Of a stretch of 64,000 nt of DNA, positions 1 to 64,000 are shown piece by piece. The notes under the pieces are model-generated. The model was not told the DNA's origin. It did no database searches and saw only the letters and a list, made by a program, of their open reading frames with translations. Origin of the DNA: Candidatus Gottesmanbacteria bacterium (GTDB lineage Bacteria; Patescibacteriota; Microgenomatia; UBA10105; UBA927); contig CAVQFA010000005.1 in assembly GCA_963711735.1 (NCBI GenBank), positions 199,525-263,524 of the forward strand, in the 5' to 3' direction. Both the position numbers and the translations under genes were made by a program. Each line of letters opens with the position of its first letter. Positions within the stretch are counted from its first letter, which is position 1.

Positions 1-9468
<9,468 letters not shown>

Positions 9469-9516
9469 TGTTTGACCCACTTGCCACAAGCGTGTGTCTT
9501 CTCTACAATAATTTTT

Positions 9517-10278
9517 ATGGCAGCAAAAACAGTGAACAGAAAACCGGTACGTAAACTGAAACGCTTATTTCTTTTTTTACTTCTTGTTATAACCAGTGCT
9601 GTCGCTGTTGTATTTATTATATTACTTATAAGGAGACAGGAAGATCTTGCGCTGACACCGGCTGAGAAAGTGAAAAAAGAGACAGCTGCAACAATTGCCG
9701 CAATCGGAAAGCTTATGGTGCTTCCGGGCGGTGAAGAGCCGACAATTGCAAGTGTTGCTGATATAACGAAACTGGCAAGTCAACCTTTTTTTACTAATGC
9801 AAAAAACGGAGATAAAGTGCTTATATATAACAAAGCGCGGAAAGCAATTCTTTACAGGCCGGAAACAAATATGATTATAGAAGTTGCTCCCGTGACGATT
9901 GCAACAGGTTCCGGATCAACAACGGCAGGTACACCGGTGCAATCGCCACCGGGAACGAACCTGTCGTATTCTATAGTCCTCTGGAACGGTACTGATGTCA
10001 CAGGGCTCACAAAAAAATATGAACCGGTCCTTACCTCCAAAATTTCCAAAACCACAGTATTGGAGCGTTCAAACGCCAAAAGCATGGAATACGATAAAAG
10101 CATGGTTATTGATTTGACAGGCACACACAAGAGCGACGCGACAAATATAGCAAGCACACTCGGATTTATCACTTCTGAACTTCCTAAAGGGGAGACGAAA
10201 CCATCAAAAGGTGATTTTCTTATCATTCTCGGCCTTGACGCAGTTCCTGCATCACCATCACCTACACCGACGAAGTGA
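9517..10278 (+). CDS. Membrane-anchored hypothetical protein: N-terminal TM helix, extracytoplasmic domain, PASPSPTPTK tail.
   Basis: ORF 9472..10278; ATG at 9517 precedes a basic stretch and the hydrophobic run LFLFLLLVITSAVAVVFIILLI. Confidence 0.5.
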   Translation: MAAKTVNRKPVRKLKRLFLFLLLVITSAVAVVFIILLIRRQEDLALTPAEKVKKETAATIAAIGKLMVLPGGEEPTIASVADITKLASQPFFTNAKNGDKVLIYNKARKAILYRPETNMIIEVAPVTIATGSGSTTAGTPVQSPPGTNLSYSIVLWNGTDVTGLTKKYEPVLTSKISKTTVLERSNAKSMEYDKSMVIDLTGTHKSDATNIASTLGFITSELPKGETKPSKGDFLIILGLDAVPASPSPTPTK

Positions 10279-10312
10279 TACATACCTTCCCGAATGCCTT
10301 CTTTACTCTCAT

Positions 10313-10678
10313 ATGCGTGCTCGGGTACAATACGGTCATATGCTGAACTTTCATGACCACAAACTTTGGCAGGATGCTTTTGTTGTCCTCATGGACATTC
10401 ATGACGTTATAGACGGTCTCGATACGGACAAGCATGAAGAAATTATTGAAGCACTCCTTGAATCCGCGCAAAACGTTGCTTCGAAAATAGCGGATGGATT
10501 ATCCCGCTCAGATCACCGGATCGGCAGGGACCTTATTTATGATTCTGTCGGACTTGTAGCTATCACACGAACCGAACTTGCCGTCGCATGGGGAAGGGGA
10601 ATTGTTGATGATCAGACATTTAAAACAATTGATGACAAGTACGCTCAGTTAACAAACGCATTGCAGTCGTATAAATAA
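10313..10678 (+). CDS. Four-helix-bundle protein resembling the 23S rRNA intervening-sequence protein family.
   Basis: Pattern ...LWQDA...NVASKIADGLSRSD...DSVGL..TEL.VAWGRGIVDDQTF..IDDKYAQLTNALQSY resembles the W-Q-A / NIAEG..R / GS..E motifs of that family. Start chosen at internal ATG 10313 to avoid overlap with the upstream gene. Confidence 0.4.
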   Translation: MRARVQYGHMLNFHDHKLWQDAFVVLMDIHDVIDGLDTDKHEEIIEALLESAQNVASKIADGLSRSDHRIGRDLIYDSVGLVAITRTELAVAWGRGIVDDQTFKTIDDKYAQLTNALQSYK

Positions 10679-11146
10679 GTGAATACAACTGTGAACGTAT
10701 ATATAGGTTCAGACCATCGCGGTTTTCATCTCAAAGAATCTCTCAAAGCATGGCTTTCTCATAGCGGGTATTCAGTTGTCGATTGTGGTAATGCACAATT
10801 TGAACCTACGGATGATTTCCCGGATTATTGTTTCGCGGTTGCTGACAAAGTAATCTCCGATGATACCTCCATGGGAATTGCTATTTGCGGTTCTGGTGGC
10901 GGTGTGACGATTGCAGCCAACAAAGTGACCGGTATACGCTGCGGACAAGCTCTCAATATAGCCGATGTTATACACAACAGAAGACATAACAATATGAATG
11001 TTCTGGCAATCGGATCGGATTTTGTATCAGACGCAGAGGCAAAATCTATGGTTGATGCGTTTTTAAAAACGCCATTTGGCAATGAGGAACGGTTTCTCCG
11101 GCGTCTCGGGAAAATTGCCGCACGTGAATGCACAGCGGACAGATAG
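10679..11146 (+). CDS. rpiB: Ribose-5-phosphate isomerase B (RpiB/LacAB family).
   Basis: IGSDHRGFHLK, ICGSGGGVTIAANKVTGIRCG and HNNMNVLAIGSDFV match RpiB signature segments; GTG start. Confidence 0.8.
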   Translation: MNTTVNVYIGSDHRGFHLKESLKAWLSHSGYSVVDCGNAQFEPTDDFPDYCFAVADKVISDDTSMGIAICGSGGGVTIAANKVTGIRCGQALNIADVIHNRRHNNMNVLAIGSDFVSDAEAKSMVDAFLKTPFGNEERFLRRLGKIAARECTADR

Positions 11147-11218
11147 CAGAATAATTCATTCAAATACTATGTAAATTGCCTCTTGCCAACTATACCGTTC
11201 ATTCGTTATCGTCATACT

Positions 11219-11866
11219 ATGATCGATGTTATTCCCGGTATTTACGAAGCAGACCTGAAAGAAATATCACGAAAAGTATCCATCGTTTCACCATTTGTTT
11301 CGTGGGTTCAGATTGATGTCTCGGACGGAACGTTTGTTGCGAAAAAATCATGTATGGAACTGTCAAAAATAGCCCCCATCATCACTGATTCACAGAAAGA
11401 CGGGGAAGTATCATTTGAAGCGCATATCATGGCGACCCGTCCGGAAAAGTTTGTGAAGGATTTAGGCGCAGGAGGATTCAAACGGATTATCGCACATATA
11501 GAATCGGATGACCCGCGTATATTTTTAGATGAAGCGCAATACGAAAGTGTTGAAGTAGGTCTTGCTATAGATGCACCGACAGAGTTGTCACATCTTGATC
11601 CGTTCCTCGAGGAAATCGATATGGTTTTAGTTATGACAGCAGAGGCCGGAGCCAGCGGTCAGGAACTTATGGCAGAAACTGTAGAAAAAATACGGCTTAT
11701 TCATGAAAATTATCCCGATCTTCCTATCGAAGTTGATTGCGGAATCAATGACAAAACCGCCAAAATCGTAACTGATGCAGGTGCAAGCAGGCTTGTTGTA
11801 ACATCGTATTTATTTGATCATGAGCGGGACTTAGCACAGTCCATTGCACATCTAAAAGGCTTATAA
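11219..11866 (+). CDS. rpe: Ribulose-phosphate 3-epimerase-like (TIM-barrel) protein.
   Basis: Hallmarks: IDVSDG.F, FEAHIMA, GFKRIIAHIE, VLVMTAEAGASGQ and VDCGIN resemble Rpe motifs. Start at internal ATG 11219. Confidence 0.65.
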   Translation: MIDVIPGIYEADLKEISRKVSIVSPFVSWVQIDVSDGTFVAKKSCMELSKIAPIITDSQKDGEVSFEAHIMATRPEKFVKDLGAGGFKRIIAHIESDDPRIFLDEAQYESVEVGLAIDAPTELSHLDPFLEEIDMVLVMTAEAGASGQELMAETVEKIRLIHENYPDLPIEVDCGINDKTAKIVTDAGASRLVVTSYLFDHERDLAQSIAHLKGL

Positions 11867-11873
11867 TGGGTAT

Positions 11874-13772
11874 ATGCTTGCCGAAGAACTCACTCGCATA
11901 GCATCCAAAATCCGCTTACATATCCTTACTATGACGCACGCGGCGGGATCAGGGCATCCGACATCCTGTTTTTCGCTTGTCGATCTGGCAGTTGTTCTCT
12001 ATTTTCGGTATCTGCGGTTTGACCTTGATAATGCCCAAAATCCGAATAACGACAGGGTAATTTTTTCCAAAGGACACGCTTCGGCCCTTCTCTACGCCCT
12101 ATACGCAATTACCGGGAAACTTTCCCAAAAGGATCTAACAGGATACCGGATGTTTGAAAGTCCTCTTGAGGGGCATCCGACATACCGTTTTCCGTACGCA
12201 GAAGCAGCAACAGGATCATTAGGTCAGGGACTTTCAATTGCGTGCGGAGAAGCATGGGGCATCCGGAAACATTCTGAGTCCGGGAAAGGTACGGATGCTA
12301 CCGGTACATTACTTCCCCGGGTATATTGTTTACTGGGGGACGGAGAACTCGCGGAAGGGTCGGTTTGGGAGGCGGCAGGATGGGCAAGTCATAATAAACT
12401 CGGAAATCTGACAGCAATCGTTGACGTCAACCGGTATGGTCAGGCTTCCGAAACAATGCTCGGACACGATATGGACGCATACCGTAAGCGGTTTGAATCG
12501 TACGGCTGGGTGTCAATTGTCATCGACGGGCACAAATACGATGAAATAATTGCGGCTTTCGATAAAGTGACAACGTATGCTTCAGGCCCATCGGTCATTT
12601 TAGCAAAAACTTTAAAAGGAAAAGGTGTGCCGGAATGGGAAGATAAAGATAACTGGCACAATAGGATGTTACCGAAAGATACATTGGAAGAGGCTATACA
12701 GAAATTTGAGAAGGAATCAGAAAATCTGCCCCTGGTCTCTATTGGGAAACCTCCTGTATCCGGCAAGAATACCGGTAATGTTAAAGTACATAAATCAGCA
12801 CCGCTTCCGTTACCGATGCCGGCTCTGTATGATACCAAAACGCTCATACCGACCAAACGTGCGTTTGGAAACGCGCTTGTCCGCATCGGAAAAATGACGC
12901 CGAATCTCATGGTTCTTGATGCAGATATGGCAAATTCAGTTCACCTGGATCTTTTTCGTGAAGCTTTCCCTCAACAGTTTCTTGAAATGTACATTTCGGA
13001 ACAGAATATGGCAGGGGTTGCAACAGGGCTTGCCAAACGGGGATTTATACCGGTTGTGTCTACGTTTGCCTCGTTTCTCACCCGGGCACATGACCAGATC
13101 CGCATGATGCCTTTAAGTAACGTACACATTGTTGTCGGAGGAACGTATGTGGGTGCATCAGAGGGCAGGGACGGACCGTCACAAATGGGACTTGAAGATC
13201 TCGCGATGATGCGCTCTCTGTTCGGATCTACCGTCGTATATCCTGCCGATCCGTATGCAACTGAACTTTTAACGGAAGAGCTTATAAAAGGAAACGGTGT
13301 TTGTTATATCCGGACAACGCGGGAACCGACACCGGTAATTTATGGTCCGAACGACAAGTTTACCATCGGCGGTTCACATGTTTTCCCTCCGCACACGGGT
13401 GATGCCAAAAATCTCACGACAATCATTACAGCCGGAATCACTCTTCACGAAGCACTTATTGCACAAAAAACTCTTACAAAGGACCACATACCCGTTCGTG
13501 TGATTGATTGTTATAGTATCAAACCGATAGATATTCAAACGCTTCAGATGGCAGCAAAAGACTCAACAGCAATAGTCATTGTTGAAGATCACTATCCTGA
13601 AGGAGGTTTAGGGGAAGCTGTATTATCCGGTTTGTCCGGTATTGCACATCCGGGAACATATCATATGGCAGTCAGAAAATTACCTATGTCAGGAAGCCCG
13701 AATGAGCTTCTTTCGTATGAGGATATATCAGCGGATGCAATTATCCGGACCATACGGGGTATAAAATCATAA
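11874..13772 (+). CDS. tkt: Transketolase (single-chain; N and C domains fused).
   Basis: GSGHPTSCFS...RVIFSKGHASALLYA and the GDGELAEG TPP-binding motif; 632 aa. Confidence 0.9.
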   Translation: MLAEELTRIASKIRLHILTMTHAAGSGHPTSCFSLVDLAVVLYFRYLRFDLDNAQNPNNDRVIFSKGHASALLYALYAITGKLSQKDLTGYRMFESPLEGHPTYRFPYAEAATGSLGQGLSIACGEAWGIRKHSESGKGTDATGTLLPRVYCLLGDGELAEGSVWEAAGWASHNKLGNLTAIVDVNRYGQASETMLGHDMDAYRKRFESYGWVSIVIDGHKYDEIIAAFDKVTTYASGPSVILAKTLKGKGVPEWEDKDNWHNRMLPKDTLEEAIQKFEKESENLPLVSIGKPPVSGKNTGNVKVHKSAPLPLPMPALYDTKTLIPTKRAFGNALVRIGKMTPNLMVLDADMANSVHLDLFREAFPQQFLEMYISEQNMAGVATGLAKRGFIPVVSTFASFLTRAHDQIRMMPLSNVHIVVGGTYVGASEGRDGPSQMGLEDLAMMRSLFGSTVVYPADPYATELLTEELIKGNGVCYIRTTREPTPVIYGPNDKFTIGGSHVFPPHTGDAKNLTTIITAGITLHEALIAQKTLTKDHIPVRVIDCYSIKPIDIQTLQMAAKDSTAIVIVEDHYPEGGLGEAVLSGLSGIAHPGTYHMAVRKLPMSGSPNELLSYEDISADAIIRTIRGIKS

Positions 13773-13831
13773 ACCCGGAATCTTAAAGGCGTCCCTTTAC
13801 TCTTTTTATAATTCTCTTTATAGTTATTTAT

Positions 13832-14830
13832 ATGTACGGAAAAATATTTATTGGCGGCACATTTGATCAATTTCATGCCGGTCACGAAGCAATTCTTCTT
13901 CGGACTTTTCAGGAGGGGGAGAGAGTGATCATCGGCCTCACGTCTGACGCATTTATCAAGAAGTATAAAGAAGGACCTCACCGTCCGTTCGAAGACAGAA
14001 AAGAAACTATCGAAAACTGGCTTGATACGCGGGAGCTTCTTCCCCGTGCAACAATTATTCCGATTGACGATCCGTATGAACCCGCTGCAAGCGATGCGGA
14101 TTTACAGGCGCTTATAGTTACGAAAGAAAATAGGGAGAGGGGAAATGAAATAAATGCAAGAAGAATAAAAAATTCTCTTCAGGAACTTATACTTGTTGAA
14201 ATACCGATGGTGTCGGCAGAGGATGGTATGCCAATTTCTTCAACCCGCATCAGAAATAAGGAAATTGATGAAAAAGGGCATCTCTATATGCCGGAAATAC
14301 TCCGTTCGTCGCTTCAAAAACCTCTCGGGAGGGTCCTTACAAATGGTAATATGAAACACGTATTTCATGAAAGACAGGGGAAGATAATAATTACTATAGG
14401 TGATATCACAACATCCGTATTTCTGGAGAATGGCGTCATGCCGAACCTCGCTGTTGTAGATCTCTTTGTCCGTCGCAGACCATACAAAACACTCGAAGAG
14501 TATAAATTTCCGCCTGGAACCATTGTACGGAAAGTCAAAAGCGGTCCCGGATTTATCTCACATCAGGCTATAAGCGAGCTGGAAATGTGGGCTTCCGGTG
14601 CTGCACTTGACGCGTCAACGCATACAGTCTTTGTCGTTGATGGGGAAGAAGATCTGATTGCACTCGCTGCAATTACTGTCGTTCCTCTCGGAAGCATCGT
14701 GTACTATGGTCAGCCGGGGATTCCGTCTGTCGATGAGCTTTATAAAACCGAGGGGTTAGTGGAAGTCAATATTACGGATGCTGTCAAAACGACTGTTCGG
14801 TCTCTTATGAGCCGTTTTATTACGAAGTGA
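13832..14830 (+). CDS. Fusion of an archaeal-type phosphopantetheine adenylyltransferase (cytidylyltransferase fold) with a DUF359 / GTP-dependent dephospho-CoA kinase-like domain.
   Basis: N-terminal GGTFDQFHAGHEAIL...GLTSD...ISSTRIR is typical of archaeal PPAT. C-terminal GDITTS...VVDGEEDLIALAAITVVPLGSIVYYGQPG matches my recollection of DUF359. Confidence 0.6.
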   Translation: MYGKIFIGGTFDQFHAGHEAILLRTFQEGERVIIGLTSDAFIKKYKEGPHRPFEDRKETIENWLDTRELLPRATIIPIDDPYEPAASDADLQALIVTKENRERGNEINARRIKNSLQELILVEIPMVSAEDGMPISSTRIRNKEIDEKGHLYMPEILRSSLQKPLGRVLTNGNMKHVFHERQGKIIITIGDITTSVFLENGVMPNLAVVDLFVRRRPYKTLEEYKFPPGTIVRKVKSGPGFISHQAISELEMWASGAALDASTHTVFVVDGEEDLIALAAITVVPLGSIVYYGQPGIPSVDELYKTEGLVEVNITDAVKTTVRSLMSRFITK

Positions 14831-14876
14831 TTTTTTTACTTGTATACACGTTTTATTCTCATAATACAGTTACTAT

Positions 14877-15734
14877 ATGGCAAAATATGTTCCTGATGTA
14901 AAAACACAACGGTGGGTCATTATTTCTGCGATGAGAACCCGAAGACCGACAAATCTGGAGGGCAAACCCGCCCCGACATTTAAATGTCCATTCTGTTATG
15001 GAGCGGAAAAGTCAACTCCGCCGGAGGTTTATCGGATCGGGGAGGGGGAAAAGGATGCACCGGGCTGGCAGGTTCGCGTAGTTCCCAATAAGTATCCGAT
15101 AACTGACATACACGAAGTGATCATTCATAGTCCGGAAGATACCAAGGATATCGAACATCTTCCGTCTGATCAGGTTGTCCGCATCATGACTGCTTACCGT
15201 GACAGATTCCGTGCGCACGATGATGAAGGACATGTCATCATATTCTGTAACCATGGTTTTCAGGCAGGAGCGTCTTTGGCTCACCCGCATTCCCAGCTCG
15301 TCGTTGTTCCGCGACAAATAAATCTTGATGCGTTATCGCTTGAACCGATTGCAAATATCGTGACGGAAACTCCGGCATTTGTTACGTACTGTCCTGATTT
15401 TTCCCAGTGGCCGTACGAGGTTTGGATTGCACCCAAAACGAAGGGGGAGAAATTCGGGGATATCGACGATGCCCGCGTTAAGTTAGCTGCAGAATCGCTT
15501 CAGAACGCATTGAAACGTATCGAAGCAGTGCTCACCGATCCGCATGTGCCGTTTAAACAGGCGAATGATCCGTTTGTCTACAATTATCATATCTTTCACG
15601 GGACAAATTGGTTTATCAGGATAACACCGCGTGCTGTGCACAGAGCCGGATTTGAGCTCGGATCAGGACTTAACGTGAACGTCGTAGATCCCACAGATGC
15701 CGCCAGAAGTCTTTCGGAAGTTACATTGAAATAA
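14877..15734 (+). CDS. galT: Galactose-1-phosphate uridylyltransferase-like (HIT superfamily, GalT branch).
   Basis: CPFC zinc motif near the N-terminus and the HPHSQ (HxHxQ) active-site motif. Confidence 0.7.
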   Translation: MAKYVPDVKTQRWVIISAMRTRRPTNLEGKPAPTFKCPFCYGAEKSTPPEVYRIGEGEKDAPGWQVRVVPNKYPITDIHEVIIHSPEDTKDIEHLPSDQVVRIMTAYRDRFRAHDDEGHVIIFCNHGFQAGASLAHPHSQLVVVPRQINLDALSLEPIANIVTETPAFVTYCPDFSQWPYEVWIAPKTKGEKFGDIDDARVKLAAESLQNALKRIEAVLTDPHVPFKQANDPFVYNYHIFHGTNWFIRITPRAVHRAGFELGSGLNVNVVDPTDAARSLSEVTLK

Positions 15735-15753
15735 CTATACTGTGGTTTATCCG

Positions 15754-15954
15754 TTATAATTGACCTTTTTGCTGTAATCCCAGAAGCCACATCACGGCTT
15801 CTTTTTTGTATCGTCTGTCACCGCGGGAATTTATACGGATTGCAGGAAGTTTACCCCTTTTTCCCCATCGTTTAATAGTGAGAGGGGAAACGCGCAGAAT
15901 TTTTGCTACTTCACGGACAGTGAGTAAATCGGGCCAATCATCACCGAGAGCCAT
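15754..15954 (-). CDS. Small helix-turn-helix DNA-binding protein (excisionase/MerR-like HTH).
   Basis: 66 aa; LTVREVAKILRVSPLTIKRWGKRGKLPAIR is a classic HTH. Confidence 0.5.
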   Translation of the reverse strand: MALGDDWPDLLTVREVAKILRVSPLTIKRWGKRGKLPAIRINSRGDRRYKKEAVMWLLGLQQKGQL

Positions 15955-16224
15955 ATAATTTTTATGTAACGTGTGTATCTGTTAATATAACATTCGGCGC
16001 ATACTAACAAGATATACCCGTTTGGTTCCTCTAGGCAGGCGAAGCATTACGAAATAATTTTTCCATCCGGTTAGCGGTTTGGAAGGTATCTTTATAAATC
16101 TAACAATATCATCTTAGGTCAAACATTGTCAATAGGGAGGAAGGCAGTTGTGGATAACTTTTGGATGCGGGAATTTATTTTGCGACGTATTTGATTGATA
16201 AAATATTTTACCTGCTCATTATTT

Positions 16225-16266
16225 TGAAAACAAAAATCCCTCAAATACATAAATGTATCGAGGGAT
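16225..16266 (-). terminator. Rho-independent terminator after rplL (hairpin GATCCCTC..ATACAT/ATGTAT..GAGGGATC followed by a U-run on the minus strand).
   Basis: Near-perfect palindrome at 16236-16266 with T-rich tail (plus-strand ttttgaaaacaaaaa) immediately 3' of the rplL stop. Confidence 0.5.
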
Positions 16267-16291
16267 CATTGTATCGTTATGAATAATAATT

Positions 16292-16684
16292 TTATTTCAA
16301 TTCAATTTTTGCGCCTGCTGTTTCAAGCTTTTTCTTTGCTTCCTCGGCAGTTGCTTTGTTTACACCCGCTACGACCTCTTTTGGAGCCGATTCTACCAGC
16401 GCTTTTGCTTCCTGGAGACCAAGTGTCGGGACAAGTTCACGAACCGCTTTAATGACTCCGATTTTATTATCACCGATTGCAGAGAGGATTACATTAAAGA
16501 CAGTCTGTTCTTCCTTCGGTTCACCCCCGTCCGACGGGGCTGGCACTCCGCCTGCGGCAGCGACAGCCACCGGGGCTGCAGATACACCGAATTTCTCTTC
16601 GAGTGCTTTCACGAGGTCTGCAAGCTCAAGTACGGTCATATCTTCAACTGCTTTTAATATATCGTCTTTTGATAGTTTTGCCAT
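16292..16684 (-). CDS. rplL: 50S ribosomal protein L7/L12.
   Basis: [34 protein letters not shown]...[13 protein letters not shown]; Ala/Gly-rich hinge. Confidence 0.95.
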
Positions 16685-16736
16685 ATATTTCACCACCTCT
16701 CTTGTTATCTGTTTCCGCTCATAGCGGAGATCATCG

Positions 16737-17252
16737 TTAATTTGCTTTTTTTGCTTTTATACTGCTCAGTGCCCATACTAATTTATTCAAATTCCAGCTG
16801 AGCGCATAGTGGAATCCCTGAATGGGAGCGTTCAGTTGCCTCACAAGTTTACCGAGAAGCACATCCCTCGTCGGAAGCTGGGAAAGTCTCGTCACGTCCG
16901 CCACAGACAGAAGAGTGCTCCCCATAACTCCTCCTTTAAGCGTTCCCATACCGACTGATTTGAAAAATTTCATGAGAACTTTAACAGGCGCGACTTCGTC
17001 TTCATATGCGTATACTGTCGCGGTTGCGTGTTTAAATGTGTCCCAAAGAGCTTCTTTGGACGGTCCGAGAGCCCGCATGAGAAGTTTGTTTTTTGTAACG
17101 GTGAACTCACCGTTTGCCTTTTTCATTTCACGGCGCAATTCTTCCAGCTGCTTGTGTTTGATGCCTGTATAATCGGCAAAAATCATTGATTTTGCTTTTG
17201 ATGCCTTATCGCTGAGTTTCTGTACCGTATCCGTCTTTTTTTGTGTTGCCAT
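16737..17252 (-). CDS. rplJ: 50S ribosomal protein L10.
   Basis: [45 protein letters not shown]...; sits immediately upstream of rplL. Confidence 0.95.
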
Positions 17253-17327
17253 ATTATATCGTAAACGCAAAAGTAATACGCGTTTGTCCGTTGTCAGGCG
17301 TTCTGTCGCGGTATTACTTCCGGTTAC

Positions 17328-17368
17328 GTCTCCATAAAAAAAGCTCTCTGTTTACCAAGACAAGAGAG
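17328..17368 (-). promoter_or_regulatory. Attenuator-like hairpin plus U-run in the rplJ (L10) leader.
   Basis: Minus strand: GCTCTCT-13nt-AGAGAGC followed by TTTTTTTAT, ~80 nt upstream of the rplJ start. The E. coli rplJL leader contains an attenuator. Confidence 0.4.
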
Positions 17369-17626
17369 CATCATCCTGATGATGTGTTTATTATCATGCG
17401 GATGCTGATTCCCTCGGTAGGTGGATATTTTCTGTTATTGCCCTTTATCGGGCAACCTACTGTCTTTAGGATAGTGTATTTATACCATAGTTACCCTTTC
17501 GGCACAAGGGTGATGTATGAAGTGTTGACAGCTATCTTTTAAGTATTGTACCTTAAATTTATGGAAGGTTTTAATTTTGATATTCATGCAACGCAAAAAT
17601 ATTGCGTGCCTGGGGGTAAATGACGT

Positions 17627-17902
17627 ATGAAAAAGACAAAAATTGCCGGAAAAGCTCAGAAGCGTATTAGGACGATCAAATCTTTAGGTCCTCAATGGAT
17701 GAGTATTGCCTTATTTGTACTCGTTGCAGTAATTATTGTCGGTGCGTTATTTGCATATTTTCAGGATAACAGTCAGTCCCGCGCCGGATCAGTATGTCAA
17801 ATTGCCGGTCAATACTGCGCAAAAACCACTGAATGTTGTACGGGATTTATGTGTGACCTGGGTCAGTACAGATGCGTACCTCTTCCCATGGATGGGAATT
17901 GA
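17627..17902 (+). CDS. Small membrane-anchored/secreted cysteine-rich peptide (6 Cys; ends ...YRCVPLPMDGN).
   Basis: N-terminal hydrophobic helix IALFVLVAVIIVGALFAYF, then SRAGSVCQIAGQYCAKTTECCTGFMCDLGQYRCVP. Lies between rplA and rplJ on the opposite strand. A paralog is at 36027..36329. Confidence 0.45.
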   Translation: MKKTKIAGKAQKRIRTIKSLGPQWMSIALFVLVAVIIVGALFAYFQDNSQSRAGSVCQIAGQYCAKTTECCTGFMCDLGQYRCVPLPMDGN

Positions 17903-17915
17903 CTCAGTTAGAAGT

Positions 17916-18794
17916 TTAGCTTACGGCAAGTTTAATTCCCGGACCCATTGTAGACGTGAGGGTTGCTCTGGCAATTTTTCCTTTGCCGACTGATGTGAAA
18001 ATTGCTGAAATATTTTCCTCCAGTTGCTTATCGGTAAAAGATACTTTTCCGACAGCCATATGGATGATCGGATTGTCCGGTTCAGTTTTATAATTAATCT
18101 GTCCCTGGGAAAGCTCTTTCACCCGTTTCTCCACGTCCGCGGTAACAGTACCGTTTTTGGGATTAGGCATTAGTCCTTTGGGACCCAAGGTGCGGGCAAA
18201 TTTAGCAAGTTTCGGCATCATTGACGGATGCGCAACGAGAATATCAAAAGTAATCTTTCCTGCTTCTATTTCTGCAAGGATTGCGTCACTTGCAACCACG
18301 ACATTTATTTTCTTGCCTGTACCGTGCGGGAGAGATACCTGTCCTCGGATATCCTTTTTCTCGCCAAGCGTTGCGGGATTGAGATTGATGTGTATTTCAA
18401 CGGTGCCGTCAAACTTTGTGAGGCTGGTTTTTTTGACTAGTGCGACAGCTTCTTTCAGCGAATACATTTTTTTGGCATCGACGAGTTTCACAATTTCCAG
18501 ATATCTTTTTGACCGGGTTTTTACTTGTGCCTCATCTGCATTTTTTTTCTTTTTCCCTTTACCTTTTGATTTTTTTTCTTCGCTATCCGGGATTTTTTCT
18601 TCCTTTTCAACTTTTTCGATGAGCTTTTTAAATTCCGGCTTTATATCAGTGCCTTCAACCACCGCTGTGCGTTCACCGGTTTTACCGTCACCTTTTTTCT
18701 TTGCCTGCTTGGTTTGCCGGCGCGCTTCGGCACGTTTTTTCTGCTCTTCTTCAAGAGATTCATCACCCATGACCATTTTTCGTACTTTTCCCAT
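17916..18794 (-). CDS. rplA: 50S ribosomal protein L1 with a ~90-aa Lys/Glu-rich N-terminal extension.
   Basis: Core ...KRYLEIVKLVDAKKMYSLKEAVALVKK...GQINYKTEPDNPIIHMAVGKVSF... is L1. Preceded by MGKVRKMVMGDESLEEEQKKRAEARRQTKQAKKKGDGK...KGKGKKKK. Confidence 0.95.
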   Translation of the reverse strand: MGKVRKMVMGDESLEEEQKKRAEARRQTKQAKKKGDGKTGERTAVVEGTDIKPEFKKLIEKVEKEEKIPDSEEKKSKGKGKKKKNADEAQVKTRSKRYLEIVKLVDAKKMYSLKEAVALVKKTSLTKFDGTVEIHINLNPATLGEKKDIRGQVSLPHGTGKKINVVVASDAILAEIEAGKITFDILVAHPSMMPKLAKFARTLGPKGLMPNPKNGTVTADVEKRVKELSQGQINYKTEPDNPIIHMAVGKVSFTDKQLEENISAIFTSVGKGKIARATLTSTMGPGIKLAVS

Positions 18795-18817
18795 AGTGTT
18801 ATATCTGTATGAAAATT

Positions 18818-19243
18818 TTATTCAACCTGAATGCCCATTGACCGTGCAGTTCCTTCTACGACTTTCATCGCAGCCTCTATGTTTGTTGTGTTTAAATCAG
18901 GTAATTTATCTTTCGCTATCTGCTCAACCTGTGCTTTTGTTAGTATCCCTGCGGATTCCCGTCCGGGTTTGCCTGATCCTTTTGGGATTCCCAGCATTTT
19001 GACGATCATTTTTGCAACAGGAGGAAGTTTTGTTATGAAAGAAAACGTCCTGTCTTGGTATACTGTTATGACTGCAGGAATCGTTTGTCCTTTAAGTTTC
19101 GCTGTTTTTTCGTTGTACGCTTTCACGAACTCCATGATCGGCAGACCATGTTGTCCGAGCGCCGGCCCGACGGGTGGTGCAGCAGTTGCTTCACCTGCGT
19201 TGAGGTTAAGTTTGATAATTGTTTTGACTTTTTTTGCTGCCAT
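18818..19243 (-). CDS. rplK: 50S ribosomal protein L11.
   Basis: MAAKKVKTIIKLNLNAGEATAAPPVGPALGQHGLPIMEFVKAYNEKT... Confidence 0.95.
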   Translation of the reverse strand: MAAKKVKTIIKLNLNAGEATAAPPVGPALGQHGLPIMEFVKAYNEKTAKLKGQTIPAVITVYQDRTFSFITKLPPVAKMIVKMLGIPKGSGKPGRESAGILTKAQVEQIAKDKLPDLNTTNIEAAMKVVEGTARSMGIQVE

Positions 19244-19640
19244 ATAAATTTATTTTGATAAACGTAAGAGGTTCGAAGGAAGTGAGAAGCCTGTTTGTGG
19301 ATTCTGTTCAATCGAGATCTCTTATAATCTCTCCTTCGATTAGATCGAAGTAAAGGCTAGTATATCAGAATTCTCTGTAAACAAAAAGAGGGAAATTTCG
19401 GCTTTATCAGACAGAGATTCTAGGATAAAATACCTATATGTCTCATGAACATAGCGGCGAACACAGTTCATCAGAAACTCTCACGGATGCTGTAATTCGT
19501 CATGCTCACGAAATCGGAAAAGCCTTTACAAATTTACTTGTTTCTGTTCCGACATTAATATTCGGATGGTTGGAGGGAATGTTGGGGATACCTACAAATC
19601 ACACAGGTCAATCAGAGCATTCTAACCATTGATATTGTGT

Positions 19641-20288
19641 TTACAGCTTCGCAACCTGGAGGAAGTCAAGTTCTACCGGTGTTTCACGTCCGAATATTGA
19701 AACCAGTACTTTCAGTTTTCCTTTCGCTTCGTCTATAGAATCTATCGTGCCGAGGAAGTCAGAGAACGGTCCGTCAACGATCTTTACTGCTTCACCGACA
19801 GAGAATGTAGCCTTGTAGGTCGGTGCTTCCTGTGCCATGAATTTGATGATTGTCGCTACTTCCGTTTCAGAGATGGGGGTTGGTTTGTTGCCGGTACCGA
19901 CAAACGCCGTGACACCCTGTGTCGTCCGTACCGCAAGCCACGATTCATCGTTAAGAACCATTTTGACAAGGATGTATCCGGGAAATATTTTCTCTTTCTG
20001 TTCCTCTTTTTTTCCGTGTTTGACGGTTACAATATTTCTCGTCGGAACGACGATATCAAATATCGCATTTTCAAGTTTCATTGTCTCTATGCGCTGTTTG
20101 AGGTTAGTTGCCACTTTGTTTTCATGGCCGGAGTACGTATGTACGACATACCATTTTGCATTTGGCGGGGGAACGGGTTTGGGTGTTGCTGGTGTTTCTT
20201 TTTTTACGACTTTTTCTTCTTTTTTTGCATCCGTTGGTGCGTCTTTTGGCGTTTCTTTTTTTTGGGATTTGATGATATCGTCAGCCAT
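19641..20288 (-). CDS. nusG: Transcription termination/antitermination factor NusG with a Lys-rich N-terminal extension.
   Basis: WYVVHTYSGHENKV (NGN domain) and the C-terminal KOW region GEAVKIVDGPFSDFLGTIDSID. Confidence 0.9.
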   Translation of the reverse strand: MADDIIKSQKKETPKDAPTDAKKEEKVVKKETPATPKPVPPPNAKWYVVHTYSGHENKVATNLKQRIETMKLENAIFDIVVPTRNIVTVKHGKKEEQKEKIFPGYILVKMVLNDESWLAVRTTQGVTAFVGTGNKPTPISETEVATIIKFMAQEAPTYKATFSVGEAVKIVDGPFSDFLGTIDSIDEAKGKLKVLVSIFGRETPVELDFLQVAKL

Positions 20289-20304
20289 AGTGTCTCCTTA
20301 GGAA

Positions 20305-20562
20305 TTAAAATAATTTTGTTGTTATTGAGAGAAATATCATATCAAGACCGCCGATAAACGCACCGACAAGAACGGACAAAAGAAGAACAATGACTGTAAG
20401 TTTTACTGTTTCTTCGCGTGTCGGCCACGTGACTTTTTTCAGCTCGGCAGCAGCCTCCCGTAAAAATCCGACACCGGAAAATTTGGATATGGCGGATGTA
20501 TTCATAAAACCAAAATTAGCAAAAACCCCTTCCGGGGTATGTGATAATGCTATCAAATCCAT
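20305..20562 (-). CDS. secE: Preprotein translocase subunit SecE.
   Basis: ELKKVTWPTREETVKLTVIVLLLSVLVGAFIGGLD is a SecE signature; immediately upstream of nusG. The true start may be an internal Met. Confidence 0.75.
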   Translation of the reverse strand: MDLIALSHTPEGVFANFGFMNTSAISKFSGVGFLREAAAELKKVTWPTREETVKLTVIVLLLSVLVGAFIGGLDMIFLSITTKLF

Positions 20563-20616
20563 ACATTGAAGTAAAGTGGGAAAAGGTATGTTATCGAAAT
20601 ATCTATAATTTCTGAA

Positions 20617-22380
20617 TTAAAAACATGAGAACTGCTGGAAAACATTCATAGTGCGTGAAAACCCATCATGGCACTGACCTGAAAAAACGTAATATGCCGT
20701 GGCTGCTCTTTTTACATTCCATTGTGAACATGTATCAACTCTTCCTCCGTTCCCTTGAAAGATTTCATAACCATTGCACTCAGATGGCATGTTCGATCGT
20801 CCTCCTTGTGATTCATAGAGTGATTTCGCTATAGCAAAGGCAGCGTCAGCGAAATTGCATTGGTTATATGTAGATCTCTGTTGAACTACGTTGATTGCGT
20901 CTCGATACGGATAAAACCATTTATCGATCCATCCAAATGCACCACGTGAGCCTGTTGCTGGATGTGCATGCGATTTGCAGACTGTATCGTCCCCAAAAGT
21001 TGTTTGACCAATCATTCCACCTTCTACGCTCCAACACGTAACATTTTCTGTAGACCAATCAAATTCCTCCCAGGTAAATGCTCCTTCATGTATCATTGTT
21101 CCTAAAAGTAAGGGTGCAGGGACTTTATATGTTTCTGCAGCTTTATGCAAAATGTCTATGGCTACGTCTGGCAGTTTTCCTTCAGGCAATTGGTCGGGAT
21201 AGGATGGATTAACTCTTCTAAGAAAATCAGCGAATTCATCCATATGACACAGTCCACAATTGCTATCCGACGTAGATAAATCAGGTAGTTCTTTTCCTTC
21301 ACAGCTGCCACCACTGTTTGTTTGTTCCGCATCGCAGTCACCGGTTTTGTAATCAGTAACGATTCGATTTTGTAAACCTAGTGGAGAGAGCATGCACTTT
21401 GTAAATGTATCACCGCTGGCAAAATTATTTGTATCCGTGAAATTTGTGCTTATTGCCTGTCCGTCGACATTGAAATTGTCTTCTGCCCCATGATCTTTGC
21501 CTTTCGTTATATCCAGTCCCTCCGGCCGGAAGGTGTTAAAAATTCCTCCGGCTTTATCGACTTCTTCTTTTTCTGAACCGGCAAGATACGGATAATCACC
21601 GGACGTTTTTCCGAGAAATAGTTTTACACTGCTGTCCAGATACGCACCCCGTTGTCGGGAAACGAGACTGGCTGAAGCCGTTTCGTCGGATTTGTTCCAT
21701 AATTGCGAAATTGCGTCAAAAATGCGCTCAAAGAAAAGTCTAAGAATGGCTTCAAATCCCTTTTCAAGGAGTACGGTTGTTTTAGGTTGTGTTTCCCCGG
21801 TATCAGATCCGCTTGACGGAAGGGTACCGGTTATTTCCACCGGATTTCTTGAATAATCATACGTGTTACCGCTTGGAGTAAAGGAATATTGTGTCCAGTT
21901 GGGACCAAGCTGTCTTCCGATTTTGTCCATGTTGTCCAGAAAACTGACACGTTGTGTTTTATACAACTGTGTTCCGCTTCCCTGACTTCCGGTTGCGCCG
22001 CTTGCATCCTGGGTAAAAATACCGACCTGTCCAGAAATATACGTGTTATTTTCAGGGGTGTATGAATTTTCGAGAATTGTGTATGCAGTAAGAGCAGGTA
22101 TTGCTAATTTGTAACTGTTCAGACGCTTATCAAGCTCTGGAATATTAAATTGTTCATTTGCCTGCGCTTGTGCGTTGAATTCCAAACTCATCGTAGGCGC
22201 GCTTTCACCGTATGAATCGGTTTGTGTCTGGATGAGTGACTCGTTAAAGGTTCCGCCCTCTACGTATATGACGTTTTGCGCCGGTTGCGTAGTAGGAGAT
22301 TGCGCGAATATTTGATTAGGACGGAGAAAGACAGACGTCAATGCAAACAGAACAACAATTGTCATAGATACTCGCTTCAT
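20617..22380 (-). CDS. Large secreted Cys-containing hypothetical protein (signal peptide MKRVSMTIVVLFALTSVFLRPNQIFA).
   Basis: ORF 20617..22425; start set at the Met preceding the signal peptide. No confident domain. Confidence 0.55.
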   Translation of the reverse strand: MKRVSMTIVVLFALTSVFLRPNQIFAQSPTTQPAQNVIYVEGGTFNESLIQTQTDSYGESAPTMSLEFNAQAQANEQFNIPELDKRLNSYKLAIPALTAYTILENSYTPENNTYISGQVGIFTQDASGATGSQGSGTQLYKTQRVSFLDNMDKIGRQLGPNWTQYSFTPSGNTYDYSRNPVEITGTLPSSGSDTGETQPKTTVLLEKGFEAILRLFFERIFDAISQLWNKSDETASASLVSRQRGAYLDSSVKLFLGKTSGDYPYLAGSEKEEVDKAGGIFNTFRPEGLDITKGKDHGAEDNFNVDGQAISTNFTDTNNFASGDTFTKCMLSPLGLQNRIVTDYKTGDCDAEQTNSGGSCEGKELPDLSTSDSNCGLCHMDEFADFLRRVNPSYPDQLPEGKLPDVAIDILHKAAETYKVPAPLLLGTMIHEGAFTWEEFDWSTENVTCWSVEGGMIGQTTFGDDTVCKSHAHPATGSRGAFGWIDKWFYPYRDAINVVQQRSTYNQCNFADAAFAIAKSLYESQGGRSNMPSECNGYEIFQGNGGRVDTCSQWNVKRAATAYYVFSGQCHDGFSRTMNVFQQFSCF

Positions 22381-22504
22381 ATCTATTCTCATGATACCAA
22401 ATTGACAACCCTTACGCATGCACAATACAATAACAGGTACCGACCAGCATATTTGAATAATCTAAAACAGAACAGGAAGTCGGAAAAAGGAGCCGGGTAT
22501 AAGT

Positions 22505-23386
22505 ATGAAAAAATATACACAAAAAATCCATAAAGCTGTTATTCCCGCTGCAGGATTTGGTACACGATTTCTCCCGCAAACGAAGGCAATGCCCAAGGAA
22601 ATGCTCCCGATTGTTGACAAACCGGTCATCCAGTATGTGGTAGAGGAGTTGGTTGCATCCGGCATCACGGATATCGTCATTGTCACAGGATGGCATAAGC
22701 GGGCAATAGAGGATCATTTCGACTATCCCAACGAACTTATCCAGACCCTGAAGGAACAGGGTAAGGATAAGCTTATCGAGGAAGTGAAAAAAACAGCGGA
22801 ACTTGCGAACTTTATCTATATTAGGCAAAAGGGTCCGTACGGAAACGGAACACCCGTACTTTGTGCTAAGCAGGTCATCGGAAATGAACCGTTTGTCGCT
22901 ATATGGGGTGATGAATTCATATACGCCCATCCGCCGCGCACGAAGCAATGTATCGACGTCTATGAAAAATACGGAGATCCCGTCATATCCGCCGTACGGG
23001 TACCCAAAGATGATGTGTCGCGCTACGGTATCATAGATGGTGTCAAAGTGGAAAATAACGTTTGGCAGATCAGAAAGCTCATAGAAAAGCCGACAGTCGA
23101 GGAGGCACCGTCAAATATAGCAGCACACGGGTGCTATATTCTGACACCTGACATTTTCGATGCACTTGCGCATATCAAACCCGGCAAGGGTGGTGAAATA
23201 TGGCTGACCGATGCCATCAAGGTACTGATGGAAAAGCGTCCTGTGTACGCATGCGAAGTTACAAACAGTAAATATTATGATACCGGCAATAAGCTTGAGT
23301 ATCTCAAGACCGTAGTCGAGTTTGCACTTGCGCATAAGGATCTCAATGGAGAGTTCAGAGAGTATCTGAAAAGTCTTAAACTGTAA
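22505..23386 (+). CDS. galU: UTP--glucose-1-phosphate uridylyltransferase.
   Basis: KAVIPAAGFGTRFLPQTKAMPKEMLPIVDKPVIQYVVEE is the canonical GalU N-terminus. Confidence 0.9.
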   Translation: MKKYTQKIHKAVIPAAGFGTRFLPQTKAMPKEMLPIVDKPVIQYVVEELVASGITDIVIVTGWHKRAIEDHFDYPNELIQTLKEQGKDKLIEEVKKTAELANFIYIRQKGPYGNGTPVLCAKQVIGNEPFVAIWGDEFIYAHPPRTKQCIDVYEKYGDPVISAVRVPKDDVSRYGIIDGVKVENNVWQIRKLIEKPTVEEAPSNIAAHGCYILTPDIFDALAHIKPGKGGEIWLTDAIKVLMEKRPVYACEVTNSKYYDTGNKLEYLKTVVEFALAHKDLNGEFREYLKSLKL

Positions 23387-23408
23387 TAGACCATGAAGTG
23401 ATATAAAA

Positions 23409-23939
23409 ATGAAACAGATTTCGTTTTCCCGTCTTCGGGGTTTGGCATTTATCATCTGGCATGCCCGTCATGAATTTTACCATGTGCTTTTGGGTCTTGC
23501 ATGGGCATGGGTTCTCCGGGAAGTATGGGGGAATCTGAATCTCAAATGGATTTTGCTGTCTGTTTTCGGATCACTTCTTCCGGATACCGAGCATCTGTTC
23601 TTTTTCCTTTCATACGGGAAGAAGGATAAATATACGCAGATGATTCGTGTATTTCTGAAAAATCACGAATGGAGGGTTCTCGCAGTGTTTATGGAACACG
23701 GTCATAAACGGAACACGAAACTCGCATTTCATAATATGTATGTCATTATTTTACTTCTTGTCATCGTAACGGCTGCAATTTTATATGATTGGAATTCATG
23801 GGTTGTTGTTATAGGTGCAATGATTATCCATTATATCTTCGATATCTTCGATGATATAGTTACCCTCGGTCGGATCAATCCGAATTGGAAACGGTGGGGC
23901 AGAGGGGAAATAAAAGAAACAGAAAACACGACCGATTAA
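23409..23939 (+). CDS. Hypothetical polytopic membrane protein (His-rich).
   Basis: Several hydrophobic helices and HxxxH-type motifs; no family recognised. Confidence 0.45.
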   Translation: MKQISFSRLRGLAFIIWHARHEFYHVLLGLAWAWVLREVWGNLNLKWILLSVFGSLLPDTEHLFFFLSYGKKDKYTQMIRVFLKNHEWRVLAVFMEHGHKRNTKLAFHNMYVIILLLVIVTAAILYDWNSWVVVIGAMIIHYIFDIFDDIVTLGRINPNWKRWGRGEIKETENTTD

Positions 23940-23944
23940 TGTAC

Positions 23945-24940
23945 TTACTGTGTTTGCTGAGGATCAATAACTTCGGGCGGCGGAGGATCCACAGGTACGG
24001 ATGGAGGAAGATCCTCTCCGGTTTCCGTTGTAGGCGGTTCATTATTTTTTCTCCGGAAGAGGTAGAAGAGAAGGATAGCCAGGAGAAGCCCCAGAAGCCC
24101 TAAAAATAAATATTGGTACGGAAAAGGCTTCTTTTCTTCTTCAACGGGAACAGGAGTTTCATACGGTGTTTCCGTGGGAGTAAGCGCAATATCAGAATCA
24201 ACAAGTTCGGTATATTGCACCTTCGGGTATTTATTTATTGTCGGCGTGGGAGCAGGGAGATAGGTATAATATTGGGACGTGCTGGTTGTAGTCGTTGTGC
24301 TTGATGACGCAGGATAGGGAGTGAGCGTCGGATACGGTGTGTATGTTGGAAAAGGTGTCGGATTCCATCCTCCCTGTCCGGGAGCAGTCGTGTTTGTAGG
24401 ATTGGGAGGTATGGGGGTTGAAGTCGGTTGCACCTGCGTTTGGATTATGATACCTGCGCCGTGTACTTTTGAACAGTCCAGGATATTTGCGTATGACGTC
24501 GAGAATATCTGTGATGCCGTCGTAGATCCGCAGAGGACATCAATCGTCGTTGATCCGCTTGACACTTTTGGTTTTATCGTAATGTTGGCAAGGATTCCGT
24601 CGCCTGTTTTTCCCTGAAAAAGGGAATTTTCCATACCGTGAATTTCAAGTCTTGCGTGACTCGGGTCGTTGGCATAGGAAAACCCGGAAAAAAATCCACC
24701 CGTCGTTACGCCTGTTATATCAATTTTGGACGGGTCATACCCGAGAATGGCATCAGTACTCATTGCCTGGTTTGTATCGACACTGATACTTATATACAGA
24801 GTGATTGTTGAGTTCGGATCAACTGTTACCGTTTGGGGTGCAACACTTAAAGATACGGCGTACGTTGTCGGTACATAAACAATACCGAGAAATATAAAAA
24901 ACAACACCGCGGATATGTGTCCAAGCAGATTAGTTTTCAT
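23945..24940 (-). CDS. Cohesin-like domain surface protein: signal peptide, cohesin-like beta domain, Pro/Thr-rich linker, C-terminal TM anchor.
   Basis: VSLSVAPQTVTVDPNSTITLYISISVDTNQAMSTDAILGYDPSKIDITGVTTGGFFSG...GDGILANITIKPK..GSTTIDV follows the cohesin beta-sandwich pattern. PT-rich linker; FLGLLGLLLAILLFYLF TM. Confidence 0.6.
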   Translation of the reverse strand: MKTNLLGHISAVLFFIFLGIVYVPTTYAVSLSVAPQTVTVDPNSTITLYISISVDTNQAMSTDAILGYDPSKIDITGVTTGGFFSGFSYANDPSHARLEIHGMENSLFQGKTGDGILANITIKPKVSSGSTTIDVLCGSTTASQIFSTSYANILDCSKVHGAGIIIQTQVQPTSTPIPPNPTNTTAPGQGGWNPTPFPTYTPYPTLTPYPASSSTTTTTSTSQYYTYLPAPTPTINKYPKVQYTELVDSDIALTPTETPYETPVPVEEEKKPFPYQYLFLGLLGLLLAILLFYLFRRKNNEPPTTETGEDLPPSVPVDPPPPEVIDPQQTQ

Positions 24941-27032
24941 CGTATTTGGTTTCTAAGGTTTTTCTGATAAGCATGATGTCGCGTGCGTTGACGCATCCGT
25001 TGTAGTCGAGGTCTCCGGCGATCTTATCCTGTGTGGTAAGTTCGCTGCATGCTTTTGAAAGTAGAGCAGAAACCGCGGTAAAGTCATTCATATCCGCCTT
25101 GCCGTCCTGCGGGTTTATATCTCCGGGTTCAAGAGTCAGACCGGTGAAATCAAATATCATGCCCGCTGTCTCGCCGGTTGTGCCGATATCTGTAAGTGAT
25201 AATGAAGACGGGGATATGGTAAGCGTTATTGAACCGTCTGTGGTACAGGGTGCTGTCTGACCTGACTGTTTGCAGAATTTCCGTGCGACATGCTTTTCTC
25301 CTTTGACTGTTACCGAATACCCCGGTCCCTGTGGTAATGATGTTTCAGGTATAGAAACAATTGCCCGGTATATGCCGTTTCCTGCATGCGTAAACGTAAT
25401 CGGGTTAGTAGTAAGGTCGATATTTGTTTTTACAAATCGTATCCGCGCTTTTGCACCTTCCGCCTCGCTACCTGTTACACCTTCAAATTTTATACGGAAT
25501 TCAAATGAATACATTCTGTTTGCCGGCGGTAATGTCGGTGTGGGAGAGATCATTCTTGACGGAACAGGTGAGGGTATAAGCGAAATTCTGGGCGCTGTCG
25601 GTGTGGGAGATTTATATGGTGAAATTCTTATAGTCGGTAACCGTGTAGGTGTTGGAGAAAGTCCGCATGTACAATCTTTTTCATAAGGACACCGTGGGTT
25701 GTAACATACCTGAGCGGTAATACACGTATTTGTACCGGTATTTGTTGTATTCGTTACGCTATTGCCGGGGGCGCACGGATAGGGACCGCAAATCAAACCG
25801 GTGCTGTAGGCAGCATTTACGGATTGAGCGTTACAGTCAGCATTTGTTCTGCAGGTTTTGTAGCATGCAGGTAGTGGTGTTATTTTGACCGTCGGAACCG
25901 GTCCGATTGTTGTCCCCGGAGGGCACATATTCTCAGTTATCGGAAGCAAACATGCCGGTTTGCTGTCTAAACAGGGTGGTCTGGGAACGCAAGTCGGTTT
26001 TATTGTGATAATGGGTATGGTAGAACATTCCGGAAGTTCTTTTCTATCCGATGCCAACCAGAGCTTATACTGAATTTTTTCTTCTTGTGTTAAGGGTACT
26101 ATGACCGTCGCACACGCTTGTCCCGGTGGTGCGTATCCTTTGCAGGAATCCGGCCAGTAGAGATTATCCCCCGTACCGCGAACGCGGCTCCAGCAGACTA
26201 TCGGTGGTTTTGGTGTGGTGAGAAACGGCTGGAGTCTTAAATTCGTAAAATGGATTCTTCCTAGCGGTACAGGAGAGGAAGTTACTATAGGAGGATTGCT
26301 GAATGATGGAGTATTGGTTACGACAGGAGGATTGCTGAATGCCGGAGTGTTAGTTACGACTGGCAGATCTCTGAATGCCGGAGTGTTAGTTACGACCGGA
26401 AGATCTCTGAATGCCGGAGTGTTGGTAGGAGGGTTGCTGAATGCAGGAGTATTGGTTGGGGGAGTGCTTAAGTCGATATCTGTGGCAACGGAAGTACTTT
26501 CAGATAAAACATTTAAAACAGATAAATCGCTTGTGATATCAAGTGTTCCGGTGAAAGCCGTACCGATTGGAGCTTCAAAAAATCTCCGTCCCTTATAATA
26601 AACCCAATCGCCGGGTGTTTTTCCGTTATATGTCCGTATCTCGTCAGACCACCACTTTTTCCCGTCTGAATAGAAATAGATAAACATACGCATTTCTACA
26701 GGAGTGCCTCCCTGGTTTTCCTTCCAGATTGCTTCGAGCGTTGTGTAGGTATTATCCTCAGGAGGATCCGAGTGGATTTGTATACCGGGATCGTTGCCCC
26801 AGTAATACGCACCGTTGGTAAAAATATAGAAAGCATCTGCACTCAGTGATACGTAATCTGTTGCCCATTTAATGGGATTTTTACCAAGTGATGGTGCCTC
26901 CGTTGCAGCTTTTTTCCGGAGCTCCGCCCGCTGTTTTACAGACCACAGAAGGACGGGAATAGCAGCAATCAGAAGGAGAAAGAAACAGACATAAACTATT
27001 TGTTTGAAAGTAACTTTCGAAGATAAATCCAT
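24930..27032 (-). CDS. Large surface protein with short tandem PPTNTPAF(S/R) repeats, a Cys-rich region and a C-terminal dockerin-like module (two Ca-binding loop repeats).
   Basis: C-terminus ...GDINPQDGKADMNDFTAVSALLSK...GDLDYNGCVNARDIMLIRKTL fits D-x-[DN]-x-[DN]-G-x-[VI]-[ND]-x-x-D-x3-[LI]-[KR]. N-terminal TM/signal; overlaps the cohesin gene by 11 nt. Confidence 0.6.
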   Translation of the reverse strand: MDLSSKVTFKQIVYVCFFLLLIAAIPVLLWSVKQRAELRKKAATEAPSLGKNPIKWATDYVSLSADAFYIFTNGAYYWGNDPGIQIHSDPPEDNTYTTLEAIWKENQGGTPVEMRMFIYFYSDGKKWWSDEIRTYNGKTPGDWVYYKGRRFFEAPIGTAFTGTLDITSDLSVLNVLSESTSVATDIDLSTPPTNTPAFSNPPTNTPAFRDLPVVTNTPAFRDLPVVTNTPAFSNPPVVTNTPSFSNPPIVTSSPVPLGRIHFTNLRLQPFLTTPKPPIVCWSRVRGTGDNLYWPDSCKGYAPPGQACATVIVPLTQEEKIQYKLWLASDRKELPECSTIPIITIKPTCVPRPPCLDSKPACLLPITENMCPPGTTIGPVPTVKITPLPACYKTCRTNADCNAQSVNAAYSTGLICGPYPCAPGNSVTNTTNTGTNTCITAQVCYNPRCPYEKDCTCGLSPTPTRLPTIRISPYKSPTPTAPRISLIPSPVPSRMISPTPTLPPANRMYSFEFRIKFEGVTGSEAEGAKARIRFVKTNIDLTTNPITFTHAGNGIYRAIVSIPETSLPQGPGYSVTVKGEKHVARKFCKQSGQTAPCTTDGSITLTISPSSLSLTDIGTTGETAGMIFDFTGLTLEPGDINPQDGKADMNDFTAVSALLSKACSELTTQDKIAGDLDYNGCVNARDIMLIRKTLETKYDEN

Positions 27033-27085
27033 GTAACTCTACTGTACCGTTGATGGGAAATTAAGTCAATATATGAGTCAATTGA

Positions 27086-27159
27086 TGGCAGGGCTGTCAG
27101 GATTCGAACCTGAAAGAGCGGTTTTGGAGACCGCCATGATACCATTTCATCACAGCCCT
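27086..27159 (-). tRNA. trnW: tRNA-Trp (anticodon CCA), CCA end encoded.
   Basis: Cloverleaf by hand: AGGGCTG/CAGCCCT acceptor, ATGA/TCAT D-stem, GCGGT-CTCCAAA-ACCGC anticodon arm, TCAGG-TTCGAAT-CCTGA T-arm, G73, CCA. Confidence 0.9.
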
Positions 27160-27254
27160 ATGTAGGGAAGGCAGTACACCTTTCCTGATGAACATTATAT
27201 CAAATTTCTTATATCAGAATGAAAAAATCGGATGTTACGTAGAAATCGGAGATA

Positions 27255-27752
27255 TTACAACATTCCGTACCGGTAGTGGACAATGAGGGCAATTGCCCAG
27301 ATTCCTATCTCTACATATGTGAGCGGATGCCTGATGGTTACTTTTGCCATTGCCGCAAATCCTTTTGGGGGATGGATACGGATGAGGTTAATTTCTTTCT
27401 TGTTAAACGGCCAGAACCAAACGATACCGCGGTTTAAACTGAATGTATCAACGATCAGGTGGACAAGGACATTTATTGCTGCGATTATGGTGTATATAGA
27501 AAGTTCTATTTTCCCCGTAATATGAAAATACGCATATACAAAACCAAATACGACAACCCAAAACAGAGGTTTATGTAATACGGATTCGCGATGACGCATC
27601 AGTTTCCAAACCTGAAGTATGTCAAGGTCAGGGGCAACCGATGCGATCATTGATACTGTCATGACTGTCCGTATTGTTTCAGGAGGGATGTTTCCGGAAG
27701 TAAGGCGCATTGCTATGAGATAACCAAGTGATATGTGTGTCGGAGTCATCAT
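27255..27752 (-). CDS. Membrane protein, possibly in the membrane-bound metal-dependent hydrolase (YdjM-like) family.
   Basis: Polytopic; His and Asp in helix-start positions; weak recollection only. Confidence 0.4.
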   Translation of the reverse strand: MMTPTHISLGYLIAMRLTSGNIPPETIRTVMTVSMIASVAPDLDILQVWKLMRHRESVLHKPLFWVVVFGFVYAYFHITGKIELSIYTIIAAINVLVHLIVDTFSLNRGIVWFWPFNKKEINLIRIHPPKGFAAMAKVTIRHPLTYVEIGIWAIALIVHYRYGML

Positions 27753-27761
27753 AGGTGGTAT

Positions 27762-28265
27762 TTATTGGATTTGGAGGGTTTTTATGACAGATTGAAATGC
27801 TTGACCGTATCCGGATATAAACACGTCTGTTTTTTTCGTTGGGTGTGTAAAAATTATCTCGTCGATTGGTGAACCGTCTTTCGGTGATGCGTCATGATAA
27901 ATATTTGCGGATACGGTTCCAATTTTTACGTTTTCTATCCGTTCAGGTATGAGTGCAGGACGAGGTATGTCTGCCTGGCATGCAACAGCGATGGATTCAT
28001 TCGGATTTTCCTTATTAACCATTATTCCTCCCTGCGGTGATGATATTTCAGTGAGGTTTGGCGGATATGAAAATGATATGCCGCATGTTTTGTTTTGATA
28101 GAATAATTGCTTTGGTGTTGAAGTTGCAGAAGGTACACTTGGTATTGTCGGTGGTATGACTATCTGCGTGTTTCCGCCGCCTATTTTTCTTCCGGCGTTC
28201 ACACCGATAATGAGAGCAGCGGCAACTGCAAGCAAACTGACGATAAGGAACGTATTTCTATGCAT
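27762..28265 (-). CDS. Secreted/membrane-anchored hypothetical protein.
   Basis: N-terminal signal/anchor LIVSLLAVAAALIIGVNA; no family recognised. Confidence 0.45.
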   Translation of the reverse strand: MHRNTFLIVSLLAVAAALIIGVNAGRKIGGGNTQIVIPPTIPSVPSATSTPKQLFYQNKTCGISFSYPPNLTEISSPQGGIMVNKENPNESIAVACQADIPRPALIPERIENVKIGTVSANIYHDASPKDGSPIDEIIFTHPTKKTDVFISGYGQAFQSVIKTLQIQ

Positions 28266-28317
28266 ACATTTTATTATATACCATAGAATTTATGTCGGGA
28301 AATATAGGGGAAAGAAA

Positions 28318-28491
28318 CTAATCCAGTTTTGAGCTTTCTTTATGCTCCGTATGTTTTCGGCATTTAGGACAATACTTCTTCAGTACGATTTTTTCCGTAG
28401 TGTTTATTTTATTCCGCTCGGTAATATAGTTCTGACTTTTGCAGACCGTACAGACCATTGCGAGTTGTAATCGTTGTTCTTTTTTTGCCAT
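28318..28491 (-). CDS. rpmG: 50S ribosomal protein L33 (57 aa; below the ORF-track length cut-off).
   Basis: Hand translation of the minus strand gives MAKKEQRLQLAMVCTVCKSQNYITERNKINTTEKIVLKKYCPKCRKHTEHKESSKLD*, with CxxC...CxxC zinc ribbon and L33 consensus. Confidence 0.8.
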   Translation of the reverse strand: MAKKEQRLQLAMVCTVCKSQNYITERNKINTTEKIVLKKYCPKCRKHTEHKESSKLD

Positions 28492-28578
28492 ATGAGCAAG
28501 TTAAAATATTAGTTTACGTAATAATTACCGTGTAAGTATATCGTATTTTTGCATGTACGCCAAGTGTAAAAAAAAATC

Positions 28579-29505
28579 CTATTCCAGAAGAGCGTTGCGA
28601 ACTATTGTTTCGGAAGTAATCCGTCCGAACAGTTCGCGGCCGGCATCAGAGTAGTGTATATGGTCTCCGGCATTTATATACTCAAGTTTTCCGTCACCGT
28701 TTCCGCTTACACTTGCATGATACACGTCAGCGTACGGTATTTTCTGACTTTGGGCAAATTTTATCGTGCTGTCGAGATAAGAACGGATTACTGATGTTCT
28801 TTCTTTCTTATCTTCGGAACTGAATGATAATCCCGCTGCGTCGTCTCCGAAGACAGAACTATTCGGCGCTATGGTTACGGCTATCATAATACGGCTTTCG
28901 GGAAGTGATGCTTTGATTGTATCAACAGCTTTGGCAAGCGCGAGCCAATGCCGGTTGATGCCGTTGTCACCGCCGTCAGGAAAAGGGTTATATGCAAAGG
29001 ATTCTATAATAACGAGATCTGGTTTTTGGGAGACGAGTGACGGGATTTGTTTGTCCAGATAAGCGTAAGAATTCATAATCCTTTCAATGCCATAATCTAT
29101 ATTCGTCGCGCCTACGCCGTAATTGAGTATGCGGACACGGGTTTGGGGATATGTATTTTTTATATTGTTTGCCAGATTTGGTACATCCGGTCCGAGTGTG
29201 TCAACCATAGAATCACCGAGTATTGCAATTACCGGTGACACTTTCTTCGTCCTTCGCATTTCTGCTGTCGGTGTGGGCGTTGGATTATCTGCCATAACAT
29301 CCGTAGCACCGTCCGGTGCAATCATTGTTGAATCTCCGAGAACGTTCTGATTGTCCGGAGGTGTTGCTTGTGCAACCGATATATCCGCAAACGTCTTTTC
29401 CGGGTAGCTGACACTGTTTCGTATGGGTTCAATCGTATCGGACAACGGTGAAATAATTATTTCTGCGGCAAATACTGATAGAGAGAATAAAGATAGTATA
29501 TTCAC
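28579..29505 (-). CDS. Secreted SGNH/GDSL-family hydrolase.
   Basis: Signal peptide; VIAILGDSMVD (GDS block) and C-terminal DHIHYS (DxxH block). Confidence 0.65.
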   Translation of the reverse strand: MNILSLFSLSVFAAEIIISPLSDTIEPIRNSVSYPEKTFADISVAQATPPDNQNVLGDSTMIAPDGATDVMADNPTPTPTAEMRRTKKVSPVIAILGDSMVDTLGPDVPNLANNIKNTYPQTRVRILNYGVGATNIDYGIERIMNSYAYLDKQIPSLVSQKPDLVIIESFAYNPFPDGGDNGINRHWLALAKAVDTIKASLPESRIMIAVTIAPNSSVFGDDAAGLSFSSEDKKERTSVIRSYLDSTIKFAQSQKIPYADVYHASVSGNGDGKLEYINAGDHIHYSDAGRELFGRITSETIVRNALLE

Positions 29506-29655
29506 AATATATAACTATCATAACCTTGTTTATATATATGGAAAAGGAGTAAAAACGGTTAGTCTGAATAAAATTAATTCTTGGAAGAATTTACTTCCAA
29601 AAGTCTAAGTGTAGCCTTTCGCTCGAAGGAGCTTGCCATGAGCGAAACTGAAGGG

Positions 29656-29727
29656 AGCCCGGGGCGAGAATCGGACTCGCGACCTACTTCTTACCAAGAA
29701 GTCGCTCTACCACTGAGCCACCCGGGC
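29656..29727 (-). tRNA. trnT: tRNA-Thr (anticodon GGT).
   Basis: GCCCGGG TG GCTC AGTGGTA GAGC G ACTTC TTGGTAA GAAGT AGGTC GCGAG TCCGATT CTCGC CCCGGGC T. Confidence 0.85.
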
Positions 29728-29774
29728 ATACAGATCGGTTTCTATCATAAAGAATCCCGTGGTACACTGCAAGT

Positions 29775-30758
29775 ATGAAGCGTGTCCTCGTACCTCTTAT
29801 AACATGCTTAATCGGTATTGTCATAGGGTTTGGAATTTCACGTCTGCTTCTTTTAAATACGGAATATATCTCACCTGTAACAGGTGATTGGAAAAAAAGA
29901 CCCCTGGACGCATATACCATTGACCACCTTTCCTTACGGACTCCGAAAGGCTCACCGATTCTCATCGGTGAGCCGATTGCAACTGAGTCTGCTTATACGG
30001 TACAACGATTTACCTTTTCTACTGATGGGAAAAAAGTATCCGGGCTTGCTCATATTCCGCGGGATGTTTCAGGGAAAATTCCGGTTATCGTCCAGTGCAG
30101 AGGATACGTTGACAGTACAATATTTGAATCGGGGATTGGTACCCAGAGGAGTGCGGAAGTTTTTGCCGCAAACGGATTTCTCTCTCTTGCCCTGGATTAT
30201 CTTGGATATGGCAGTTCGGATAATCCGTCGGCAAATGTTTTTGAAGAGCGGTTCCAGACGTACACAACAACTGTTGACCTGTTGGCATCTCTTGCGTCTA
30301 TATCATTTGCGGATACCGATCATGTATTTCTTTGGGGACACTCTAACGGCGGACAGATAGCACTCACGACACTTATCATAAGCGGTAAAGATATACCCAC
30401 TGCGCTGTGGGCGCCGGTTACGAAACCATTCCCGTATTCCATACTCTATTACACGGATGAATATGATGATGGGGGAAATGCGCTGCGGAAATCATTAGCG
30501 GCGTTTGAATCCCAATACGACGTGTCGCTTTATACTATGACTAACTATCTGGACCGCATACGCGCCCCTTTGCAAATACATCAGGGAACAGGTGATGACG
30601 CAGTACCATACCTGTGGAATGACCGGTTTGTCAGAATTCTGGAGGATAAATCTATAGATGTCCGGTATTTCCGGTATCCTGGTGCCGATCACAACATGCT
30701 TGGTGCATGGAATACCGTAATAGAAAGGGATATAGAGTTCTTCAGGTCTTTTCTCTAA
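29775..30758 (+). CDS. Alpha/beta-hydrolase (S9/dienelactone-hydrolase-like) with N-terminal membrane anchor.
   Basis: GHSNGG nucleophile elbow (GxSxG); downstream Asp/His candidates; N-terminal TM. Confidence 0.6.
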   Translation: MKRVLVPLITCLIGIVIGFGISRLLLLNTEYISPVTGDWKKRPLDAYTIDHLSLRTPKGSPILIGEPIATESAYTVQRFTFSTDGKKVSGLAHIPRDVSGKIPVIVQCRGYVDSTIFESGIGTQRSAEVFAANGFLSLALDYLGYGSSDNPSANVFEERFQTYTTTVDLLASLASISFADTDHVFLWGHSNGGQIALTTLIISGKDIPTALWAPVTKPFPYSILYYTDEYDDGGNALRKSLAAFESQYDVSLYTMTNYLDRIRAPLQIHQGTGDDAVPYLWNDRFVRILEDKSIDVRYFRYPGADHNMLGAWNTVIERDIEFFRSFL

Positions 30759-30818
30759 GGAGAATAAAACGAAAAAACCCCGCCAAGTATGCGGGGCTTT
30801 TTCGTTCAAATTCTGATG

Positions 30819-31331
30819 TTAGGGGAATATAAATTGCTGTGTGCAATCTACTTTTTCACTGTTCGGATTGGTCACTGTTACAACAACGGATGTTGCAACT
30901 CCCCGTGCAAGTTCAACTGAGTTTGTCTGACAGCGGAATGTTGAACCTCCCCGTTCCGGAACCTGTACAAGTTCCGCAGTTGTTTCTGTCGTCGCAACTG
31001 TTTTATCTTTTACTTTAAATGCATAGTCGCATTTCACCGTCCCGGTTGTAACTTTGTCTACACCCTCGAGAGATAAATAGTATTTAGGAAATCCGATAAC
31101 CGGATTGTAATACTGTTTCTCACACGCGAGCTTCGTTATGGGAGCAGGTGTGGGATTTGATACAGGAGTTTGCACTACGGGTGTTCCCGTTGTTGCAGGA
31201 GCCTGTGTTTTTGGCTTCAGCAGAAAAAATCCCGCAATTGCTGCTACAAGTACGACACCACCTAATACATAATAGATGGATGCATCATTTGTCTCTTCAT
31301 GTTCTTTTTTTGTTTCATCGCTCATAAACAA
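30819..31331 (-). CDS. Membrane-anchored hypothetical protein (4 Cys).
   Basis: TM VLGGVVLVAAIAGFFLL followed by a Pro/Thr linker and a Cys-containing domain. Confidence 0.4.
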   Translation of the reverse strand: MFMSDETKKEHEETNDASIYYVLGGVVLVAAIAGFFLLKPKTQAPATTGTPVVQTPVSNPTPAPITKLACEKQYYNPVIGFPKYYLSLEGVDKVTTGTVKCDYAFKVKDKTVATTETTAELVQVPERGGSTFRCQTNSVELARGVATSVVVTVTNPNSEKVDCTQQFIFP

Positions 31332-31443
31332 TTCTCCTTTATTTATCTGTTATATAGGAAAACAAATGATGTACGCAAGAGGTCAATTTTTTATAGGATT
31401 TTTAATATTGCAGTTTGGATTGTCAGAATAAAATTTATGGAAT

Positions 31444-31812
31444 TTATGACGATTTTTCCGGAGTGTCAATAATTGCAAATTCCGTTAATATCGGGGTATG
31501 GATGAGAAACCGTTTGAGTTTTTTTGCAGCGCTTATATTTATTTGGTAATACGGGCGGGTGCCTATCTGGGTTCGTTTGATCCATCCTTCTTTTTCTAGA
31601 AGTTTGAGGTGGTGTATGAGTTTATTTTCCTTTATATTCAAAATCGCAGCAAGCGTGTTTGTCCGTTCCATACTGTGGGATAGCGCAAATAGTATTGCCA
31701 GTCTGCTCGCGTGTCCGAGAGGAAAAAGAAGCTTCGCATACGGATCCATTGTTTTAGTGAGCCGGAGTCCTGAGATCATTCCTTTTATTATATAACACAG
31801 AATGCGGTTCAT
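31444..31812 (-). CDS. ArsR-like winged-helix transcriptional regulator.
   Basis: ...SRLAILFALSHSMERTNTLAAILNIKENKLIHHLKLLEKEGWIKR is a wHTH pattern. Confidence 0.5.
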   Translation of the reverse strand: MNRILCYIIKGMISGLRLTKTMDPYAKLLFPLGHASRLAILFALSHSMERTNTLAAILNIKENKLIHHLKLLEKEGWIKRTQIGTRPYYQINISAAKKLKRFLIHTPILTEFAIIDTPEKSS

Positions 31813-31878
31813 TGCTTACAATAATAGCGAAGAGTGCTGAAGGAAGGATTTCCTGCCTCATTGGATATCTTATTACCG

Positions 31879-31990
31879 CAGGACTCCGATGTATGCTTTT
31901 GCATACGTCGGAGCTGAACCTTCGGAACCTCCTGTTTTAACAGGACTCCGCATCGCATTCGATGCGAATGCGGAGCTCACCTTCGAAATC
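31879..31990. repeat. Two tandem ~50-nt units with conserved flanks (CAGGACTCCG ... CGGAGCTsA.CCTTCGrAA) around different but perfectly self-complementary 13-bp hairpins.
   Basis: Unit 1 31879-31932: CTCCGATGTATGC-TTTT-GCATACGTCGGAG. Unit 2 31941-31990: CTCCGCATCGCAT-TCG-ATGCGAATGCGGAG. Immediately 3' of tRNA-Tyr on the minus strand. Confidence 0.5.
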
Positions 31991-31996
31991 ACAGAG

Positions 31997-32081
31997 TGCT
32001 GAGGGAAGGATTCGAACCTTCGGAGCCCTTACGAGCGACAGTTTTACAGACTGTTGCGATTGACCACTCCGCCACCTCAGC
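31997..32081 (-). tRNA. trnY: tRNA-Tyr (anticodon GTA), class II with long variable arm.
   Basis: GCTGAGG TG GCGG AGTGGTCAA TCGC A ACAGT CTGTAAA ACTGT CGCTCGTAAGGGCTCC GAAGG TTCGAAT CCTTC CCTCAGC A. Confidence 0.9.
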
Positions 32082-32120
32082 AAAATCTAATTCCTATATT
32101 CGTATAATTATAAATTTTTG

Positions 32121-32192
32121 AGCCGAGACGGGGATTCGGACCCCGGACACCTTGTTTACAAAACAAGTGCTCTACCACTGAGCTATCTCGGC
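32121..32192 (-). tRNA. trnT: tRNA-Thr (anticodon TGT).
   Basis: GCCGAGA TA GCTC AGTGGTA GAGC A CTTGT TTTGTAA ACAAG GTGTC CGGGG TCCGAAT CCCCG TCTCGGC T. Confidence 0.85.
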
Positions 32193-32596
32193 AATACAGT
32201 TCTTTATCAATGTATCCCGACATTCGTCGGGACTAACTGGCAGTAATACTCACTCACGTTCGTAAACTGCCGGTTGAGCAAATGAAGATCATTCACTTAA
32301 GCGACTTAAGTGACGTAAGTAACGTACTAATCAATAGTATTTTACCGTATTAATTGGAACAACAACAAGGGGACAACGGTCAGAAGAGCTCAAAATAAGT
32401 TCGCCCGTGTGTAATTGAAGCATTTTCCCCGATCTGATTAATCGGATGGACTGACCTGTCGCCCAAGGGCGAAAGATACGTGGTCCTGTCGTCTCTGATA
32501 TATTTATCAGAGGCTACCTCAATGTTAATGAGTTTGTGGAGGAAAATAGTCTTCAATACTCCACAACGGGCATAGATATAGTAAGACAAAAAAGTA

Positions 32597-34132
32597 TTAG
32601 TTGTCAAGTGCAAAACTATGCCTGAAAACATCGATAATACGCGATATTGTATATGCATTTTCCGTACCGGGTGCTATGCGTATAAACGGTTCCTCAGTAC
32701 CTTTTACCCGTAGAGCGGTGAGATAGACGCGCGTGACAGGAAAACCAAAACTTGTTCCTCCGAAAAGCGGTACTTTCATACGTCGGGCATCGGTAAGAAT
32801 TTTAGAAACAACACGTTTATAGTATGTAACACTTCTATATTGTTTTTTAAAAGTCAGCATAAAGTACGCTCCGGAAAATGACGTTTTTTGTATCCATGTA
32901 TACGAGGGATGATTGGGAAGACCCGGATATACTATATGATCAAGCGGACTTTTCGGATTATTCTTTATGGCGTTTTGAAGCGCTTCGGAAATAATCCGAG
33001 TGTTTTTTTCGATTTTCATCATCCGGGATGTCAGAACGCGCCGGTTTGGTGTCGGAAGAGAAACGACTGACGCATCACTTATGTTTGTTCCGAGATGTAC
33101 GCGGTAATCAAACAATTTATCCGTATATTTACCCCGCGTGTAGATGATACCCCCGAGCACCTTATCCATTCCGAACTGATGAAATTTATTGAGGCTCTCA
33201 TAACCGATAACGGTCAGTTTCGATAAAGGACGGCGTATATATGATAATGGTTGGCAAAATACGGATGCGCCGGTATTATCTATGACTATTGTCGAGGGAT
33301 GTGTGAGTGTTTTGTCTGCGTACGCGAGTATTTTTCGGACATCCACAGCGTGCATCTCCGGTGAGTTTCCGATGGTATCAAAGAAAAGTATCTCCGGTTG
33401 ACTTTTTTTGATGGCAAGAAGAATTTCCTCAGTTTTCCTGTCGGATATTTCAATCAGATGGCCGCGGAATGCTTTTTGAAGAAGATCTTTCGATTCAAAG
33501 TATGTGGAAGAACCCATTATAACCGGTCCGTTTCGGTACGTTTCTAGGAGGAGAAAATTGAGGATAGTGGTAAACGCAGCCATTCCCGAGTGGCAGGCAT
33601 AAACATGAACTGAAAATTTATTAAAAGCATCTATGTATTCTTTCAGGAAACGCTGTTCATACAGATACGCGTCCATATGCTGGTCACGCTTGTAGTCATT
33701 GAGTGTTGCGTGGATTTTTCCCGTAAGGCGTCCTGCCATGCTGAAACGGCCTGTATGTTCGTAGGAGGGGGATTGCCAGTCTGTTGCAGTGATAACGGAT
33801 CCTGCTATTCCGTATAGTTCGCGGAGTGTAGAGAAGATGTGGAATAAGTCCCGTGAAATTGAGTCGGTAGTTTCCATTGCATGATGATTAGGTAAAAGTT
33901 TTTGTTTAAGATTTTGTATCGATGTCTGAATTGCATATACCTTTTCAATCAGATTATTGCAGAGCGTCAGAGGAATATTTTCCGGAACAGTAGGATTTGT
34001 TTTTTGCGACTTTTGAAGATCATTCACTGCACGTTGAAGTTTTTCTTTCAAATCAGTCGCGAGATAGGATAGCCACTCAATCTCTTGTTTAACATCCTGT
34101 TTGGACCAAGTACGCGCTTTTAGATCGTTCAT
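32597..34132 (-). CDS. PLP-dependent Cys/Met-metabolism enzyme (cystathionine gamma-synthase / beta-lyase / Met gamma-lyase family) with an N-terminal extension.
   Basis: YESLNKFHQFGMDKVLGG matches the S-x-T/N-K-x(4)-G-H-x-D PLP-lysine block of this family; FDTIGNSPEMHAVDV region. Confidence 0.6.
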   Translation of the reverse strand: MNDLKARTWSKQDVKQEIEWLSYLATDLKEKLQRAVNDLQKSQKTNPTVPENIPLTLCNNLIEKVYAIQTSIQNLKQKLLPNHHAMETTDSISRDLFHIFSTLRELYGIAGSVITATDWQSPSYEHTGRFSMAGRLTGKIHATLNDYKRDQHMDAYLYEQRFLKEYIDAFNKFSVHVYACHSGMAAFTTILNFLLLETYRNGPVIMGSSTYFESKDLLQKAFRGHLIEISDRKTEEILLAIKKSQPEILFFDTIGNSPEMHAVDVRKILAYADKTLTHPSTIVIDNTGASVFCQPLSYIRRPLSKLTVIGYESLNKFHQFGMDKVLGGIIYTRGKYTDKLFDYRVHLGTNISDASVVSLPTPNRRVLTSRMMKIEKNTRIISEALQNAIKNNPKSPLDHIVYPGLPNHPSYTWIQKTSFSGAYFMLTFKKQYRSVTYYKRVVSKILTDARRMKVPLFGGTSFGFPVTRVYLTALRVKGTEEPFIRIAPGTENAYTISRIIDVFRHSFALDN

Positions 34133-34183
34133 ACGATGGATTGTACACCCGACTACTATTCTGAAAAAGTTTTCAAAGGGTAA

Positions 34184-34888
34184 TTATTCAATAATGAGGA
34201 GATGTGCGTCAGGCGCAAGTGCATCTTTCACTTTACGGAATACTTTTTCTGTGTGAATTACGATATTCCTTGTATTAATCTGATAGGTCAGAAATGTTCT
34301 GTTCCACCTTTGAGCATACAGTTCTGCGGCCCAAACGTCGCAACCCAGAATTCCGATATGTTCGGCAGCGAGTGCACGGTCTGAATCAATCGAAAATCCG
34401 TGTTTTCGGACGATGACACCGACATTGATTATATGCGGTCCGTGTACATCATATAGTTGAGCCTTTTCGTATTTTGCTGCGAGGTGATATCGGTGTGAAG
34501 CAGAAACAGACTCAGGGGCCAATACTGATGACGGGTTAGTTTCTACAAGCAGATTGTACCCGCATCCTTTTGGACTTATTTTTTCCTCTGAGCTATGGAC
34601 GTGGTGTGAATGATCAGGTCCCTGATGTGCACCAATTGGGATTCCGGCAGACCTTGCCATATCCCATGCCTGTTCTTCGGAAATATCTTTATATTGATTT
34701 TTTATATAGTCAATAAAAACACCTGTAGAGCCGGGAAGTTCAACTGCATTTTTCAGATCAAATGTCTGTCCGTCACCCTGACGTTCATCGACGCAGTGTA
34801 TCAGATCGGGATCAGCTTTAAAGAGAAAACGTTCAGCAAGTTTTTTGAGTTTTTCAACAGACGTGGTTTCTTCTTTCATATTCTGCAT
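34184..34888 (-). CDS. Hypothetical protein with metal-binding-like motifs (HCVDERQ, HQGPDHSHHVH, GCGYN).
   Basis: No confident family. A beta-carbonic-anhydrase-like Cys-x-Asp-x-Arg motif was noticed, but the second H-x-x-C block is not canonical. Confidence 0.4.
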   Translation of the reverse strand: MQNMKEETTSVEKLKKLAERFLFKADPDLIHCVDERQGDGQTFDLKNAVELPGSTGVFIDYIKNQYKDISEEQAWDMARSAGIPIGAHQGPDHSHHVHSSEEKISPKGCGYNLLVETNPSSVLAPESVSASHRYHLAAKYEKAQLYDVHGPHIINVGVIVRKHGFSIDSDRALAAEHIGILGCDVWAAELYAQRWNRTFLTYQINTRNIVIHTEKVFRKVKDALAPDAHLLIIE

Positions 34889-34939
34889 TGTATTAAAATA
34901 TTTTATGCTGTCAATGATGGATATTGATTTAATTACAAT

Positions 34940-35602
34940 TTATATAATTGCTGTTCCGGGGATGAGAAATGATAGGATAAAATGTGAGACAGCGGATACT
35001 ACGTTGAGAATCGGAGATGCCGTACCAAAAAGCGGAAAAACGAGAAATAAAAGAAAGATGATGCCGTAGCGCTCCAGTTCTTTCCATTGCAAGGCATACT
35101 TTTCAGATAGAAGTCCGTGTACAACGGCAAATCCGTCCAGAGGATGGATGGGAATCAGATTAAATAGTGCAAGGTTTACGTTATAGATGATGATAAGTTT
35201 GATAAACGTTGTGATAAGAGCGAATATAAGTGACGTTGATAAAAGTCCAATGGTAAAAGCGCTCATAATCTGTAAAAAAATTGAAAAAACAACGGCGGTT
35301 ATGATATTTGCAGCAGGTCCGGCAAGGGAAATAAGGGCTTCATCACGGCGGGGATTACGGAGATTAAAAGGATCAACCTGTACGGGTTTTGCCCATCCGA
35401 ACGGTGCAAACAGGATCATAAGAGTTCCGAGGAGATCGAGGTGTGCAAAGGGGTTGAGTGTCAGTCTGCCCATGAGCTTGGCAGTCGGATCACCAAGCCT
35501 GTCGGATGTCCAGGCATGCGCGCATTCATGTACCGTTATAGCAACGAGAAATGCAGCGAATATACCTAAAAATTCAAAGGGGTTGTTGAATAGACGGAAC
35601 AT
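34940..35602 (-). CDS. Site-2-protease-family zinc metalloprotease (peptidase M50).
   Basis: HECAH (HExxH) in a TM helix and the downstream NLIPIHPLDG (LDG motif); polytopic. Confidence 0.8.
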   Translation of the reverse strand: MFRLFNNPFEFLGIFAAFLVAITVHECAHAWTSDRLGDPTAKLMGRLTLNPFAHLDLLGTLMILFAPFGWAKPVQVDPFNLRNPRRDEALISLAGPAANIITAVVFSIFLQIMSAFTIGLLSTSLIFALITTFIKLIIIYNVNLALFNLIPIHPLDGFAVVHGLLSEKYALQWKELERYGIIFLLFLVFPLFGTASPILNVVSAVSHFILSFLIPGTAII

Positions 35603-36026
35603 GATATGGTATAGTATACACTATCCTTTTCGATTTCTGAATTATAATTCGTATATCGTAAATCGTATCTCTTAAATCGATAAAACAAATATGTATTCAT
35701 GTGATCTTTGTTGTAAAAAAACGTCATCCGGAAGCCAGCATACACACCATACGGGTGTTGCGGGTGGGCAATGGAAAAAGCGGGCCCAGGCAACTCCGAG
35801 GTCATTCAGACCCAATCTTCACTGGGTAACGCTGTCCATACATGGTGTTACGACACGGGTACGTGCGTGCGCCAAATGCATAAAGAGAGTGAAATTTGAT
35901 AACGTAATAGCTTCAAAAGAGGCAAAAACTCCCGTATCTCCGGCGACTGCTTAATATTCCACGCAAAAATTTATTCTTAAGAAACGCCACGGTGTTGTTA
36001 TCCGAGGTTAAATATTCGCGTGTGAG

Positions 36027-36329
36027 TTAATTGCAGGTCCAGCCGCTTGGAACACAGCGGAAATTTGTAGAACATCCGGATGTGTTGAAACTGTCAGCGG
36101 TTTCGATAATTGTTCCTTTTTGGCATATAGCTGACTTAGATACGCAGCTGCTCGGAATTTTGCATGTACTTATCGTGCTTCCTGCCCTTGCGGTAATGTC
36201 CGTATTTCCCTTTGTTATAGCTCCGACAACAGCAACAAGGAGCATAAACGCAAGAGTAAGAAAAATGACAAAATTCCATGAATTGAGATCTGTATGTGAG
36301 CGGGTATGAGATGTACGTGTTTTTGCCAT
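36027..36329 (-). CDS. Small membrane-anchored cysteine-rich peptide, paralog of 17627..17902 (ends ...FRCVPSGWTCN).
   Basis: TM FVIFLTLAFMLLVAVVGAI then ARAGSTISTCKIPSSCVSKSAICQKG...GCSTNFRCVP; shares the TM-(A/R)AGS-Cys-rich-...RCVP layout with the other peptide. Confidence 0.45.
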   Translation of the reverse strand: MAKTRTSHTRSHTDLNSWNFVIFLTLAFMLLVAVVGAITKGNTDITARAGSTISTCKIPSSCVSKSAICQKGTIIETADSFNTSGCSTNFRCVPSGWTCN

Positions 36330-36404
36330 AGAATACTCCTTTACGTATCAGCGTACGGAATATTGGTGGGGAAGTCAAGTATAATTGCGAAATAAAAAAT
36401 CGTT

Positions 36405-37433
36405 TTAAAGATACGCATCAGCAAACTGTGGGAATTGTACAGGCTTTTTCCCCTCCACCTGTACACGATCGATTACAAGGGATTCCTTCATGATATGTGC
36501 CTGAAGAATTTTCACCCTTTTCGGACCGGTTTTCACTTCTTCCCTTATCTGTACATTTTGATTCCTGAATTCTGACAGGAGAGACCAGGTTCCAGGCCAC
36601 GGAGTAAGTGCGCGTATAAGCCTGTCTATAATAATCGCTAAACTTTCGGATGGGGAAATATTGACGGAGAATTTATTAAGAGTCTGCACAACCGGCAGGT
36701 CCGGCAAGGATTTGCATTCACGCGACTGTAGTCCCTTCATTGCCTTATCGATTATTTCCCAGGGGACGTACCCATCCTGCCTGGATAAGCGCCGCGCATA
36801 GGTATACATGTGATTCTCCTGTTTTATTCCGTTTACCTTACCGGAAAAATAATCAGGAAGTATATGTGTCAAAAGGTTTGAACCTATGGTAAACAATTCA
36901 CTCCGCACCGAATCAGGAAGTGCAGTCGGGGGAAGGGGCAAAACTTCCTGTGCAATTATCCGTCCGTCATCAAAATCCCCGCCTAGTATTACGACACTTA
37001 CCCCGATCTGGGAATCTCCGGCGAGTATTGCCCAGGGGACTGGATCGGCACCGCGCCAGCGGGGAAGCATGGACGGGTGGATGTTGAGCCCTCCGTATTT
37101 TGCGGCAGTGATGACTTTTTGCGGGATTTTTTGCCCGAAAGATGCAGAAATGACGATGTCAGGATGTAAAGCAACAAGTGTCTCCGTTACCGGTTTTTCG
37201 TTTTGGTAGAGCCACGGTTTCCCTGCGTCTGCCGGAAACGACAGAACCGGAATAGTATGTTCTTTGCCGTACGTTTCCACAGGAGTCGGAAGTATTTCCT
37301 GTTTTCTCCCGACCGGTTTAGGAGGTTGTGTGATAATAGCCGTAAGTGTGTGACCATTCTTTTGAAGAAAGGCATGGAGGGTAGTAAGGACGATCCGGGA
37401 ATCCTGGGTTGAACCGAAAAAAATACAGTTCAT
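36405..37433 (-). CDS. fmt: Methionyl-tRNA formyltransferase.
   Basis: Formyltransferase core ...GLNIHPSMLPRWRGADPVPWAILAGDSQIGVSVV...; 4-nt ATGA overlap with upstream def. Confidence 0.85.
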   Translation of the reverse strand: MNCIFFGSTQDSRIVLTTLHAFLQKNGHTLTAIITQPPKPVGRKQEILPTPVETYGKEHTIPVLSFPADAGKPWLYQNEKPVTETLVALHPDIVISASFGQKIPQKVITAAKYGGLNIHPSMLPRWRGADPVPWAILAGDSQIGVSVVILGGDFDDGRIIAQEVLPLPPTALPDSVRSELFTIGSNLLTHILPDYFSGKVNGIKQENHMYTYARRLSRQDGYVPWEIIDKAMKGLQSRECKSLPDLPVVQTLNKFSVNISPSESLAIIIDRLIRALTPWPGTWSLLSEFRNQNVQIREEVKTGPKRVKILQAHIMKESLVIDRVQVEGKKPVQFPQFADAYL

Positions 37434-37972
37434 ATAGTAATTTCTTCGAGCACTTCCTTCCCATCTGCATCTTTGACAGGATGGAACAGTTTGCTTTTCT
37501 GGGCAAGCACACGCTCGGTAAAAAGGATTCCGTTGGTGTGGTCCGTTTCATGTTGAATGATTGTTGCCAGAAATCCGGTAAAGAACTCTGTATGTTTATT
37601 TCCGTGTTCGTCCTGAAAGCTGAGTGTTAAAGAGGTGCTGCGGTGAACCTTTCCCCACACAGACGGAATTGATAGACAGCCTTCGAGTTTATTTTCCCGT
37701 TTGGGTACTCCGTCGGTTTTCTCCGCTGAACTTTTCGTGATCTCCGGATTTACAAATACCCGGATGAGTGTGTCATCTTTTGGACGGGTGATAAATACGC
37801 GCCACGGCTCTCCGATTTGGGGAGCGGCTAAACCGACACCTTTGGGATTTCTCGTGTTTTTCAGCGTCTCTTTCATTTCAAGGATCAGACGCTCAAGCTT
37901 TTTGTCAAAAACCGTTACGGTTTTTGCCTTTGTATGCAGGACTTCCTGTGGTGCAACAACGATCTTTCTCAT
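37430..37972 (-). CDS. def: Peptide deformylase.
   Basis: Three PDF motifs GVGLAAPQIG, EGCLSIP and HETDHTNG. Confidence 0.9.
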   Translation of the reverse strand: MRKIVVAPQEVLHTKAKTVTVFDKKLERLILEMKETLKNTRNPKGVGLAAPQIGEPWRVFITRPKDDTLIRVFVNPEITKSSAEKTDGVPKRENKLEGCLSIPSVWGKVHRSTSLTLSFQDEHGNKHTEFFTGFLATIIQHETDHTNGILFTERVLAQKSKLFHPVKDADGKEVLEEITI

Positions 37973-38007
37973 AAAGAATGTTCAGCGTTATGTAATTTTT
38001 GATCGTA

Positions 38008-40344
38008 TTATAAACTCTCAAGGATTTTTTTAAATTCCGTATCGGTCGGATCTACTTTTGTCAGATACTCCGTAAGTTCTGTCTTCGCTTTTACCGTATC
38101 TTTCCTTTCGTTATAAAACACGAATAGTGCGTAGTATGCATCTTTATAATTTGGTTTCATAGCCTTGGTTTCCTTCAAAGTCTCTATAGCTTTGTCTGTT
38201 TTCCCGCCCTGCCCATAGAGAACTGCCAGGTTATAGAGGATTTTCGGGTCATTCGGAGAAAGAACGCGTGCCTGCGTGAGCGCATCGATGGCAGCATCGT
38301 ATGCTTTTTGGTCATAGGCAGACAGCGCATAAAAGATTTTTGTTCTCGTCTTCCAGAAATTCACGTTAACCGGTGAAGTAAGAATTGCAGTATTCGACTC
38401 GGAAATTGAAGCGTTGATGAGTGTTGTGGCATTTGTCGTATCTTTTGACGCTATTGCCTGCACGGCAAGAGAAGCCAAAGATCCCGCGAGCTCGTCGTGA
38501 TAAAGTGGTTCACCGGGATTGAGACTAATTGCGTGTTCGAAAAGCGGACGCGCAGGACCGGGTAAATCCGAATGATTCAGTCTGTACCCACGGGCAAAGA
38601 GGGTATCTGCGTACCAGAATGCTGATAACCGGAAAATGAGAAATACCCCGAGAGCAAACATTGCATACGGCAAAACAGGACTGATTTTATCGGGAATATG
38701 TATGGTATATGTATTAAAAGTAGGTTTCATTCCGGATAATAGGGTTTTCTGATACACGGTCAGAATAAAGAGAAATATCGGAAACAGGAAGAAAAATAAC
38801 TGGATGATAACGACCGAAAATCCGAAAAAATTCGTAATGAGTATTGATGACCATCCGGCAAAAATGGCAGATATGAGAAACGTTAGTACTATGTGTTGTG
38901 ATGTAACGGAAAGATTGCCGTCTGTATGGATCGAATGCTGAGTATCCGTTTGATAATTCTTATATTTTTGCGGGGACTTTAAATTTCCGGGGTTTAGAAA
39001 CACGGAACGTATAAACCATCCTATGACAAACATTATAAAGACCAGATATGATCCAAGCCCGAATATTCCCGTAGTAGTCAGGTAGTTTAAATATTCATTG
39101 TGCGCTTTGTTGTAGAGATAATCCCATTCGCTCGTCAGATTATGAGCAACAGGTCGGAATCGGAAAAATGCCCATGCAAATGTTTCCGTACCGGTGCCGA
39201 TGAGGAACGTTTTAGTCGTTGATTTCCAGGCAGTTATTGCTGCCTGCCATACGTATTTGCGGATTGTGCCCGATTCCGTTCCGCCGTATTCCAGGAGTGT
39301 ACCCGACGGTTTATCTGCGCTGTCCGGTTGTGTTGTTATGATTGGCGCACGTGCTGTTATTCTTTTGACCAGTGAGTCCAGTGTAAAGTGTTTATCTATC
39401 GCGTCAATATAAGATCCATTGAGAAACACGGTTCCAGCAAAAAGGAAATGTATGACGAGAAATGAGATGGTGTATGCAGGTGCCGGAAATGAGTCTGTTG
39501 ACTTTCCTTTTTGAGATAATTGTTCCCGGATTTTTTGAATAAACAGAGTACCCCAGAATATTCCCTCAGCTACGGCAAATCCTAAGAGTCCCGAGCGTGA
39601 TCGGGTAGAGAGAAGGACGAAGAAGAACAGGAGCGATGTGAGAGACCACAGTATGAACTCCCAGTTCCAAACGATTCGGAATCGTTTATGAGTTTTCATA
39701 TCCGTATGAGAAATTTGGGATTTAAGTGTAAAAAACCAGGCAATCGGGCTTATCGCAACCAGGTATGCCGCAAGCCAATTCGGCTGTCCGAGGGTAGAGA
39801 ATACGCGGGATTGCACATCCTGGACCCAGAGGTGTTTATCTATTCCCATCCGTTCCAATAACCCATAAAATGCAACAACAGTACCAGTAAAGACTATTGT
39901 GCGGAAAAAAAGCATAACAGCATTTTGGTTTTTTTCTGAACTATCGGTTTTATTTTCGTCAGTTTGTTTCCCGGATGTGAAATGGGAAACGGATATAAAG
40001 AAAAGTATCGTATATGCAATGACCGACAACATGCTTCCGTTAAACCGGGAGTAATATCCAAACCAGGAAACGTGCGGATCCGTGGAAAATAAAGCACTTA
40101 CCAACTGCGAAAGGACAAATGCGGCAATTGGTATGTCAAACGGTGTACGCACAAAAACAAATTGTTTCTTTCGGGCGGATGGTATAACCCAGGTTGCAAG
40201 TATGAGGACAGTCAATCCGTACACGATCATCATTTTGTTGTACTCAAACAGTTCGTAGTTCCACGGAGTGAGAATAAGGGGAACGAGGATAAAGAGTAGT
40301 CCGAAGAACCACTGCCGCGTTTTGACCAAAATACTGTCAATCAT
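38008..40344 (-). CDS. Polytopic O-antigen-ligase-like (Wzy_C) membrane protein with C-terminal TPR repeats.
   Basis: ~12 predicted TM helices with a large periplasmic-loop pattern; C-terminal ...AYDAAIDALTQARVLSPNDPKILYNLAVLYGQGGKTDKAIETLKETKAMKPNYKDAYYAL... is TPR. Confidence 0.65.
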   Translation of the reverse strand: MIDSILVKTRQWFFGLLFILVPLILTPWNYELFEYNKMMIVYGLTVLILATWVIPSARKKQFVFVRTPFDIPIAAFVLSQLVSALFSTDPHVSWFGYYSRFNGSMLSVIAYTILFFISVSHFTSGKQTDENKTDSSEKNQNAVMLFFRTIVFTGTVVAFYGLLERMGIDKHLWVQDVQSRVFSTLGQPNWLAAYLVAISPIAWFFTLKSQISHTDMKTHKRFRIVWNWEFILWSLTSLLFFFVLLSTRSRSGLLGFAVAEGIFWGTLFIQKIREQLSQKGKSTDSFPAPAYTISFLVIHFLFAGTVFLNGSYIDAIDKHFTLDSLVKRITARAPIITTQPDSADKPSGTLLEYGGTESGTIRKYVWQAAITAWKSTTKTFLIGTGTETFAWAFFRFRPVAHNLTSEWDYLYNKAHNEYLNYLTTTGIFGLGSYLVFIMFVIGWFIRSVFLNPGNLKSPQKYKNYQTDTQHSIHTDGNLSVTSQHIVLTFLISAIFAGWSSILITNFFGFSVVIIQLFFFLFPIFLFILTVYQKTLLSGMKPTFNTYTIHIPDKISPVLPYAMFALGVFLIFRLSAFWYADTLFARGYRLNHSDLPGPARPLFEHAISLNPGEPLYHDELAGSLASLAVQAIASKDTTNATTLINASISESNTAILTSPVNVNFWKTRTKIFYALSAYDQKAYDAAIDALTQARVLSPNDPKILYNLAVLYGQGGKTDKAIETLKETKAMKPNYKDAYYALFVFYNERKDTVKAKTELTEYLTKVDPTDTEFKKILESL

Positions 40345-40471
40345 GATGATAAGTATATACTATTCCTCATGCGGTTTGCATCCGATGCCGTTTGGCGGAA
40401 AAAATGAACTGATCGGTTAACACACAGCGTGGTAAATTATTATAGGGTTATAAAATACATGTTAGATAAAA

Positions 40472-40500
40472 TTGACAGCAAATATGGCTTGTAGTATGCT
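40472..40500 (+). promoter_or_regulatory. Sigma70-like promoter: TTGACA-17nt-TATGCT upstream of the transglycosylase gene.
   Basis: TTGACA 40472-40477, 17-nt spacer, TATGCT 40495-40500. Confidence 0.4.
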
Positions 40501-40545
40501 CCTTTCGGTTATATTTATCGGATAGAATCCGTTGACCGAATCTTT

Positions 40546-41250
40546 ATGAATCGTCGTGAGGGTGATTATCGTTATGATGACGGCGGCATGAGTAGGGGAG
40601 AATCAGTGAAAGCATTAGCAGCTATCGGAGGAGGCGTGCTATTATTATCAATTCTTTTCAGTATGGATAGATTCCTGCGGGGATTACAGGGAGAAGATGG
40701 AAATGCAGATTTTCCGGCAGGTTCTGACACCCTCAATTCCGTAGAGACATATTACTCGTGTCCTGATAGTATATCATTTCCGGGAGGCAAGTTAGAGCTT
40801 TACGGAAGGACATTTTGGGAAGCGGAGTGGCCGGATGTTGCACGGTGGTCGGGTGATGTAAACGCCGTTCTTGAAGCGTATCCGTTTGGAAATATGACTA
40901 TGAGGCAATATCTTGAAAGCATCGGTCTCGATCCTCTTAATTTTATTCTTTCGATGGTCTGGGTGGAAAGCAGCGGTGTACTTAATGCAGACGATGGTAT
41001 ATCTTTCGGTCTTATGGGTACCGTAACGAAAGAGGCAAGCGATAAATATAGCTGGGCGGTAAATCGTCCAAGTAAAAATGATTTGTGGGATGACCCAAGA
41101 GAACAGATCCGGACGGGTGTTGATATTTTAGCGCAGTCAATCAATCAGAATGGTGGATTTTTTGAAGGATTATCGCATTATAATACAGGAGATAATTACG
41201 CAAACAGGGAAATATTATTACACGACACGCTCAATTCTTTTTGTAAGTAA
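40546..41250 (+). CDS. Membrane-anchored lytic transglycosylase (SLT domain).
   Basis: VWVESSGVLNADDGISFGLMG matches the E-S ... GLMQ catalytic region of the SLT domain; N-terminal TM. Confidence 0.7.
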   Translation: MNRREGDYRYDDGGMSRGESVKALAAIGGGVLLLSILFSMDRFLRGLQGEDGNADFPAGSDTLNSVETYYSCPDSISFPGGKLELYGRTFWEAEWPDVARWSGDVNAVLEAYPFGNMTMRQYLESIGLDPLNFILSMVWVESSGVLNADDGISFGLMGTVTKEASDKYSWAVNRPSKNDLWDDPREQIRTGVDILAQSINQNGGFFEGLSHYNTGDNYANREILLHDTLNSFCK

Positions 41251-41404
41251 AATTTTACCGATTTACATACGTTAAATTAGTTAGAATAATAGAGTATAAA
41301 AATATCCTGTAACTATTGACAAACTGATAATCTTCTATACAATTACTGATATCTTTGACGGTATTTCATCATAAAATGTATTAAACGTATTACTAAACAG
41401 TTTT

Positions 41405-42454
41405 ATGCATACTCCGGAAATCAGTGAGGCAAATAACGAATTCGGTCAGGAAATCAGATTAGGAAGACGGTCATTTCCTCTTGCACCATTGGATATGGGA
41501 CCGCTTGGTGACGCAGATCCGCGTGATATATATGCATCTTATTTACTTGATCAGTATCCGACAGAAGATCCAAATACTCATATAGCACTTTTCAGTTCAG
41601 GAGATCCGAAAATACAACCACCGGTCACATATGTACTTATTGATTACCGTATTCAGGAGATAGAACCACAATATGAACCGGTCGATACCGGATTTGAGTA
41701 TGCGCTCTCTGTTGCCGAGCAGATGTTTGCAGGTGCTGATCCCCGTGGTGCAATGGAGGAGGCCTTCAATTTTCTCTGCGCACAGACCGGAGGGGATCAA
41801 GCACTAGCGCGTGCATTAACGGAACATGCAGCCAGTCAGGCTTTAGACCTACAGAGATTAGCCGGTGAAGGAAAACTGAATGATCATTATGAGTATGACT
41901 ACTACATGCGGGAAGTGACGGATAGTAAATCAAAGCATAAGCATGAAACAGGTGGTGAAAATCCTTCGTCTGAAAGTACCAAATCCAAATCCCGTACACA
42001 GCGGATGGAATTTGAAAAACAAAGGGATGATTCTCCGTTTCCGGAAGGCATCCAACAGAATGCTATTGCTGAGTGGGAGTCTGCATATCCAAGTATATTA
42101 GTAACGCGCCCGGGACAAGCTTTTGCTGTTTCCGGTCACGAACCCCGAAGAAGAAGCCTGTGGAATAAGTTGTTCGGCCAGCATCCGCAAAGGGAATCTT
42201 ATGAGCAGGAACAATCATTAGAAGCATACGCACAGGTTGATGAGCATGGTGCTTGGGCGAAAGGAACCGGTCCGCGATCTATTGCGGTTGCCACCGGACC
42301 ATTATCCATGCATATTGGTTCAAGTTTACGAAAGGGCAATGTTGATTTTTCACTTGGACGTGAATCACAGAGCCGTTCAGTCCATATGGCCAGACAACCT
42401 CATAATACGTATATACTGTATCCTTCTCAACCGCAGCAGGAAAAGTCTGAATAA
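41405..42454 (+). CDS. Hypothetical acidic cytoplasmic protein (island gene 1).
   Basis: 349 aa, no TM/signal, low-complexity charged middle (KSKHKHETGGENPSSESTKSKSR); no family recognised. Confidence 0.5.
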   Translation: MHTPEISEANNEFGQEIRLGRRSFPLAPLDMGPLGDADPRDIYASYLLDQYPTEDPNTHIALFSSGDPKIQPPVTYVLIDYRIQEIEPQYEPVDTGFEYALSVAEQMFAGADPRGAMEEAFNFLCAQTGGDQALARALTEHAASQALDLQRLAGEGKLNDHYEYDYYMREVTDSKSKHKHETGGENPSSESTKSKSRTQRMEFEKQRDDSPFPEGIQQNAIAEWESAYPSILVTRPGQAFAVSGHEPRRRSLWNKLFGQHPQRESYEQEQSLEAYAQVDEHGAWAKGTGPRSIAVATGPLSMHIGSSLRKGNVDFSLGRESQSRSVHMARQPHNTYILYPSQPQQEKSE

Positions 42455-42469
42455 CATCATCGACATTAT

Positions 42470-43447
42470 ATGCCGCGATCAGAATCATCAGCATTAAAAT
42501 CTGAGATTGCTGTGCATATTCCTCAGTTATCCCGAGAGGATGCCTGTCGCTACGTCTTCTTTCAGGCTGTATCCGGTGTCATTGGTGATGCAATACCTAT
42601 GTACGACAGAGATCCGTATACAAAAGGTGAATTAGAGATGGTAAAGACTCGATATGAAGGATATGCATGGGATATGTATGATAGTCATATTGCATCAGCA
42701 GCAGCATACGGACAGGAAGCATACGCCGATATCATAGGCAACCCCGATGCTCCTGTGGGTCGGGCTGTAGCATGGAACAGAGAACGTTCCGGTGAAGTTT
42801 ATGCCCATGCAGGAAGGGGAAAAACGCTTCTAGATGCCAATATTGAACAATTTAACCGTGGAAAAAAGGTTGACAAGCATGTACGGGAAGCAATACGACC
42901 CTTTTTTAAAGGGGGTGTTGGGCGATGGTTGGCACGTCAGGGCATAGGTCACGGTGGAATATATGTGATAGATGAAGAAGCGCTCGAACGTGAGATATCA
43001 CCGGATACACGTAAAATGGTTCATGAATATCGTCAGATGATCGATGCCCAGCTTGAGGGTGCAGATCCCAGTAGCATTGGTGATCCGATTTCAATTGCCC
43101 AACAGGAGATTAGCTCGGTTCTCAGAAGAGGAGAAGTTGTACACCGACAAATAATGGAGGAACTTGAAAAACATCATTTTACATTTACCTGGAAAGAGGG
43201 TAGAGGACTTTTTAAAAAAACAGTAGATTGCTCGACAATTGTTGATAGAAACGATCCGGATACGTATTCTGAGCTTTTTCGAATAGTATGCAATTGTATA
43301 GCACACAACGGAGTCTGTTTACGACTAAATGATGCAATTGATGAGCTGAGACAGACAGAATGGGTCGATGATGATGGGTATTTAATTAGACTTCAGTATT
43401 TTGAGAATGATGGCACTCCCGTATGGGTTTACCCAAGTGATATATAA
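42470..43447 (+). CDS. Hypothetical protein (island gene 2) with weak Walker A-/B-like motifs.
   Basis: EVYAHAGRGKTLL fits [AG]x4GK[ST]; GGIYVIDEE fits hhhhDE ~50 aa later. This could be chance. Confidence 0.5.
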   Translation: MPRSESSALKSEIAVHIPQLSREDACRYVFFQAVSGVIGDAIPMYDRDPYTKGELEMVKTRYEGYAWDMYDSHIASAAAYGQEAYADIIGNPDAPVGRAVAWNRERSGEVYAHAGRGKTLLDANIEQFNRGKKVDKHVREAIRPFFKGGVGRWLARQGIGHGGIYVIDEEALEREISPDTRKMVHEYRQMIDAQLEGADPSSIGDPISIAQQEISSVLRRGEVVHRQIMEELEKHHFTFTWKEGRGLFKKTVDCSTIVDRNDPDTYSELFRIVCNCIAHNGVCLRLNDAIDELRQTEWVDDDGYLIRLQYFENDGTPVWVYPSDI

Positions 43448-43520
43448 TAATAAATTATAGGTTATTGATCAGCATAAAACGTTCATATTTTGTGTGAAAT
43501 AAAACTTCTTAAGCTTAGTG

Positions 43521-43548
43521 TTGACACGTATAAATTCCTGAGTATAAT
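43521..43548 (+). promoter_or_regulatory. Near-consensus sigma70-like promoter TTGACA-16nt-TATAAT upstream of island gene 3.
   Basis: TTGACA 43521-43526, TATAAT 43543-43548. Confidence 0.45.
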
Positions 43549-43596
43549 ACAACATATCAAAGTGTATAAAACAACTGCCGTTAAACTTAATTAACT

Positions 43597-44808
43597 ATGC
43601 CAGCAACAAATGAAAATCTCAAACAACCCGAACTTGGAAATGCTGTTTCCAGATTGGTGTATGAAACATATGGAATAAACCGTTTTTCCGTAAAAACACT
43701 CAACACATTAGAAATCCTTCATCAGGAGAATAACACTATATCTGATCGTGTTCTTGAAGATGGAATTAAGGAAGCGCAAAACCTTATAACTTCAATTCGT
43801 CATGAAGCAAGAGAAATCAATCCCGATGACGCAGTACGGCTTTTTTCATCTTTAGTTCATAAAATCGGTGAGAGTGATGATTTGTCTCCGTTTGATAAGG
43901 AAGCACTTGCAAATGCGAAAGCTGCAATTGATGAAGGATCCGTTCGTGGTGTCATGGCTGATATCCTCACGAAATTATCCGGCAATCCGTTAGGTATAAA
44001 GGCTAACATTGAACAATCCGGAAGTGTGGTTGCACGTAAAGATTCCCGCGGAGCAGGTGAAACGGGTCAATCTTTTCTTGATAAAATTTCTAAAACACTT
44101 TCTCCTCAAATGGAAGCAGTGACTCCTGAAGGGGTTCGTTTGAAAGTTGATGCTGATCCGAAACAGGATATTTTATCGCAATTCAATTTGCAGAAGGCAG
44201 TTCAGGATAACAAAAGTTGGGGATTAATTACTGCAACTGTAACAGCACTGAGTTTTTACGCAATCTCAGTGCCTAGTATCGTTAGAGGATTAAACAGTGC
44301 AACAGAGACTTCCTGGATAGGAGTGGCGGGTGGTATTGGACTCAATGCTGCAGAAACAGCTCTCATTCACGCATTTGCCCATCCTGAATTTATGGGTGGT
44401 CTGGGTGTGTCGGAAAAAATCAGTAAATATGGTATTGCCGGTTTATTAGGAGCAATATATGCACTTGATTTTGGTGCAACATTATATCAGTTCAGCAGAG
44501 GCACAGTGCCTCCTGATCAGGTCGGGATGGTATTGACGTGGAGTATGCGTGGTTTAAGCGCATTGTGTGCGGCCGTTTTGCCTGAAATATCTACAGAAAT
44601 TGCACTGGCGATGTGGAAATTGAGAAATAAAGGAAGCAGTGGTTTTGCTCCGTCATTAAGTACGCCCAGACCGGCGCCATCTTTATCCGGTATGCCACCT
44701 TCACAATCTGGATACAGGAGACCGGAACCTTCATATCATCCGGTATCAGGTACAAATCCCAATATTCCACCTCTCAAAAAACCACCGTCAATTTTTAATA
44801 AAAAATAG
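43597..44808 (+). CDS. Hypothetical protein (island gene 3): soluble N-domain, central cluster of hydrophobic helices, Pro-rich C-terminal tail.
   Basis: No signal peptide; TM-like block WGLITATVTALSFYAISVPSIV...LSALCAAVLPEIS; tail PSLSTPRPAPSLSGMPPSQSGYRRPEPSYHP...PPLKKPPSIFNKK. Confidence 0.5.
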   Translation: MPATNENLKQPELGNAVSRLVYETYGINRFSVKTLNTLEILHQENNTISDRVLEDGIKEAQNLITSIRHEAREINPDDAVRLFSSLVHKIGESDDLSPFDKEALANAKAAIDEGSVRGVMADILTKLSGNPLGIKANIEQSGSVVARKDSRGAGETGQSFLDKISKTLSPQMEAVTPEGVRLKVDADPKQDILSQFNLQKAVQDNKSWGLITATVTALSFYAISVPSIVRGLNSATETSWIGVAGGIGLNAAETALIHAFAHPEFMGGLGVSEKISKYGIAGLLGAIYALDFGATLYQFSRGTVPPDQVGMVLTWSMRGLSALCAAVLPEISTEIALAMWKLRNKGSSGFAPSLSTPRPAPSLSGMPPSQSGYRRPEPSYHPVSGTNPNIPPLKKPPSIFNKK

Positions 44809-44820
44809 ACAGTATTCTGT

Positions 44821-45906
44821 ATGGCAAAATCAGAATTAAGTGAAAAAATCCGTAAACAATGGAACGAACAGGGGGTCTGCTTACCGATACCACAACGGGT
44901 TGCTCTATTGGCAAAAAATTTACTTTTTTCTCCTCCGGATGATGTACGACCAGCGGATATTTCTCCGGAAAACCTGGGATTACTGGATGTGGACAGGGAT
45001 TCACTTGGCCAGAAAGTACAGAAATTTTCGCTCGGAGATGAACATATCGTCGATATTTACATGTTAGAGGCTGATGGTCAGATGTTCATTACTTACGCAG
45101 TAGACATTAGTAATGTTTCTTTACCAACTATTCGCAGAATAAGACGAGATCTTCTTTATACGTGTAAGGATGGTGTTCATCCGGATGCAGAAGATACGAG
45201 GTTTGAAATGGGCAGACTTGATGGACGTTATCACGTATTTGCATCGTACGTACAGGTTTCTGACGAAAATCTCTTAACAGAACTTTATATTAAGAGAAAT
45301 ATGGTTCTTTCAGGTTTGCTAAACGGTACATTGAGGAATAATCTTCAAAATAGACAAAATTCACATCAAAAACTTTCTGATATTAAAGAAGATATTTCTC
45401 CGGAAACAAAAAAAATTTCGGAAATAGAAAGAAAACTGTGGAAATTTTATCGAGAAACCAGGATTCATTTCATTGACATATCACCCATGATGCAAAACAT
45501 ATCGCAGGATCCGTTAGCCGATTTAAAAAAACAAGCAGAACTACTTTTCCAATTGGAAGGACGTTATAAAAATGAGCAAACGGTACTCAGTACCCGATTG
45601 AAAAATGAAGGTGAAATTTACTGGCACGAACTTGTATTACGTGTTCCCGATAATGAGGAACTTCGTTTAATATCAGGTGCGATGATGTATGTCTCTCTGG
45701 GCAACAACGCGACTGTAGAACAAAAAAGAATTGATTTAGCAAGATCTGCCTATAAGCTTTTGCGCTCGGTTGGTTTTATACCGGCAGACGTCCAAAATTC
45801 CGATGAAATGCTTCACGAGTTAACCGGGATTTTAGGAACTGAATCAGGAGAAACACCGACTCAGATGCCTCTTGTCGATGATGGATATGATTCGGAGTAT
45901 CAATAA
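44821..45906 (+). CDS. Hypothetical cytoplasmic protein (island gene 4).
   Basis: 361 aa, no recognisable motif. Confidence 0.5.
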   Translation: MAKSELSEKIRKQWNEQGVCLPIPQRVALLAKNLLFSPPDDVRPADISPENLGLLDVDRDSLGQKVQKFSLGDEHIVDIYMLEADGQMFITYAVDISNVSLPTIRRIRRDLLYTCKDGVHPDAEDTRFEMGRLDGRYHVFASYVQVSDENLLTELYIKRNMVLSGLLNGTLRNNLQNRQNSHQKLSDIKEDISPETKKISEIERKLWKFYRETRIHFIDISPMMQNISQDPLADLKKQAELLFQLEGRYKNEQTVLSTRLKNEGEIYWHELVLRVPDNEELRLISGAMMYVSLGNNATVEQKRIDLARSAYKLLRSVGFIPADVQNSDEMLHELTGILGTESGETPTQMPLVDDGYDSEYQ

Positions 45907-45970
45907 ATTTCCGCACGTTTTTCATCGCATATTTTTATATTCATTGGTTTTTTTATAACACCATACCTAT

Positions 45971-46309
45971 ATGACCGGAGAAAGGGAACAGCTAGCGGTT
46001 TTACGTGAGCGGATTATATATACTCCCTGCGATCATGAGCTTAGGGCTATTCATATGGAAGGCGGCGGGTATGTGTTTATTACAAAACCTCCGGTTGCGG
46101 ATGATACAGGGAATACTACGTATCCGTTTGTCGCGTATGTCACCTTCATGATGGGAGGAAATTCATTTTCATGCCCTGATTGCGGGACAAGCTGCCATCT
46201 TACATACCCTCACGCATCTTCCGTATATAATCCGGATACCATGCGTTCATTCTACAATGCGTTTGCGGTAGTATTCTCCCGTCTGGAAATCGTTTCTGAG
46301 CTTGAGTGA
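45971..46309 (+). CDS. Small hypothetical protein with a Cys cluster (SCPDCGTSCH) (island gene 5).
   Basis: 112 aa; possible zinc-ribbon-like C..C...C. Confidence 0.4.
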   Translation: MTGEREQLAVLRERIIYTPCDHELRAIHMEGGGYVFITKPPVADDTGNTTYPFVAYVTFMMGGNSFSCPDCGTSCHLTYPHASSVYNPDTMRSFYNAFAVVFSRLEIVSELE

Positions 46310-46398
46310 CTTTTAATTATTTTCCATCAGGTAAAAAAGATGAAAACGTTGCTTTAACGTGTTAAAATACGGCAAATCGTTTACAAAAAGATCATTAT

Positions 46399-47085
46399 AT
46401 GTCAGGATCTCCGGATACAAAACCGAATAAATTTCCGCCATCCCTCGAGATATCGCTTGCGATTCGTGAAGAACTCAAGCATGCGGTGGATAAACGATCT
46501 CCCTTTCACCAGATTATTTCTTCAGAAATTTTTGCACAGGTATTTTCACAACGGGTAGAGTTAATGAGAACGCTCCGGCATAAACGGGGAGCAATAATAA
46601 TAGATCCGGTTACTGATGATTCAGAGGGACTGGGTATCAGAGTTTCAATTGTTTGGACGAAAAAAAATGATAAATCTTTGGAAGTCCTCTATGATGACAA
46701 AGCAAGAATTCAGCTGTTACAGCGTTGGTATATGAATTTAGCCAAAGCAATGCAGCAGCCAAACGAAAAGATCGCGTGGTCGGTTGCAACCGGCGTACTT
46801 ATTGAATCTACGGAAGCGTTAGGGATAACACCTGAGGAAGAACCCCGTCCGGGCATGTTGGATATTACTTATAGAGATGACCCTGTTATTCAAAGTCAGC
46901 TTGACAACATGCGTCGGATTGCTGAAATCGGAGAAATAAACAACCGGGATACGCTGGAAGAATATCTGCGTTCTGTGTGGGAAATTATCGGAGTTGTTGA
47001 TGATCAGACAAAGAGACAGATGACGGATCGTTCACCGGATGTAATCATGGGTGGCGTCTCAAATGATTCTATTCACACATGGTGA
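46399..47085 (+). CDS. Hypothetical cytoplasmic protein (island gene 6).
   Basis: 228 aa, no recognisable motif. Confidence 0.5.
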   Translation: MSGSPDTKPNKFPPSLEISLAIREELKHAVDKRSPFHQIISSEIFAQVFSQRVELMRTLRHKRGAIIIDPVTDDSEGLGIRVSIVWTKKNDKSLEVLYDDKARIQLLQRWYMNLAKAMQQPNEKIAWSVATGVLIESTEALGITPEEEPRPGMLDITYRDDPVIQSQLDNMRRIAEIGEINNRDTLEEYLRSVWEIIGVVDDQTKRQMTDRSPDVIMGGVSNDSIHTW

Positions 47086-47157
47086 CCCTTCACTGTGGTT
47101 TTTCATAGATCAAAGAATGTACGGAAGATTTATTGTAGATATAAATTGTCGGATATT

Positions 47158-47616
47158 TCAGAACGGAAAACCATCGTCAGGTATTTTATCCGGTCCGTTC
47201 AATGCTTCACGGATTTCTCCCAGAAGGTTTTCCTGATCCTGAGCTCCCGGAATATTATATCCGGAGTGTTTGGCTGCTTCAATTAACAAGATGCGCCGTG
47301 TTTTCAATGCATCTCTGATTGCCTTTCCGCCGTCAGGAATCACGGCAGCGAGATCTCCGCGTGGTCCGAATTTTTTATCACTCTTTTCTAATTCCTGTAA
47401 TTGTTTCAGGTTCAAATTTTTCAGTGCAGCCGGGTCATCAATGGGTAGACCGGCGTATTGAAGGATATTTCGGATAGCTCCTTGTGTTAGGGGTTCAAAA
47501 CCGACCGGAGGTTCGGATATAAATTCCGGAGGTTGAACATTACTTGGCTGTGTGTGTGCTCTATATTCAAACCCTCCGCTTCTGATCGTGAATCCTTTTG
47601 GTTCAGTATCTGTCAT
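47158..47616 (-). CDS. Hypothetical protein.
   Basis: 152 aa ORF convergent with the island; no motif. Confidence 0.4.
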   Translation of the reverse strand: MTDTEPKGFTIRSGGFEYRAHTQPSNVQPPEFISEPPVGFEPLTQGAIRNILQYAGLPIDDPAALKNLNLKQLQELEKSDKKFGPRGDLAAVIPDGGKAIRDALKTRRILLIEAAKHSGYNIPGAQDQENLLGEIREALNGPDKIPDDGFPF

Positions 47617-47682
47617 AGTACGCGTATTATATCAATTATATGCAATTTTAATCAGTTATAACGTTTATGATAGAATGATGCC

Positions 47683-48750
47683 ATGTTTAATTTTCTCTTT
47701 GGACTTTTTTCCCATGACCTCGGAATTGACCTCGGAACTGCCAATACTCTTGTGTATGTGAAGGGCAAAGGTATCATGATCAGGGAACCTTCCGTTGTTG
47801 CGCGCCACAGGAAAACAAAGGCAATTATTGCAATAGGCATGGAGGCTAAAAAGATGCTCGGGAAAACTCCCGGTACAATTGAAGCCCTCCGGCCTCTCAA
47901 AGACGGTGTGATTGCGGATTTTGATGCTGCGGAAGCCATGATATCCCATTATATCAAGCTTATCCACGATCTTCCGGGTAACGGACCATCGTTTCTGCCG
48001 AAAATTCCGCGTCCGAAGGTCGTTGTCGGTATCCCGTCCGGAGTAACCGAGGTGGAACGGAGAGCCGTACAGGAGGCGTGCCTCATGGCAGGAGCGCGTG
48101 AGGCGTTCCTTATAGAGGAACCTATGGCTGCTGCAATTGGAGCCAACCTGCCGATTCAGGAAAGCAATGGTAGCTTTATCTGCGATATAGGCGGGGGAAC
48201 AACGGAAATTGCGGTTTTGTCTCTCGGCGGGATTGTAGTGAACCGGTCTATCAGAACTGCCGGAGATGAGATGGATGAAGTCATAGCATCATATTTACGT
48301 CTGAAACACGGGATATTAGTCGGGGAACAGACAGCAGAGGAAATTAAAATTACCATAGGATCAGCGTATGCATCGGAAAAAAATGAAAAGCAGATGGTTG
48401 TGCGCGGTCGTGACATAGAATCCGGGCTGCCGAAGACGATTAAAGCTACAAGTGAAGAAGTGCGGGAAGCAATCATGCCTGTCATTCATGAGATTACTGA
48501 AGCGATAGCAGAAACGATTGAGGAGACTCCTCCTGAGCTTACAAGTGATATTGTGGAGCATGGTATCGTTATGGCGGGTGGCGGGTCACTCATGCCCGGC
48601 ATAGATACACTCATTGCAAAAGAAATGAAAATGCCGGTGTGGATAACCGATGATCCCCAGACTGCGGTTGTGAGAGGATGCGGAAAGCTTCTCGATGATG
48701 CAAAACTGCTTCAGACCGTCCGTGTTGCATCAAGGAAGATTTATAATTAA
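47683..48750 (+). CDS. mreB: Rod-shape-determining actin homolog MreB.
   Basis: GIDLGTANTLVYVKGKGI...; actin-fold phosphate-1/phosphate-2 motifs; 355 aa. Confidence 0.9.
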   Translation: MFNFLFGLFSHDLGIDLGTANTLVYVKGKGIMIREPSVVARHRKTKAIIAIGMEAKKMLGKTPGTIEALRPLKDGVIADFDAAEAMISHYIKLIHDLPGNGPSFLPKIPRPKVVVGIPSGVTEVERRAVQEACLMAGAREAFLIEEPMAAAIGANLPIQESNGSFICDIGGGTTEIAVLSLGGIVVNRSIRTAGDEMDEVIASYLRLKHGILVGEQTAEEIKITIGSAYASEKNEKQMVVRGRDIESGLPKTIKATSEEVREAIMPVIHEITEAIAETIEETPPELTSDIVEHGIVMAGGGSLMPGIDTLIAKEMKMPVWITDDPQTAVVRGCGKLLDDAKLLQTVRVASRKIYN

Positions 48751-48751
48751 T

Positions 48752-49315
48752 ATGGCTCTTGCTCATTTTATATCCCGTGTATTTGAACCGTCAGTCGTAT
48801 TACTTCTTTTTACGATCGGTGCGGTTTGGACAAGTACGTTAACACTCAGCGGAAAAGTAATTTTTCTTATCGCATTATTATTATGCATGTTTGTTCCGGT
48901 CATGCTCCTTCGTGTCTGGGCAGTGAAGAAGGGAATTTTGGGTGATTGGGATGTGTCCAAAAGGGAACAGCGTCCGAAAGCATTACTCGTTCTCTTGCTG
49001 CTGGGGTTTGTTAATCTCATTATTGTGAAAATATTCGGGGATGGGATGCTTTTCAGGATTTTTCTCGTTTTTTATGGATGGCTTCTCGGATTTTCTCTTA
49101 TTACGCTTTGGTGGAAAATTTCCGGACATGTCGGAATCACAACTCTGGCTGCGGGACTTATGTTTCATTCCCTCGGAATACACTATTGGCCGGTTCTCAT
49201 CTCCGTTCCGCTGGTTGGATGGTCACGGGTAACAACCGGAAATCACACTCCCAGTCAGGTTCTGGGAGGTGCCGCATATTCTTTTGTTATCATATGGCTT
49301 TATAGTTTAGTATAA
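48752..49315 (+). CDS. PAP2-superfamily membrane phosphatase-like protein.
   Basis: KREQRP (KxxxxxxRP-like), ISGHVG (SGH) and SRVTTGNH (SR...H) in order, within a polytopic membrane protein. Confidence 0.55.
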   Translation: MALAHFISRVFEPSVVLLLFTIGAVWTSTLTLSGKVIFLIALLLCMFVPVMLLRVWAVKKGILGDWDVSKREQRPKALLVLLLLGFVNLIIVKIFGDGMLFRIFLVFYGWLLGFSLITLWWKISGHVGITTLAAGLMFHSLGIHYWPVLISVPLVGWSRVTTGNHTPSQVLGGAAYSFVIIWLYSLV

Positions 49316-49338
49316 GAAGTTTTCGCAGGTATATTTAT

Positions 49339-51231
49339 TTGCTGCCATCTCACCAAGATATGAAATTCGGTAAAGCATTTTCCGATTCCGTCGTTTTACA
49401 CAAAAAACAGGAGACAAATATTTGGCATGACAAACCGGATGCCTGGTATCTGGGACGCGGAAGGATTTTGCTTTTTACAGTTATCCTTTTTGTCAGTTTT
49501 TTTATCCTCGTTATCCGGATGTTTCACCTGACAATTGTAAAAGGGAATGAGTATCGTTCAATTGCCGAAAGCAACCGTACGCGTGAGCTTGTCCGTCATG
49601 CTCCGCGCGGTATTATCAGGGACCGGACAGGCAAACCTCTCGTTACCAATGTTGCCAGGTACCGTTTGTTATATCCGTGTCCGACCAAATCTGAGGGATC
49701 TAAGGAATGCAGCAAAATAATTTCAAAAGAAGAAGGAGAGAAAATATCAAAAACAGGATTGCAGCCGGGTGAATTTCTTGAAGTTGATTACGAAAGAACG
49801 TATCCGTCAGGCTCAGACATGGCGCATCTGATAGGATATACGGGTGAGATTACCAAAATGGAACTGGACGAGCAGTATTTTCAGCTTCGCGCATACAGGT
49901 CCGGGGACAAAATTGGCAGGAGCGGTGTTGAAGCGGTGTTTGAAGACCGGCTCAGAGGCCGTGACGGCAAGGAACTCGTCGAAGTAGACGCAACAGGGAA
50001 GTTACTGCGGACACTTGGTATTGACCGTGAACAGCCGGGTACGGATGTTACGCTTGCAGTGGACGCGTCATTGTCCCGCGTTGTTGCCGGTGCATTTCCG
50101 GCTGGAAGAAAGGGTGCAATTGTTGTTACAAAACCGTCAACCGGCGAGGTCCTTGCATTGTATTCAAGTCCTTCGTTCGACCCGGAGATTTTTTCGCAGA
50201 CGCTCAGTACGGATACATATAGGGATGTGTTGAAAAATCCCGAGATGCCTCTTTTTAACCGTGCAGTCGGCGGAGAATACCCGCCGGGGTCTACTTTTAA
50301 ACTTATAACAGCCGTTGCCGGGCTGGAAGACAAGGCTATAACCTCACAAACGACGATTGTCGATACGGGTGTCGTGACAATCGGAACGTTCAGCTTTGCC
50401 AACTGGTATTTTACGCAGTACGGGAAAACAGAGGGAGCGGTTGATATCGTAAAAGCACTGCAAAGAAGCAATGACATCTTTTTTTATAAAGTAGGAGAAC
50501 GGTTGGGAATTACCAAACTCGCAGCATGGGCAAAAACATTCGGTATGGGTAGACTGACCGGCATTGAGCTCGATGGCGAGTCACCGGGGCTCATGCCTGA
50601 TCCGGCATGGAAAAAAAAGCATTTTTCAACTCAGGCTGAAATTGAAGCGCGGATGGATGCGTGGTATACGGGAGACACGTATCACGCTGCCATCGGACAG
50701 GGATATATGCTTGCGACACCTTTGCAGGTTAACACATGGACAAATATTGTGGCAGATAACGGGATTTTGTGCCGTCCGACTGTAGAAAAAATTCAGGTGA
50801 ATCATAAGCGCGTTTGTCAGGACCTTTCAATATCTCCGGATACTGTGAACATCGTTGTACATGGTATGGTAGGAGCATGTGGTGAGGGAGGGACGGGATG
50901 GCCGCTTGTAGGATTCGGAATTCCTAAATCTTCCCCTGCGGAATCTTCATCTTCAGGTCAGACGAAGGATAGTCTGAGGAGTATACCGGTTGCCTGCAAA
51001 ACCGGTACAGCAGAATTCGGGGATCCGACAGGAAAAACGCACGCCTGGTTTACGGTTTTCGCTCCGGTACCTGAGGAATATCTCGGGAAATCAGGAGCTA
51101 CGTCGAAAGAGGGTGAGTTATCCGGTGATCCGGAGATAACGGTCACTGTTCTTATTGAAGAGGGAGGAGAAGGTTCATCAGTTGCAGCGCCGATTGCCAA
51201 AACCATTCTTACATCATGGTTCGGACGGTAA
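49339..51231 (+). CDS. mrdA: Penicillin-binding protein 2 (transpeptidase), MrdA-like.
   Basis: N-terminal TM; PPGSTFKLITAV (SxxK), SNDIFF (SxN), KTGTAE (KTG). Confidence 0.85.
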   Translation: MLPSHQDMKFGKAFSDSVVLHKKQETNIWHDKPDAWYLGRGRILLFTVILFVSFFILVIRMFHLTIVKGNEYRSIAESNRTRELVRHAPRGIIRDRTGKPLVTNVARYRLLYPCPTKSEGSKECSKIISKEEGEKISKTGLQPGEFLEVDYERTYPSGSDMAHLIGYTGEITKMELDEQYFQLRAYRSGDKIGRSGVEAVFEDRLRGRDGKELVEVDATGKLLRTLGIDREQPGTDVTLAVDASLSRVVAGAFPAGRKGAIVVTKPSTGEVLALYSSPSFDPEIFSQTLSTDTYRDVLKNPEMPLFNRAVGGEYPPGSTFKLITAVAGLEDKAITSQTTIVDTGVVTIGTFSFANWYFTQYGKTEGAVDIVKALQRSNDIFFYKVGERLGITKLAAWAKTFGMGRLTGIELDGESPGLMPDPAWKKKHFSTQAEIEARMDAWYTGDTYHAAIGQGYMLATPLQVNTWTNIVADNGILCRPTVEKIQVNHKRVCQDLSISPDTVNIVVHGMVGACGEGGTGWPLVGFGIPKSSPAESSSSGQTKDSLRSIPVACKTGTAEFGDPTGKTHAWFTVFAPVPEEYLGKSGATSKEGELSGDPEITVTVLIEEGGEGSSVAAPIAKTILTSWFGR

Positions 51232-51234
51232 ACA

Positions 51235-51984
51235 TTACTCCCGTATATCGTCAAACGACCAGAACACAGTTCTATTAAAAATCATAATCCAGATCACATT
51301 TATAAACCGGATAATTACTTCCCTGATGAGGCGAATTGGTGAATGGAACCTTCTGCCGGACATATATACTTTTAAATCCCAACACCATTTCACAGTACCT
51401 ACCCGTTTCAGTTGCCGTGCCAGATATCTGTCTGACTGCAGGTTTACAGCAGTTGATAAACCGCCGATCTTTTCATAAGCATGTTTCCGGAATGCGATAT
51501 TTGCACCGATTGGCGAAAGAGTTCCCGTTACTTTCTGAAATTTCATAAGCAGGGTATTGCCGTATTTAAGTAATGACGACTTGTCCGAAAAGTAGCACGG
51601 CCCGCCGACGCATACCACCTCCGGATTTTCAAATTGCTTCATAAGAAACTCCATCCAATGGCGCCCGTGTGTTGTGTCGGCATCAGTAATTGCAATAATT
51701 GGAGCACGTGCCTGTGATATTCCCTTTAGGAAAGCGTATATATACCCTTTCCGTTTTTCGGATATGACACGGACATTTTTAAACGATGCAGCTATTGATG
51801 CAGTGTTATCGGTAGACGCGTTGTCTATAACGATTATTTCGTATGTATATGCAGTTTGCTGGCTATTCAGCGTTTCCAGACATTTTCCCAGTAAAAGTTC
51901 TTCGTTATATGCCGGAATGCAGATGGATACATCCGGTATGGTTGTACGAATATCAGTATTCCGCTCTGCTGGACTCCCATTCAT
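51235..51984 (-). CDS. Family-2 glycosyltransferase.
   Basis: ICIPAYNEE...IIVIDNASTDNT GT-A fold N-terminus with DxD region. Confidence 0.75.
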   Translation of the reverse strand: MNGSPAERNTDIRTTIPDVSICIPAYNEELLLGKCLETLNSQQTAYTYEIIVIDNASTDNTASIAASFKNVRVISEKRKGYIYAFLKGISQARAPIIAITDADTTHGRHWMEFLMKQFENPEVVCVGGPCYFSDKSSLLKYGNTLLMKFQKVTGTLSPIGANIAFRKHAYEKIGGLSTAVNLQSDRYLARQLKRVGTVKWCWDLKVYMSGRRFHSPIRLIREVIIRFINVIWIMIFNRTVFWSFDDIRE

Positions 51985-52007
51985 GTGTCAGACTATAATA
52001 CACGAAT

Positions 52008-52724
52008 ATGGCCGTAAAATCAGTAAGTGTCATTATTCCTGCATTAAACGAAGAGCGGACGGTCGCCGGTATTGTGCAGAGTGTTTTAACATGGAGGGAC
52101 GATGTACAGGTTATCGTTGTTGACGATGGGTCCATCGACGGGACATATGCATCAGTTGCGCGGTTTAAAACACGACTGACACTTATCCGTCAAAAAAATA
52201 TGGGGCAGGGGGCGGCTATCGCTGCAGGTTTGGTAAAAGCGCAAAACGAGATTATTCTCTGTATTGACGCGGATGTTACCTCGGTTACACATTTTGACCT
52301 TGACGCAATGATTGCACCTCTTGAAAAAGGTTCAGAAGATATGGCAATTGCAGTTCTCCAATACTGGAAAAAGGGGTCTTTTGAACCGTTTAACGACATA
52401 AGCGGCACGAGATCGTTTTTCAGGAAAAACGTTTTATCGCGTATAGATGAAATCCGGAAGAGTAAATACGGTATCACTGTTCTTATCAATGATATCCATG
52501 CCAAAAAGCGCGTTGGGTATGTACGGCTGCCGTATGTCTATGTTCTCGGAAAATTTGATAAACAATCCGTACCTGATGCGATGCGGACATATGTAAAAGA
52601 AGCGGCAGAGCTCACGTTTCAGGCACTTCGCCAACAGGCTAAAGACGTGACACCGTCCACGAAAAAGATTCTGAAAAGCATCCAATCCTACCTCAGATCC
52701 GCTCTCGAATACATCAACTCTTAA
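52008..52724 (+). CDS. Family-2 glycosyltransferase (Dpm1/GtrB-like).
   Basis: VSVIIPALNEE...VIVVDDGSIDGT...CIDADV. Confidence 0.75.
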   Translation: MAVKSVSVIIPALNEERTVAGIVQSVLTWRDDVQVIVVDDGSIDGTYASVARFKTRLTLIRQKNMGQGAAIAAGLVKAQNEIILCIDADVTSVTHFDLDAMIAPLEKGSEDMAIAVLQYWKKGSFEPFNDISGTRSFFRKNVLSRIDEIRKSKYGITVLINDIHAKKRVGYVRLPYVYVLGKFDKQSVPDAMRTYVKEAAELTFQALRQQAKDVTPSTKKILKSIQSYLRSALEYINS

Positions 52725-52752
52725 TGGTTTCCATGTGTGATAAAGTATATTT

Positions 52753-53859
52753 GTGGCAGATTGTGAGGACAGGAAGTATTTTCTCGCATTCAGTGTATTT
52801 CCCGGCATAGGTCCGGTACGGTTTCGGCTTCTTTATTCATATTTCAAATCAGCACGTAATGCCTGGAACGCAACTGTCAAAGATCTTGAAGATACGGGAC
52901 TCTACAATTCACTCGTTTCACGTTTTGATGAGTTTAGGCACACATTCGATATACCTGCATATTGCAGTAAACTCGCACAAATGGGAATTTCCTATCTTTG
53001 TTATACGGATGAAAAATACCCCGGACTTCTGAGAGAAATTTCTGATGCACCTATCGTTATTTATGTTAAAGGAAAGCGGGGAAAAGAACCGATTTCACTC
53101 GAAAGGACCATCGTCGTTGTCGGTACCCGCCGTATTACACCATACGGTCAGACAGTAACCCAAAAATTTGTGGAAGGGCTCGTTTCGTATGGTTTTACTA
53201 TTGTTTCAGGTATGGCGTATGGTGTGGATGCAGTTGCTCATACTTCAGCCTTAAAAGCTGGCGGATCTACAATTGCAGTCCTCGGTTGCGGTATTGACAT
53301 TATTGCTCCACCAAGTAATGCTTACTTATATACTGATATTGCATTATGCGGCAGGGGAGCGATCGTGTCGGAAATGCCACTCGGTCTTCGGCCAGGGAAA
53401 GGGCTTTTTCCCGCACGCAACAGAATTATCAGCGGATTGTCGCTTGGGGTAGTTGTAACGGAAGGTGCAGATGATTCAGGATCGCTTATCACTGCGCGGT
53501 ATGCCCTGGATCAGGGTCGTGAAGTGTTTGCGGTCCCGGGACCGGTCACAAGTCCGTACAGTAAGGGGCCTGCAAAACTCATAAAAAACGGGGCAAAACT
53601 GATAGAAACGACGGAAGATATCGTAGAAGAATTAGGAATATTGCCGACAACGAAGGGAAAAACCGGAAAGTCAAAGTCTCTCGGGAATACGGAGAGTGAA
53701 CGGGTAATCATCAAAATGCTCGAAAACGGTCCAAGGCATATTGACGAGATAAAAGGTGTAACAAACTTGACATTATCAGATGTAGCCGCTACCCTAACGG
53801 TTCTTGAAATGCGGGGATGTGTGAAAAATCAGGGGGATGCAGTATATACACTTATATAA
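52753..53859 (+). CDS. dprA: DNA-processing protein DprA (Smf).
   Basis: Rossmann-like core VVGTRRITPYG...IVSGMAYGVDAVAHTSAL...AVLGCGID...GLFPARNRIISG. Confidence 0.85.
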   Translation: MADCEDRKYFLAFSVFPGIGPVRFRLLYSYFKSARNAWNATVKDLEDTGLYNSLVSRFDEFRHTFDIPAYCSKLAQMGISYLCYTDEKYPGLLREISDAPIVIYVKGKRGKEPISLERTIVVVGTRRITPYGQTVTQKFVEGLVSYGFTIVSGMAYGVDAVAHTSALKAGGSTIAVLGCGIDIIAPPSNAYLYTDIALCGRGAIVSEMPLGLRPGKGLFPARNRIISGLSLGVVVTEGADDSGSLITARYALDQGREVFAVPGPVTSPYSKGPAKLIKNGAKLIETTEDIVEELGILPTTKGKTGKSKSLGNTESERVIIKMLENGPRHIDEIKGVTNLTLSDVAATLTVLEMRGCVKNQGDAVYTLI

Positions 53860-53860
53860 T

Positions 53861-55933
53861 ATGAAATTAATTATTGTAGAATCACCGACAAAAGCAAAAA
53901 CACTGACCAAATTTTTAAAAGGAACATACCGTGTTGAAGCGACGCTCGGGCATATCCGCGATCTCCCGAAAGGGGATTTCGGTGTAGATACCCAGCACGC
54001 ATTTACTCCGAAATATATCATTCCCCGCGACAAGCAAAAGCACGTGACGGATTTAAAACACGCGGCTTCTTCATCTGACAGTGTCATTCTGGCAACCGAT
54101 CCTGACCGGGAAGGTGAGGCAATTGCCTGGCACGTAGCCTCAATACTTACATCTGACGGTCTGAAATCACCGGGAAAATCAAAGAAACCGAATTCCAAGG
54201 ACGGGAAATCTGATCTGAAACACGTAACTGTTTCCATTGAGAATATGGAAAGGATTGTGTTTCATGAAATAACCAAAACTGCAATAGAAGAAGCACTTGC
54301 TCATCCGCGTGTCATTGATATGAAACTTGTACACGCTCAACAAGCCAGAAGAATACTCGATCGGATTGTGGGATATAAATTATCACCGCTTCTCTGGCAA
54401 AAATTATCGCGGAGATGGCTTTCAGCCGGACGCGTTCAGTCAGTGACGGTGCGTCTTATTGTCGAGAGGGAGAGAGAAATTGAAGCATTTAAAAAGATCC
54501 AATTTGTAACAATTGAAGGTACGTTTTCGGATGCTGCATCCAAAGAGCAAATCAAGGCAACGCTGGCATCCAAAAACGGTGTTGGGTACGAAAAAAAAGC
54601 AACGTACCCCCTTTTTGACGGTGAGTATTCCGTCACATATACAAGCATTCCGTCAGTAGATGAAGGTAATGCCATCATAAATGACATCAAAGCGCCGTAT
54701 ACAGTTACTGCGGTTGATAAAAAGGAAATACGGCGATCACCGCCCTATCCGTTTACAACAAGCACGCTTCAGCAGGAAGCGGGAAGAAAACTCTATTTTT
54801 CATCCAAAAAAACCATGCAGGTTGCCCAGAAGCTGTATGAAGAAGGTATTATCACATATCACAGAACTGACAGTGTAAATTTAGCGGACAAATTCGTGAG
54901 TGAAGCACGTACGTATATTACGAAACAGTACGGAAGTGAGTATATACCAGAGACGCCGAAAGTATATCATACGAAATCCAAGGTAGCTCAGGAGGCGCAT
55001 GAAGCCATCCGTCCGACTGATGTTGCCGCGGATCCGGGATCGCTTGCTGAAAATCCGATGTTAAACCACGACCATGTCCGGTTGTATGAGCTTATATGGA
55101 AGCGGGCTCTTGCATGTCAGTCAAATGACGCTGTGTTTGATTCGACAACGATCGTCATAACATCAGCGAACGGTTATGCATATCAGACTCAGGGATCAAT
55201 AATTAAATTTGAAGGATTTCTCAAAATTCTCGGGAGAGAAAACGGAGAAGCGGTAATTCCAAAAGTTATGGTCGGACAGGAACTGACGCGTACGGATGCT
55301 GTATGTGTCGAACATGCCACCAACCCGCCTCCGCGGTATACGGAAAGCTCGCTTGTGAAAGCACTTGAGGAGAAAGAAATAGGCCGTCCGTCGACATATG
55401 CACCGATTATTTCCACAATTATTGAACGCAATTACGTCGTGAAAGAGGAAAAAAAGCTCAAACCCACGGAGCTCGGGATGGCCGTCGTTGATTTTCTTGT
55501 AAAATATTTTCCGGACATACTCAGTCTCCCGTTTACGGCATCTATGGAAGGACAGCTTGATGCCATAGCAAACGGCCAGACCGATTGGGTTCCTGTGGTT
55601 GCGGCATTTTATGAACCATTTGCCAAAACGCTCGATGCGGCTTACATTACCGCGGAAAAAGTAAAAATGACGGTGGAGGAGACGGGGGAGTTATGTCCTT
55701 TATGCAATAGTCCCCTGGTGCTTCGGATCGGAAGATACGGAAAATTTATAGCCTGCAGTACCTACCCAAAGTGTTCTTATACCAAGCAGTTCCTGGAAAA
55801 GATTGATATCAAATGCCCGAAATGCAGCAGCCCCATGGTTATGAAAAAAAGCCGGAGGGGTAAAATGTTTTACGGGTGTTCAAGCTACCCGAAATGCACA
55901 TTCGCCGCGTGGAAAAAGGAAGATATCAAGTAA
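53861..55933 (+). CDS. topA: DNA topoisomerase I.
   Basis: TOPRIM N-terminus MKLIIVESPTKAKTL...GHIRDLP, active-site Tyr region, and C-terminal C4 zinc ribbons (CPLCNSP...CSTYPKC; CPKCSSP...CSSYPKC). Confidence 0.9.
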   Translation: MKLIIVESPTKAKTLTKFLKGTYRVEATLGHIRDLPKGDFGVDTQHAFTPKYIIPRDKQKHVTDLKHAASSSDSVILATDPDREGEAIAWHVASILTSDGLKSPGKSKKPNSKDGKSDLKHVTVSIENMERIVFHEITKTAIEEALAHPRVIDMKLVHAQQARRILDRIVGYKLSPLLWQKLSRRWLSAGRVQSVTVRLIVEREREIEAFKKIQFVTIEGTFSDAASKEQIKATLASKNGVGYEKKATYPLFDGEYSVTYTSIPSVDEGNAIINDIKAPYTVTAVDKKEIRRSPPYPFTTSTLQQEAGRKLYFSSKKTMQVAQKLYEEGIITYHRTDSVNLADKFVSEARTYITKQYGSEYIPETPKVYHTKSKVAQEAHEAIRPTDVAADPGSLAENPMLNHDHVRLYELIWKRALACQSNDAVFDSTTIVITSANGYAYQTQGSIIKFEGFLKILGRENGEAVIPKVMVGQELTRTDAVCVEHATNPPPRYTESSLVKALEEKEIGRPSTYAPIISTIIERNYVVKEEKKLKPTELGMAVVDFLVKYFPDILSLPFTASMEGQLDAIANGQTDWVPVVAAFYEPFAKTLDAAYITAEKVKMTVEETGELCPLCNSPLVLRIGRYGKFIACSTYPKCSYTKQFLEKIDIKCPKCSSPMVMKKSRRGKMFYGCSSYPKCTFAAWKKEDIK

Positions 55934-55945
55934 TATACATCTTTT

Positions 55946-56161
55946 ATGAAACGGACACGTATAATTCTCTTCGGTATAGGAATTATTATTTTCATTATCG
56001 GTGTCGGCATTTTTATTTCCGTAAAGCATGTTATATCGCCGATACCTGAGGAAGGTGCAATTGAAATAATTTATATCACACCGACACCTTCCGAAAAAAC
56101 AATACCGGTTTCACTTCCGCAGGATATTGATTCCGAAATTACTCCTTCGGATGTTCCCTGA
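55946..56161 (+). CDS. Small membrane-anchored hypothetical protein.
   Basis: 71 aa with N-terminal TM IILFGIGIIIFIIGVGIFI; weak. Confidence 0.3.
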   Translation: MKRTRIILFGIGIIIFIIGVGIFISVKHVISPIPEEGAIEIIYITPTPSEKTIPVSLPQDIDSEITPSDVP

Positions 56162-56194
56162 TCCGCCTCTTTTATATAATTTGCTGCATAGGGT

Positions 56195-56788
56195 ATGATA
56201 AAAAGTATGGAGTATTTATTTGAACTGGATCGGATGATTTTTCTGTGGATAAATCATTTTCCGCATACATCGTATTTGCAGACAATAGCTCTTTTTCTCT
56301 CCGGAATAGGATCATACGGTTTTGTCTGGTTTATTCTCGGTTTTTACATGTTTCTCCGTGAAGAGATTAAAGATCATACATTTTATCTTTTGTTTCTTCT
56401 TTCCGGGTTAGCGGGTTATTTGTTCGTTGAATTCATCCTGAAGCCGGGATTCGGAAGGATGAGACCCGGAGAATTAATAGGTGCGATAGTTACATCGTCA
56501 GACTTAAGTACCTCGTTTTCCTTTCCGTCAGGACATGCGACTATGGCATTCGCCTTGGCCTCAATCCTTGCGTACAAAGAAAAGAAGCTGGGAGTATTCT
56601 TTTATATCCTCGCGTTTTTTATTGCATTATCCCGCGTATATCTTGGTAAGCATTATCCTTCGGATGTCCTCGCCGGATCATTGATCGGATACTGTATCGG
56701 ACGCATGTGTATTTATGTATATACCAGCGGACTGTTTCACCGAATCCTTAAAAACACAAAAACGCGTAAACGGAAAAAAGAAGTATAA
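56195..56788 (+). CDS. PAP2-family membrane phosphatase (undecaprenyl-diphosphatase-like).
   Basis: R..PG, FPSGHAT and SRVYLGKHYPSDV motifs. Confidence 0.7.
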   Translation: MIKSMEYLFELDRMIFLWINHFPHTSYLQTIALFLSGIGSYGFVWFILGFYMFLREEIKDHTFYLLFLLSGLAGYLFVEFILKPGFGRMRPGELIGAIVTSSDLSTSFSFPSGHATMAFALASILAYKEKKLGVFFYILAFFIALSRVYLGKHYPSDVLAGSLIGYCIGRMCIYVYTSGLFHRILKNTKTRKRKKEV

Positions 56789-56795
56789 TAGCCTC

Positions 56796-57359
56796 ATGAT
56801 TAAGCTGAATGCACAGGAATTGCGTACATCCGTTCCGGATAAAGAAGCATATGCACAAATTCCCAAACACGAAATTACGATCATTCTGGATAACGTGCTT
56901 GATACGTATAACGTAGGGTCCATTTTCCGCTTGTCTGATGCCGTTGCAGCAAAAAAAGTGTATCTTACCGGACAGACACTTACGCCTCCGAACTCACGGA
57001 TAAAAAAAGCATCCATCAACACGTGGGGCTGGGTGGATTGGGAATACGCCGACACTGCAAAGGATGCCGTACAGCGGATAAAACGTGAGATACCTGATAC
57101 TTTGATTGTTGCCGTAGAACAGGATAAGCGAAGCATACCTTTCGCAAACGTCAGATATACACTCCCTCTTGCAATAGTAGTCGGAAACGAAACGTATGGC
57201 GTGTCGAAAGATGTTTTGGATATCTCAGATTTTATTGTTGAACTTCCGATGTACGGAGTGAACAAATCACTCAACGTCATGGTCTCAACGGGGATTATAC
57301 TGTATGAGATTATGAAACAACTGCCGCAGGGTAGCGGAAAGATCACCGAAACGCATTAA
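56796..57359 (+). CDS. SpoU/TrmH-family RNA 2'-O-methyltransferase.
   Basis: ILDNVLDTYNVGSIFRLSDA ... VVGNETYGVS ... ELPMYGVNKSLNVMVSTGIILYE (SPOUT motifs). Confidence 0.7.
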   Translation: MIKLNAQELRTSVPDKEAYAQIPKHEITIILDNVLDTYNVGSIFRLSDAVAAKKVYLTGQTLTPPNSRIKKASINTWGWVDWEYADTAKDAVQRIKREIPDTLIVAVEQDKRSIPFANVRYTLPLAIVVGNETYGVSKDVLDISDFIVELPMYGVNKSLNVMVSTGIILYEIMKQLPQGSGKITETH

Positions 57360-57368
57360 ATTTATAAC

Positions 57369-58052
57369 ATGAAGAGACACATCCTCATTTTCGGTATACT
57401 ATCCTTTATTATTTTTTTAGTATTCAGCCGGCAGGTGAAATATGGCTTCATGCGTGATGCTGATTTTGCCGTAACCGTTAAAATTCAGGAGAGGATAGAC
57501 AAATCACCACATCTTCGGAGCGCTGCGTTTATGGGAGATATATTGGAAGGATCACTATATGCCGCCGGTCCGGTTGTCTCTGTTGTTATTGTTGCTTTTT
57601 TAACCCTGGTTGTATTTATAGATATCAAACACAGGAAAGTAAGATTCTCTGCGCTTTTAATTCCTTTACTTTTTGCGTTGATGACTTGTGTTGAAATATA
57701 CGGGAAAACCGTCGTTCACCACCCGGCTCCGCCGTTTCTGTTTGTGAAAAATCCAATTTCACATTTTCCTCCGTATCATATTATTGAGGAATTTTCCTAT
57801 CCTTCCGGACACGCGGCACGCGCAGTATTTATGAGCATAGTTATGTTTTTTACTATACGATCATATATTCAAGGATCCGTTCAAAGACGAATCAGCATAT
57901 TGTTACTATTCTTCGGTGTAATCTATAGTATTCTCATTTCTCTTTCCGTAATATATCTTGGTCATCATTGGTTGTCTGATATTGTCGGAGGAGTTCTGTT
58001 GGGTTTTGGAGCCGGATTAGCACTTTATTTATCGGTACGGCATTACGCATAA
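57369..58052 (+). CDS. PAP2-family membrane phosphatase.
   Basis: YPSGHAARAVF and LGHHWLSDIVGG motifs. Confidence 0.7.
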   Translation: MKRHILIFGILSFIIFLVFSRQVKYGFMRDADFAVTVKIQERIDKSPHLRSAAFMGDILEGSLYAAGPVVSVVIVAFLTLVVFIDIKHRKVRFSALLIPLLFALMTCVEIYGKTVVHHPAPPFLFVKNPISHFPPYHIIEEFSYPSGHAARAVFMSIVMFFTIRSYIQGSVQRRISILLLFFGVIYSILISLSVIYLGHHWLSDIVGGVLLGFGAGLALYLSVRHYA

Positions 58053-58080
58053 AATATATATTTTTTGAACGCACAGCCTA

Positions 58081-58109
58081 TTGACTGCTGTGTGTCCCTT
58101 CGTTATAAT
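58081..58109 (+). promoter_or_regulatory. Consensus sigma70-like promoter TTGACT-17nt-TATAAT with an AT-rich upstream element; candidate rRNA promoter.
   Basis: TTGACT 58081-58086, TATAAT 58104-58109, ~240 nt upstream of 16S. Confidence 0.45.
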
Positions 58110-58296
58110 CTTTCTACAATGAGCGAGTAGGAGATCGATCAGCAAAGGTTAGATGGATAAATATCCCGACCACTGGTCGGGTTTTTTGATTCGTTAGTTA
58201 ATGAATAAATTCTTATTTATGAGTTTACTAACGATCAATTCAGATTTTTTAGAAACAAAAGAAAAAATCTGAACACCTTAATTCTTCTTCATTGTA

Positions 58297-58309
58297 CGCT
58301 CTTTAACAA
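58297..58309 (+). promoter_or_regulatory. boxA-like antitermination element in the 16S leader.
   Basis: CGCTCTTTAACAA vs the E. coli boxA TGCTCTTTAACAA. Confidence 0.5.
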
Positions 58310-58347
58310 TCGAATGGTGATAGGATAATGAACGGATTTATCCGTTC

Positions 58348-59921
<1,574 letters not shown>

Positions 59922-60023
59922 TAATATAAAATTGTCAGTGATCACGAACTTCGATTGTATCGAAGGGTCGTTGACAGTTTTTCTCTCACAATGTTCCTAT
60001 CACCATCCGGTTGTTAAACAAAT

Positions 60024-60049
60024 TAATCCTCCTTTACGGAGGATTTTTT
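60024..60049 (+). terminator. Rho-independent terminator ~100 nt after the 16S 3' end.
   Basis: AATCCTCC-TTTAC-GGAGGATT followed by TTTTTG. Confidence 0.6.
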
Positions 60050-60243
60050 GTATCTTGTTTAATTCAGAATTACATTAAAATATTTCGTAACATATAGACT
60101 GTCAGAATGCTACGGATGCGTATAATATGATATGCATTTATACTATTAGTAATTGAGGCATGAGAATATACATGTTAAAATCGTTTCGTAGTGACGTTGC
60201 GATAAGGTGGCACAATTGATAATTTCAACCTGAATATGCATTT

Positions 60244-60273
60244 GGCGCGGTGGCGAAGTGGTAACGCGGGTGT
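60244..60273 (+). other. 30-nt partial duplicate of the tRNA-Cys 5' half (acceptor 5' strand + D-arm + anticodon-stem 5' strand).
   Basis: GGCGCGGTGGCGAAGTGGTAACGCGGGTGT vs tRNA-Cys GGCGCAATGGCGAAGTGGAAACGCGGGTGT (3 differences), then diverges. Confidence 0.5.
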
Positions 60274-60348
60274 TAGTCCCAGCACAATCATTCCAAATCT
60301 GAGAAGATTTTGGGAATAGATTTGCGGGATCCCGTATTTGCTAAATTC

Positions 60349-60419
60349 GGCGCAATGGCGAAGTGGAAACGCGGGTGTCTGCAAAACACCTATGCGAGGG
60401 TTCGATTCCCTCCGCGCCT
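60349..60419 (+). tRNA. trnC: tRNA-Cys (anticodon GCA), U73 discriminator; its own 5' acceptor strand pairs poorly with the 3' strand.
   Basis: GGTGT-CTGCAAA-ACACC anticodon arm, GAGGG-TTCGATT-CCCTC T-arm, 3' CCGCGCC-T. 5' GGCGCAA gives only 5/7 acceptor pairs, whereas the upstream partial copy GGCGCGG gives 7/7. Confidence 0.65.
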
Positions 60420-60667
60420 CAACTAAGCAAATACGGGACAAAAACAGCTACCCGCCTCGACTCGCAGAGACAGAGTCGATGCGAGGCGAGTGCAGCGGTT
60501 CGACCTGCCCCGCTGTAGTCCCGAGCTTATCGAAGGATGAAGGAGGGTTCAGGCACACGTAACAATTGTGATAAAATTAACAATCCGAGAGGGTTTACCC
60601 TGTAAATTTCAACGAGTCACGAAGTGACTCGCAAAGAAATATACAAGGTAAATTTTTGAAATTTACA

Positions 60668-60739
60668 GGGTGACTAGTTCATCGGTAGAACGCTTTCCTG
60701 ATAAGAAAGAGGCGCATGGTCCGACTCCATGGTCACCCA
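60668..60739 (+). tRNA. trnI: tRNA-Ile (anticodon GAT).
   Basis: GGGTGAC TA GTTC ATCGGTA GAAC G CTTTC CTGATAA GAAAG AGGCG CATGG TCCGACT CCATG GTCACCC A. Confidence 0.85.
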
Positions 60740-60786
60740 CTGCACAATTTCTTGAGTCACGGAGTTTGGATCGTATAATCGGGCTT

Positions 60787-61065
60787 ATGGATGATCCTAT
60801 ACAATTGAAAACAATAAATATCGGTCAAATTCCTTCGTATGAAATTGGATTGGTATCAGAGGCTGCACATGCTCTTGGTTTTCGTGTAAAAGGTACCTAC
60901 GGAACAGGGACATACTACAATGTTACCCCGACAAACAAGGAAATAACTGTCAGTGGCGGAAATTACGGGATCCTACTATCATATCCCGAAGATAAGGATG
61001 CTGGAAAATTTTGGGATAAATTTTTTGAACTTAAAGGTTCAAAAGGCCAAGTTCTCCTAACGTAG
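60787..61065 (+). CDS. Hypothetical 92-aa protein encoded between tRNA-Ile and its 3' direct repeat.
   Basis: The tracked ORF 60670..61065 begins inside the tRNA; first plausible ATG is 60787. No motif. Confidence 0.3.
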   Translation: MDDPIQLKTINIGQIPSYEIGLVSEAAHALGFRVKGTYGTGTYYNVTPTNKEITVSGGNYGILLSYPEDKDAGKFWDKFFELKGSKGQVLLT

Positions 61066-61183
61066 AAGCGGAATAATAAGTCATCCCTGATATTAATAGC
61101 AACTTTTGACCCCTTTCAATTCTATTTCCTCGATGGTACATTCAGAAGAATATAAAAAATAGTGAAGTTTGGGGCGTTATAAC

Positions 61184-61248
61184 AGTTCATCGGTAGAACG
61201 CTTTCCTGATAAGAAAGAGGCGCATGGTCCGACTCCATGGTCACCCAC
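61184..61248 (+). repeat. 65-nt exact direct repeat of tRNA-Ile positions ~9-76 (3' two-thirds, lacking the 5' acceptor strand); att-site-like.
   Basis: AGTTCATCGGTAGAACGCTTTCCTGATAAGAAAGAGGCGCATGGTCCGACTCCATGGTCACCCAC occurs at 60676-60740 and 61184-61248. Confidence 0.7.
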
Positions 61249-61272
61249 AAAGAGATATTCTACGAGACTTTT

Positions 61273-64000
61273 TTATATATTTTCTTCGCCTTTAAACCAT
61301 TCATAATAAACCGCAGGAATGAAAAGGAGCATAATTGTTGAAGCAATAAGAATTCCTGAAATTATTGCTCCTCCCAGTCCTCTCCATAGAGGATCAGCAA
61401 GAGTAATCGGTAATAGTCCTAGAACCGTACAGAGTTTTGTCAGAATGATGGGTTCAAGTCTGGATGCACCCGCGTCAGCAATAGCTTCTTTAAATCCCAT
61501 GCCCTCTTTTCTGTTGCGATTGATTTTATCAACGATAAACATGGAGTTTGTCACGACGATTCCGAAAAGAGACAGAATTCCGATAAGTGCCGGGAAAGAA
61601 AGCGGTGTTTGTGTAATGGCAAATATTACAAATACGGAGGATACAGCAAGCGGAATTACGAGTAACACGATAAATGCTTGTCGGTAAGACTGGAACTGAA
61701 CTACCATAGTGACCAATATGAGAATAAAGGCAAGAATCATTGCCTGTATTATGGATTGAACACTTTTTTTGTTTTCGTCGTTAATCCCTCCTGTTTTCCA
61801 CCCGTATCCTTCAGGAAGTTTCAGTGAATCTGCGAACGCTTCCAGTTGCTTGTTTATTTCAGTTGCGTTGTATCCGTTTTTAACAGACGCGGATACGGTC
61901 AAAGTCCGTTTGCCTCCTTCCCGTGTTATCGTTGTAGGATTGACCTGCGGGATAAAAGTCCCGAGAGAAACTAAAGGAACATAAGTACCTTGTGATGTAG
62001 GTATGAGTATCGATCCGAGCATTTCCGGGGTTTCTGTAAGTTTTCCGTATGTGAGTACAATATTTTCTTTGTCTTTAGCGCTTTTATCAAATTTGACATC
62101 TGCAAGAGTAAATCCACTTACAAATGTTCTCAGAGTGAGTCCGATCGTATCCATTGATACACCGTTTGCTGCTATTTTTTGCCGATCCGGCAGAAAAACG
62201 ATTTTACTCGTTCCTGGTTTTACACTTTTATCTATATTCGTTACTCCCGGTATTCCGGAAAGGTACGTTTGAATTTTATCCGCATATGTATCCAAAAAAC
62301 CCAAATCGTCACCCGAGAGTTTAATTGCTAAATCGGAGCCTGCCGGCGGCCCGGATGTAATTTCTGTTACGGACACTTTACCAGTTTCATACGTCTTAAA
62401 TGCATTCCGTACGGATTCTGCAATTTGTGAAGAAGGGGTCTTGCGCTTGTTTTTCCCAACAAGGTGGATAGTAGCAAGCGCCGTATTTGGTGTATCCACA
62501 GAACTTCCGAATGTTGACAGGGATGAACCGATATCGATGACTGTAAACAATGATTCGGGAGTCTTTCGTAATTTTTCGATCAGATTCAATCCGTCCGCGG
62601 TAACTGTATTGGTATTTGTACCCGGCGGAAGCTCAAGGGAAACATAGATTCTGTCTCCGTCTGTTTTTGGAAAAAATTCATTTTTGACAAATCCCATGGG
62701 AAGAAGGGCAAATGCCCAGAGAGCGTAGAGAATGATTCCGATGATAACTTTTTTACGTGCCTTGGGTGAATTAAGTATGTTTGTTATGAGCCAATAATAT
62801 TTGGAACTGACGAGTTCCAGATTAATAATTCCGTGATCAAAGTACCCATAAATTGTTTCGAAAACCGATTGAATTCCGTTTGATGACCGCAAAAACGTAA
62901 GTATGCGTTTTTTTATAGTAGGAAAGATTATATATATAACAAAGATAAGCAGGATATAAAGAACGGCGATCATCGGGAAGAGCGGATTTGACCGAAAAAC
63001 GAGTGTGAGTACGCTGAAAGAAAGTACTAGAAGTATAAACCTGAGAAGTACGGAAACCCGGTGTGCAATTGCAGGTTTCAGAAGTATGATGCATACTTGG
63101 CAGTGTAATCAGTACGGCAATTGCAGTGGATGATAGCATGGTTACAGTGACGACGACGGGTATGGGTTTTATAAATTCACCGATGATACCGGTTGAAAGA
63201 AGTAAAGGTACGAAAGACCAAATCGTCGTAATTGTCGTTGACCAGATTGGGACAATAAGGTCACGCCATACGACAAGTCCGGTTTGCGTCGGCGTAAACT
63301 TGCCGGTTCGATAATAGCTCGTCATAGCCTGCACGGTAACGATCGTATCATCAATCAGAAGTCCGAGCGCAATAAGAAACGCGAATAACGAAAGGAAATT
63401 AATAGACATTCCTGTATAACGCATAAAGAAAAAAGCTGAAAGGAACGTAAGTGGAACCGTAAGTGACGAAATAAGTGCCTGTCTCAGTCCCAAAAAAACG
63501 AATAAACATGCCATGACAAGAAGTATGGTGGAACGGAACTCTCCTACAAGTTCATTAAATTGATCTGTTATGTCTTCGGCGGCGTTGACAATTGTATCAA
63601 TTGAATATTCATCACCATACAAATGTATAAGTTTATAAACGATACGTTTCACGTCAGTATCGACTACATCAAAATTCACGTTTGTGTTTTTGTATACGCT
63701 CATAGTGACTGTTCGTTGCGGTTTTGTTTCTCTGTCAGCGTAATACGACGGAAGGATGTTCTCGTTTGAAATTTCCATAATTGTACTGATATCACCGAGT
63801 TTGACGGGAGTTCCGGAGACTGAAATACGGGTATTACGGAGATCTTCGAGTGTTGTTATCGTAGGATCGATTGTCAGTGAAAAGGAATTTATAGAGGTAT
63901 TTACTGATCCGGCTGGGTAGGAAGCAATTGCTGTTTTTACGGCTTGGCTGACCGCAATGGGATTTATGCCGAAATCACGCATTTTTTCAGGGGATAGCGT
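61273..64000 (-). CDS. RND-superfamily (AcrB-like) efflux transporter; start beyond window end, interrupted by an apparent 1-nt frameshift near 63091-63097.
   Basis: Two overlapping minus-strand ORFs (62837..63982 and 61273..62973) in different frames. Hand translation shows ...IAVLITLPS then, after a +1 shift, CIILLKPAIAH... (cf. AcrB LTPALCATMLKP). TM block LGLLIDDTIVTVQ. Confidence 0.7.

What the first reader, a model, noticed from the sequence alone, without database searches (positions are those of the whole stretch)
13832..14830. Archaeal-type PPAT fused to a DUF359 / GTP-dependent dephospho-CoA kinase-like domain
The N-terminal half has the archaeal phosphopantetheine adenylyltransferase signature (GGTFD..H.GH ... 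ISSTRIR). The C-terminal half recalls DUF359, whose members are the archaeal GTP-dependent dephospho-CoA kinase (VDGEEDL, YGQPG). A single polypeptide carrying the last two steps of CoA synthesis, in a bacterium, would imply salvage of 4'-phosphopantetheine from a host or environment.
Basis: partly seen in the sequence, partly recalled or inferred. Interest (0 to 1): 0.55.

Follow-up and report, generated by a model that had tools for sequence, protein, structure and literature searches.

The report
Fused archaeal-type CoA-finishing enzyme in CPR bacterium
This gene in an ultra-small (Patescibacteria/CPR) bacterium encodes one protein that joins the archaeal versions of the last two enzymes of coenzyme A synthesis; the call is correct, but the fusion occurs in hundreds of related bacteria and was already known from archaea, so it is a solid annotation, not a discovery.

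Summary
ORF 13832..14830 (+) encodes 332 aa. Residues 1-152 are an archaeal-type phosphopantetheine adenylyltransferase (PPAT). Residues 153-332 are a DUF359/arCOG04076 domain, the family of the GTP-dependent dephospho-CoA kinase (DPCK) of Thermococcus kodakarensis. Both halves pass curated family cut-offs. The nearest solved structures are 3do8 and 8jvc, by sequence and by predicted fold. The PPAT motifs and the three mutagenesis-tested aspartates of the kinase (D191, D210, D274 here) are all present.

The host is a true bacterium: the window carries a bacterial 16S rRNA gene, a bacterial ribosomal-protein operon and peptidoglycan genes. Best hits and synteny place it in the Microgenomates group, near Gottesmanbacteria.

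The fusion is not rare. About 470 clusters at 50% identity match, as do relatives in at least 521 species genomes, nearly all Patescibacteria. Sources name them only "pantetheine-phosphate adenylyltransferase". A PPAT-arCOG04076 fusion in uncultured archaea was the clue that led to the archaeal DPCK in 2019.

The inference of 4'-phosphopantetheine salvage does not follow from the fusion. In four related loci the fusion lies next to CoaBC, a pantoate-kinase-like gene and acetate-CoA ligase. No upstream CoA gene lies in this 64-kb window, and the rest of the genome could not be read.

Verdict: new member of a known kind, low to moderate interest.

The parts
13832..14830 (+). Whole gene: 332-aa PPAT-DPCK fusion (stop codon 14828-14830)
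   Evidence: ORF list. Pfam finds two domains. The AlphaFold2 model has mean pLDDT 88.4 and pTM 0.58, which suggests (inference) two well-folded domains joined by a less confident linker.
13832..14287 (+). N-terminal domain (aa 1-152): archaeal/eukaryotic-type phosphopantetheine adenylyltransferase
   Evidence: NCBIfam PRK00777 scores 149.3 bits against a cut-off of 104, over aa 3-152. PDB 3do8 (A. fulgidus PPAT) matches at E 2.9e-17 over aa 4-150. Foldseek gives TM 0.81-0.86 to 3do8.
13853..13885 (+). GGTFDQFHAGH (aa 8-18): nucleotidyltransferase (T/H)xGH nucleotide-binding motif
   Evidence: G9, T10, F11, H15, G17 and H18 are invariant in the 40-sequence alignment A1.
14234..14254 (+). ISSTRIR (aa 135-141): second conserved motif of the PPAT domain
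   Evidence: R139 is invariant, and S136 and R141 are at least 90% conserved in A1. The motif aligns to ISSTRIK of 3do8.
14288..14827 (+). Linker plus C-terminal domain (aa 153-332): DUF359 / arCOG04076, GTP-dependent dephospho-CoA kinase family
   Evidence: Pfam DUF359 scores 77 bits against a cut-off of 25. The NCBIfam DPCK model covers aa 152-328, model positions 4-168 of 176. PDB 8jvc matches at E 1.7e-13. Foldseek's top hit is 8jvc, with target TM 0.81-0.87.
14402..14404 (+). D191, equivalent to TK1697 Asp48 (catalytic)
   Evidence: Alignment to 8jvc. The residue was identified from the mutagenesis primers and text of PMC6650551. Invariant in A1.
14459..14461 (+). D210, equivalent to TK1697 Asp67 (catalytic)
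14642..14656 (+). GEEDL (aa 271-275); D274 is equivalent to TK1697 Asp125
   Evidence: G271, E272, D274 and L275 are invariant in A1.
14705..14719 (+). YGQPG (aa 292-296): conserved DUF359 motif
   Evidence: Y292, G293, Q294 and P295 are invariant in A1. The motif aligns to YGQP of 8jvc.
10679..13772 (+). Upstream same-strand genes: RpiB (10679-11146), ribulose-phosphate 3-epimerase (11183-11866) and transketolase (11874-13772). This is context, not CoA metabolism.
   Evidence: Pfam. Tkt, Tal, Rpe or DeoC recur upstream of the fusion in the closest clade of loci, L001-L024.
14877..15734 (+). Downstream same-strand gene: GalT-like HIT-family nucleotidyltransferase, 46 bp after the fusion
   Evidence: The Pfam and NCBIfam GalT matches are weak. 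The gene lies in 21 related loci, all within 3 kb of the fusion (median gap 24 bp), and all in the L001-L024 clade.
15782..15802 (+). Terminator-like hairpin after the GalT-like gene; possible end of the transcription unit
   Evidence: Pattern scan. The number of such sites in the region is not above the shuffled expectation, so this is weak evidence.

Best explanation
The gene encodes a bifunctional 'CoA synthase' built from the archaeal versions of the last two enzymes of the pathway. The N-terminal domain would adenylylate 4'-phosphopantetheine with ATP to give dephospho-CoA. The C-terminal DUF359 domain would then phosphorylate the 3'-OH of dephospho-CoA to give CoA. By analogy with the T. 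kodakarensis enzyme, the phosphate donor is probably GTP. Fusion keeps the two activities in a 1:1 ratio and may favour hand-over of the intermediate. Shown here: the domain identities, the fold, the conserved catalytic residues, the bacterial host and the wide distribution in Patescibacteria. Inferred: both activities, the phosphate donor, and where the 4'-phosphopantetheine comes from. The source (import, or CoaBC elsewhere in the genome) is left open.
For: Pfam finds both domains above their gathering cut-offs. NCBIfam PRK00777 (PPAT) scores 149 bits against a cut-off of 104, and the DPCK model covers aa 152-328. The nearest solved structures by sequence are the A. fulgidus PPAT 3do8 (E 2.9e-17) and the T. 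kodakarensis GTP-dependent DPCK 8jvc (E 1.7e-13). The AF2 model has pLDDT 88, and its top Foldseek PDB hits are 8jvc, 8jvg and 8jvf (target TM 0.81-0.87), then 3do8 (0.81-0.86). The three aspartates whose mutation impaired complementation in T. kodakarensis (D48, D67, D125; PMC6650551) correspond to D191, D210 and D274. These and the PPAT HxGH and ISSTRIR residues are invariant across 40 homologues that are only 42-53% identical to the query, which indicates purifying selection on both active sites. All of the best 120 homologues carry both domains. About 470 clusters at 50% identity match at E<=1e-30, and most of the 150 best listed are 300-370 aa and match along nearly the whole query. The host is bacterial: SSU rRNA scores 1304 bits, and the L11-L1-L10-L7/L12-NusG operon, MreB and PBP2 are present. 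In related loci the fusion sits in an operon-like cluster with CoaBC, a pantoate-kinase-like kinase and acetate-CoA ligase, which ties it to CoA metabolism by genomic context.
Against: No member of the bacterial fusion clade has been assayed. The NCBIfam equivalog models for PPAT and DPCK are built on Thermococcales, and their cut-offs are not reached (68 bits against 290, and 65 against 300), so orthology rests on broader models and on residues. The phosphate donor cannot be read from the sequence with the tools used. In this window the neighbours are pentose-phosphate genes and a GalT-like gene, which give no local support from CoA context.
Confidence: 0.85

Rival explanations
1. Salvage reading. 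The organism has no PanK/PoK or CoaBC, and this fusion is its only CoA enzyme. It would then have to import 4'-phosphopantetheine released by other cells and convert it to CoA in two steps.
For: No coaA, coaX, coaBC, PoK, coaE or bacterial coaD was found in the 64-kb window, by Pfam scans of all large ORFs or by tblastn with the E. coli enzymes. None was found within +/-10 kb of the fusion in the closest clade, L001-L024. One related locus, L052, keeps the same frame of genes as the CoA cluster but has an M20 peptidase where CoaBC and PoK sit in L032, L086 and L087, which is consistent with lineage-specific presence or absence. Scavenging of 4'-phosphopantetheine by PPAT+DPCK-only organisms is an accepted hypothesis for mycoplasmas (PMC8721197). 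Saccharibacteria are reported to lack CoA and pantothenate synthesis (PMC11659515).
Against: The window is about 17% of its 371-kb contig, so absence here says little. Related Patescibacteria carry CoaBC plus a pantoate-kinase-like gene right next to the fusion (L027, L032, L086, L087). A Roizmanbacteria contig carries CoaBC. PMC9166423 reports pantothenate-to-CoA enzymes in some Microgenomatia MAGs. No transporter candidate is linked to the gene in this window.
Confidence: 0.4
2. Full-pathway reading. The fusion is simply the terminal part of a complete, partly archaeal-style pathway (pantoate kinase, a phosphopantothenate synthetase, CoaBC) encoded elsewhere in this genome.
For: Four related loci show the cluster: fusion, GreA, CoaBC (TIGR00521, 378 bits against a cut-off of 220), pantoate-kinase-like GHMP kinase (NF040725, 163 bits; other GHMP models score at most 35) and acetate-CoA ligase. 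NCBI names one such kinase 'pantoate kinase [Patescibacteria group bacterium]'. Some Microgenomatia MAGs are reported to have the enzymes (PMC9166423).
Against: Those loci belong to a different sub-lineage, whose fusion proteins are 33-35% identical to the query (L027, L032). No such genes lie near the fusion in the window or in its closest clade. No phosphopantothenate synthetase was identified even in the cluster-bearing loci. None of the 120 best CoaBC or 120 best PoK-like hits lies on a contig with the length of the window's contig, which is a weak fingerprint test.
Confidence: 0.4
3. One half is not what it seems. The N-domain might be another adenylyltransferase (NMN, FMN or a sugar-phosphate), or the DUF359 domain might be a regulatory or differently specific kinase, so the protein would not make CoA.
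For: CTP_transf_like is a broad superfamily, and weak hits to NMNAT, glycerol-3-P cytidylyltransferase and RfaE models appear. The equivalog cut-offs are not met.
Against: The PPAT subfamily model scores 149 bits, while NMNAT models score at most 20. In tri-domain relatives a separate NMNAT-type domain sits in front of the PPAT domain, so the two are distinct paralogues. The kinase's catalytic Asp triad and GEEDL and YGQP motifs are invariant. The fusion with PPAT and the clustering with CoaBC fit the CoA pathway.
Confidence: 0.07
4. Artefact: an archaeal fragment mis-assembled or mis-binned into a bacterial contig, or two genes joined by a sequencing error.
For: Both domains have their closest characterised relatives in archaea.
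Against: The gene lies between bacterial genes on one strand, with no shift in GC content (0.45-0.46, the same as its surroundings). The same 332-aa protein is found in two independent assemblies with the same neighbours. More than 70 related bacterial loci, some on contigs of 1.0-1.2 Mb, carry the same uninterrupted fusion.
Confidence: 0.02

Closest known systems
PPAT-arCOG04076 fusion proteins of uncultured archaea (e.g. AIF21550.1, marine group II/III Euryarchaeota), described by Shimosaka, Makarova, Koonin and Atomi 2019 (PMC6650551)
   Same: Same two domains. A DPANN archaeal locus retrieved here (L030, Norongarragalinales) has them in the same order and aligns over query residues 8-325 at 32% identity. 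The implied function is the same: the last two steps of CoA synthesis in one polypeptide.
   Different: The host here is a bacterium (Patescibacteria, Microgenomates group). The 2019 paper treats the family as archaeal and mentions no bacterial members. AIF21550.1 itself was not examined here.
T. kodakarensis TK1697 GTP-dependent dephospho-CoA kinase (PDB 8jvc, 8jvf, 8jvg) and TK2128 / A. fulgidus 3do8 archaeal PPAT
   Same: Sequence and fold homology to each half. The catalytic Asp48, Asp67 and Asp125 are conserved, as are the PPAT motifs.
   Different: Those are stand-alone proteins from hyperthermophilic archaea, and identity to them is only about 25-30% (Foldseek alignments). GTP use is demonstrated only for TK1697.
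Eukaryotic CoA synthase (COASY): a PPAT domain fused to a DPCK domain
   Same: It works like it: a bifunctional enzyme for the same two consecutive reactions, with PPAT first. From established knowledge (not tested here), the eukaryotic PPAT domain belongs to the same archaeal/eukaryotic-type family.
   Different: The COASY kinase domain is the P-loop CoaE type. Here the kinase is the unrelated DUF359 fold, described as thiamine-pyrophosphokinase-like in PMC6650551. No P-loop CoaE signal was found in this protein. The two are therefore convergent fusions, not one family.
Bacterial CoaD (TIGR01510) plus CoaE
   Same: Same two reactions. CoaD shares the nucleotidyltransferase superfamily fold (Foldseek target TM 0.60-0.69).
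   Different: TIGR01510 scores 13.6 bits against a cut-off of 103, and no CoaE homology was found. The canonical bacterial enzymes are separate proteins.
Truncated CoA pathways of mycoplasmas and other reduced bacteria (PPAT+DPCK only, or DPCK only), PMC8721197
   Different: Mycoplasmas use the bacterial CoaD and CoaE, unfused. Whether this organism's pathway is truncated is not known.

Membership tests
Archaeal/eukaryotic-type PPAT (NCBIfam PRK00777; Pfam CTP_transf_like) | Score above the curated family cut-off | tested here: met
   PRK00777 scores 149.3 bits against a cut-off of 104 over aa 3-152. PF01467 scores 54 bits against 21.
Archaeal/eukaryotic-type PPAT (NCBIfam PRK00777; Pfam CTP_transf_like) | (T/H)xGH nucleotide-binding motif and C-terminal ISxTRIR motif | tested here: met
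   GGTFDQFHAGH lies at aa 8-18 and ISSTRIR at aa 135-141. The key residues are invariant in A1.
Archaeal/eukaryotic-type PPAT (NCBIfam PRK00777; Pfam CTP_transf_like) | Fold like a solved archaeal PPAT | tested here: met
   Foldseek to 3do8 gives target TM 0.81-0.86 with the N-domain at pLDDT above 90.
Archaeal/eukaryotic-type PPAT (NCBIfam PRK00777; Pfam CTP_transf_like) | Equivalog-level match to a characterised enzyme (NF041124, Thermococcales CoaD) | tested here: not met
   67.8 bits against a cut-off of 290. The model is taxon-specific, so this limits the claim of strict orthology but not the family assignment.
Archaeal/eukaryotic-type PPAT (NCBIfam PRK00777; Pfam CTP_transf_like) | ATP:4'-phosphopantetheine adenylyltransferase activity | not testable with these tools
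   Needs an enzyme assay or complementation.
DUF359 / arCOG04076 GTP-dependent dephospho-CoA kinase | Pfam PF04019 above the gathering score | tested here: met
   77 bits against 25, aa 193-329, profile positions 1-125 of 126.
DUF359 / arCOG04076 GTP-dependent dephospho-CoA kinase | The three acidic residues shown by mutagenesis to matter in TK1697 (Asp48, Asp67, Asp125) | tested here: met
   They correspond to D191, D210 and D274 in the alignment to 8jvc and the paper's primers. They are invariant in 40 homologues.
DUF359 / arCOG04076 GTP-dependent dephospho-CoA kinase | Fold like the solved enzyme (8jvc) | tested here: met
   The top Foldseek PDB hits are 8jvc, 8jvg and 8jvf, at E down to 3e-12 and target TM 0.81-0.87.
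DUF359 / arCOG04076 GTP-dependent dephospho-CoA kinase | Equivalog-level match (NF041125, Thermococcales DPCK) | tested here: not met
   65.1 bits against a cut-off of 300. This probably explains why public annotation names only the PPAT half (inference).
DUF359 / arCOG04076 GTP-dependent dephospho-CoA kinase | GTP rather than ATP as phosphate donor; DPCK activity | not testable with these tools
   The structure paper for 8jvc is not in the searchable library, and no guanine-recognition residues could be checked.
PPAT-arCOG04076 fusion architecture | Both domains in one uninterrupted ORF, with PPAT N-terminal | tested here: met
   The archaeal L030 has the same order, as do all 120 best homologues.
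Eukaryotic CoA synthase (COASY) | P-loop CoaE-type DPCK domain | tested here: not met
   No CoaE family appears in the Pfam or NCBIfam output. The C-terminal domain is DUF359. It works like COASY but is not a member.
Bacterial CoaD | TIGR01510 above cut-off | tested here: not met
   13.6 bits against 103.3.

The most novel reading that the evidence does not exclude
Microgenomates-group CPR bacteria as a whole may have replaced bacterial CoaD and CoaE with an archaeal-derived, probably GTP-using, fused CoA synthase. This is a family the literature found here treats as archaeal. In the Gottesmanbacteria-like lineage of this window it could be the only CoA enzyme, which would make the cells obligate scavengers of 4'-phosphopantetheine. 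Sister lineages either kept a DPANN-like pantoate kinase + CoaBC module next to it, or extended it into a three-enzyme NMNAT-PPAT-DPCK protein that finishes both NAD and CoA.
Probability: 0.35. Interest if true: 0.5.

Novelty: new member of a known kind. Interest (0 to 1): 0.3.

Why it matters
It matters in practice because the second domain is under-annotated. The public names seen for these proteins are 'pantetheine-phosphate adenylyltransferase' or 'cytidyltransferase-like protein', and the NCBIfam DPCK equivalog cut-off is missed. Metabolic reconstructions could therefore score the last CoA step as missing in Patescibacteria genomes. This is inference.

It matters biologically because it adds a clear case to the list of archaeal-type enzymes in CPR bacteria. 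It also shows that the supply of CoA precursors varies within the group: CoaBC and a pantoate-kinase-like gene sit next to the fusion in some lineages and not in others. If the window's lineage truly lacks the upstream steps, 4'-phosphopantetheine would be a defined nutrient to add in cultivation attempts.

Tried and rejected
1. **Literature.** None found a paper describing the bacterial fusion. This covers the open-access library only, so it is not proof that nobody has noted it. The 8jvc structure paper was not found, so GTP-binding residues could not be checked.

2. **Walking beyond the window.** I looked up edge proteins with the look-up of encoding contigs in four attempts. None is on record with exactly my ORF boundaries, so no extra flank was obtained.

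3. **Contig-length fingerprint.** I looked for CoaBC or PoK-like hits whose longest contig equals that of the window (371,484 bp) or of the large fusion-bearing contigs. None appeared among the 120 best of each search. The test is weak because only 120 of 7,900 and 120 of 965 hits are listed.

4. **Domain phylogeny.** Neighbour-joining trees of each domain were built from locus-encoded proteins. Branches are long and star-like, and the few archaeal PPATs nest among bacterial sequences without resolution. I draw no conclusion about the direction of transfer.

5. **Functional link to the GalT-like neighbour.** The adjacency is confined to one clade that also conserves the other neighbours, so it is explained by shared synteny.

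6. **Promoter and terminator scan.** Counts are not above the shuffled expectation.

7. **Unknown gene upstream of the fusion in the CoA-cluster loci.** I considered this 286-313-aa gene as the missing phosphopantothenate synthetase. It has a Pol-beta-type nucleotidyltransferase signature (GSGS...DDIDLF) and no match to any phosphopantothenate synthetase family, so this remains only a speculation.
Full report
**1. The observation**

A single ORF runs from ATG 13832 to the stop codon at 14828-14830 on the + strand and encodes 332 aa. The exact protein is on record in public assemblies, on a 371,484-bp NCBI/ENA contig and a 31.8-kb Logan contig with the same neighbouring genes.

**2. What the two halves are**

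- **Family models.** Pfam finds CTP_transf_like at aa 7-142 (54 bits, cut-off 21) and DUF359 at aa 193-329 (77 bits, cut-off 25). NCBIfam places aa 3-152 in PRK00777, the archaeal-type pantetheine-phosphate adenylyltransferase subfamily, at 149 bits against a cut-off of 104. It aligns aa 152-328 to nearly the whole Thermococcales GTP-dependent dephospho-CoA kinase model.
- **What is not met.** The two Thermococcales equivalog cut-offs are not reached (68 bits against 290, and 65 against 300). That is expected for a distant lineage. It probably explains why the sources name these proteins only as PPAT.
- **Not the bacterial enzyme.** Bacterial CoaD (TIGR01510) scores 13.6 bits against a cut-off of 103.
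- **Solved structures.** By sequence, the best matches are the A. fulgidus PPAT 3do8 (E 2.9e-17, aa 4-150) and the T. kodakarensis GTP-dependent DPCK 8jvc (E 1.7e-13, aa 155-296).
- **Predicted fold.** An AlphaFold2 model built on 40 homologues has mean pLDDT 88.4. Its pTM of 0.58 suggests two confident domains with an uncertain relative orientation. Its best Foldseek hits in the PDB are 8jvc, 8jvg and 8jvf (target TM 0.81-0.87), followed by 3do8 (0.81-0.86) and then bacterial PPATs.

**3. Active sites**

Shimosaka et al. 2019 (PMC6650551) showed GTP-dependent DPCK activity for TK1697. They also found that D48A and D67A, and more weakly D125A, impair complementation. In the alignment to 8jvc, read together with the paper's mutagenic primers, these residues correspond to D191, D210 and D274. 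In an alignment of 40 homologues that are only 42-53% identical to the query, several sets of residues are invariant:
- the three aspartates;
- G271, E272 and L275 of GEEDL;
- Y292, G293, Q294 and P295;
- the PPAT residues G9, T10, F11, H15, G17, H18 and R139.

Both active sites are therefore under purifying selection.

**4. The host and the local context**

The window is bacterial:
- a full bacterial SSU rRNA gene lies at 58351-59920 (1304 bits);
- the L11-L1-L10-L7/L12 and NusG block is on the minus strand;
- MreB, PBP2, DprA and topoisomerase I are present.

GC content around the gene (0.45-0.46) matches its surroundings. Upstream on the same strand are RpiB, ribulose-phosphate epimerase and transketolase. 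A GalT-like HIT-family gene lies 46 bp downstream. No CoA gene lies anywhere in the 64 kb. This was checked by Pfam scans of all large ORFs and by tblastn with E. coli CoaA, CoaBC, CoaD and CoaE.

**5. How common the fusion is**

- **Protein database.** 740 proteins match at E<=1e-5, and the best 120 all carry both Pfam domains. Where they are named, they are called 'pantetheine-phosphate adenylyltransferase' or 'cytidyltransferase-like protein'. The organism names shown are Candidatus Gottesmanbacteria or Patescibacteria group bacteria.
- **Exhaustive search.** A search of 1.84 billion cluster representatives gives 470 clusters at E<=1e-30. Most of the 150 best listed are 300-370 aa long and match along nearly the whole query.
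- **Species genomes.** Of the 80 best loci, 72 are bacterial-labelled matches that span both domains. Their labels include Gottesman-, Woese-, Roizman-, Levyi- and Kaiserbacteria, Paceibacterota and Saccharibacteria, and some lie on contigs of 1.0-1.2 Mb. One is a DPANN archaeon with the same fusion (L030). Seven are archaeal stand-alone PPATs, about 39-43% identical to the N-domain: six from Bathyarchaeia/Bathyarchaeota and one (L079) labelled Methanobacteriota.
- **Placement of the window.** Its protein is 43-50% identical to its nearest relatives. It shares the gene order Tkt/Tal/DeoC - fusion - GalT-like - L7/L12 - L10 with the Gottesmanbacteria-like clade L001-L024.

**6. What was already known**

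The PPAT-arCOG04076 fusion in uncultured archaea was the clue that led to the discovery of the archaeal DPCK (PMC6650551; also PMC6393860). Those papers treat the family as archaeal and mention no bacterial members. None of my ten full-text searches found a paper describing the bacterial fusion. That is a statement about the open-access library only. The architecture is recorded in the domain annotation of the databases.

**7. The salvage inference**

A fused PPAT-DPCK does not by itself imply a truncated pathway. The CoA cluster in related loci was found by tblastn with E. coli CoaBC against the 1.26 Mb of held sequence, which hit two Patescibacteria loci.

| Locus | Gene order or finding |
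|---|---|
| L027, L032, L086, L087 | solute-binding protein - unknown Pol-beta-NTase-like protein - PPAT-DPCK fusion - GreA - CoaBC - pantoate-kinase-like GHMP kinase; acetate-CoA ligase or an AMP-binding enzyme lies further downstream in L032 and L086 (extra genes intervene between GreA and CoaBC in L027/L032 and after the kinase in L032; the far-downstream genes of L027 were not annotated, and L087 has no ligase within the genes listed) |
| L085 | CoaBC + GHMP kinase pair |
| L084 (Roizmanbacteria contig) | CoaBC alone |
| L052 (Levyibacteriota) | same frame of genes, but an M20 peptidase where CoaBC and the kinase would be |

- In L032, CoaBC scores 378 bits on TIGR00521 against a cut-off of 220. 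The GHMP kinase scores 163 bits on the pantoate kinase model NF040725, below its cut-off of 380, while other GHMP models score at most 35. The acetate-CoA ligase scores 805 bits against 729.
- NCBI names one such kinase 'pantoate kinase [Patescibacteria group bacterium]'. Its relatives at about 50% identity include Woesearchaeota and Nanoarchaeota proteins.
[quoted passage not shown] Saccharibacteria are reported to lack CoA and pantothenate synthesis (PMC11659515).

The upstream supply therefore varies between lineages. For this organism it cannot be decided from 64 kb. I give salvage and a full pathway elsewhere roughly equal weight.

**8. Mechanism**

- **Shown:** the domain identities, fold, catalytic residues, conservation, bacterial host, and genomic linkage to CoA genes in relatives.
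- **Inferred:** the N-domain transfers AMP from ATP to 4'-phosphopantetheine. The C-domain phosphorylates the 3'-OH of the resulting dephospho-CoA, probably with GTP as in TK1697. Fusion fixes a 1:1 ratio of the two activities and may favour hand-over of the intermediate.

The protein works like eukaryotic CoA synthase (COASY). It is not a member of that family, because its kinase has the unrelated DUF359 fold rather than the P-loop CoaE fold.

**9. Verdict**

The physiological inference is untested and is not implied by the fusion. The feature is a typical member of a large family that was already known in archaea and is recorded, though under-annotated, in databases. I rate it a new member of a known kind, with low to moderate interest (0.3). 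The side observations are the more interesting leads: the tri-domain NMNAT-PPAT-DPCK proteins, and an archaeal-style CoA gene cluster in some Patescibacteria.

Noticed in passing
L028:9494-10981; L061:6053-7690; also the 495-545-aa ORFs in L035, L041, L049, L050, L064, L070, L072, L076: These are tri-domain relatives. An extra N-terminal archaeal-type NMN adenylyltransferase domain (GRFQPFHKGH; NCBIfam PRK01153 117 bits against a cut-off of 127, TIGR01527 105 bits) precedes PPAT and DUF359, so one protein would finish both NAD and CoA. Most of these loci have NAD synthetase (NadE) divergently upstream. A sister group (L039, L043, L046, L048, L059) has a separate 162-174-aa homologue (not annotated) just before, or in L059 two genes before, a 370-386-aa fusion, which looks like the unfused precursor state.
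   Followed up: partly
L032:4930-14744; L027:24-8319; L086:3735-11687; L087:6055-12027: A recurring CoA gene cluster in some Patescibacteria. The order is solute-binding protein, unknown Pol-beta-NTase-like protein (286-313 aa, conserved GSGS...DDIDLF, overlapping the start of the fusion gene), PPAT-DPCK fusion, GreA, CoaBC and a pantoate-kinase-like GHMP kinase. L027 and L032 have an extra LPG_synthase_C-like gene between GreA and CoaBC. An acetate-CoA ligase or AMP-binding enzyme lies downstream in L032 (after a GNAT gene) and L086, and L086 then has a phosphoketolase. No phosphopantothenate synthetase was recognised. The pantoate-kinase-like protein is about 50% identical to DPANN (Woesearchaeota, Nanoarchaeota) proteins.
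   Followed up: partly
window 272-9468 (+): Three very large ORFs of 683, 880 and 1482 aa. Their GC content is 0.55-0.57 against 0.41-0.48 in the rest of the window, and AT skew reaches +0.36. The 1482-aa ORF has five collagen triple-helix repeat stretches (E 6e-45) plus H-type lectin and SH3 domains. The other two have no Pfam match. They are probably repetitive surface or adhesion proteins.
   Followed up: partly
window 14877-15734 (+): A GalT-like HIT-family protein with weak family matches only (PF01087 27 bits; NCBIfam GalT 36-48 bits, far below the cut-offs). It is conserved in 21 related loci, all within 3 kb of the fusion (median gap 24 bp), and all in the L001-L024 clade. Shared synteny probably explains this. 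Dephospho-CoA is formally ADP-pantetheine, so a nucleoside-diphosphate-X phosphorylase or transferase next door is a speculative functional link.
   Followed up: partly
window 23945-27032 (-): Adjacent genes with a cohesin domain (330 aa) and a dockerin domain (699 aa), suggesting a cohesin-dockerin surface complex in this small-genome bacterium.
   Followed up: no
window 61273-63982 (-): An AcrB/RND-type transporter is split into two overlapping ORFs. One covers profile positions 509-1018 and the other 197-482. This may be a frameshift or pseudogene, and the upstream part runs towards the end of the window.
   Followed up: no
window 58351-61239: The 16S rRNA gene is followed by tRNA-Cys and tRNA-Ile and by a partial tRNA-like match (61184-61239, 33.5 bits). 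No 23S rRNA gene lies in the remaining 4 kb. A '23S rRNA intervening sequence protein' homologue sits far away at 10211-10678. The ORF at 60670-61065 overlaps tRNA-Ile and is probably spurious.
   Followed up: no
Loci L001, L003, L004, L008, L011 and others: Many third-party (TPA) MAG records are titled 'uncultured Gammaproteobacteria bacterium' or 'Pseudomonadales', and one is titled 'Weeksellaceae'. They carry the fusion with the same gene order as Gottesmanbacteria or Roizmanbacteria loci. These record titles look like unreliable taxonomic labels, and I did not use them as evidence of distribution outside Patescibacteria.
   Followed up: partly
L080:8263-10468; L075:5019-6370: In Bathyarchaeia the stand-alone PPAT is preceded by an ECF-transporter S-component-like gene. 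In L080 a pantoate-kinase-like gene (NF041122, 132 bits) also lies between them. This gives an archaeal counterpart of the PoK-PPAT linkage.
   Followed up: no

Follow-up and report, generated by a model that had tools for sequence, protein, structure and literature searches.

Flexible genomic islands, the integration hot spots between core genes that are often called defence islands, are a concept drawn from the pangenomes of E. coli and marine bacteria. Family 1 lytic transglycosylases of the SLT/GH23 type carry their catalytic glutamate in an E-S motif, followed by a GLMQ-like and then an AYNxG-like motif, and many of the transglycosylases associated with envelope machines are membrane-anchored, with the catalytic domain outside. 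Conjugation (type IV secretion) modules led by a hydrolase of the VirB1/PrgK/CwlT type are known in monoderm bacteria. Patescibacteria genomes commonly carry genomic islands (PMC12455944). The locus we describe lies in a 64-kb stretch of DNA (the window) from a Microgenomates/Gottesmanbacteria-like CPR bacterium, the mreB product of which is 75–76% identical to those of Candidatus Gottesmanbacteria MAGs. Our preferred reading, to which we give a probability of about 0.58, is that positions 40,345–47,682 hold an accessory island specific to this lineage, set in a variable hot spot that two core genes enclose. What we have, then, is variable accessory cargo and not a demonstrable new system.

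The island fills a gap of 7338 bp. To its left is a core gene on the minus strand (38,008–40,344) for an O-antigen-ligase-like membrane protein (Pfam Wzy_C) with C-terminal TPR repeats; to its right is mreB on the plus strand (47,683–48,750; Pfam MreB_Mbl, E=3e-134), and with it the run mreB-PAP2-PBP2. Eight intact genes lie between. G0 (40,546–41,250, plus strand, 234 aa) is weakly SLT-like and is followed by six genes in the same direction: G1 (41,405–42,454, 349 aa), G2 (42,470–43,447, 325 aa), G3 (43,597–44,808, 403 aa), G4 (44,821–45,906, 361 aa), G5 (45,971–46,309, 112 aa) and G6 (46,399–47,085, 228 aa). G7 (47,158–47,616, minus strand, 152 aa) converges on G6, its start codon 66 bp from that of mreB. 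The initial annotation had placed six plus-strand genes and one convergent gene before mreB, and the ORFs are exactly where it put them, as tightly spaced as it said (12–154 bp between neighbours), with 89% of the gap coding. In all eight genes GC1 exceeds GC2 and GC2 exceeds GC3, and codon adaptation (CAI) is host-like; these are therefore real genes.

It was the comparison with relatives that set the block in context. Among 80 related mreB loci the flanking genes recur (M50 in 32, fmt in 41, def in 46, the ligase-like gene in 59, PBP2 in 66, DprA in 34, TopA in 42 and MreB in all 80), and in those 59 the ligase-like gene lies divergently 5' of mreB, separated from it by 500 bp or less in 38. 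The ancestral state is thus direct divergent adjacency of the two genes, into which 7.3 kb with eight intact orphan genes has been inserted here. The gap exceeds 1.2 kb in 17 loci, with a maximum of 7.9 kb, and the content of these inserts is unrelated to G0–G7: the same spot in other lineages holds HicB, DUF4258/BrnT-like and MNT/HEPN modules, MerR/HTH_17, DUF4325 and an SNase nuclease, AbiEii/AbiEi, HepT and a ResIII/DEAD/SNF2 helicase. In three loci (L001, JAUXTO010000042; L004, JBBTWJ010000002; L021, CAYXSR010000004; all related MAGs) it holds clusters of orphan genes led by an M23 and/or SLT hydrolase. Homologs of G0–G7 turned up in none of the 80 loci, the closest included, so that by the standard of an mreBCD/elongasome operon conserved linkage with mreB was found in 0 of 80. 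Even the nearest genomes compared stand well apart from this one (identity no higher than 76% for MreB, and about 53% for PBP2 and 37% for PAP2); fast-evolving orthologs could therefore escape detection, and the absence may in part reflect divergence rather than insertion. Cargo at this site turns over fast, judging from L001 and L004, whose core proteins are 56–97% identical (MreB 96.6%) and whose island proteins are 29–36% identical or show nothing detectable.

G0 itself is a member of the island and not part of the conserved flank, since it too is missing from 80 of 80 related loci. The initial annotation had taken the block to be resident rather than recently acquired, a view left unsupported because the block breaks up a conserved divergent gene pair, is absent throughout while the flanks are syntenic in 32–80 of the loci, and has a lower GC3 than its neighbours. 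A check on whether these genes stay linked to the SLT gene in relatives found neither G0 nor G1–G7 in any of them.

Composition tells a quieter story. Mean GC3 is 0.35 in the island and 0.42 in 20 neighbouring genes (Mann–Whitney p=0.0017), overall GC barely shifts, tetranucleotide distance exceeds the local mean by just 1.2–1.8 SD, and CAI does not differ from that of host genes. No tRNA lies within or next to the block, no repeats flank it, and Pfam shows no integrase or transposase domain inside it. The earlier remarks on the missing integrase, tRNA border and GC shift therefore stand for everything but GC3, which is lower. At the right boundary, conservation 5' of mreB ends about 25 bp from the ATG when the window is aligned with L001, L002 and L004, and the only upstream sequence common to all is an extended −10 element, TATGATAGAAT (47,666–47,676, plus strand), ending 6 nt before the ATG. 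Since mreB retains just this element, insertions right upstream need not disturb it.

The promoters of the island are strong by sequence, and all three candidates lie on the plus strand. P1 (40,472–40,500; TTGACA-17-TATGCT) matches consensus at 10 of 12 positions and stands 46 bp 5' of G0; P2 (41,316–41,343; TTGACA-16-TACAAT, 11/12) is in the 154-bp gap before G1; and P3 (43,521–43,548; TTGACA-16-TATAAT) is in the 149-bp gap before G3. P3, which the initial annotation had singled out, is indeed the sole 12/12 sigma-70 match on either strand of the window. Only five sites in the window reach at least 11/12, P2 among them; two of these five best matches are in the island and one is 5' of the 16S rRNA gene. 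Transcription would probably run from these consensus sigma-70 promoters in at least three units (G0; G1–G2; G3–G6), with G7 separate; convergent G7 stands between the G3–G6 unit and mreB.

What might the proteins do? G0 says most. It has one Gly/Ala-rich transmembrane helix at its N terminus (residues 23–38), the only clear one among the island proteins, and a GH23/SLT-like domain at its C terminus (residues about 131–223), in which VESSG (140–144), FGLMG (154–158) and HYNTG (211–215) occur in the order expected for SLT/GH23. The match to Pfam SLT (PF01464) spans positions 14–105 of the 117 in the profile and is borderline, at 20.7 bits against a gathering cutoff of 21.3 (E=3.2e-4). The sole PHROG signal in the island is a weak match of G0 to a transglycosylase (E=0.02), and the PDB returned, weakly, a GH23 lysozyme-like chitinase (E=0.34); the weak alignment with the GH23 entry 3w6b takes in the YN-G motif. 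These are three independent weak matches, all pointing toward GH23. Of the SLT gene and promoter that had been annotated here, the promoter site was found and the SLT call fell below threshold. G0 had no homolog among 5.8 billion proteins, and its SLT-like domain, compared with those of the L004 and L021 hydrolases, did not align.

G2, an acidic protein, raises the question of a P-loop. It has a Walker A-like AHAGRGKT (residues 112–119, nt 42,803–42,826) and a Walker B-like IYVIDE (residues 164–169, nt 42,959–42,976), at a spacing compatible with a P-loop NTPase or AAA+ protein. Shuffling all eight proteins gave such a pair by chance with p=0.0024, in what was a post hoc test. No P-loop family in Pfam or NCBIfam matched G2, even with the fragment isolated, phmmer against the PDB returned no NTPase, and BLASTP against an approximate FtsH AAA domain sequence aligned the Walker A stretch alone (E=0.93). 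Among 5.8 billion proteins G2 found only itself, as it did when 1.84 billion representatives were scanned in full with HMMER, and its AlphaFold2 model (pLDDT 34.6) was unusable. G4, which is acidic and lacks a transmembrane helix, fared the same: itself alone among the 5.8 billion, and an unusable model (pLDDT 38.0).

The remaining proteins can be described briefly. Island proteins have pI values of 4.4–5.2, G3 (7.0) excepted, which upholds the description of mostly acidic products; G0 apart, none has a clear transmembrane helix. G1 is acidic (pI 5.1) without a transmembrane helix; by eye, its C-terminal half seems to be a low-complexity stretch with many polar residues. G3 is the protein noted earlier for a hydrophobic block and proline-rich tail: its first 205 or so residues make up a soluble region, after which come a weakly hydrophobic block rich in Gly and Ala (residues about 207–345) and a Pro/Ser-rich tail (346–403, 24% Pro). 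It is possibly a membrane protein. G5 is the cysteine-cluster mini-protein, with Cys20, Cys68-x2-Cys71 and Cys75 and histidines close by; Pfam offered zinc-finger matches below threshold only, and the four-cysteine motif may be zinc-ribbon-like. G6 is acidic, with neither cysteine nor transmembrane helix, and G7 is also acidic.

Searches for relatives differed in depth from protein to protein. G0, G2 and G4 went to the billion-scale protein sets, and on this evidence appear to be orphans without a detectable homolog; for G1, G3, G5, G6 and G7 the search covered just the local loci, the profile libraries and the phage and plasmid records, along with pattern scans. Neither Pfam, PHROGs, NCBIfam nor PADLOC gave G1–G7 a significant domain, no PDB sequence matched them, and the PADLOC models of anti-phage defence produced no hit, at E values up to 1, for any of the eight. 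With tblastn, nothing from the island matched 50,697 phage records or 72,556 plasmid records, and G1 found nothing in the 80 related loci. Pattern scans of the viral set IMG/VR with G1, G3, G4 and G6, and of metagenomes with G1 and G6, were blank. Families of VirB4 and VirD4 ATPases, relaxases and VirB6- and VirB8-like proteins in Pfam and NCBIfam had no island match. The label “unannotatable” is right, and the case for it is stronger than could be known from the sequence alone.

How else might such a block be explained? That it is an artefact, an assembly chimera or a set of ORFs that are not genes, we can scarcely credit, even though no homologs were detected and all the proteins are singletons at 90% clustering. 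A contig from an independent Logan assembly (run ERR12037368) carries an identical copy of G3, the one gene for which the exact sequence was checked, and, contiguous with it, genes whose lengths, order and spacing are those of G4–G7 and mreB-TopA; both flanks are syntenic with relatives, and the ORFs, of 112–403 codons, have a clear coding pattern and host-like CAI. That it is what remains of a mobile element (phage, plasmid or other) from a CPR host, no longer serving the cell, strikes us as unlikely. The content is all orphans, GC3 is lower, the promoters are of the consensus, phage-early-like kind, the site is a hot spot for insertion, and the signal-anchor-like Gly/Ala-rich helix of G0 recalls those of SAR endolysins; but there is no hallmark gene of a mobile element, the lone PHROG signal being the weak one of G0, the phage, plasmid and IMG/VR searches were blank, and eight intact ORFs at such coding density argue against decay in a streamlined genome.

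The other readings keep the block in the service of the envelope. It is rather unlikely, in our estimation, that the island is orthologous, behind extreme divergence, to the hydrolase-led clusters in L001 and L004 (possibly L021), which would make it an envelope module that the Gottesmanbacteria clade keeps in one position while its sequence evolves exceedingly fast. Position and orientation are equal, the first gene encodes a membrane-anchored peptidoglycan hydrolase, and next come a membrane protein and long orphans; given how far the L001 and L004 clusters have drifted apart beneath near-identical MreB proteins, homology would be invisible at the window's distance from them. Against this, phmmer, jackhmmer and hhalign show zero similarity, the clusters differ in type of hydrolase, in the number and length of their genes and in membrane topology, the SLT-like domain of G0 does not align with its counterparts, and L002, equally close, has no hydrolase at the site. 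More doubtful still is the idea that G1–G6 and G0 belong together as a single system of several proteins, coherent, resident and undescribed, whose function would be bound up with the cell wall or with MreB. Intact, co-directional, closely packed genes with strong promoters, next to mreB-PAP2-PBP2, invite it, as does the peptidoglycan hydrolase 5' of mreB in L001, L004 and L021; yet these are just 3 of 80 loci, about what chance proximity would give by a rough estimate, the genes have no evolutionary linkage to mreB, the promoters are separate and number at least three, and the convergent gene stops read-through into mreB. The synteny result weakens this reading. The absence of homologs leaves no co-occurrence signal that could speak for or against the “undescribed system” of the initial annotation.

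On the reading we prefer, that of an accessory island in a hot spot, the block would have come by horizontal transfer, probably entering by recombination across the conserved flanks; DprA is encoded nearby, which fits natural transformation. Its role we can propose only tentatively: a conflict or envelope module typical of such hot spots, the conflict part resting on association, given the blank phage, plasmid and PADLOC searches and a PHROG set that matched none of G1–G7. In such a module G0 would work outside the membrane as an anchored muramidase of GH23-like type, with G3 as a membrane-associated partner, and G2 may be a P-loop NTPase that has diverged very far. The small protein G5 would bind zinc, and G1, G4, G6 and G7 would be soluble acidic proteins. 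There is no evidence for one machine built from all eight, and position alone ties them to the SLT gene or to mreB.

Set beside the systems with which we began, the island resembles each in part. Like the VirB1/PrgK/CwlT modules, it has a membrane-anchored hydrolase followed by small, poorly conserved proteins encoded in the same direction, a membrane protein among them; unlike them, it gave no match to a VirB4/VirD4 ATPase, relaxase or VirB6/VirB8-like component, and its sole ATPase-like signal is the putative motif pair of G2. G0 departs from SLT/GH23 enzymes in falling short of the Pfam cutoff and in having no homolog among 5.8 billion proteins, but has the E-S, G-L-M and Y-N-x-G motifs of family 1 in order and, as in many envelope-machine transglycosylases, is membrane-anchored with its catalytic domain predicted to lie outside. 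With the clusters of L001, L004 and L021 the island shares position, orientation, a hydrolase with one or more transmembrane segments, membrane proteins and long domain-less proteins, although hydrolase domain content and gene order differ and G0–G7 have no detectable similarity to them. The closest likeness is to the flexible islands. This one differs in that no recognisable defence, mobility or integration gene lies in it, and defence genes are usually patchy but wide in distribution, whereas no homolog was detected for this block. Here too, however, two syntenic core genes enclose a segment that varies, most relatives have nothing at the site and others have different cargo there, much of it toxin–antitoxin, Abi or restriction-like, and the block is rich in genes without relatives and may deviate slightly in composition.

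The block at 40345-47682 of the window is, we are fairly confident, an accessory island specific to this lineage, made up of orphan genes and lodged in a variable hot spot. It lies between an O-antigen-ligase-like (Wzy_C)/TPR gene on the minus strand (38008..40344) and mreB on the plus strand. The gene coordinates of the initial annotation are borne out by the ORF map: G0 (40546-41250), G1 (41405-42454), G2 (42470-43447), G3 (43597-44808), G4 (44821-45906), G5 (45971-46309) and G6 (46399-47085) all read on the plus strand, G7 (47158-47616) converges on G6 from the minus strand, and mreB (47683-48750) is the next gene. Gaps between the eight genes run from 12 to 154 bp, and coding sequence makes up 89% of the 7338-bp interval. 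Every one of the eight ORFs follows GC1>GC2>GC3, with a codon adaptation index similar to that of neighbouring housekeeping genes. An exact-sequence check found G3 in the independent Logan assembly of run ERR12037368, where it is followed on a single contig by genes matching G4-G7 and mreB-TopA in length, order and spacing. The equivalent look-up with mreB returned that same contig only, and that with G2 returned no second contig. G0-G7 are real genes, and an assembly artefact is ruled out. Within G4 there is an exact 16-nt direct repeat, GATATTTCTCCGGAAA (44956-44971 and 45391-45406), its copies in frame and 435 nt apart, each encoding D-I-S-P-E and each containing the short palindrome TTTC-N4-GAAA; by our own estimate, chance alone would produce about 0.02 such repeats in 11.5 kb.

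Outside the island, the window holds a 16S rRNA gene, ribosomal protein and nusG genes, def-fmt, and mreB-PAP2-PBP2-dprA-topA, and its MreB is 75-76% identical to those of Candidatus Gottesmanbacteria MAGs. The 80 best mreB loci with which we compared it come nearly all from Microgenomates or other Patescibacteria, many of them mislabelled in public records. The ligase-like/TPR gene stands divergently upstream of mreB in 59 of the 80. Of these 59, 38 have a gap of at most 500 bp between the two genes, 4 one of 0.5-1.2 kb and 17 one of 1.2-7.9 kb. Other genes flanking the island recur as well (M50 in 32 loci, fmt in 41, def in 46, PBP2 in 66, DprA in 34 and TopA in 42). G0-G7 occur in none of the 80 by tblastn or phmmer. 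It follows that the block, SLT-like G0 included, was inserted between two genes that are conserved neighbours. The initial annotation had taken the SLT-like gene to be the resident anchor of a possible undescribed system downstream of it; what it observed stands and its interpretation holds only in part. G0 itself belongs to the insertion.

The sequence in front of mreB that the window has in common with its three closest relatives (L001, L002 and L004 among the 80 loci) amounts to only about 25 bp. This stretch, in the region 47666-47682, is the extended -10 element TATGATAGAAT, which ends 6 nt before the mreB ATG. Exchange of sequence is possible as far as the core promoter of mreB. Behind TATGATAGAAT, mreB has no Shine-Dalgarno sequence, and this, together with the 6-nt spacing, suggests a leaderless or near-leaderless mreB mRNA; no obvious Shine-Dalgarno precedes any gene inspected in the mreB region, housekeeping genes included. 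Downstream, the order in this genome and its closest relatives L001, L004 and L040 is mreB, an immediately adjacent PAP2 phosphatase gene and PBP2 (47683-51231 in the window), an arrangement without space for mreC or mreD. PBP2 comes directly after mreB in L002, and in most other Microgenomates loci the interval between the two is 1.3-2.5 kb. Two GT2 glycosyltransferase genes sit between PBP2 and dprA (51235-52724). They have a counterpart in none of the 80 loci, whereas PBP2, DprA and TopA are found there, and by this comparison the pair is another small insertion specific to this lineage within the same syntenic block.

What fills the gap in other lineages gives the site its character. L001 (JAUXTO010000042) carries a HicB-like gene, a DUF4258 toxin and an M23 hydrolase with TM segments, then orphan proteins; L002 has an MNT/HEPN pair and two large orphans. 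In L004 (JBBTWJ010000002) we find a fused M23-TM-SLT hydrolase, five orphans, a MerR/HTH_17 protein, DUF4325, an SNase nuclease and a toxin-antitoxin pair, and in L021 (CAYXSR010000004) three orphans, two of them membrane proteins, followed by an SLT+M23 hydrolase and one further orphan. The remaining filled gaps hold HepT/MNT, AbiEii/AbiEi, a ResIII/DEAD/SNF2 helicase, 23S-rRNA-IVP proteins and a few metabolic genes. By its cargo profile, the ligase-mreB site is a flexible, defence-island-like hot spot. The peptidoglycan hydrolases of these related MAGs are large and membrane-embedded (L004 477-2006, L021 6386-8305, L001 4218-5798), built as lipoprotein signal-M23-multi-TM-SLT in L004 and TM-SLT-M23 in L021, and each is preceded or followed by orphan membrane proteins. 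A hydrolase upstream of mreB might look like a conserved theme, but we reject that reading: it occurs in only 3 of the 80 loci, which is roughly chance by a rough estimate.

The hydrolase clusters evolve far faster than core genes. Between L001 and L004, MreB is 96.6% identical and other core proteins 56-78%, against 36% for the hydrolase and 29% for the membrane protein, and the rest of the island proteins are unrelated or unrecognisable; turnover at the hot spot is extreme. Our island may be a version of the L001/L004 clusters that has diverged beyond recognition, but G0-G7 have no similarity to the island proteins of L001, L002, L004 or L021 by phmmer, jackhmmer or hhalign, and an SLT profile built from L004 and L021 fails to align with G0. 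It may instead be the remnant of a mobile element. Total GC barely differs from the surroundings and the tetranucleotide signature departs by only 1.2-1.8 SD from the local mean; GC3 is reduced (0.35 vs 0.42, p=0.0017). The island has no integrase, tRNA border or att-like flanking repeats, and against the remnant there is no match to phage or plasmid records (concatenated G0-G7, tblastn) or in IMG/VR pattern scans with G1, G3, G4 and G6; JGI metagenome scans with G1 and G6 likewise gave none.

G1-G7 gave nothing significant in Pfam, PHROGs, NCBIfam or PADLOC, fragments included, and no match among PDB sequences. Against 5.8 billion clustered proteins, G0, G2 and G4 matched themselves only, as did G2 in a HMMER scan of all 1.84 billion representatives. 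Each of the ten proteins looked up is a singleton at 90% identity, and since even mreB is among them the lineage must be sparsely sampled. There are no paralogs within the window or among the island proteins, and single-sequence AlphaFold2 models were unusable (pLDDT 34.6 for G2 and 38.0 for G4). The window has only five sigma-70 sites scoring at least 11/12, and two of them lie inside the island, at 41316 before G1 and at 43521 before G3, the latter the window's only perfect site, and a third precedes the 16S rRNA gene (58081, 11/12). From this layout we infer at least three putative strongly transcribed units, G0, G1-G2 and G3-G6, with G7 separate.

As to function, G0 scores 20.7 bits against Pfam SLT, just below the curated cutoff of 21.3 (E=3e-4), with weaker matches to a PHROG transglycosylase (E=0.02) and, in the PDB, to a GH23 lysozyme-like chitinase (E=0.34). 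Because these weak matches accompany the motifs E-S, G-L-M and Y-N-x-G in the correct order, G0 is probably a GH23-like muramidase, anchored by its single Gly/Ala-rich TM helix; as a lead, we predict that it acts outside the cytoplasm. G2 has a Walker A (AHAGRGKT) and a Walker B (IYVIDE) spaced 50 residues apart, a pair that appears in 0.24% of shuffles of the eight proteins. The motif pair makes G2 a candidate P-loop protein, a lead that no profile or pairwise method backs. Assignment to the AAA+ ATPases, from FtsH-like co-linear motifs seen by eye, found no support from BLASTP, PDB phmmer or Pfam. G3 combines a soluble N-terminal domain with a Gly/Ala-rich, weakly hydrophobic block and a Pro/Ser tail, and G5 has a four-Cys motif. 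That the island acts as a conflict or envelope module is a tentative idea, less probable than its opposite. A fuller proposal is unlikely. In it the block would be a working conflict or envelope system not seen before and made up wholly of new protein families, with G0 as a membrane-anchored GH23-like muramidase, G2 as a very divergent AAA-like P-loop ATPase, G3 as a membrane protein and G5 as a zinc-ribbon protein that cooperate. They would serve either as an anti-phage or anti-host device or as one member of a hydrolase-led module that keeps its place next to mreB in Gottesmanbacteria-like CPR bacteria while evolving hyper-fast.

Elsewhere, the window opens (1-9468) with three very large adjacent ORFs (272-2323, 2450-5092 and 5020-9468) of collagen-like Gly-X-Y repeats, with tandem units of 27 to 477 nt, GC of 0.56-0.62 and a strong AT skew; the last (1482 aa) has H-type lectin and SH3_3 domains at its end. 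The ORFs probably encode a single giant surface fibre protein or several such proteins; the breaks between them may be repeat-induced assembly or frameshift artefacts. The 16S rRNA gene is full-length (58351-59920) and is followed by tRNA-Cys, tRNA-Ile and then protein-coding ORFs on the opposite strand (region 58081-60740). No 23S gene lies between it and the window end, which may mean that the rRNA genes are unlinked. At 61184-61239 there is a partial, tRNA-like match to Rfam.

Some 7 kb of a small genome is thus given over to strongly promoted genes that have no relatives among billions of sequences. The island's immediate value is limited, since its functional handles are weak motifs only and the organism is uncultured. 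Among streamlined CPR genomes, the stretch from the O-antigen-ligase-like gene to mreB is a clean example of a recombination/insertion hot spot. Hot spots of this sort tend to yield new functions in defence or host interaction, which makes the site a reasonable one to mine across Microgenomates. Islands rich in orphans are a type of feature already described, and islands are numerous in the genomes of Patescibacteria (PMC12455944).

Follow-up and report, generated by a model that had tools for sequence, protein, structure and literature searches.

The tRNA-Cys locus in this 64,000-nt stretch of Candidatus Gottesmanbacteria DNA (contig CAVQFA010000005.1; hereafter the window) is probably the nuclease-less relic of a mobile "disrupt-and-replace" tRNA cassette, a reading to which we assign a probability of about 0.6. 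A complete tRNA-Cys gene lies here inside a second, broken one, within an insert of two abutting hairpins (TCC...GGA/TCC...GGA) between G34 and C35, the second hairpin enclosing the whole inner tRNA. Judged by comparison of sequences, the piece upstream of the complete gene is what is left of the 5' half of another tRNA-Cys gene, an older one, interrupted after G34, and the same split-and-replace pattern recurs in related ultra-small (CPR) bacteria, often beside a small GIY-YIG nuclease gene.

Layout of the tRNA-Cys locus

60025..60045, + strand: terminator-like hairpin after the 16S rRNA gene (58351-59920)
60099..60126, + strand: sigma-70-like promoter, CTGTCA-16-TATAAT
60244..60276, + strand: outer tRNA-Cys 5' piece, positions 1-34 (GGCGCGG...GGGTGT plus TAG); contains the 30-nt copy
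60277..60329, + strand: hairpin 1 (TCCCaGCA...TGCGGGA) with nested distal hairpin CCAAATC/GATTTTGG; four compensatory pairs relative to L099, none broken
60330..60347, + strand: hairpin 2 left arm, TCCCGTATTTGCTAAATT; adjoins hairpin 1 as GGGA/TCCC
60349..60419, + strand: inner tRNA-Cys(GCA); cloverleaf sound apart from the acceptor stem
60421..60438, + strand: hairpin 2 right arm, AACTAAGCAAATACGGGA; the insert ends in ...GGGA
60439..60450, + strand: start of the outer tRNA-Cys 3' piece (positions 35-46), CAAAAACAGCTA; L099 counterpart CAAAACAGCTA
60451..60490, + strand: E2, a 40-nt palindromic insertion within the outer 3' piece
60491..60503, + strand: remainder of the outer tRNA-Cys 3' piece (positions 46-58), TGCAGCGGTTCGA; L099 has the same sequence
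60504..60553, + strand: palindromic element E3, from the T loop of the outer piece onward; homologue in L031

The sequence-only reading had reported a 30-nt near-copy of the start of the tRNA-Cys gene 105 nt upstream of it, and this was borne out: 60244-60273 and 60349-60378 are identical at 27/30 positions (the three mismatches are at positions 6, 7 and 19), and zero repeats of such quality are expected in shuffles. With the functional tRNA-Cys of the relatives closest by TopA (L009, L020, L051 and L074), the outer 5' piece agrees at 29/30 positions. At the other end, the outer 3' piece (CAAAA(A)CAGCTA...TGCAGCGGTTCGA) equals the outer 3' piece of L099, an unrelated metagenome contig with another gene context, in which the order is likewise 5' piece, hairpin 1, arm, full tRNA-Cys, arm, 3' piece. 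Both in the window and in L099 the outer 5' and 3' pieces are mutually non-cognate, which implies a history of more than one event. The downstream remnant (60439-60450 and 60491-60503, tRNA positions 35-58) had been absent from the sequence-only reading.

The 75-nt spacer was said to hold two hairpins, and the region does fold strongly (z = -3.7 over 60230-60445), but one of them, GCGGGATCCCGT, is no hairpin by itself: it is the junction of the 3' arm of the hairpin at 60277-60329 with the 5' arm of an 18-nt inverted repeat (60330-60347/60421-60438). Of the small palindromes further downstream, E2 has a counterpart of 90% identity inserted in frame in the L047 TopA gene, and the junction of E3, GGTTCGA/CTTGCCCCG, recurs in L102. 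The stretch CCGCT...CCCGAGCTT (60510-60528) was considered as the outer T stem and acceptor strand and was dropped, as it belongs to the palindromic element (L031 homologue, L102 T-loop junction).

On a simpler view, a local tandem duplication of about 105 nt, through slippage or unequal crossing-over, would have produced a copy of the tRNA-Cys 5' third that later decayed, the hairpins being incidental. This would account for direct repeats 105 nt apart and for a 10-nt repeat, ATATGCATTT, at the same spacing (60130 and 60234). The upstream copy, however, agrees better with the relatives' genes (29/30) than with the gene beside it (27/30), part of the 3' side of another tRNA-Cys persists downstream, the nested layout is also found in another genome, L099, and the break falls exactly at 34/35, as in at least eight other loci. 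The 10-nt repeat, tried also as proof of a 104-nt insertion, is suggestively placed, but in 1.5 kb such a 10-mer is at chance level. We consider tandem duplication very unlikely.

The inner tRNA-Cys gene

ARAGORN and Rfam agree on the full tRNA-Cys(GCA) that had been recognized at 60349-60419 (called at 60348/9-60419/20). The gene has the GCA anticodon, U73, an A13:A22-type D stem and a model-recognised cloverleaf of a bacterial tRNA-Cys, and its D arm (GCGA/ACGC) and U73 agree with those of relatives; CCA is not encoded. What it lacks is a 7-bp acceptor stem. Its own 5' strand is GGCGCAA, as first described, and the five acceptor pairs counted at that time are the five Watson-Crick pairs that ARAGORN draws. 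The 3' acceptor strand given as CCGCGCC needs correction, since it includes C65, taken from the T stem: the 5-bp T stem GAGGG/CCCTC leaves a 6-nt strand, CGCGCC, before U73, and Rfam shows a deletion in this strand. The lesions are thus A6 facing C67 and an absent nucleotide 66 (or 65). The Rfam RF00005 score is 47.5 bits (gathering score 29), 10-20 bits below the tRNA-Cys of eight relatives (57-67 bits). Comparison of 22 distinct tRNA-Cys sequences, 21 from relatives and the window's own, gave acceptor pairing of 7/7 in 21/21 relatives; the window's gene is the sole exception.

The inner tRNA-Cys is probably impaired by these two lesions at the base of the acceptor stem, and the organism's tRNA-Cys may be impaired or may be encoded elsewhere in the genome; were the inner gene non-functional, the idea of replacement would require a second tRNA-Cys elsewhere. 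The gene may be a hybrid of donor and host, or may be of the L099 type and have acquired two point lesions; two events are needed either way.

The claim that the acceptor stem is completed only by the upstream copy proved largely trivial. The upstream GGCGCGG does make six pairs with the 3' strand, but reaches 7/7 only by giving up a T-stem pair, and 6/7 of the claimed pairs would form with any tRNA-Cys of the group, most of which share G1-G6/C67-C72. This complementarity reflects family-wide conservation of pairs 1-6 and is no sign of functional partnership, although a hybrid origin of the inner gene may be an additional source. Of the three readings first offered, a decaying duplicate beside a damaged gene comes closest: the full gene is damaged (47.5 bits, five pairs), but the upstream piece is no tandem duplicate.

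A second of those readings was sequencing or assembly error, the true acceptor stem being normal and the lesions or the repeat being artefacts of metagenome assembly. The window does come from a MAG-type contig, a second 1-nt indel breaks an AcrB-like gene 2.7 kb away, and the missing base falls in a C run, CCCTCCGCG; error is possible for this single base. It would nevertheless have to produce the A6 and A7 substitutions and the deletion all within one 71-nt gene, neither indel lies in a long homopolymer, and the repeat architecture, present independently in L099, is left unexplained. We regard such an error as an unlikely source of the locus.

Related loci in other Patescibacteria

Between the window and L099, the hairpins differ by five compensatory pairs and no broken ones. 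The inner tRNA of L099 is perfect, and its outer 5' piece has decayed, forming 4/7 pairs with any partner. Apart from the window, L099 is the only case that we found of a tRNA inside the hairpin. Viral collections, scanned for patterns of the 5' half of the tRNA and of three junctions (double hairpin at 34/35, hairpin 2 with tRNA, and 3'), gave zero or chance matches.

In other Patescibacteria, a redundant tRNA-Cys copy is interrupted exactly at 34/35 by a double hairpin of 30 nt, usually with a GIY-YIG ORF adjoining an intact replacement tRNA. Hairpin inserts directly after G34 of a redundant tRNA-Cys were found in L029, L091, L096 (twice), L102 (at least two), L103 and L104. The 30-nt element has a 6-3-6/6-3-6 geometry with TC...GA ends and a strong preference for TG/CAAAA, which is anticodon position 34/35 of tRNA-Cys; covariance-model matches reach down to E = 7e-9. 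Its positions are 97% paired and six pairs are changed on both sides, pairing statistics that are inflated by the partial gathering of elements through a scan for perfect hairpins. It also stands in frame within a penicillin-binding-protein gene (L013, L029) and TopA (L021), and is thus inserted at the DNA level. Among the relatives the element recurs at multiple positions and across multiple genomes, and compensatory changes preserve its stems, as in known mobile elements of the double-hairpin kind. tRNA fragments occur at 7 of about 35 Cys/Ile loci; in all related loci the interrupted copies are incomplete and each has an intact copy alongside. A Moranbacteria locus recurs as a whole unit, remnants included, in L108 beside a different upstream flank.

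The window shares with these elements two abutting hairpins, the same ends and the same tRNA site. We found no canonical 30-nt double hairpin in the window, and covariance model R1, run over 60277-60438 with filters off, gave no match to the 30-nt element. The window's large hairpins are tied to it by position 34/35, the end motifs (TCC...GGA/TCC...GGA) and design, not by sequence homology.

The GIY-YIG ORFs (Pfam PF01541, E about 1e-16) are 82-85 aa long, consist of the catalytic domain only and belong to a family spread throughout Patescibacteria. In L015, L020, L029, L091, L096, L102 and L104 the ORF adjoins an intact tRNA-Cys or tRNA-Ile, and ahead of it stands a partial 5' copy of the same tRNA with the double hairpin inside; an ORF lies beside the affected gene in these loci and in L103. 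The intact tRNA follows the ORF within 0-5 nt, and the 30-nt double hairpin occupies the tRNA site that is interrupted in the window. In the window, tblastn returned no match to a GIY-YIG gene or remnant at E < 10.

These loci also bear on whether the window holds an interrupted gene that still works. A group I tRNA intron spans about 200 nt or more and has a P1-P9 core, with U ending the 5' exon and G ending the intron; the window's insert (60277-60438) consists mostly of tRNA and hairpins, comes after G34 and has A as its last base. Among archaeal-type tRNAs, the split, permuted and BHB-intron forms have intact, complementary halves that make an uninterrupted copy unnecessary; here the halves are non-cognate, the 3' piece stops at 58 and carries insertions, and an uninterrupted copy sits inside. 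The third of the original readings, a functional interrupted or permuted tRNA in which splicing of about 105 nt, or else pairing in trans, would unite the upstream 5' half with the downstream 3' half, could draw on the 6-7 pairs that GGCGCGG makes with the 3' strand (five for GGCGCAA), on an undecayed upstream piece, and on a break in the anticodon loop, where bacterial group I (PMC3984707) and archaeal introns sit. However, no Rfam intron or ribozyme matches at E <= 1, 105 nt lacking U/omega-G boundaries is too short for a group I intron, and the joined product would still be one base short. In L099 it is the outer 5' piece that has decayed and the inner gene that is perfect, the relatives' interrupted copies are all truncated and redundant, and the hairpin element is also found in frame in protein genes. 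This reading is extremely unlikely.

Proposed history of the locus

The disrupt-and-replace reading would run as follows. An older, outer tRNA-Cys would have sat just downstream of the 16S gene and the promoter, until an insert of two hairpins, each TCC...GGA, broke it between anticodon G34 and C35, carrying a complete tRNA-Cys in the loop of its second hairpin. The outer 5' half (60244-60276) would have been left beside the promoter, and the outer 3' part (60439-60503) downstream, where further small palindromic insertions would later have struck it. The promoter at 60099..60126 presumably drives the whole tRNA-Cys composite; in relatives, a TATAAT/TAAAAT box lies 7-13 nt ahead of the tRNA-Cys. 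The transcript from the old promoter would pass the dead 5' half and hairpin 1, and the inner tRNA, atop a 12-18 bp helix, would be freed by RNase P and 3' processing, receive CCA and serve as the working tRNA-Cys of the locus.

From the arrangement in relatives we infer that the GIY-YIG nuclease cleaves tRNA genes, and that homing-type double-strand-break repair would then copy nuclease, tRNA and hairpins into the resident tRNA gene, leaving its displaced halves. The window and L099 would be nuclease-less versions of this nuclease/tRNA unit. More tentatively, and with rather less than even confidence, we propose that CPR bacteria harbor a new kind of selfish, intron-like but non-splicing insert at G34/C35 of tRNA-Cys and in other loops of tRNA-Ile that brings a full replacement tRNA. 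Autonomous copies would encode the minimal GIY-YIG nuclease, with the 30-nt double hairpin as cognate site, and the window would be a nuclease-less derivative whose rescue tRNA, in the second hairpin, is itself decaying. If true, this would be a natural "cleave-and-rescue" design in which the host is made dependent on the element's tRNA copy.

Comparison with known systems

The SegB of phage T4 and tRNA clusters were reportedly treated by Brok-Volchanskaya et al. in 2008. SegB is a free-standing GIY-YIG homing endonuclease gene in a tRNA cluster (PMC13096335), and the relatives similarly have a small GIY-YIG gene beside tRNA genes. Its inheritance probably depends on cutting of the homologous tRNA region, after which repair carries over the nuclease gene along with neighboring tRNA sequence, and it also drives segmental amplification of tRNA loci. 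In contrast, the loci described here are in cellular CPR genomes and not in phage, the nuclease is an 82-85 aa catalytic domain alone, the resident tRNA is left as displaced halves while the ORF brings along a complete replacement tRNA, a double hairpin stands at the break, and the window has no nuclease gene.

The double hairpins resemble mitochondrial hairpin elements, namely Allomyces DHEs (Paquin, Laforest & Lang 2000), yeast GC clusters and sponge RHEs (PMC2800124). Both are short, dispersed and apparently mobile, consist of two adjacent hairpins, occupy intergenic DNA, structural RNA genes and in-frame sites in protein genes, are kept in transcripts and conserve their stems through compensatory change. 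Those elements are organellar, whereas the CPR ones are in free-living or episymbiotic Patescibacteria and have a length of 30 nt, the 6-3-6/6-3-6 geometry, the 34/35 preference and the link to a GIY-YIG/tRNA cassette; the window's hairpins are expanded and enclose a tRNA. Paquin et al. reportedly described in 1994 an Allomyces atp6 hybrid gene, in which insertion of an endonuclease ORF duplicated part of the target. There, as in other fungal mitochondrial duplicated 3' ends, a mobile ORF brings a copy of the displaced gene part, the gene stays functional with a pseudogene fragment alongside, and hybrid genes are possible; here, by contrast, a tRNA gene is hit, the copy that arrives is of the entire gene, and 5' and 3' fragments both persist.

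Rickettsia palindromic elements (mentioned in PMC1779305), reportedly described by Ogata et al. in 2000, are likewise selfish palindromes in frame in protein genes and in RNA genes of a reduced bacterial genome. They are, however, 100-150 bp long and without tRNA anticodon-loop specificity, and we know of no nuclease associated with them. Split, permuted and intron-containing tRNA genes share the interruption of the anticodon loop and the complementary sequences flanking the pieces, but our loci have no BHB motif and no ribozyme, and the interrupted copy is dead while a separate intact copy works. In the window, long inverted repeats surround the tRNA-Cys as well as the tRNA-Ile, which recalls Neurospora mitochondrial tRNA genes flanked by GC-rich palindromes (Yin, Heckman & RajBhandary 1981, cited in PMC2800124). 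The Neurospora genes are bracketed by conserved palindromes that are possible processing signals; the sequences and the organism differ, and the bracket in the window belongs to an insert that interrupts a further tRNA gene.

In the literature searched, we found no description of miniature double-hairpin mobile DNA, so far organellar, in Patescibacteria, of its preference for the tRNA-Cys anticodon loop, or of minimal GIY-YIG nucleases coupled to replacement tRNA genes and double-hairpin DNA. tRNA fragments and odd acceptor stems in CPR genomes may accordingly be scars of disruption and replacement, not errors or exotic split tRNAs. Should the link between nuclease and hairpin hold, it would offer a small, testable system in which DNA is targeted by sequence or structure, and a natural element that secures its own retention through replacement of an essential gene.

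The neighboring tRNA-Ile locus

60597..60671, + strand: inverted repeat, 16 nt and perfect, around an inner hairpin (60613-60631); the right arm of the repeat extends 4 nt into the start of the tRNA-Ile
60668..60740, + strand: tRNA-Ile(GAT), intact (ARAGORN/Rfam)
60741..61183, + strand: insert of 443 nt; contains a promoter-like site (60752-60779) and an orphan ORF of 92 aa (60787-61065)
61184..61248, + strand: displaced 3' part, a perfect 65-nt copy of tRNA-Ile positions 9-73

A further rival reading is the scar of an integrase-type island, in which an integrative element or prophage would have entered a tRNA gene and then lost its interior, leaving attL/attR direct repeats of the tRNA. tRNA genes are classical integration sites, several relatives have tRNA fragments, and the tRNA-Ile has the textbook layout of full gene, insert and perfect 65-nt 3' partial copy. 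The repeat geometry of an integrase island is thus present for tRNA-Ile but not for tRNA-Cys, where the repeat is the 5' part instead of the 3' part and where just 75 nt, conserved with covariation in L099, separate the repeats. No integrase was present among the examined ORFs adjoining the locus, the 443-nt tRNA-Ile insert codes for the orphan ORF only, the relatives' junctions bear GIY-YIG nucleases and not integrases, and hairpin-flanked junctions are found in anticodon, D and T loops. We consider an integrase scar quite unlikely.

For the 92-aa ORF, neither Pfam nor NCBIfam gave a match, and the databases returned nothing but the ORF itself. Rfam at E <= 1 over 59800-64000 detected nothing besides the tRNAs and the 16S end. 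The perfect 65-nt tRNA-Ile repeat (61184-61248) had been absent from the sequence-only reading.

Genomic context

The tRNA-Cys composite follows the 16S rRNA gene in the order 16S, tRNA-Cys, tRNA-Ile, which many of the relatives compared here also keep. No 23S gene is present in the rest of the window past the 16S rRNA gene and tRNAs (about 3.3-4 kb). The window's TopA shares at most 65% identity with TopA from Candidatus Gottesmanbacteria and Microgenomates MAGs, a resemblance from which the organism is taken to be a CPR (Patescibacteria) bacterium. The features discussed are as follows.

53837-55933, TopA gene
58351-59920, 16S rRNA gene, followed by tRNA-Cys(GCA) and tRNA-Ile(GAT)
60025-60045, terminator-like hairpin closing the 16S rRNA gene
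60099-60126, promoter-like site upstream of the tRNA-Cys composite
60277-60329, hairpin 1 (TCCCaGCA...TGCGGGA)
60330-60347 and 60421-60438, arms of hairpin 2 (TCCCGTATTTGC...GCAAATACGGGA), whose loop holds the whole inner tRNA
60439-60450, first part of the outer tRNA-Cys 3' piece (CAAAAACAGCTA), after the right arm of hairpin 2
60451-60490, 40-nt hairpin inside the outer 3' piece
60491-60503, second part of the outer 3' piece (TGCAGCGGTTCGA)

The 10-mer ATATGCATTT stands directly after the TATAAT box and again directly before the outer tRNA-Cys piece, at a spacing of 104 (60130-60243); in relatives, the -10 box lies 7-13 nt from the tRNA. The 94 nt between the two copies may be one more insertion, a lone 10-mer repeat being at chance level. 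A 15-mer, TCCGGTGCAACCGGA, occurs seven times at 466-3432 within long ORFs (272-5092) and is probably a repeated protein motif rather than a hairpin element.

A complete tRNA-Cys nested in a dead one

The 30-nt near-copy of the tRNA-Cys 5' part that the sequence-only reading had reported was confirmed: 60244-60273 (GGCGCGGTGGCGAAGTGGTAACGCGGGTGT) matches 60349-60378 with mismatches at 6, 7 and 19, and no such match was found in shuffled sequences. This copy agrees at 29 of 30 positions with the functional tRNA-Cys of the nearest relatives (L009, L020, L051 and L074), versus 27 of 30 for the adjacent gene. A metagenome scan using a tRNA-Cys 5'-half pattern retrieved 21 loci, including L099, which has the same order as the window composite: a 5' tRNA-Cys piece, a hairpin, GCGGGATCCCGTAATTGCTAAATTC, a complete tRNA-Cys, ACTAAGCAATGTACGGGA and CAAAACAGCTATGCAGCGGTTCGATTCCGCTCCGAGCCTCCA, the last being tRNA-Cys positions 35-76. 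The 3' pieces of the window match the first 24 nt of this L099 piece (positions 35-58) except for an additional A and the intervening hairpin. An outer tRNA-Cys therefore exists, with its 5' part running to position 34 (60276) and its 3' part starting from 35 (60439), and all sequence between 60276 and 60439 is insert. The stems of the window and L099 differ by five compensatory changes with zero broken pairs, and L099 is flanked by unrelated genes with no 16S gene adjoining. GCGGGATCCCGT, previously drawn as a hairpin of its own, is actually the seam of hairpins 1 and 2 (GGGA|TCCC). The outer pieces are non-cognate in both genomes (anticodon-stem strands GGTGT vs ACAGC in the window; acceptor strands GACGCGA vs CCGAGCC in L099), which suggests that the insert moved with the 3' piece, each time into a different resident gene.

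The full tRNA-Cys was called by both ARAGORN and Rfam (47.5 bits). Its T arm, GAGGG-TTCGATT-CCCTC, leaves six bases, CGCGCC, ahead of U73; C65, which had been counted in a 3' acceptor strand CCGCGCC, belongs to the T stem, and the acceptor is worse than had been claimed. ARAGORN drew five acceptor pairs rather than a normal well-paired acceptor, and the Rfam alignment contains one deletion there and two non-standard pairs. Across 22 distinct tRNA-Cys genes (21 from relatives plus that of the window), all relatives have 7/7 acceptor pairs and U73, the window being the sole exception, and its Rfam score lies 10-20 bits under those of eight relatives (57-67 bits).

The upstream strand had also been credited with 7/7 pairing to the full gene. 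Six of these pairs are clean and the seventh costs a T-stem pair; because G1-G6/C67-C72 is common to most of the compared tRNA-Cys genes, such "completion" is largely what the 5' strand of any tRNA-Cys of the group would give. Cooperation between the upstream strand and the full gene is unsupported: L099 combines a perfect inner tRNA (GGCGCGA/TCGCGCC, 65 bits) with a decayed outer 5' piece, so the architecture is independent of the outer 5' strand. As for a decaying duplicate beside a damaged gene, the damage is real, and what looked like a duplicate is one half of an interrupted, dead tRNA-Cys that encloses the full gene. The inner full gene is a damaged replacement copy.

Its lesions could go back to point events in a gene like that of L099 (G6 to A, T66 lost). 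Alternatively, they could mark a donor/host hybrid in which a GGCGCAA 5' strand from the donor meets a ...CCCT(T)CCGCGCC 3' end from the host, which would also account for the old 5' half fitting the inner 3' strand. Of the lesions, the missing base might be a sequencing or consensus error, which would not explain A6/A7 or the nested architecture. A +1 frameshift (CCA|A|GTA, outside any long homopolymer) in an AcrB-like gene 2.7 kb off indicates that single-base lesions occur here, through decay or consensus error. The AcrB/RND-type transporter gene (61273-63982, minus strand) is split by this frameshift, near 63085, into two overlapping ORFs and is a pseudogene unless the consensus is wrong. 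A second tRNA-Cys may lie beyond the window.

Double-hairpin elements in relatives

Of about 35 Cys/Ile loci, seven contain tRNA fragments. The break falls exactly after G34 of a redundant tRNA-Cys copy in L029, L091, L096 (twice), L102 (at least twice), L103 and L104, as in L091 (GCTGT CTG|TCTCCCtacGGGAGA TCTGCCgcaGGCAGA|CAAAAC) and in L104 from Moranbacteria (GGTAGGTCTG|TCTGGCtatGCCAGA TCTCGCgtaGCGAGA|CAAAACCC). The 30-nt insert consists of two abutting 15-nt hairpins, each closing a 3-nt loop with a 6-bp stem, starting with TC and ending with GA to give the seam GA|TC. In nine aligned copies, 97% of positions are paired, six pairs are changed on both sides and the main measures exceed every shuffle; most of these copies came from a perfect-hairpin scan, so that the pairing is partly built in, while the tandem geometry and recurrent tRNA position are not.

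A covariance model found further copies in frame in a penicillin-binding-protein gene (L013 and L029, at one site) and in TopA (L021), and the element is therefore a DNA insertion that is not spliced. These lie at 4802-4831 in L013, 5635-5701 in L029 (two in tandem) and 10312-10341 in L021, each in-frame copy adding 10 codons. Element flanks are often TG|CAAAA-like, as is the tRNA-Cys anticodon loop, CTG|CAAAA. In L102 (2750-3150), downstream of a GIY-YIG/tRNA-Cys unit, tandem tRNA-Cys 3' halves each follow the same double hairpin at 34/35, part of this array being N-masked.

GIY-YIG cassettes and a proposed mechanism

Cassettes occur with tRNA-Cys in L091, L096, L102 and L104 and with tRNA-Ile in L015, L020 and L029, in the order promoter, tRNA 5' piece, 82-85 aa ORF, stop codon, 0-5 nt and intact tRNA. 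The 5' pieces, which reach tRNA position 11, 20, 29, 40 or 42, contain a double hairpin 6-10 nt short of their end; displaced 3' pieces, likewise with hairpins, often trail the cassette. Each ORF encodes just the catalytic domain of a GIY-YIG nuclease (PF01541, E about 1e-16); their family has 193 close members across Patescibacteria, and the related nucleases of L091 and L102 are accompanied by identical double hairpins. The entire Moranbacteria unit, including remnants, has another upstream flank in L108. The outer 5' piece of L020 (GGGCGGC...), which equals the L009 tRNA-Ile, has its cognate strand in the final 3' remnant (...GCCGCCC); a resident gene was therefore split there, and a different tRNA-Ile took over.

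The combined pattern fits homing-type repair, from which we infer a mechanism. A resident tRNA gene would be broken and repaired from a donor carrying nuclease and tRNA, and non-homologous joining on one side would leave the displaced tRNA halves. In the window, transcription starting from the 60099-60126 site would cover hairpin 1 and the inner tRNA as well as the dead 5' half. The inner tRNA sits atop a 12-18 bp helix; RNase P and 3'-end processing would excise it, after which CCA would be added, since none is encoded.

Neither the canonical 30-nt double hairpin nor a GIY-YIG gene or remnant was found within the window. Its hairpins share with the 30-nt element position 34/35, the TCC...GGA|TCC...GGA ends and the two-hairpin design, and nothing more. 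The window and L099 are read as a putative nuclease-less, elaborated derivative of the cassette; the window locus is a relic, not an active element.

In fungal mitochondria, endonuclease ORFs bring along a duplicate of the displaced stretch of the gene. These ORFs, T4 SegB, mitochondrial hairpin elements and Rickettsia palindromic elements are the closest precedents for the cassettes and hairpins. Free-standing GIY-YIG homing endonucleases such as T4 SegB occur in tRNA clusters (PMC13096335), and mitochondrial double-hairpin or repetitive hairpin-forming elements, according to a passage in PMC2800124 citing Paquin, Laforest & Lang 2000, also occur in rRNA and protein genes and are kept in transcripts. 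Our literature search retrieved no paper placing elements of this kind in Patescibacteria or in the anticodon loops of tRNAs. The recurrent 34/35 insert and the nuclease/tRNA cassettes are the chief interest here.

Other palindromic elements and tRNA-Ile loci

Further short palindromes behave like the 30-nt element. An in-frame TopA insert in the comparison locus L047 (9672-9709) shares 90% identity with the 40-nt hairpin at 60451-60490, and the two define a second mobile hairpin family, a 38-40-nt palindrome (CCCGCCTCGAyTCGC..GAGTCGAyGCGAGGCG). The palindromic sequence at 60504-60553 has a homologue in another locus, L031 (9137-9188). This third element begins within the dead tRNA-Cys, at its T loop (GGTTCGA|CyTGCCCCG), a junction that recurs in L102 after the last tRNA-Cys 3' half. 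The best long perfect inverted repeat of the entire window, of 16 nt (ACCCTGTAAATTTCAA / TTGAAATTTACAGGGT), lies at 60597-60671 around a perfect hairpin (60613-60631), its right arm spanning the first four bases of tRNA-Ile.

After tRNA-Ile(GAT) come 443 nt of inserted sequence and then, at a spacing of 508, a perfect 65-nt repeat of its positions 9-73, the whole spanning 60668-61248. The insert contains a promoter-like site and a 92-aa ORF (60787-61065) with no family match, whose sole match in 5.8 billion proteins is itself. In the comparison locus L081 (7230-7401, minus strand), a complete inner tRNA-Ile takes the place of the anticodon arm of an outer tRNA-Ile whose two ends are complementary (GCGCGCT ... 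AGCGCGC), and an imperfect inverted repeat lies on the flanks of the inner gene.

Follow-up and report, generated by a model that had tools for sequence, protein, structure and literature searches.

A tRNA-Ile(GAT) gene and a displaced copy of its 3' part in a Gottesmanbacteria genome: probable remnant of an integrated element

How did most of a tRNA-Ile(GAT) gene come to be repeated, letter for letter, a few hundred base pairs downstream of the gene itself? The repeat lies in a 64,000-nucleotide stretch of a Candidatus Gottesmanbacteria genome, the whole of which we call the window. The original prediction, made from the letters of this stretch, had read the two copies as the attL/attR signature of site-specific integration and had named three possible sources: a decayed element, a miniature element or a segmental duplication. 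The repeat consists of the following features.

60668-60740, plus strand: intact tRNA-Ile(GAT) gene (ARAGORN; 57.6 bits against Rfam RF00005)
60676-60740, plus strand: copy 1 of the 65-nt att identity block, tRNA nucleotides 9-73 (repeat search, 100% identity)
61184-61248, plus strand: copy 2 of the identity block (putative attR core), a displaced or duplicated 3' part of the tRNA-Ile gene; not a gene

The repeat search confirmed that the two 65-nt copies are 100% identical and lie 508 nt apart from start to start. No further copy of the block occurs in the 64-kb window at up to 3 mismatches, and none is expected from 100 shuffles. The whole feature measures 581 bp. The insert between the copies (60741-61183) is 443 bp long, close to the 440 bp first estimated, and carries a single small open reading frame (ORF) of 92 codons; its G+C content of about 38-40% is that of the surrounding DNA, and there are no N's or coverage-type breaks at the locus. 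The insert thus lies between a complete target tRNA gene and a fragment of that gene in the same orientation, as expected of a tRNA-gene island.

The second copy had been predicted not to be a gene, and this held. The first 8 nucleotides of the tRNA (GGGTGACT) are missing from it, and ...GGGGCGTTATAAC precedes it instead. A functional tRNA requires a seven-bp acceptor stem and a complete cloverleaf, of which copy 2 lacks the 5' strand: together with its own 5' flank it offers just 3 bp of 'acceptor' pairing, with a fold z-score of -0.11 relative to shuffles. Copy 2 is therefore unable to form an acceptor stem and is not a gene. ARAGORN made no tRNA call on it. The Rfam tRNA model aligns to it at positions 9-63 only, with 33.5 bits, so that copy 2 exceeds the gathering score of 29 bits as a truncated match though it is merely a fragment.

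The locus lies downstream of a 16S rRNA gene, in the following setting.

58351-59920: complete 16S rRNA gene (Rfam), upstream of the tRNA-Ile gene
60025-60045: terminator-like hairpin between the 16S and tRNA-Cys genes
60348-60420: tRNA-Cys gene, upstream of the tRNA-Ile gene

No 23S gene follows tRNA-Ile; an AcrB-family gene is found there, on the opposite strand. A 5' fragment of tRNA-Cys was also observed at 60244-60274, beside a tRNA-Cys with a mismatched acceptor stem. Scanning a single genome for each GTDB species with the D-arm/anticodon-arm sequence from the window's tRNA-Ile, we obtained 119 loci. Those with specifically named records belong to Microgenomates of the Patescibacteria/CPR (Gottesman-, Levy-, Woese- and Amesbacteria), while many others bear another lineage label, such as 'uncultured Gammaproteobacteria', or none. 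The best 16S matches to the window are about 86-88% identical, making them distant comparators, at the distance of a family or an order. The order 16S, tRNA-Cys, tRNA-Ile recurs in relatives, and the longer upstream arrangement PAP2-SpoU-PAP2-16S-tRNA-Cys-tRNA-Ile is common to the window and locus L126. Neither an empty site nor a fuller element from the window's own species was found in IMG/VR, in JGI metagenome contigs or in metagenome contigs with the same tRNA. The window's own downstream flank, with its AcrB-like gene, turned up in no other genome; locus L111, which has the sole AcrB-like homologue among the loci, was rejected as a counterpart as it is not syntenic. Sixteen metagenome contigs sharing the T-arm/acceptor sequence have a tRNA-Ile that matches the window's fully or nearly so (at 100% in L139 and L143), as a single complete gene with no partial copy, which indicates that occupied or scarred sites are the minority state.

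The larger variants that the original prediction had suggested looking for do exist, at loci L121 and L126. The first lead was a pattern match at L007, which proved to be a copy starting at nucleotide 9 and not a complete tRNA; L121 (OY970230.1, the complete 1.09-Mb chromosome of Candidatus Gottesmanbacteria MFD01689.bin.c.3) is more of the same chromosome. It contains a 7.3-kb element, of which we list the main features together with the corresponding copy in L126.

L121, 3480-3552: tRNA-Ile gene, after tRNA-Cys
L121, 3658-4665: tyrosine integrase (PF00589), directly after tRNA-Ile
L121, 10001-10753: DnaD-like replication initiator, last gene before the repeat, preceded by about 6 kb of further genes
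L121, 10836-10902: exact 67-nt repeat copying 3488-3554; starts AGTTCATCGG, at the same nucleotide as the window repeat
L126, 15880-15944: copy of tRNA nucleotides 9-73 with the P arm on its left

In L126 the chromosomal flanks are identical to those of L121 and an 87%-identical integrase follows the same tRNA, but the cargo differs, comprising an Mrr-type nuclease and other genes; between tRNA-Ile and the partial repeat it amounts to 6-7 kb in both. The left boundary of copy 1 in the window, AGTTCATCGG, is also that of the repeats in L121 (67 nt) and L126. In L121 the partial copy is followed by a flank (aattatttattgtataattc...) that in L126 is preceded by a complete tRNA-Ile: this complete gene with its flank equals the attR flank of L121 and provides a comparator attB. 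The two sequences diverge exactly between tRNA nucleotides 8 and 9. This shows that the arm and the partial copy constitute the right end of an element, and not a resident or fixed chromosomal paralogue.

The integrase is a bona fide tyrosine recombinase, with IntI4, the HP1 integrase and XerC/D as distant relatives in the PDB, and is less than 28% identical to any integrase of GenBank phages. All 8 close homologues whose contigs were examined (57-100% identity) adjoin tRNA-Ile or its fragments, and the family P0011-P0018 was always found beside tRNA-Ile or fragments of it in these contigs. The L121 initiator combines HTH_36 and DnaB_2 domains and matches phage DnaD-like and replication-initiator families. 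Intact members of the integrase family look like small integrative replicons, equipped with an integrase and a DnaD-like initiator.

The part of the window insert that joins the partial tRNA relates it to these elements.

61104-61183, plus strand: conserved element arm (P arm of attP/attR), TTGACCCCTTT..TGGTACATTC..AATAGTGAAGTTTGGGGCGTTATAAC, directly left of the partial tRNA

With blastn, this segment is 80% identical over 82 nt to L007/L121 and 74% identical over 78 nt to L039. A four-way alignment of the arms of the window, L121, L126 and L039 revealed conserved blocks in the last 80 nt or so, ending GCGTTATAAC, and the junction motif GCGTTATAACAGTT is confined to arm-bearing loci and occurs in no other fetched locus. 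The DNA adjoining the fragment is thus shared with integrase-bearing elements at the same target, as in tRNA-gene islands. As judged from these alignments, the flank of copy 2 is homologous to the right end of integrase elements that occupy the same gene with the same repeat boundary, and the attL/attR signature is borne out to this extent. A 14-nt match between the downstream flank of L139/L143 and the L121 arm was put down to chance; what follows there is an ordinary 121-aa ORF and no integrase.

Related arrangements were observed at several other loci. A second tRNA-Ile lies 1.4 kb beyond attR in L126, and a solitary arm-core-arm site is present in L039, both being composite arrangements. 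In L011, an insert of about 370 bp with a 79-aa ORF separates tRNA-Ile from a copy starting at nucleotide 8, and in L031 the partial copy is separated from the tRNA by a run of N, a scaffolding gap. The equivalent copies in L039, L012, L114 and L055 are riddled with GC-rich hairpin insertions or have their anticodon arm replaced. The arm-type copy of L055 bears GCCGCCC, the acceptor strand of the L039/L121 lineage, in place of CTGACCC, that of L055 itself, which shows that such copies are of horizontal origin. GC-rich hairpins (TCCCGCC...GGCGGGA, CTGCCCGCC...GGCGGGCAG) are inserted in many displaced fragments. A conserved tRNA-like RNA with a GC hairpin in place of the anticodon arm was considered for L039, L055 and L114 and rejected as the main reading, because the copies stand at element ends, the disrupted part varies and the hairpin motif is also found at unrelated sites, rRNA among them.

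The remainder of the insert tells us what the window lacks.

60741-61103, plus strand: left and central insert, containing the orphan ORF; no detectable similarity to the P' arm or to element proteins

On the integrase side, the P' arm is well conserved among L121, L126 and L039, where an inverted copy of CGTTATAACAGTT brackets the tRNA-like core. The corresponding segment of the window (60741-60790) is no closer to the P' arms of L121 and L126 than shuffles are in local alignment; a retained integrase-side arm was considered (TTTGGATCGTATAAT against TTTGGGTACTATAT), and this apparent likeness too is no better than that of shuffles. No recognizable P' arm adjoins the regenerated tRNA, and the left junction is consequently not a recognizable attL of the L121 integrase-element family. 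Comparison of 60741-61103 with the elements of L121, L126, L127 and L129 by blastn and tblastn gave nothing beyond chance, and no protein of these four related elements matches the insert. No integrase-like ORF was detected in the insert or anywhere in the 64-kb window, either with tblastn or with an HMM built from nine family members (E<=10). Since no integrase lies between the tRNA and its fragment, we class the feature as a remnant and not as an island. As regards the integrase-less elements called cis-mobilizable elements (CIMEs), both copies of the identity block are intact in the window and the integrase is absent; of the two arms, only that of attR is recognizable.

The single gene candidate of the insert and the site in front of it are as follows.

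60787-61065, plus strand: 92-codon ORF, read from the first ATG
60752-60779, plus strand: promoter-like TTGAGT-16-TATAAT (consensus scan only), ending 7 nt before the ATG

A longer reading of 131 codons (60670-61065) starts at a GTG inside the tRNA, and such a call should be shortened to 92 codons. The ORF has no Pfam or PHROG match, and a word-indexed search of 5.8 billion clustered proteins returned just the protein itself. Exhaustive HMMER searching found a single homologue, P0002 (99 aa, 49% identity over 76 aa, E 2e-12); three other matches were discarded as low-complexity or repeat. P0002 is encoded on a 1-kb contig (L120), about 280 nt after tRNA-Arg and tRNA-Lys, with TTGACA-17-TAAATT just before its ATG, like the promoter-like site of the window. 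The 92-codon ORF is probably a real gene, being conserved in so distant a homologue as P0002. Its candidate promoter would give a leaderless transcript. The AF2 model of the protein is mediocre (pLDDT 66) and of beta-alpha-beta type, and a Foldseek search of the PDB gave generic ferredoxin-like matches only (E>0.01), with no significant fold match. The ORF has no relative in the integrase elements examined. The database searches that the original prediction had proposed gave one homologue of the ORF and relatives of the insert's arm. The insert has no match in GenBank phages.

We conclude, with a probability of roughly 0.78, that the feature represents the attL and attR left by a tyrosine-integrase element in tRNA-Ile(GAT) and since reduced by internal deletion; among the sources first proposed, a decayed remnant is thus the best supported. 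The attP of the element would have carried a copy of tRNA-Ile nucleotides 9-73 and recombined with the chromosomal gene. Integration would have produced a complete tRNA at attL, made of chromosomal nucleotides 1-8 and the 65-nt block, and a 5'-truncated copy behind an arm of about 80 bp, the P arm, at attR. A later internal deletion would have removed the P' arm, the integrase and the cargo, leaving 443 bp with the P arm and one small orphan gene with its promoter-like site. The surviving ORF would have been the last gene before the P arm, the place held by the initiator gene in L121. In this model the empty-site junction would read GGGTGACT-AGTTC...CCCAC joined to AAAGAGATATTC, and the circle junction GCGTTATAAC-AGTTC...CCCAC joined to TGCACAATTTC. 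Such processes have been described: an element that integrates into a tDNA ends up as an island with the regenerated gene at one end and the displaced fragment at the other (PMC4383910; PMC9897764), and decay to integrase-less elements that keep attL and attR gives CIMEs (PMC5704250).

We infer a former full element in the window, its loss by deletion and any residual mobility from this comparison. The remnant would be immobile alone; a related integrase acting in trans could at most excise it or use it as a landing site (accretion), as has been described for CIMEs. The main weakness of the remnant reading is the missing P' arm: either the deletion ended a few nucleotides from the tRNA, or the insert's left part came from elsewhere.

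The most serious alternative, though unlikely, is a miniature non-autonomous element that never had an integrase, made of att ends and one cargo gene and moved in trans by integrases of the L121 family. The unit is compact, its ORF has a promoter-like site of its own, the sole homologue of that ORF is likewise found just after tRNA genes, and L011 has a comparable short insert. However, a second copy of the unit was found in no collection searched, the ORF is unique apart from the one 49%-identical protein, and the integrase-side arm needed for recombination is unrecognizable in a window that also lacks an integrase. The arm/core junction is absent from IMG/VR and JGI metagenome contigs, as is the 3' part of the tRNA from IMG/VR. 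We accordingly rank a miniature element below a decayed one.

It is very unlikely that the partial copy and its arm have been kept because they are useful, whether as a harmless second attB (a landing pad or decoy) sparing the essential tRNA-Ile or through transcription into a tRNA-like RNA. In its favour, the copy matches the resident tRNA at 100% although the arm has diverged 20% from its relatives, elements in relatives do split the host tRNA-Ile, and accretion at attR has been described (PMC5704250). A recent event or gene conversion would account for the exact identity just as well, and the disrupted equivalents in L039, L012, L114 and L055 indicate decay and not conservation. The arm contains no good promoter match, nor was a stable fold found.

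It is scarcely credible that tRNA-Ile and the DNA downstream of it were duplicated locally in tandem, by replication slippage or unequal crossing-over and with site-specific recombination playing no part. Such a segmental duplication would fit the direct repeat, its short spacer, the lack of an integrase and the unremarkable base composition, but the flanks would then be duplicated too, and the DNA left of copy 2 is unrelated to that left of copy 1. Duplication is disfavoured because the DNA adjoining copy 2 is an element arm, homologous to the right end of integrase elements elsewhere, and the boundary of the repeat between nucleotides 8 and 9 is common to those elements. This member of the original three options is contradicted by the homology of the arm.

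A false second copy made by the assembly has a negligible probability: a scaffolding gap does separate the tRNA from the partial copy in the related L031, but the window locus is free of N's and coverage-type breaks, the 65-nt repeat is shorter than usual reads and assembly k-mers, and the same architecture and boundary recur in independently assembled genomes, one of them a complete chromosome.

The related genomes show that elements land in tRNA-Ile unusually often. When the 119 loci were searched with a profile of the tRNA-Ile alignment, about 40 of them had partial copies around the gene. At least 8 loci (L016, L025, L041, L075, L076, L107 and L108/L119 among them) contain a complete tRNA-Ile inside an anticodon-split tRNA-Ile. 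There the outer 5' half (nucleotides 1-35) lies 15-60 nt upstream of the inner gene and the 3' half (nucleotides 36-73) 18-40 nt downstream; the two outer halves have matching acceptor strands, which differ from those of the inner gene, whose short flanks are mutually complementary. In L093, three different 3' halves follow one another; L016 (Gottesmanbacteria) and L073 (Levybacteria) have their inner tRNA and its right-hand flank in common; and tRNA-Cys is nested likewise in L078 and L098. The elements of L130 and L127/L128 interrupt the host tRNA-Ile within its anticodon arm or just behind it and leave it unrepaired; they carry their own complete tRNA-Ile(GAT) 36-39 nt further on, followed by the integrase. 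This element-borne tRNA-Ile has a changed anticodon stem, CCTAC/GTAGG or CTTCT/AGAAG, and in L130 a matching 3' tRNA fragment is located at the far end of the element. Full-size elements like those of L130 and L127/L128 are the likely origin of the nested tRNAs. A BHB-type tRNA intron or split tRNA was set aside as an explanation of the nested genes, element decay being preferred, since the full-size elements of L130 and L127 share their left-hand architecture. A small GIY-YIG gene is present in 16 of the 119 loci. In most of them, its end coincides with the first base of a tRNA-Ile or tRNA-Cys or is no more than about 50 nt away from it, and several loci have a 5' tRNA fragment ahead of the gene. 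The searchable literature gave us no description of the nested or replacement tRNAs, the GIY-YIG genes or the hairpin arrangements, although this does not prove them new.

A wider and more tentative reading, to which we give somewhat less than even odds, takes the partial tRNA-Ile copy and the tRNA-Cys 5' fragment of the window as local traces of a serial invasion of tRNA-Ile and tRNA-Cys genes by selfish elements across the Microgenomates clade, accompanied by tRNA replacement. Some elements, such as those of L130 and L127/L128, would split the host tRNA-Ile and supply a replacement whose altered anticodon stem would protect it from the same integrase and impede loss of the element. As they decayed, such elements would leave a 'tRNA inside split tRNA', with up to three nested layers as in L093, and resident tRNA genes in these genomes of about 1 Mb would be repeatedly replaced by element-borne copies. 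Should the replacement and nested tRNAs of the relatives be borne out, this would be an unusual way for an element to become indispensable and a source of tRNA gene turnover.

Taken alone, the feature is a routine point of annotation: copy 2 should not be annotated as a tRNA gene. Its value lies in drawing attention to small integrative replicons, a family with tRNA-Ile(GAT) as its target in Gottesmanbacteria and further Microgenomates, in which very few mobile elements or attachment sites have been defined so far. It also marks the 16S-proximal tRNA-Cys/tRNA-Ile pair of these reduced genomes as a hotspot that elements have repeatedly invaded and in which they have decayed.

The closest comparison is with the L121 and L126 elements. 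The window has the same target gene, the same repeat start AGTTCATCGG, a homologous arm of about 80 bp ending GCGTTATAAC and the same upstream context, whereas the integrase, the P' arm with its inverted CGTTATAACAGTT and the 6-7 kb of cargo belong to those elements only and the window has an unrelated 92-aa ORF instead. Sublocations of att sites within tRNA genes were reportedly treated by Williams in 2002. Compared with the usual blocks centred on the anticodon or T loop, the identity block here, of 65-67 bp, is longer and runs from the D arm (nucleotide 9) to the 3' end.

As in the tRNA-gene islands found with Islander, a complete tRNA and a co-oriented 3' fragment bound foreign DNA, a 3' fragment being the common case (3760 of 3919 islands; PMC4383910). 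In the related loci a PF00589 integrase adjoins the regenerated tRNA, while the window has none between its repeats; it differs further in that the repeats enclose only 443 bp and that the host is a CPR bacterium. Partial tRNAs of attR type have been mis-listed as genes by tRNA finders (PMC9897764), and copy 2 likewise passes the Rfam threshold. In contrast to those cases, ARAGORN makes no call on it, and its spacer measures hundreds and not thousands of base pairs. The CIMEs of streptococci are decayed ICEs or IMEs that have lost the genes for integration and transfer and kept attL and attR (PMC5704250). They and the putative remnant in the window alike lack an integrase and are bounded by direct repeats of att sites in a tRNA gene; in the window the left arm is unrecognizable, so attL may be incomplete, and no conjugation genes are known in the L121-type integrase-element family. 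The composite arrangements of L126 and L039 are compatible with CIME-like behaviour and resemble tandem or composite elements. The feature is of a known kind, in a little-studied phylum, and nothing in it departs from known mechanism.

In the window, the tRNA-Ile gene is preceded by a tRNA-Cys gene that carries apparent rearrangement traces of its own. The two genes are set among the following features:

58351-60050: 16S rRNA region, with a terminator-like hairpin at 60025-60045, then tRNA-Cys and tRNA-Ile
60244-60274: 5' fragment of tRNA-Cys (nt 1-31; 31 nt), GGCGCGGTGGCGAAGTGGTAACGCGGGTGT
60331-60342 and 60426-60437: inverted repeat around tRNA-Cys, CCCGTATTTGCT / AGCAAATACGGG
61276-63982, minus strand: AcrB/RND-family gene, two ORFs overlapping in different frames

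The called tRNA-Cys (60349-60420; Rfam score 47.5 bits) lies 105 nt downstream of the displaced fragment, whose acceptor strand, GGCGCGG, is perfectly complementary to the 3' strand of the gene, CCGCGCC. With the gene's own 5' strand, GGCGCAA, two positions are mismatched and the acceptor fold has only 5 bp. The tRNA-Cys and the fragment together look like a mirror-image scar of the 5'-fragment type, and the called gene itself looks like a chimera whose 5' part was brought by an element.

The order 16S, tRNA-Cys, tRNA-Ile is repeated in related Microgenomates loci. Neither tRNA-Ala nor 23S was found downstream of the 16S rRNA gene within the window; the rRNA genes are therefore unlinked at this locus. 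The two ORFs of the AcrB/RND-family gene match Pfam positions 194-482 (62840-63982) and 508-1018 (61276-62973), and its N-terminus extends beyond the window. The split is a frameshift; the gene is a pseudogene, or else the sequence contains an error here.

Displaced tRNA halves were also observed on both sides of complete genes. The related loci L016, L025, L041, L075, L076, L107, L108/L119 and L093 have an intact tRNA-Ile inside a split tRNA-Ile copy, and tRNA-Cys is likewise nested within a split tRNA-Cys in L078 and L098. In this layout the outer half comprising nt 1-35 lies immediately upstream of the inner tRNA and the half comprising nt 36-73 immediately downstream. The acceptor strands of the outer halves match each other but differ from those of the inner gene, and the flanks of the inner gene are mutually complementary, for example CCGCGCCTGCC... 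/ ...GGCGGGCAGG. Three different 3' halves of tRNA-Ile follow one another in L093.

Complete tRNA-Ile(GAT) genes are also borne by integrase elements. The integrases of the elements in L130 (1-270 and 6100-6175), L127 (9733-11011) and L128 (1-1262) are 57-61% identical to that of L121 (OY970230.1), a chromosome with an intact tyrosine-integrase element at tRNA-Ile. These elements have broken the host tRNA-Ile, within its anticodon arm or after it, and left it unrepaired; the 3' fragment of the host gene, starting at nt 26, is found at the opposite contig end in L130. They bear their own tRNA-Ile(GAT), 36-39 nt ahead of the integrase gene, and its anticodon stem is changed (CCTAC/GTAGG; CTTCT/AGAAG).

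In the intact elements of L121 and L126, the tRNA-like core lies between inverted repeats: the P side has CGTTATAACAGTT, the P' side AACTGTTATAACGG. This bracketing repeat, which contains the palindrome GTTATAAC, is perfect in L126 (9795-9815, 15866-15883) and has two mismatches in L121 (3553-3575, 10822-10839). The P-arm end, GGGCG-TTATAAC-AGTTC, is similar to a tRNA 5' end whose nt 6-8 have been replaced. Past attR, the element end with the P arm and the partial tRNA copy, L126 continues at 15945-17404 with 1.4 kb that encode a VIT1-family protein and have an ORF of 195 aa, a segment absent from L121. A second complete tRNA-Ile follows, and the roughly 20 nt preceding it are similar to those that precede the first. 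L039, a locus with a homologous arm, has an attP-like arm-core-arm site 1.4 kb after its tRNA-Ile, past cytidylyltransferase-like and LytR-like genes. The L126 and L039 arrangements are composite. In L031, 102 N separate tRNA-Ile from an apparent 54-nt partial copy, which is probably a product of scaffolding rather than biology, a warning for automated censuses of tRNA fragments.

Short GC-rich hairpins occur within the displaced tRNA fragments of L039 (7346-7430), L012, L114, L055, L041, L111 and L144, whose genomes have about 40% G+C. They are of the types TCCCGCC-loop-GGCGGGA, CTGCCCGC...GCAGGCGGG and TCACGC..GCGTGA. In L039, L055 and L114 the hairpin substitutes exactly for the 17-nt anticodon arm, and the T-loop insertion point is identical in L039 and L012, the fragment of the latter lying 146-220 nt past tRNA-Ile. 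The interval between tRNA-Cys and tRNA-Ile in the window (about 60447-60530) also contains GC-rich hairpins, including the T-loop-like GCAGCGGTTCGACC..CCGCTG. Another hairpin motif, AGGGTTTACCCT, is present in the window (60590-60601) and in L016, L135 and L138, with the variant GGATTTACCCC in L142. In several genomes it stands 50-80 nt before tRNA-Ile, and it may have to do with processing or be associated with a promoter. More small hairpins follow it in the window (GAGTCACGAAGTGACTC; GTAAATTT..AAATTTAC).

The 92-codon ORF of the window has a sole homologue, the 99-aa P0002 on L120 (1-1057), from an organism of higher G+C. A strong promoter-like site, TTGACA-17-TAAATT, stands 7 nt ahead of the P0002 ATG. 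Because P0002 lies about 280 nt downstream of adjoining tRNA-Arg(TCG) and tRNA-Lys(CTT) genes, these two cases only (n = 2) hint that this small gene family moves with tRNA-adjacent islands.

Of the 119 loci retrieved with the window tRNA-Ile, 16 contain a small GIY-YIG nuclease ORF of about 80 aa. Its neighbouring tRNA genes include the following:

tRNA-Ile: L061, L116, L095, L006, L055, L111, L071, L068, L044, L074, L114, L104
tRNA-Cys: L031, L047, L080

In most of these loci the end of the ORF coincides with the first nucleotide of the tRNA, or of an outer 5' half as in L104, or falls no more than about 50 nt from it. In L061, L111, L068 and L074 the ORF comes after a 5' fragment of that tRNA, in which hairpins are often inserted. 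The arrangement looks like a cassette of the homing type, restoring the 5' part of the tRNA.
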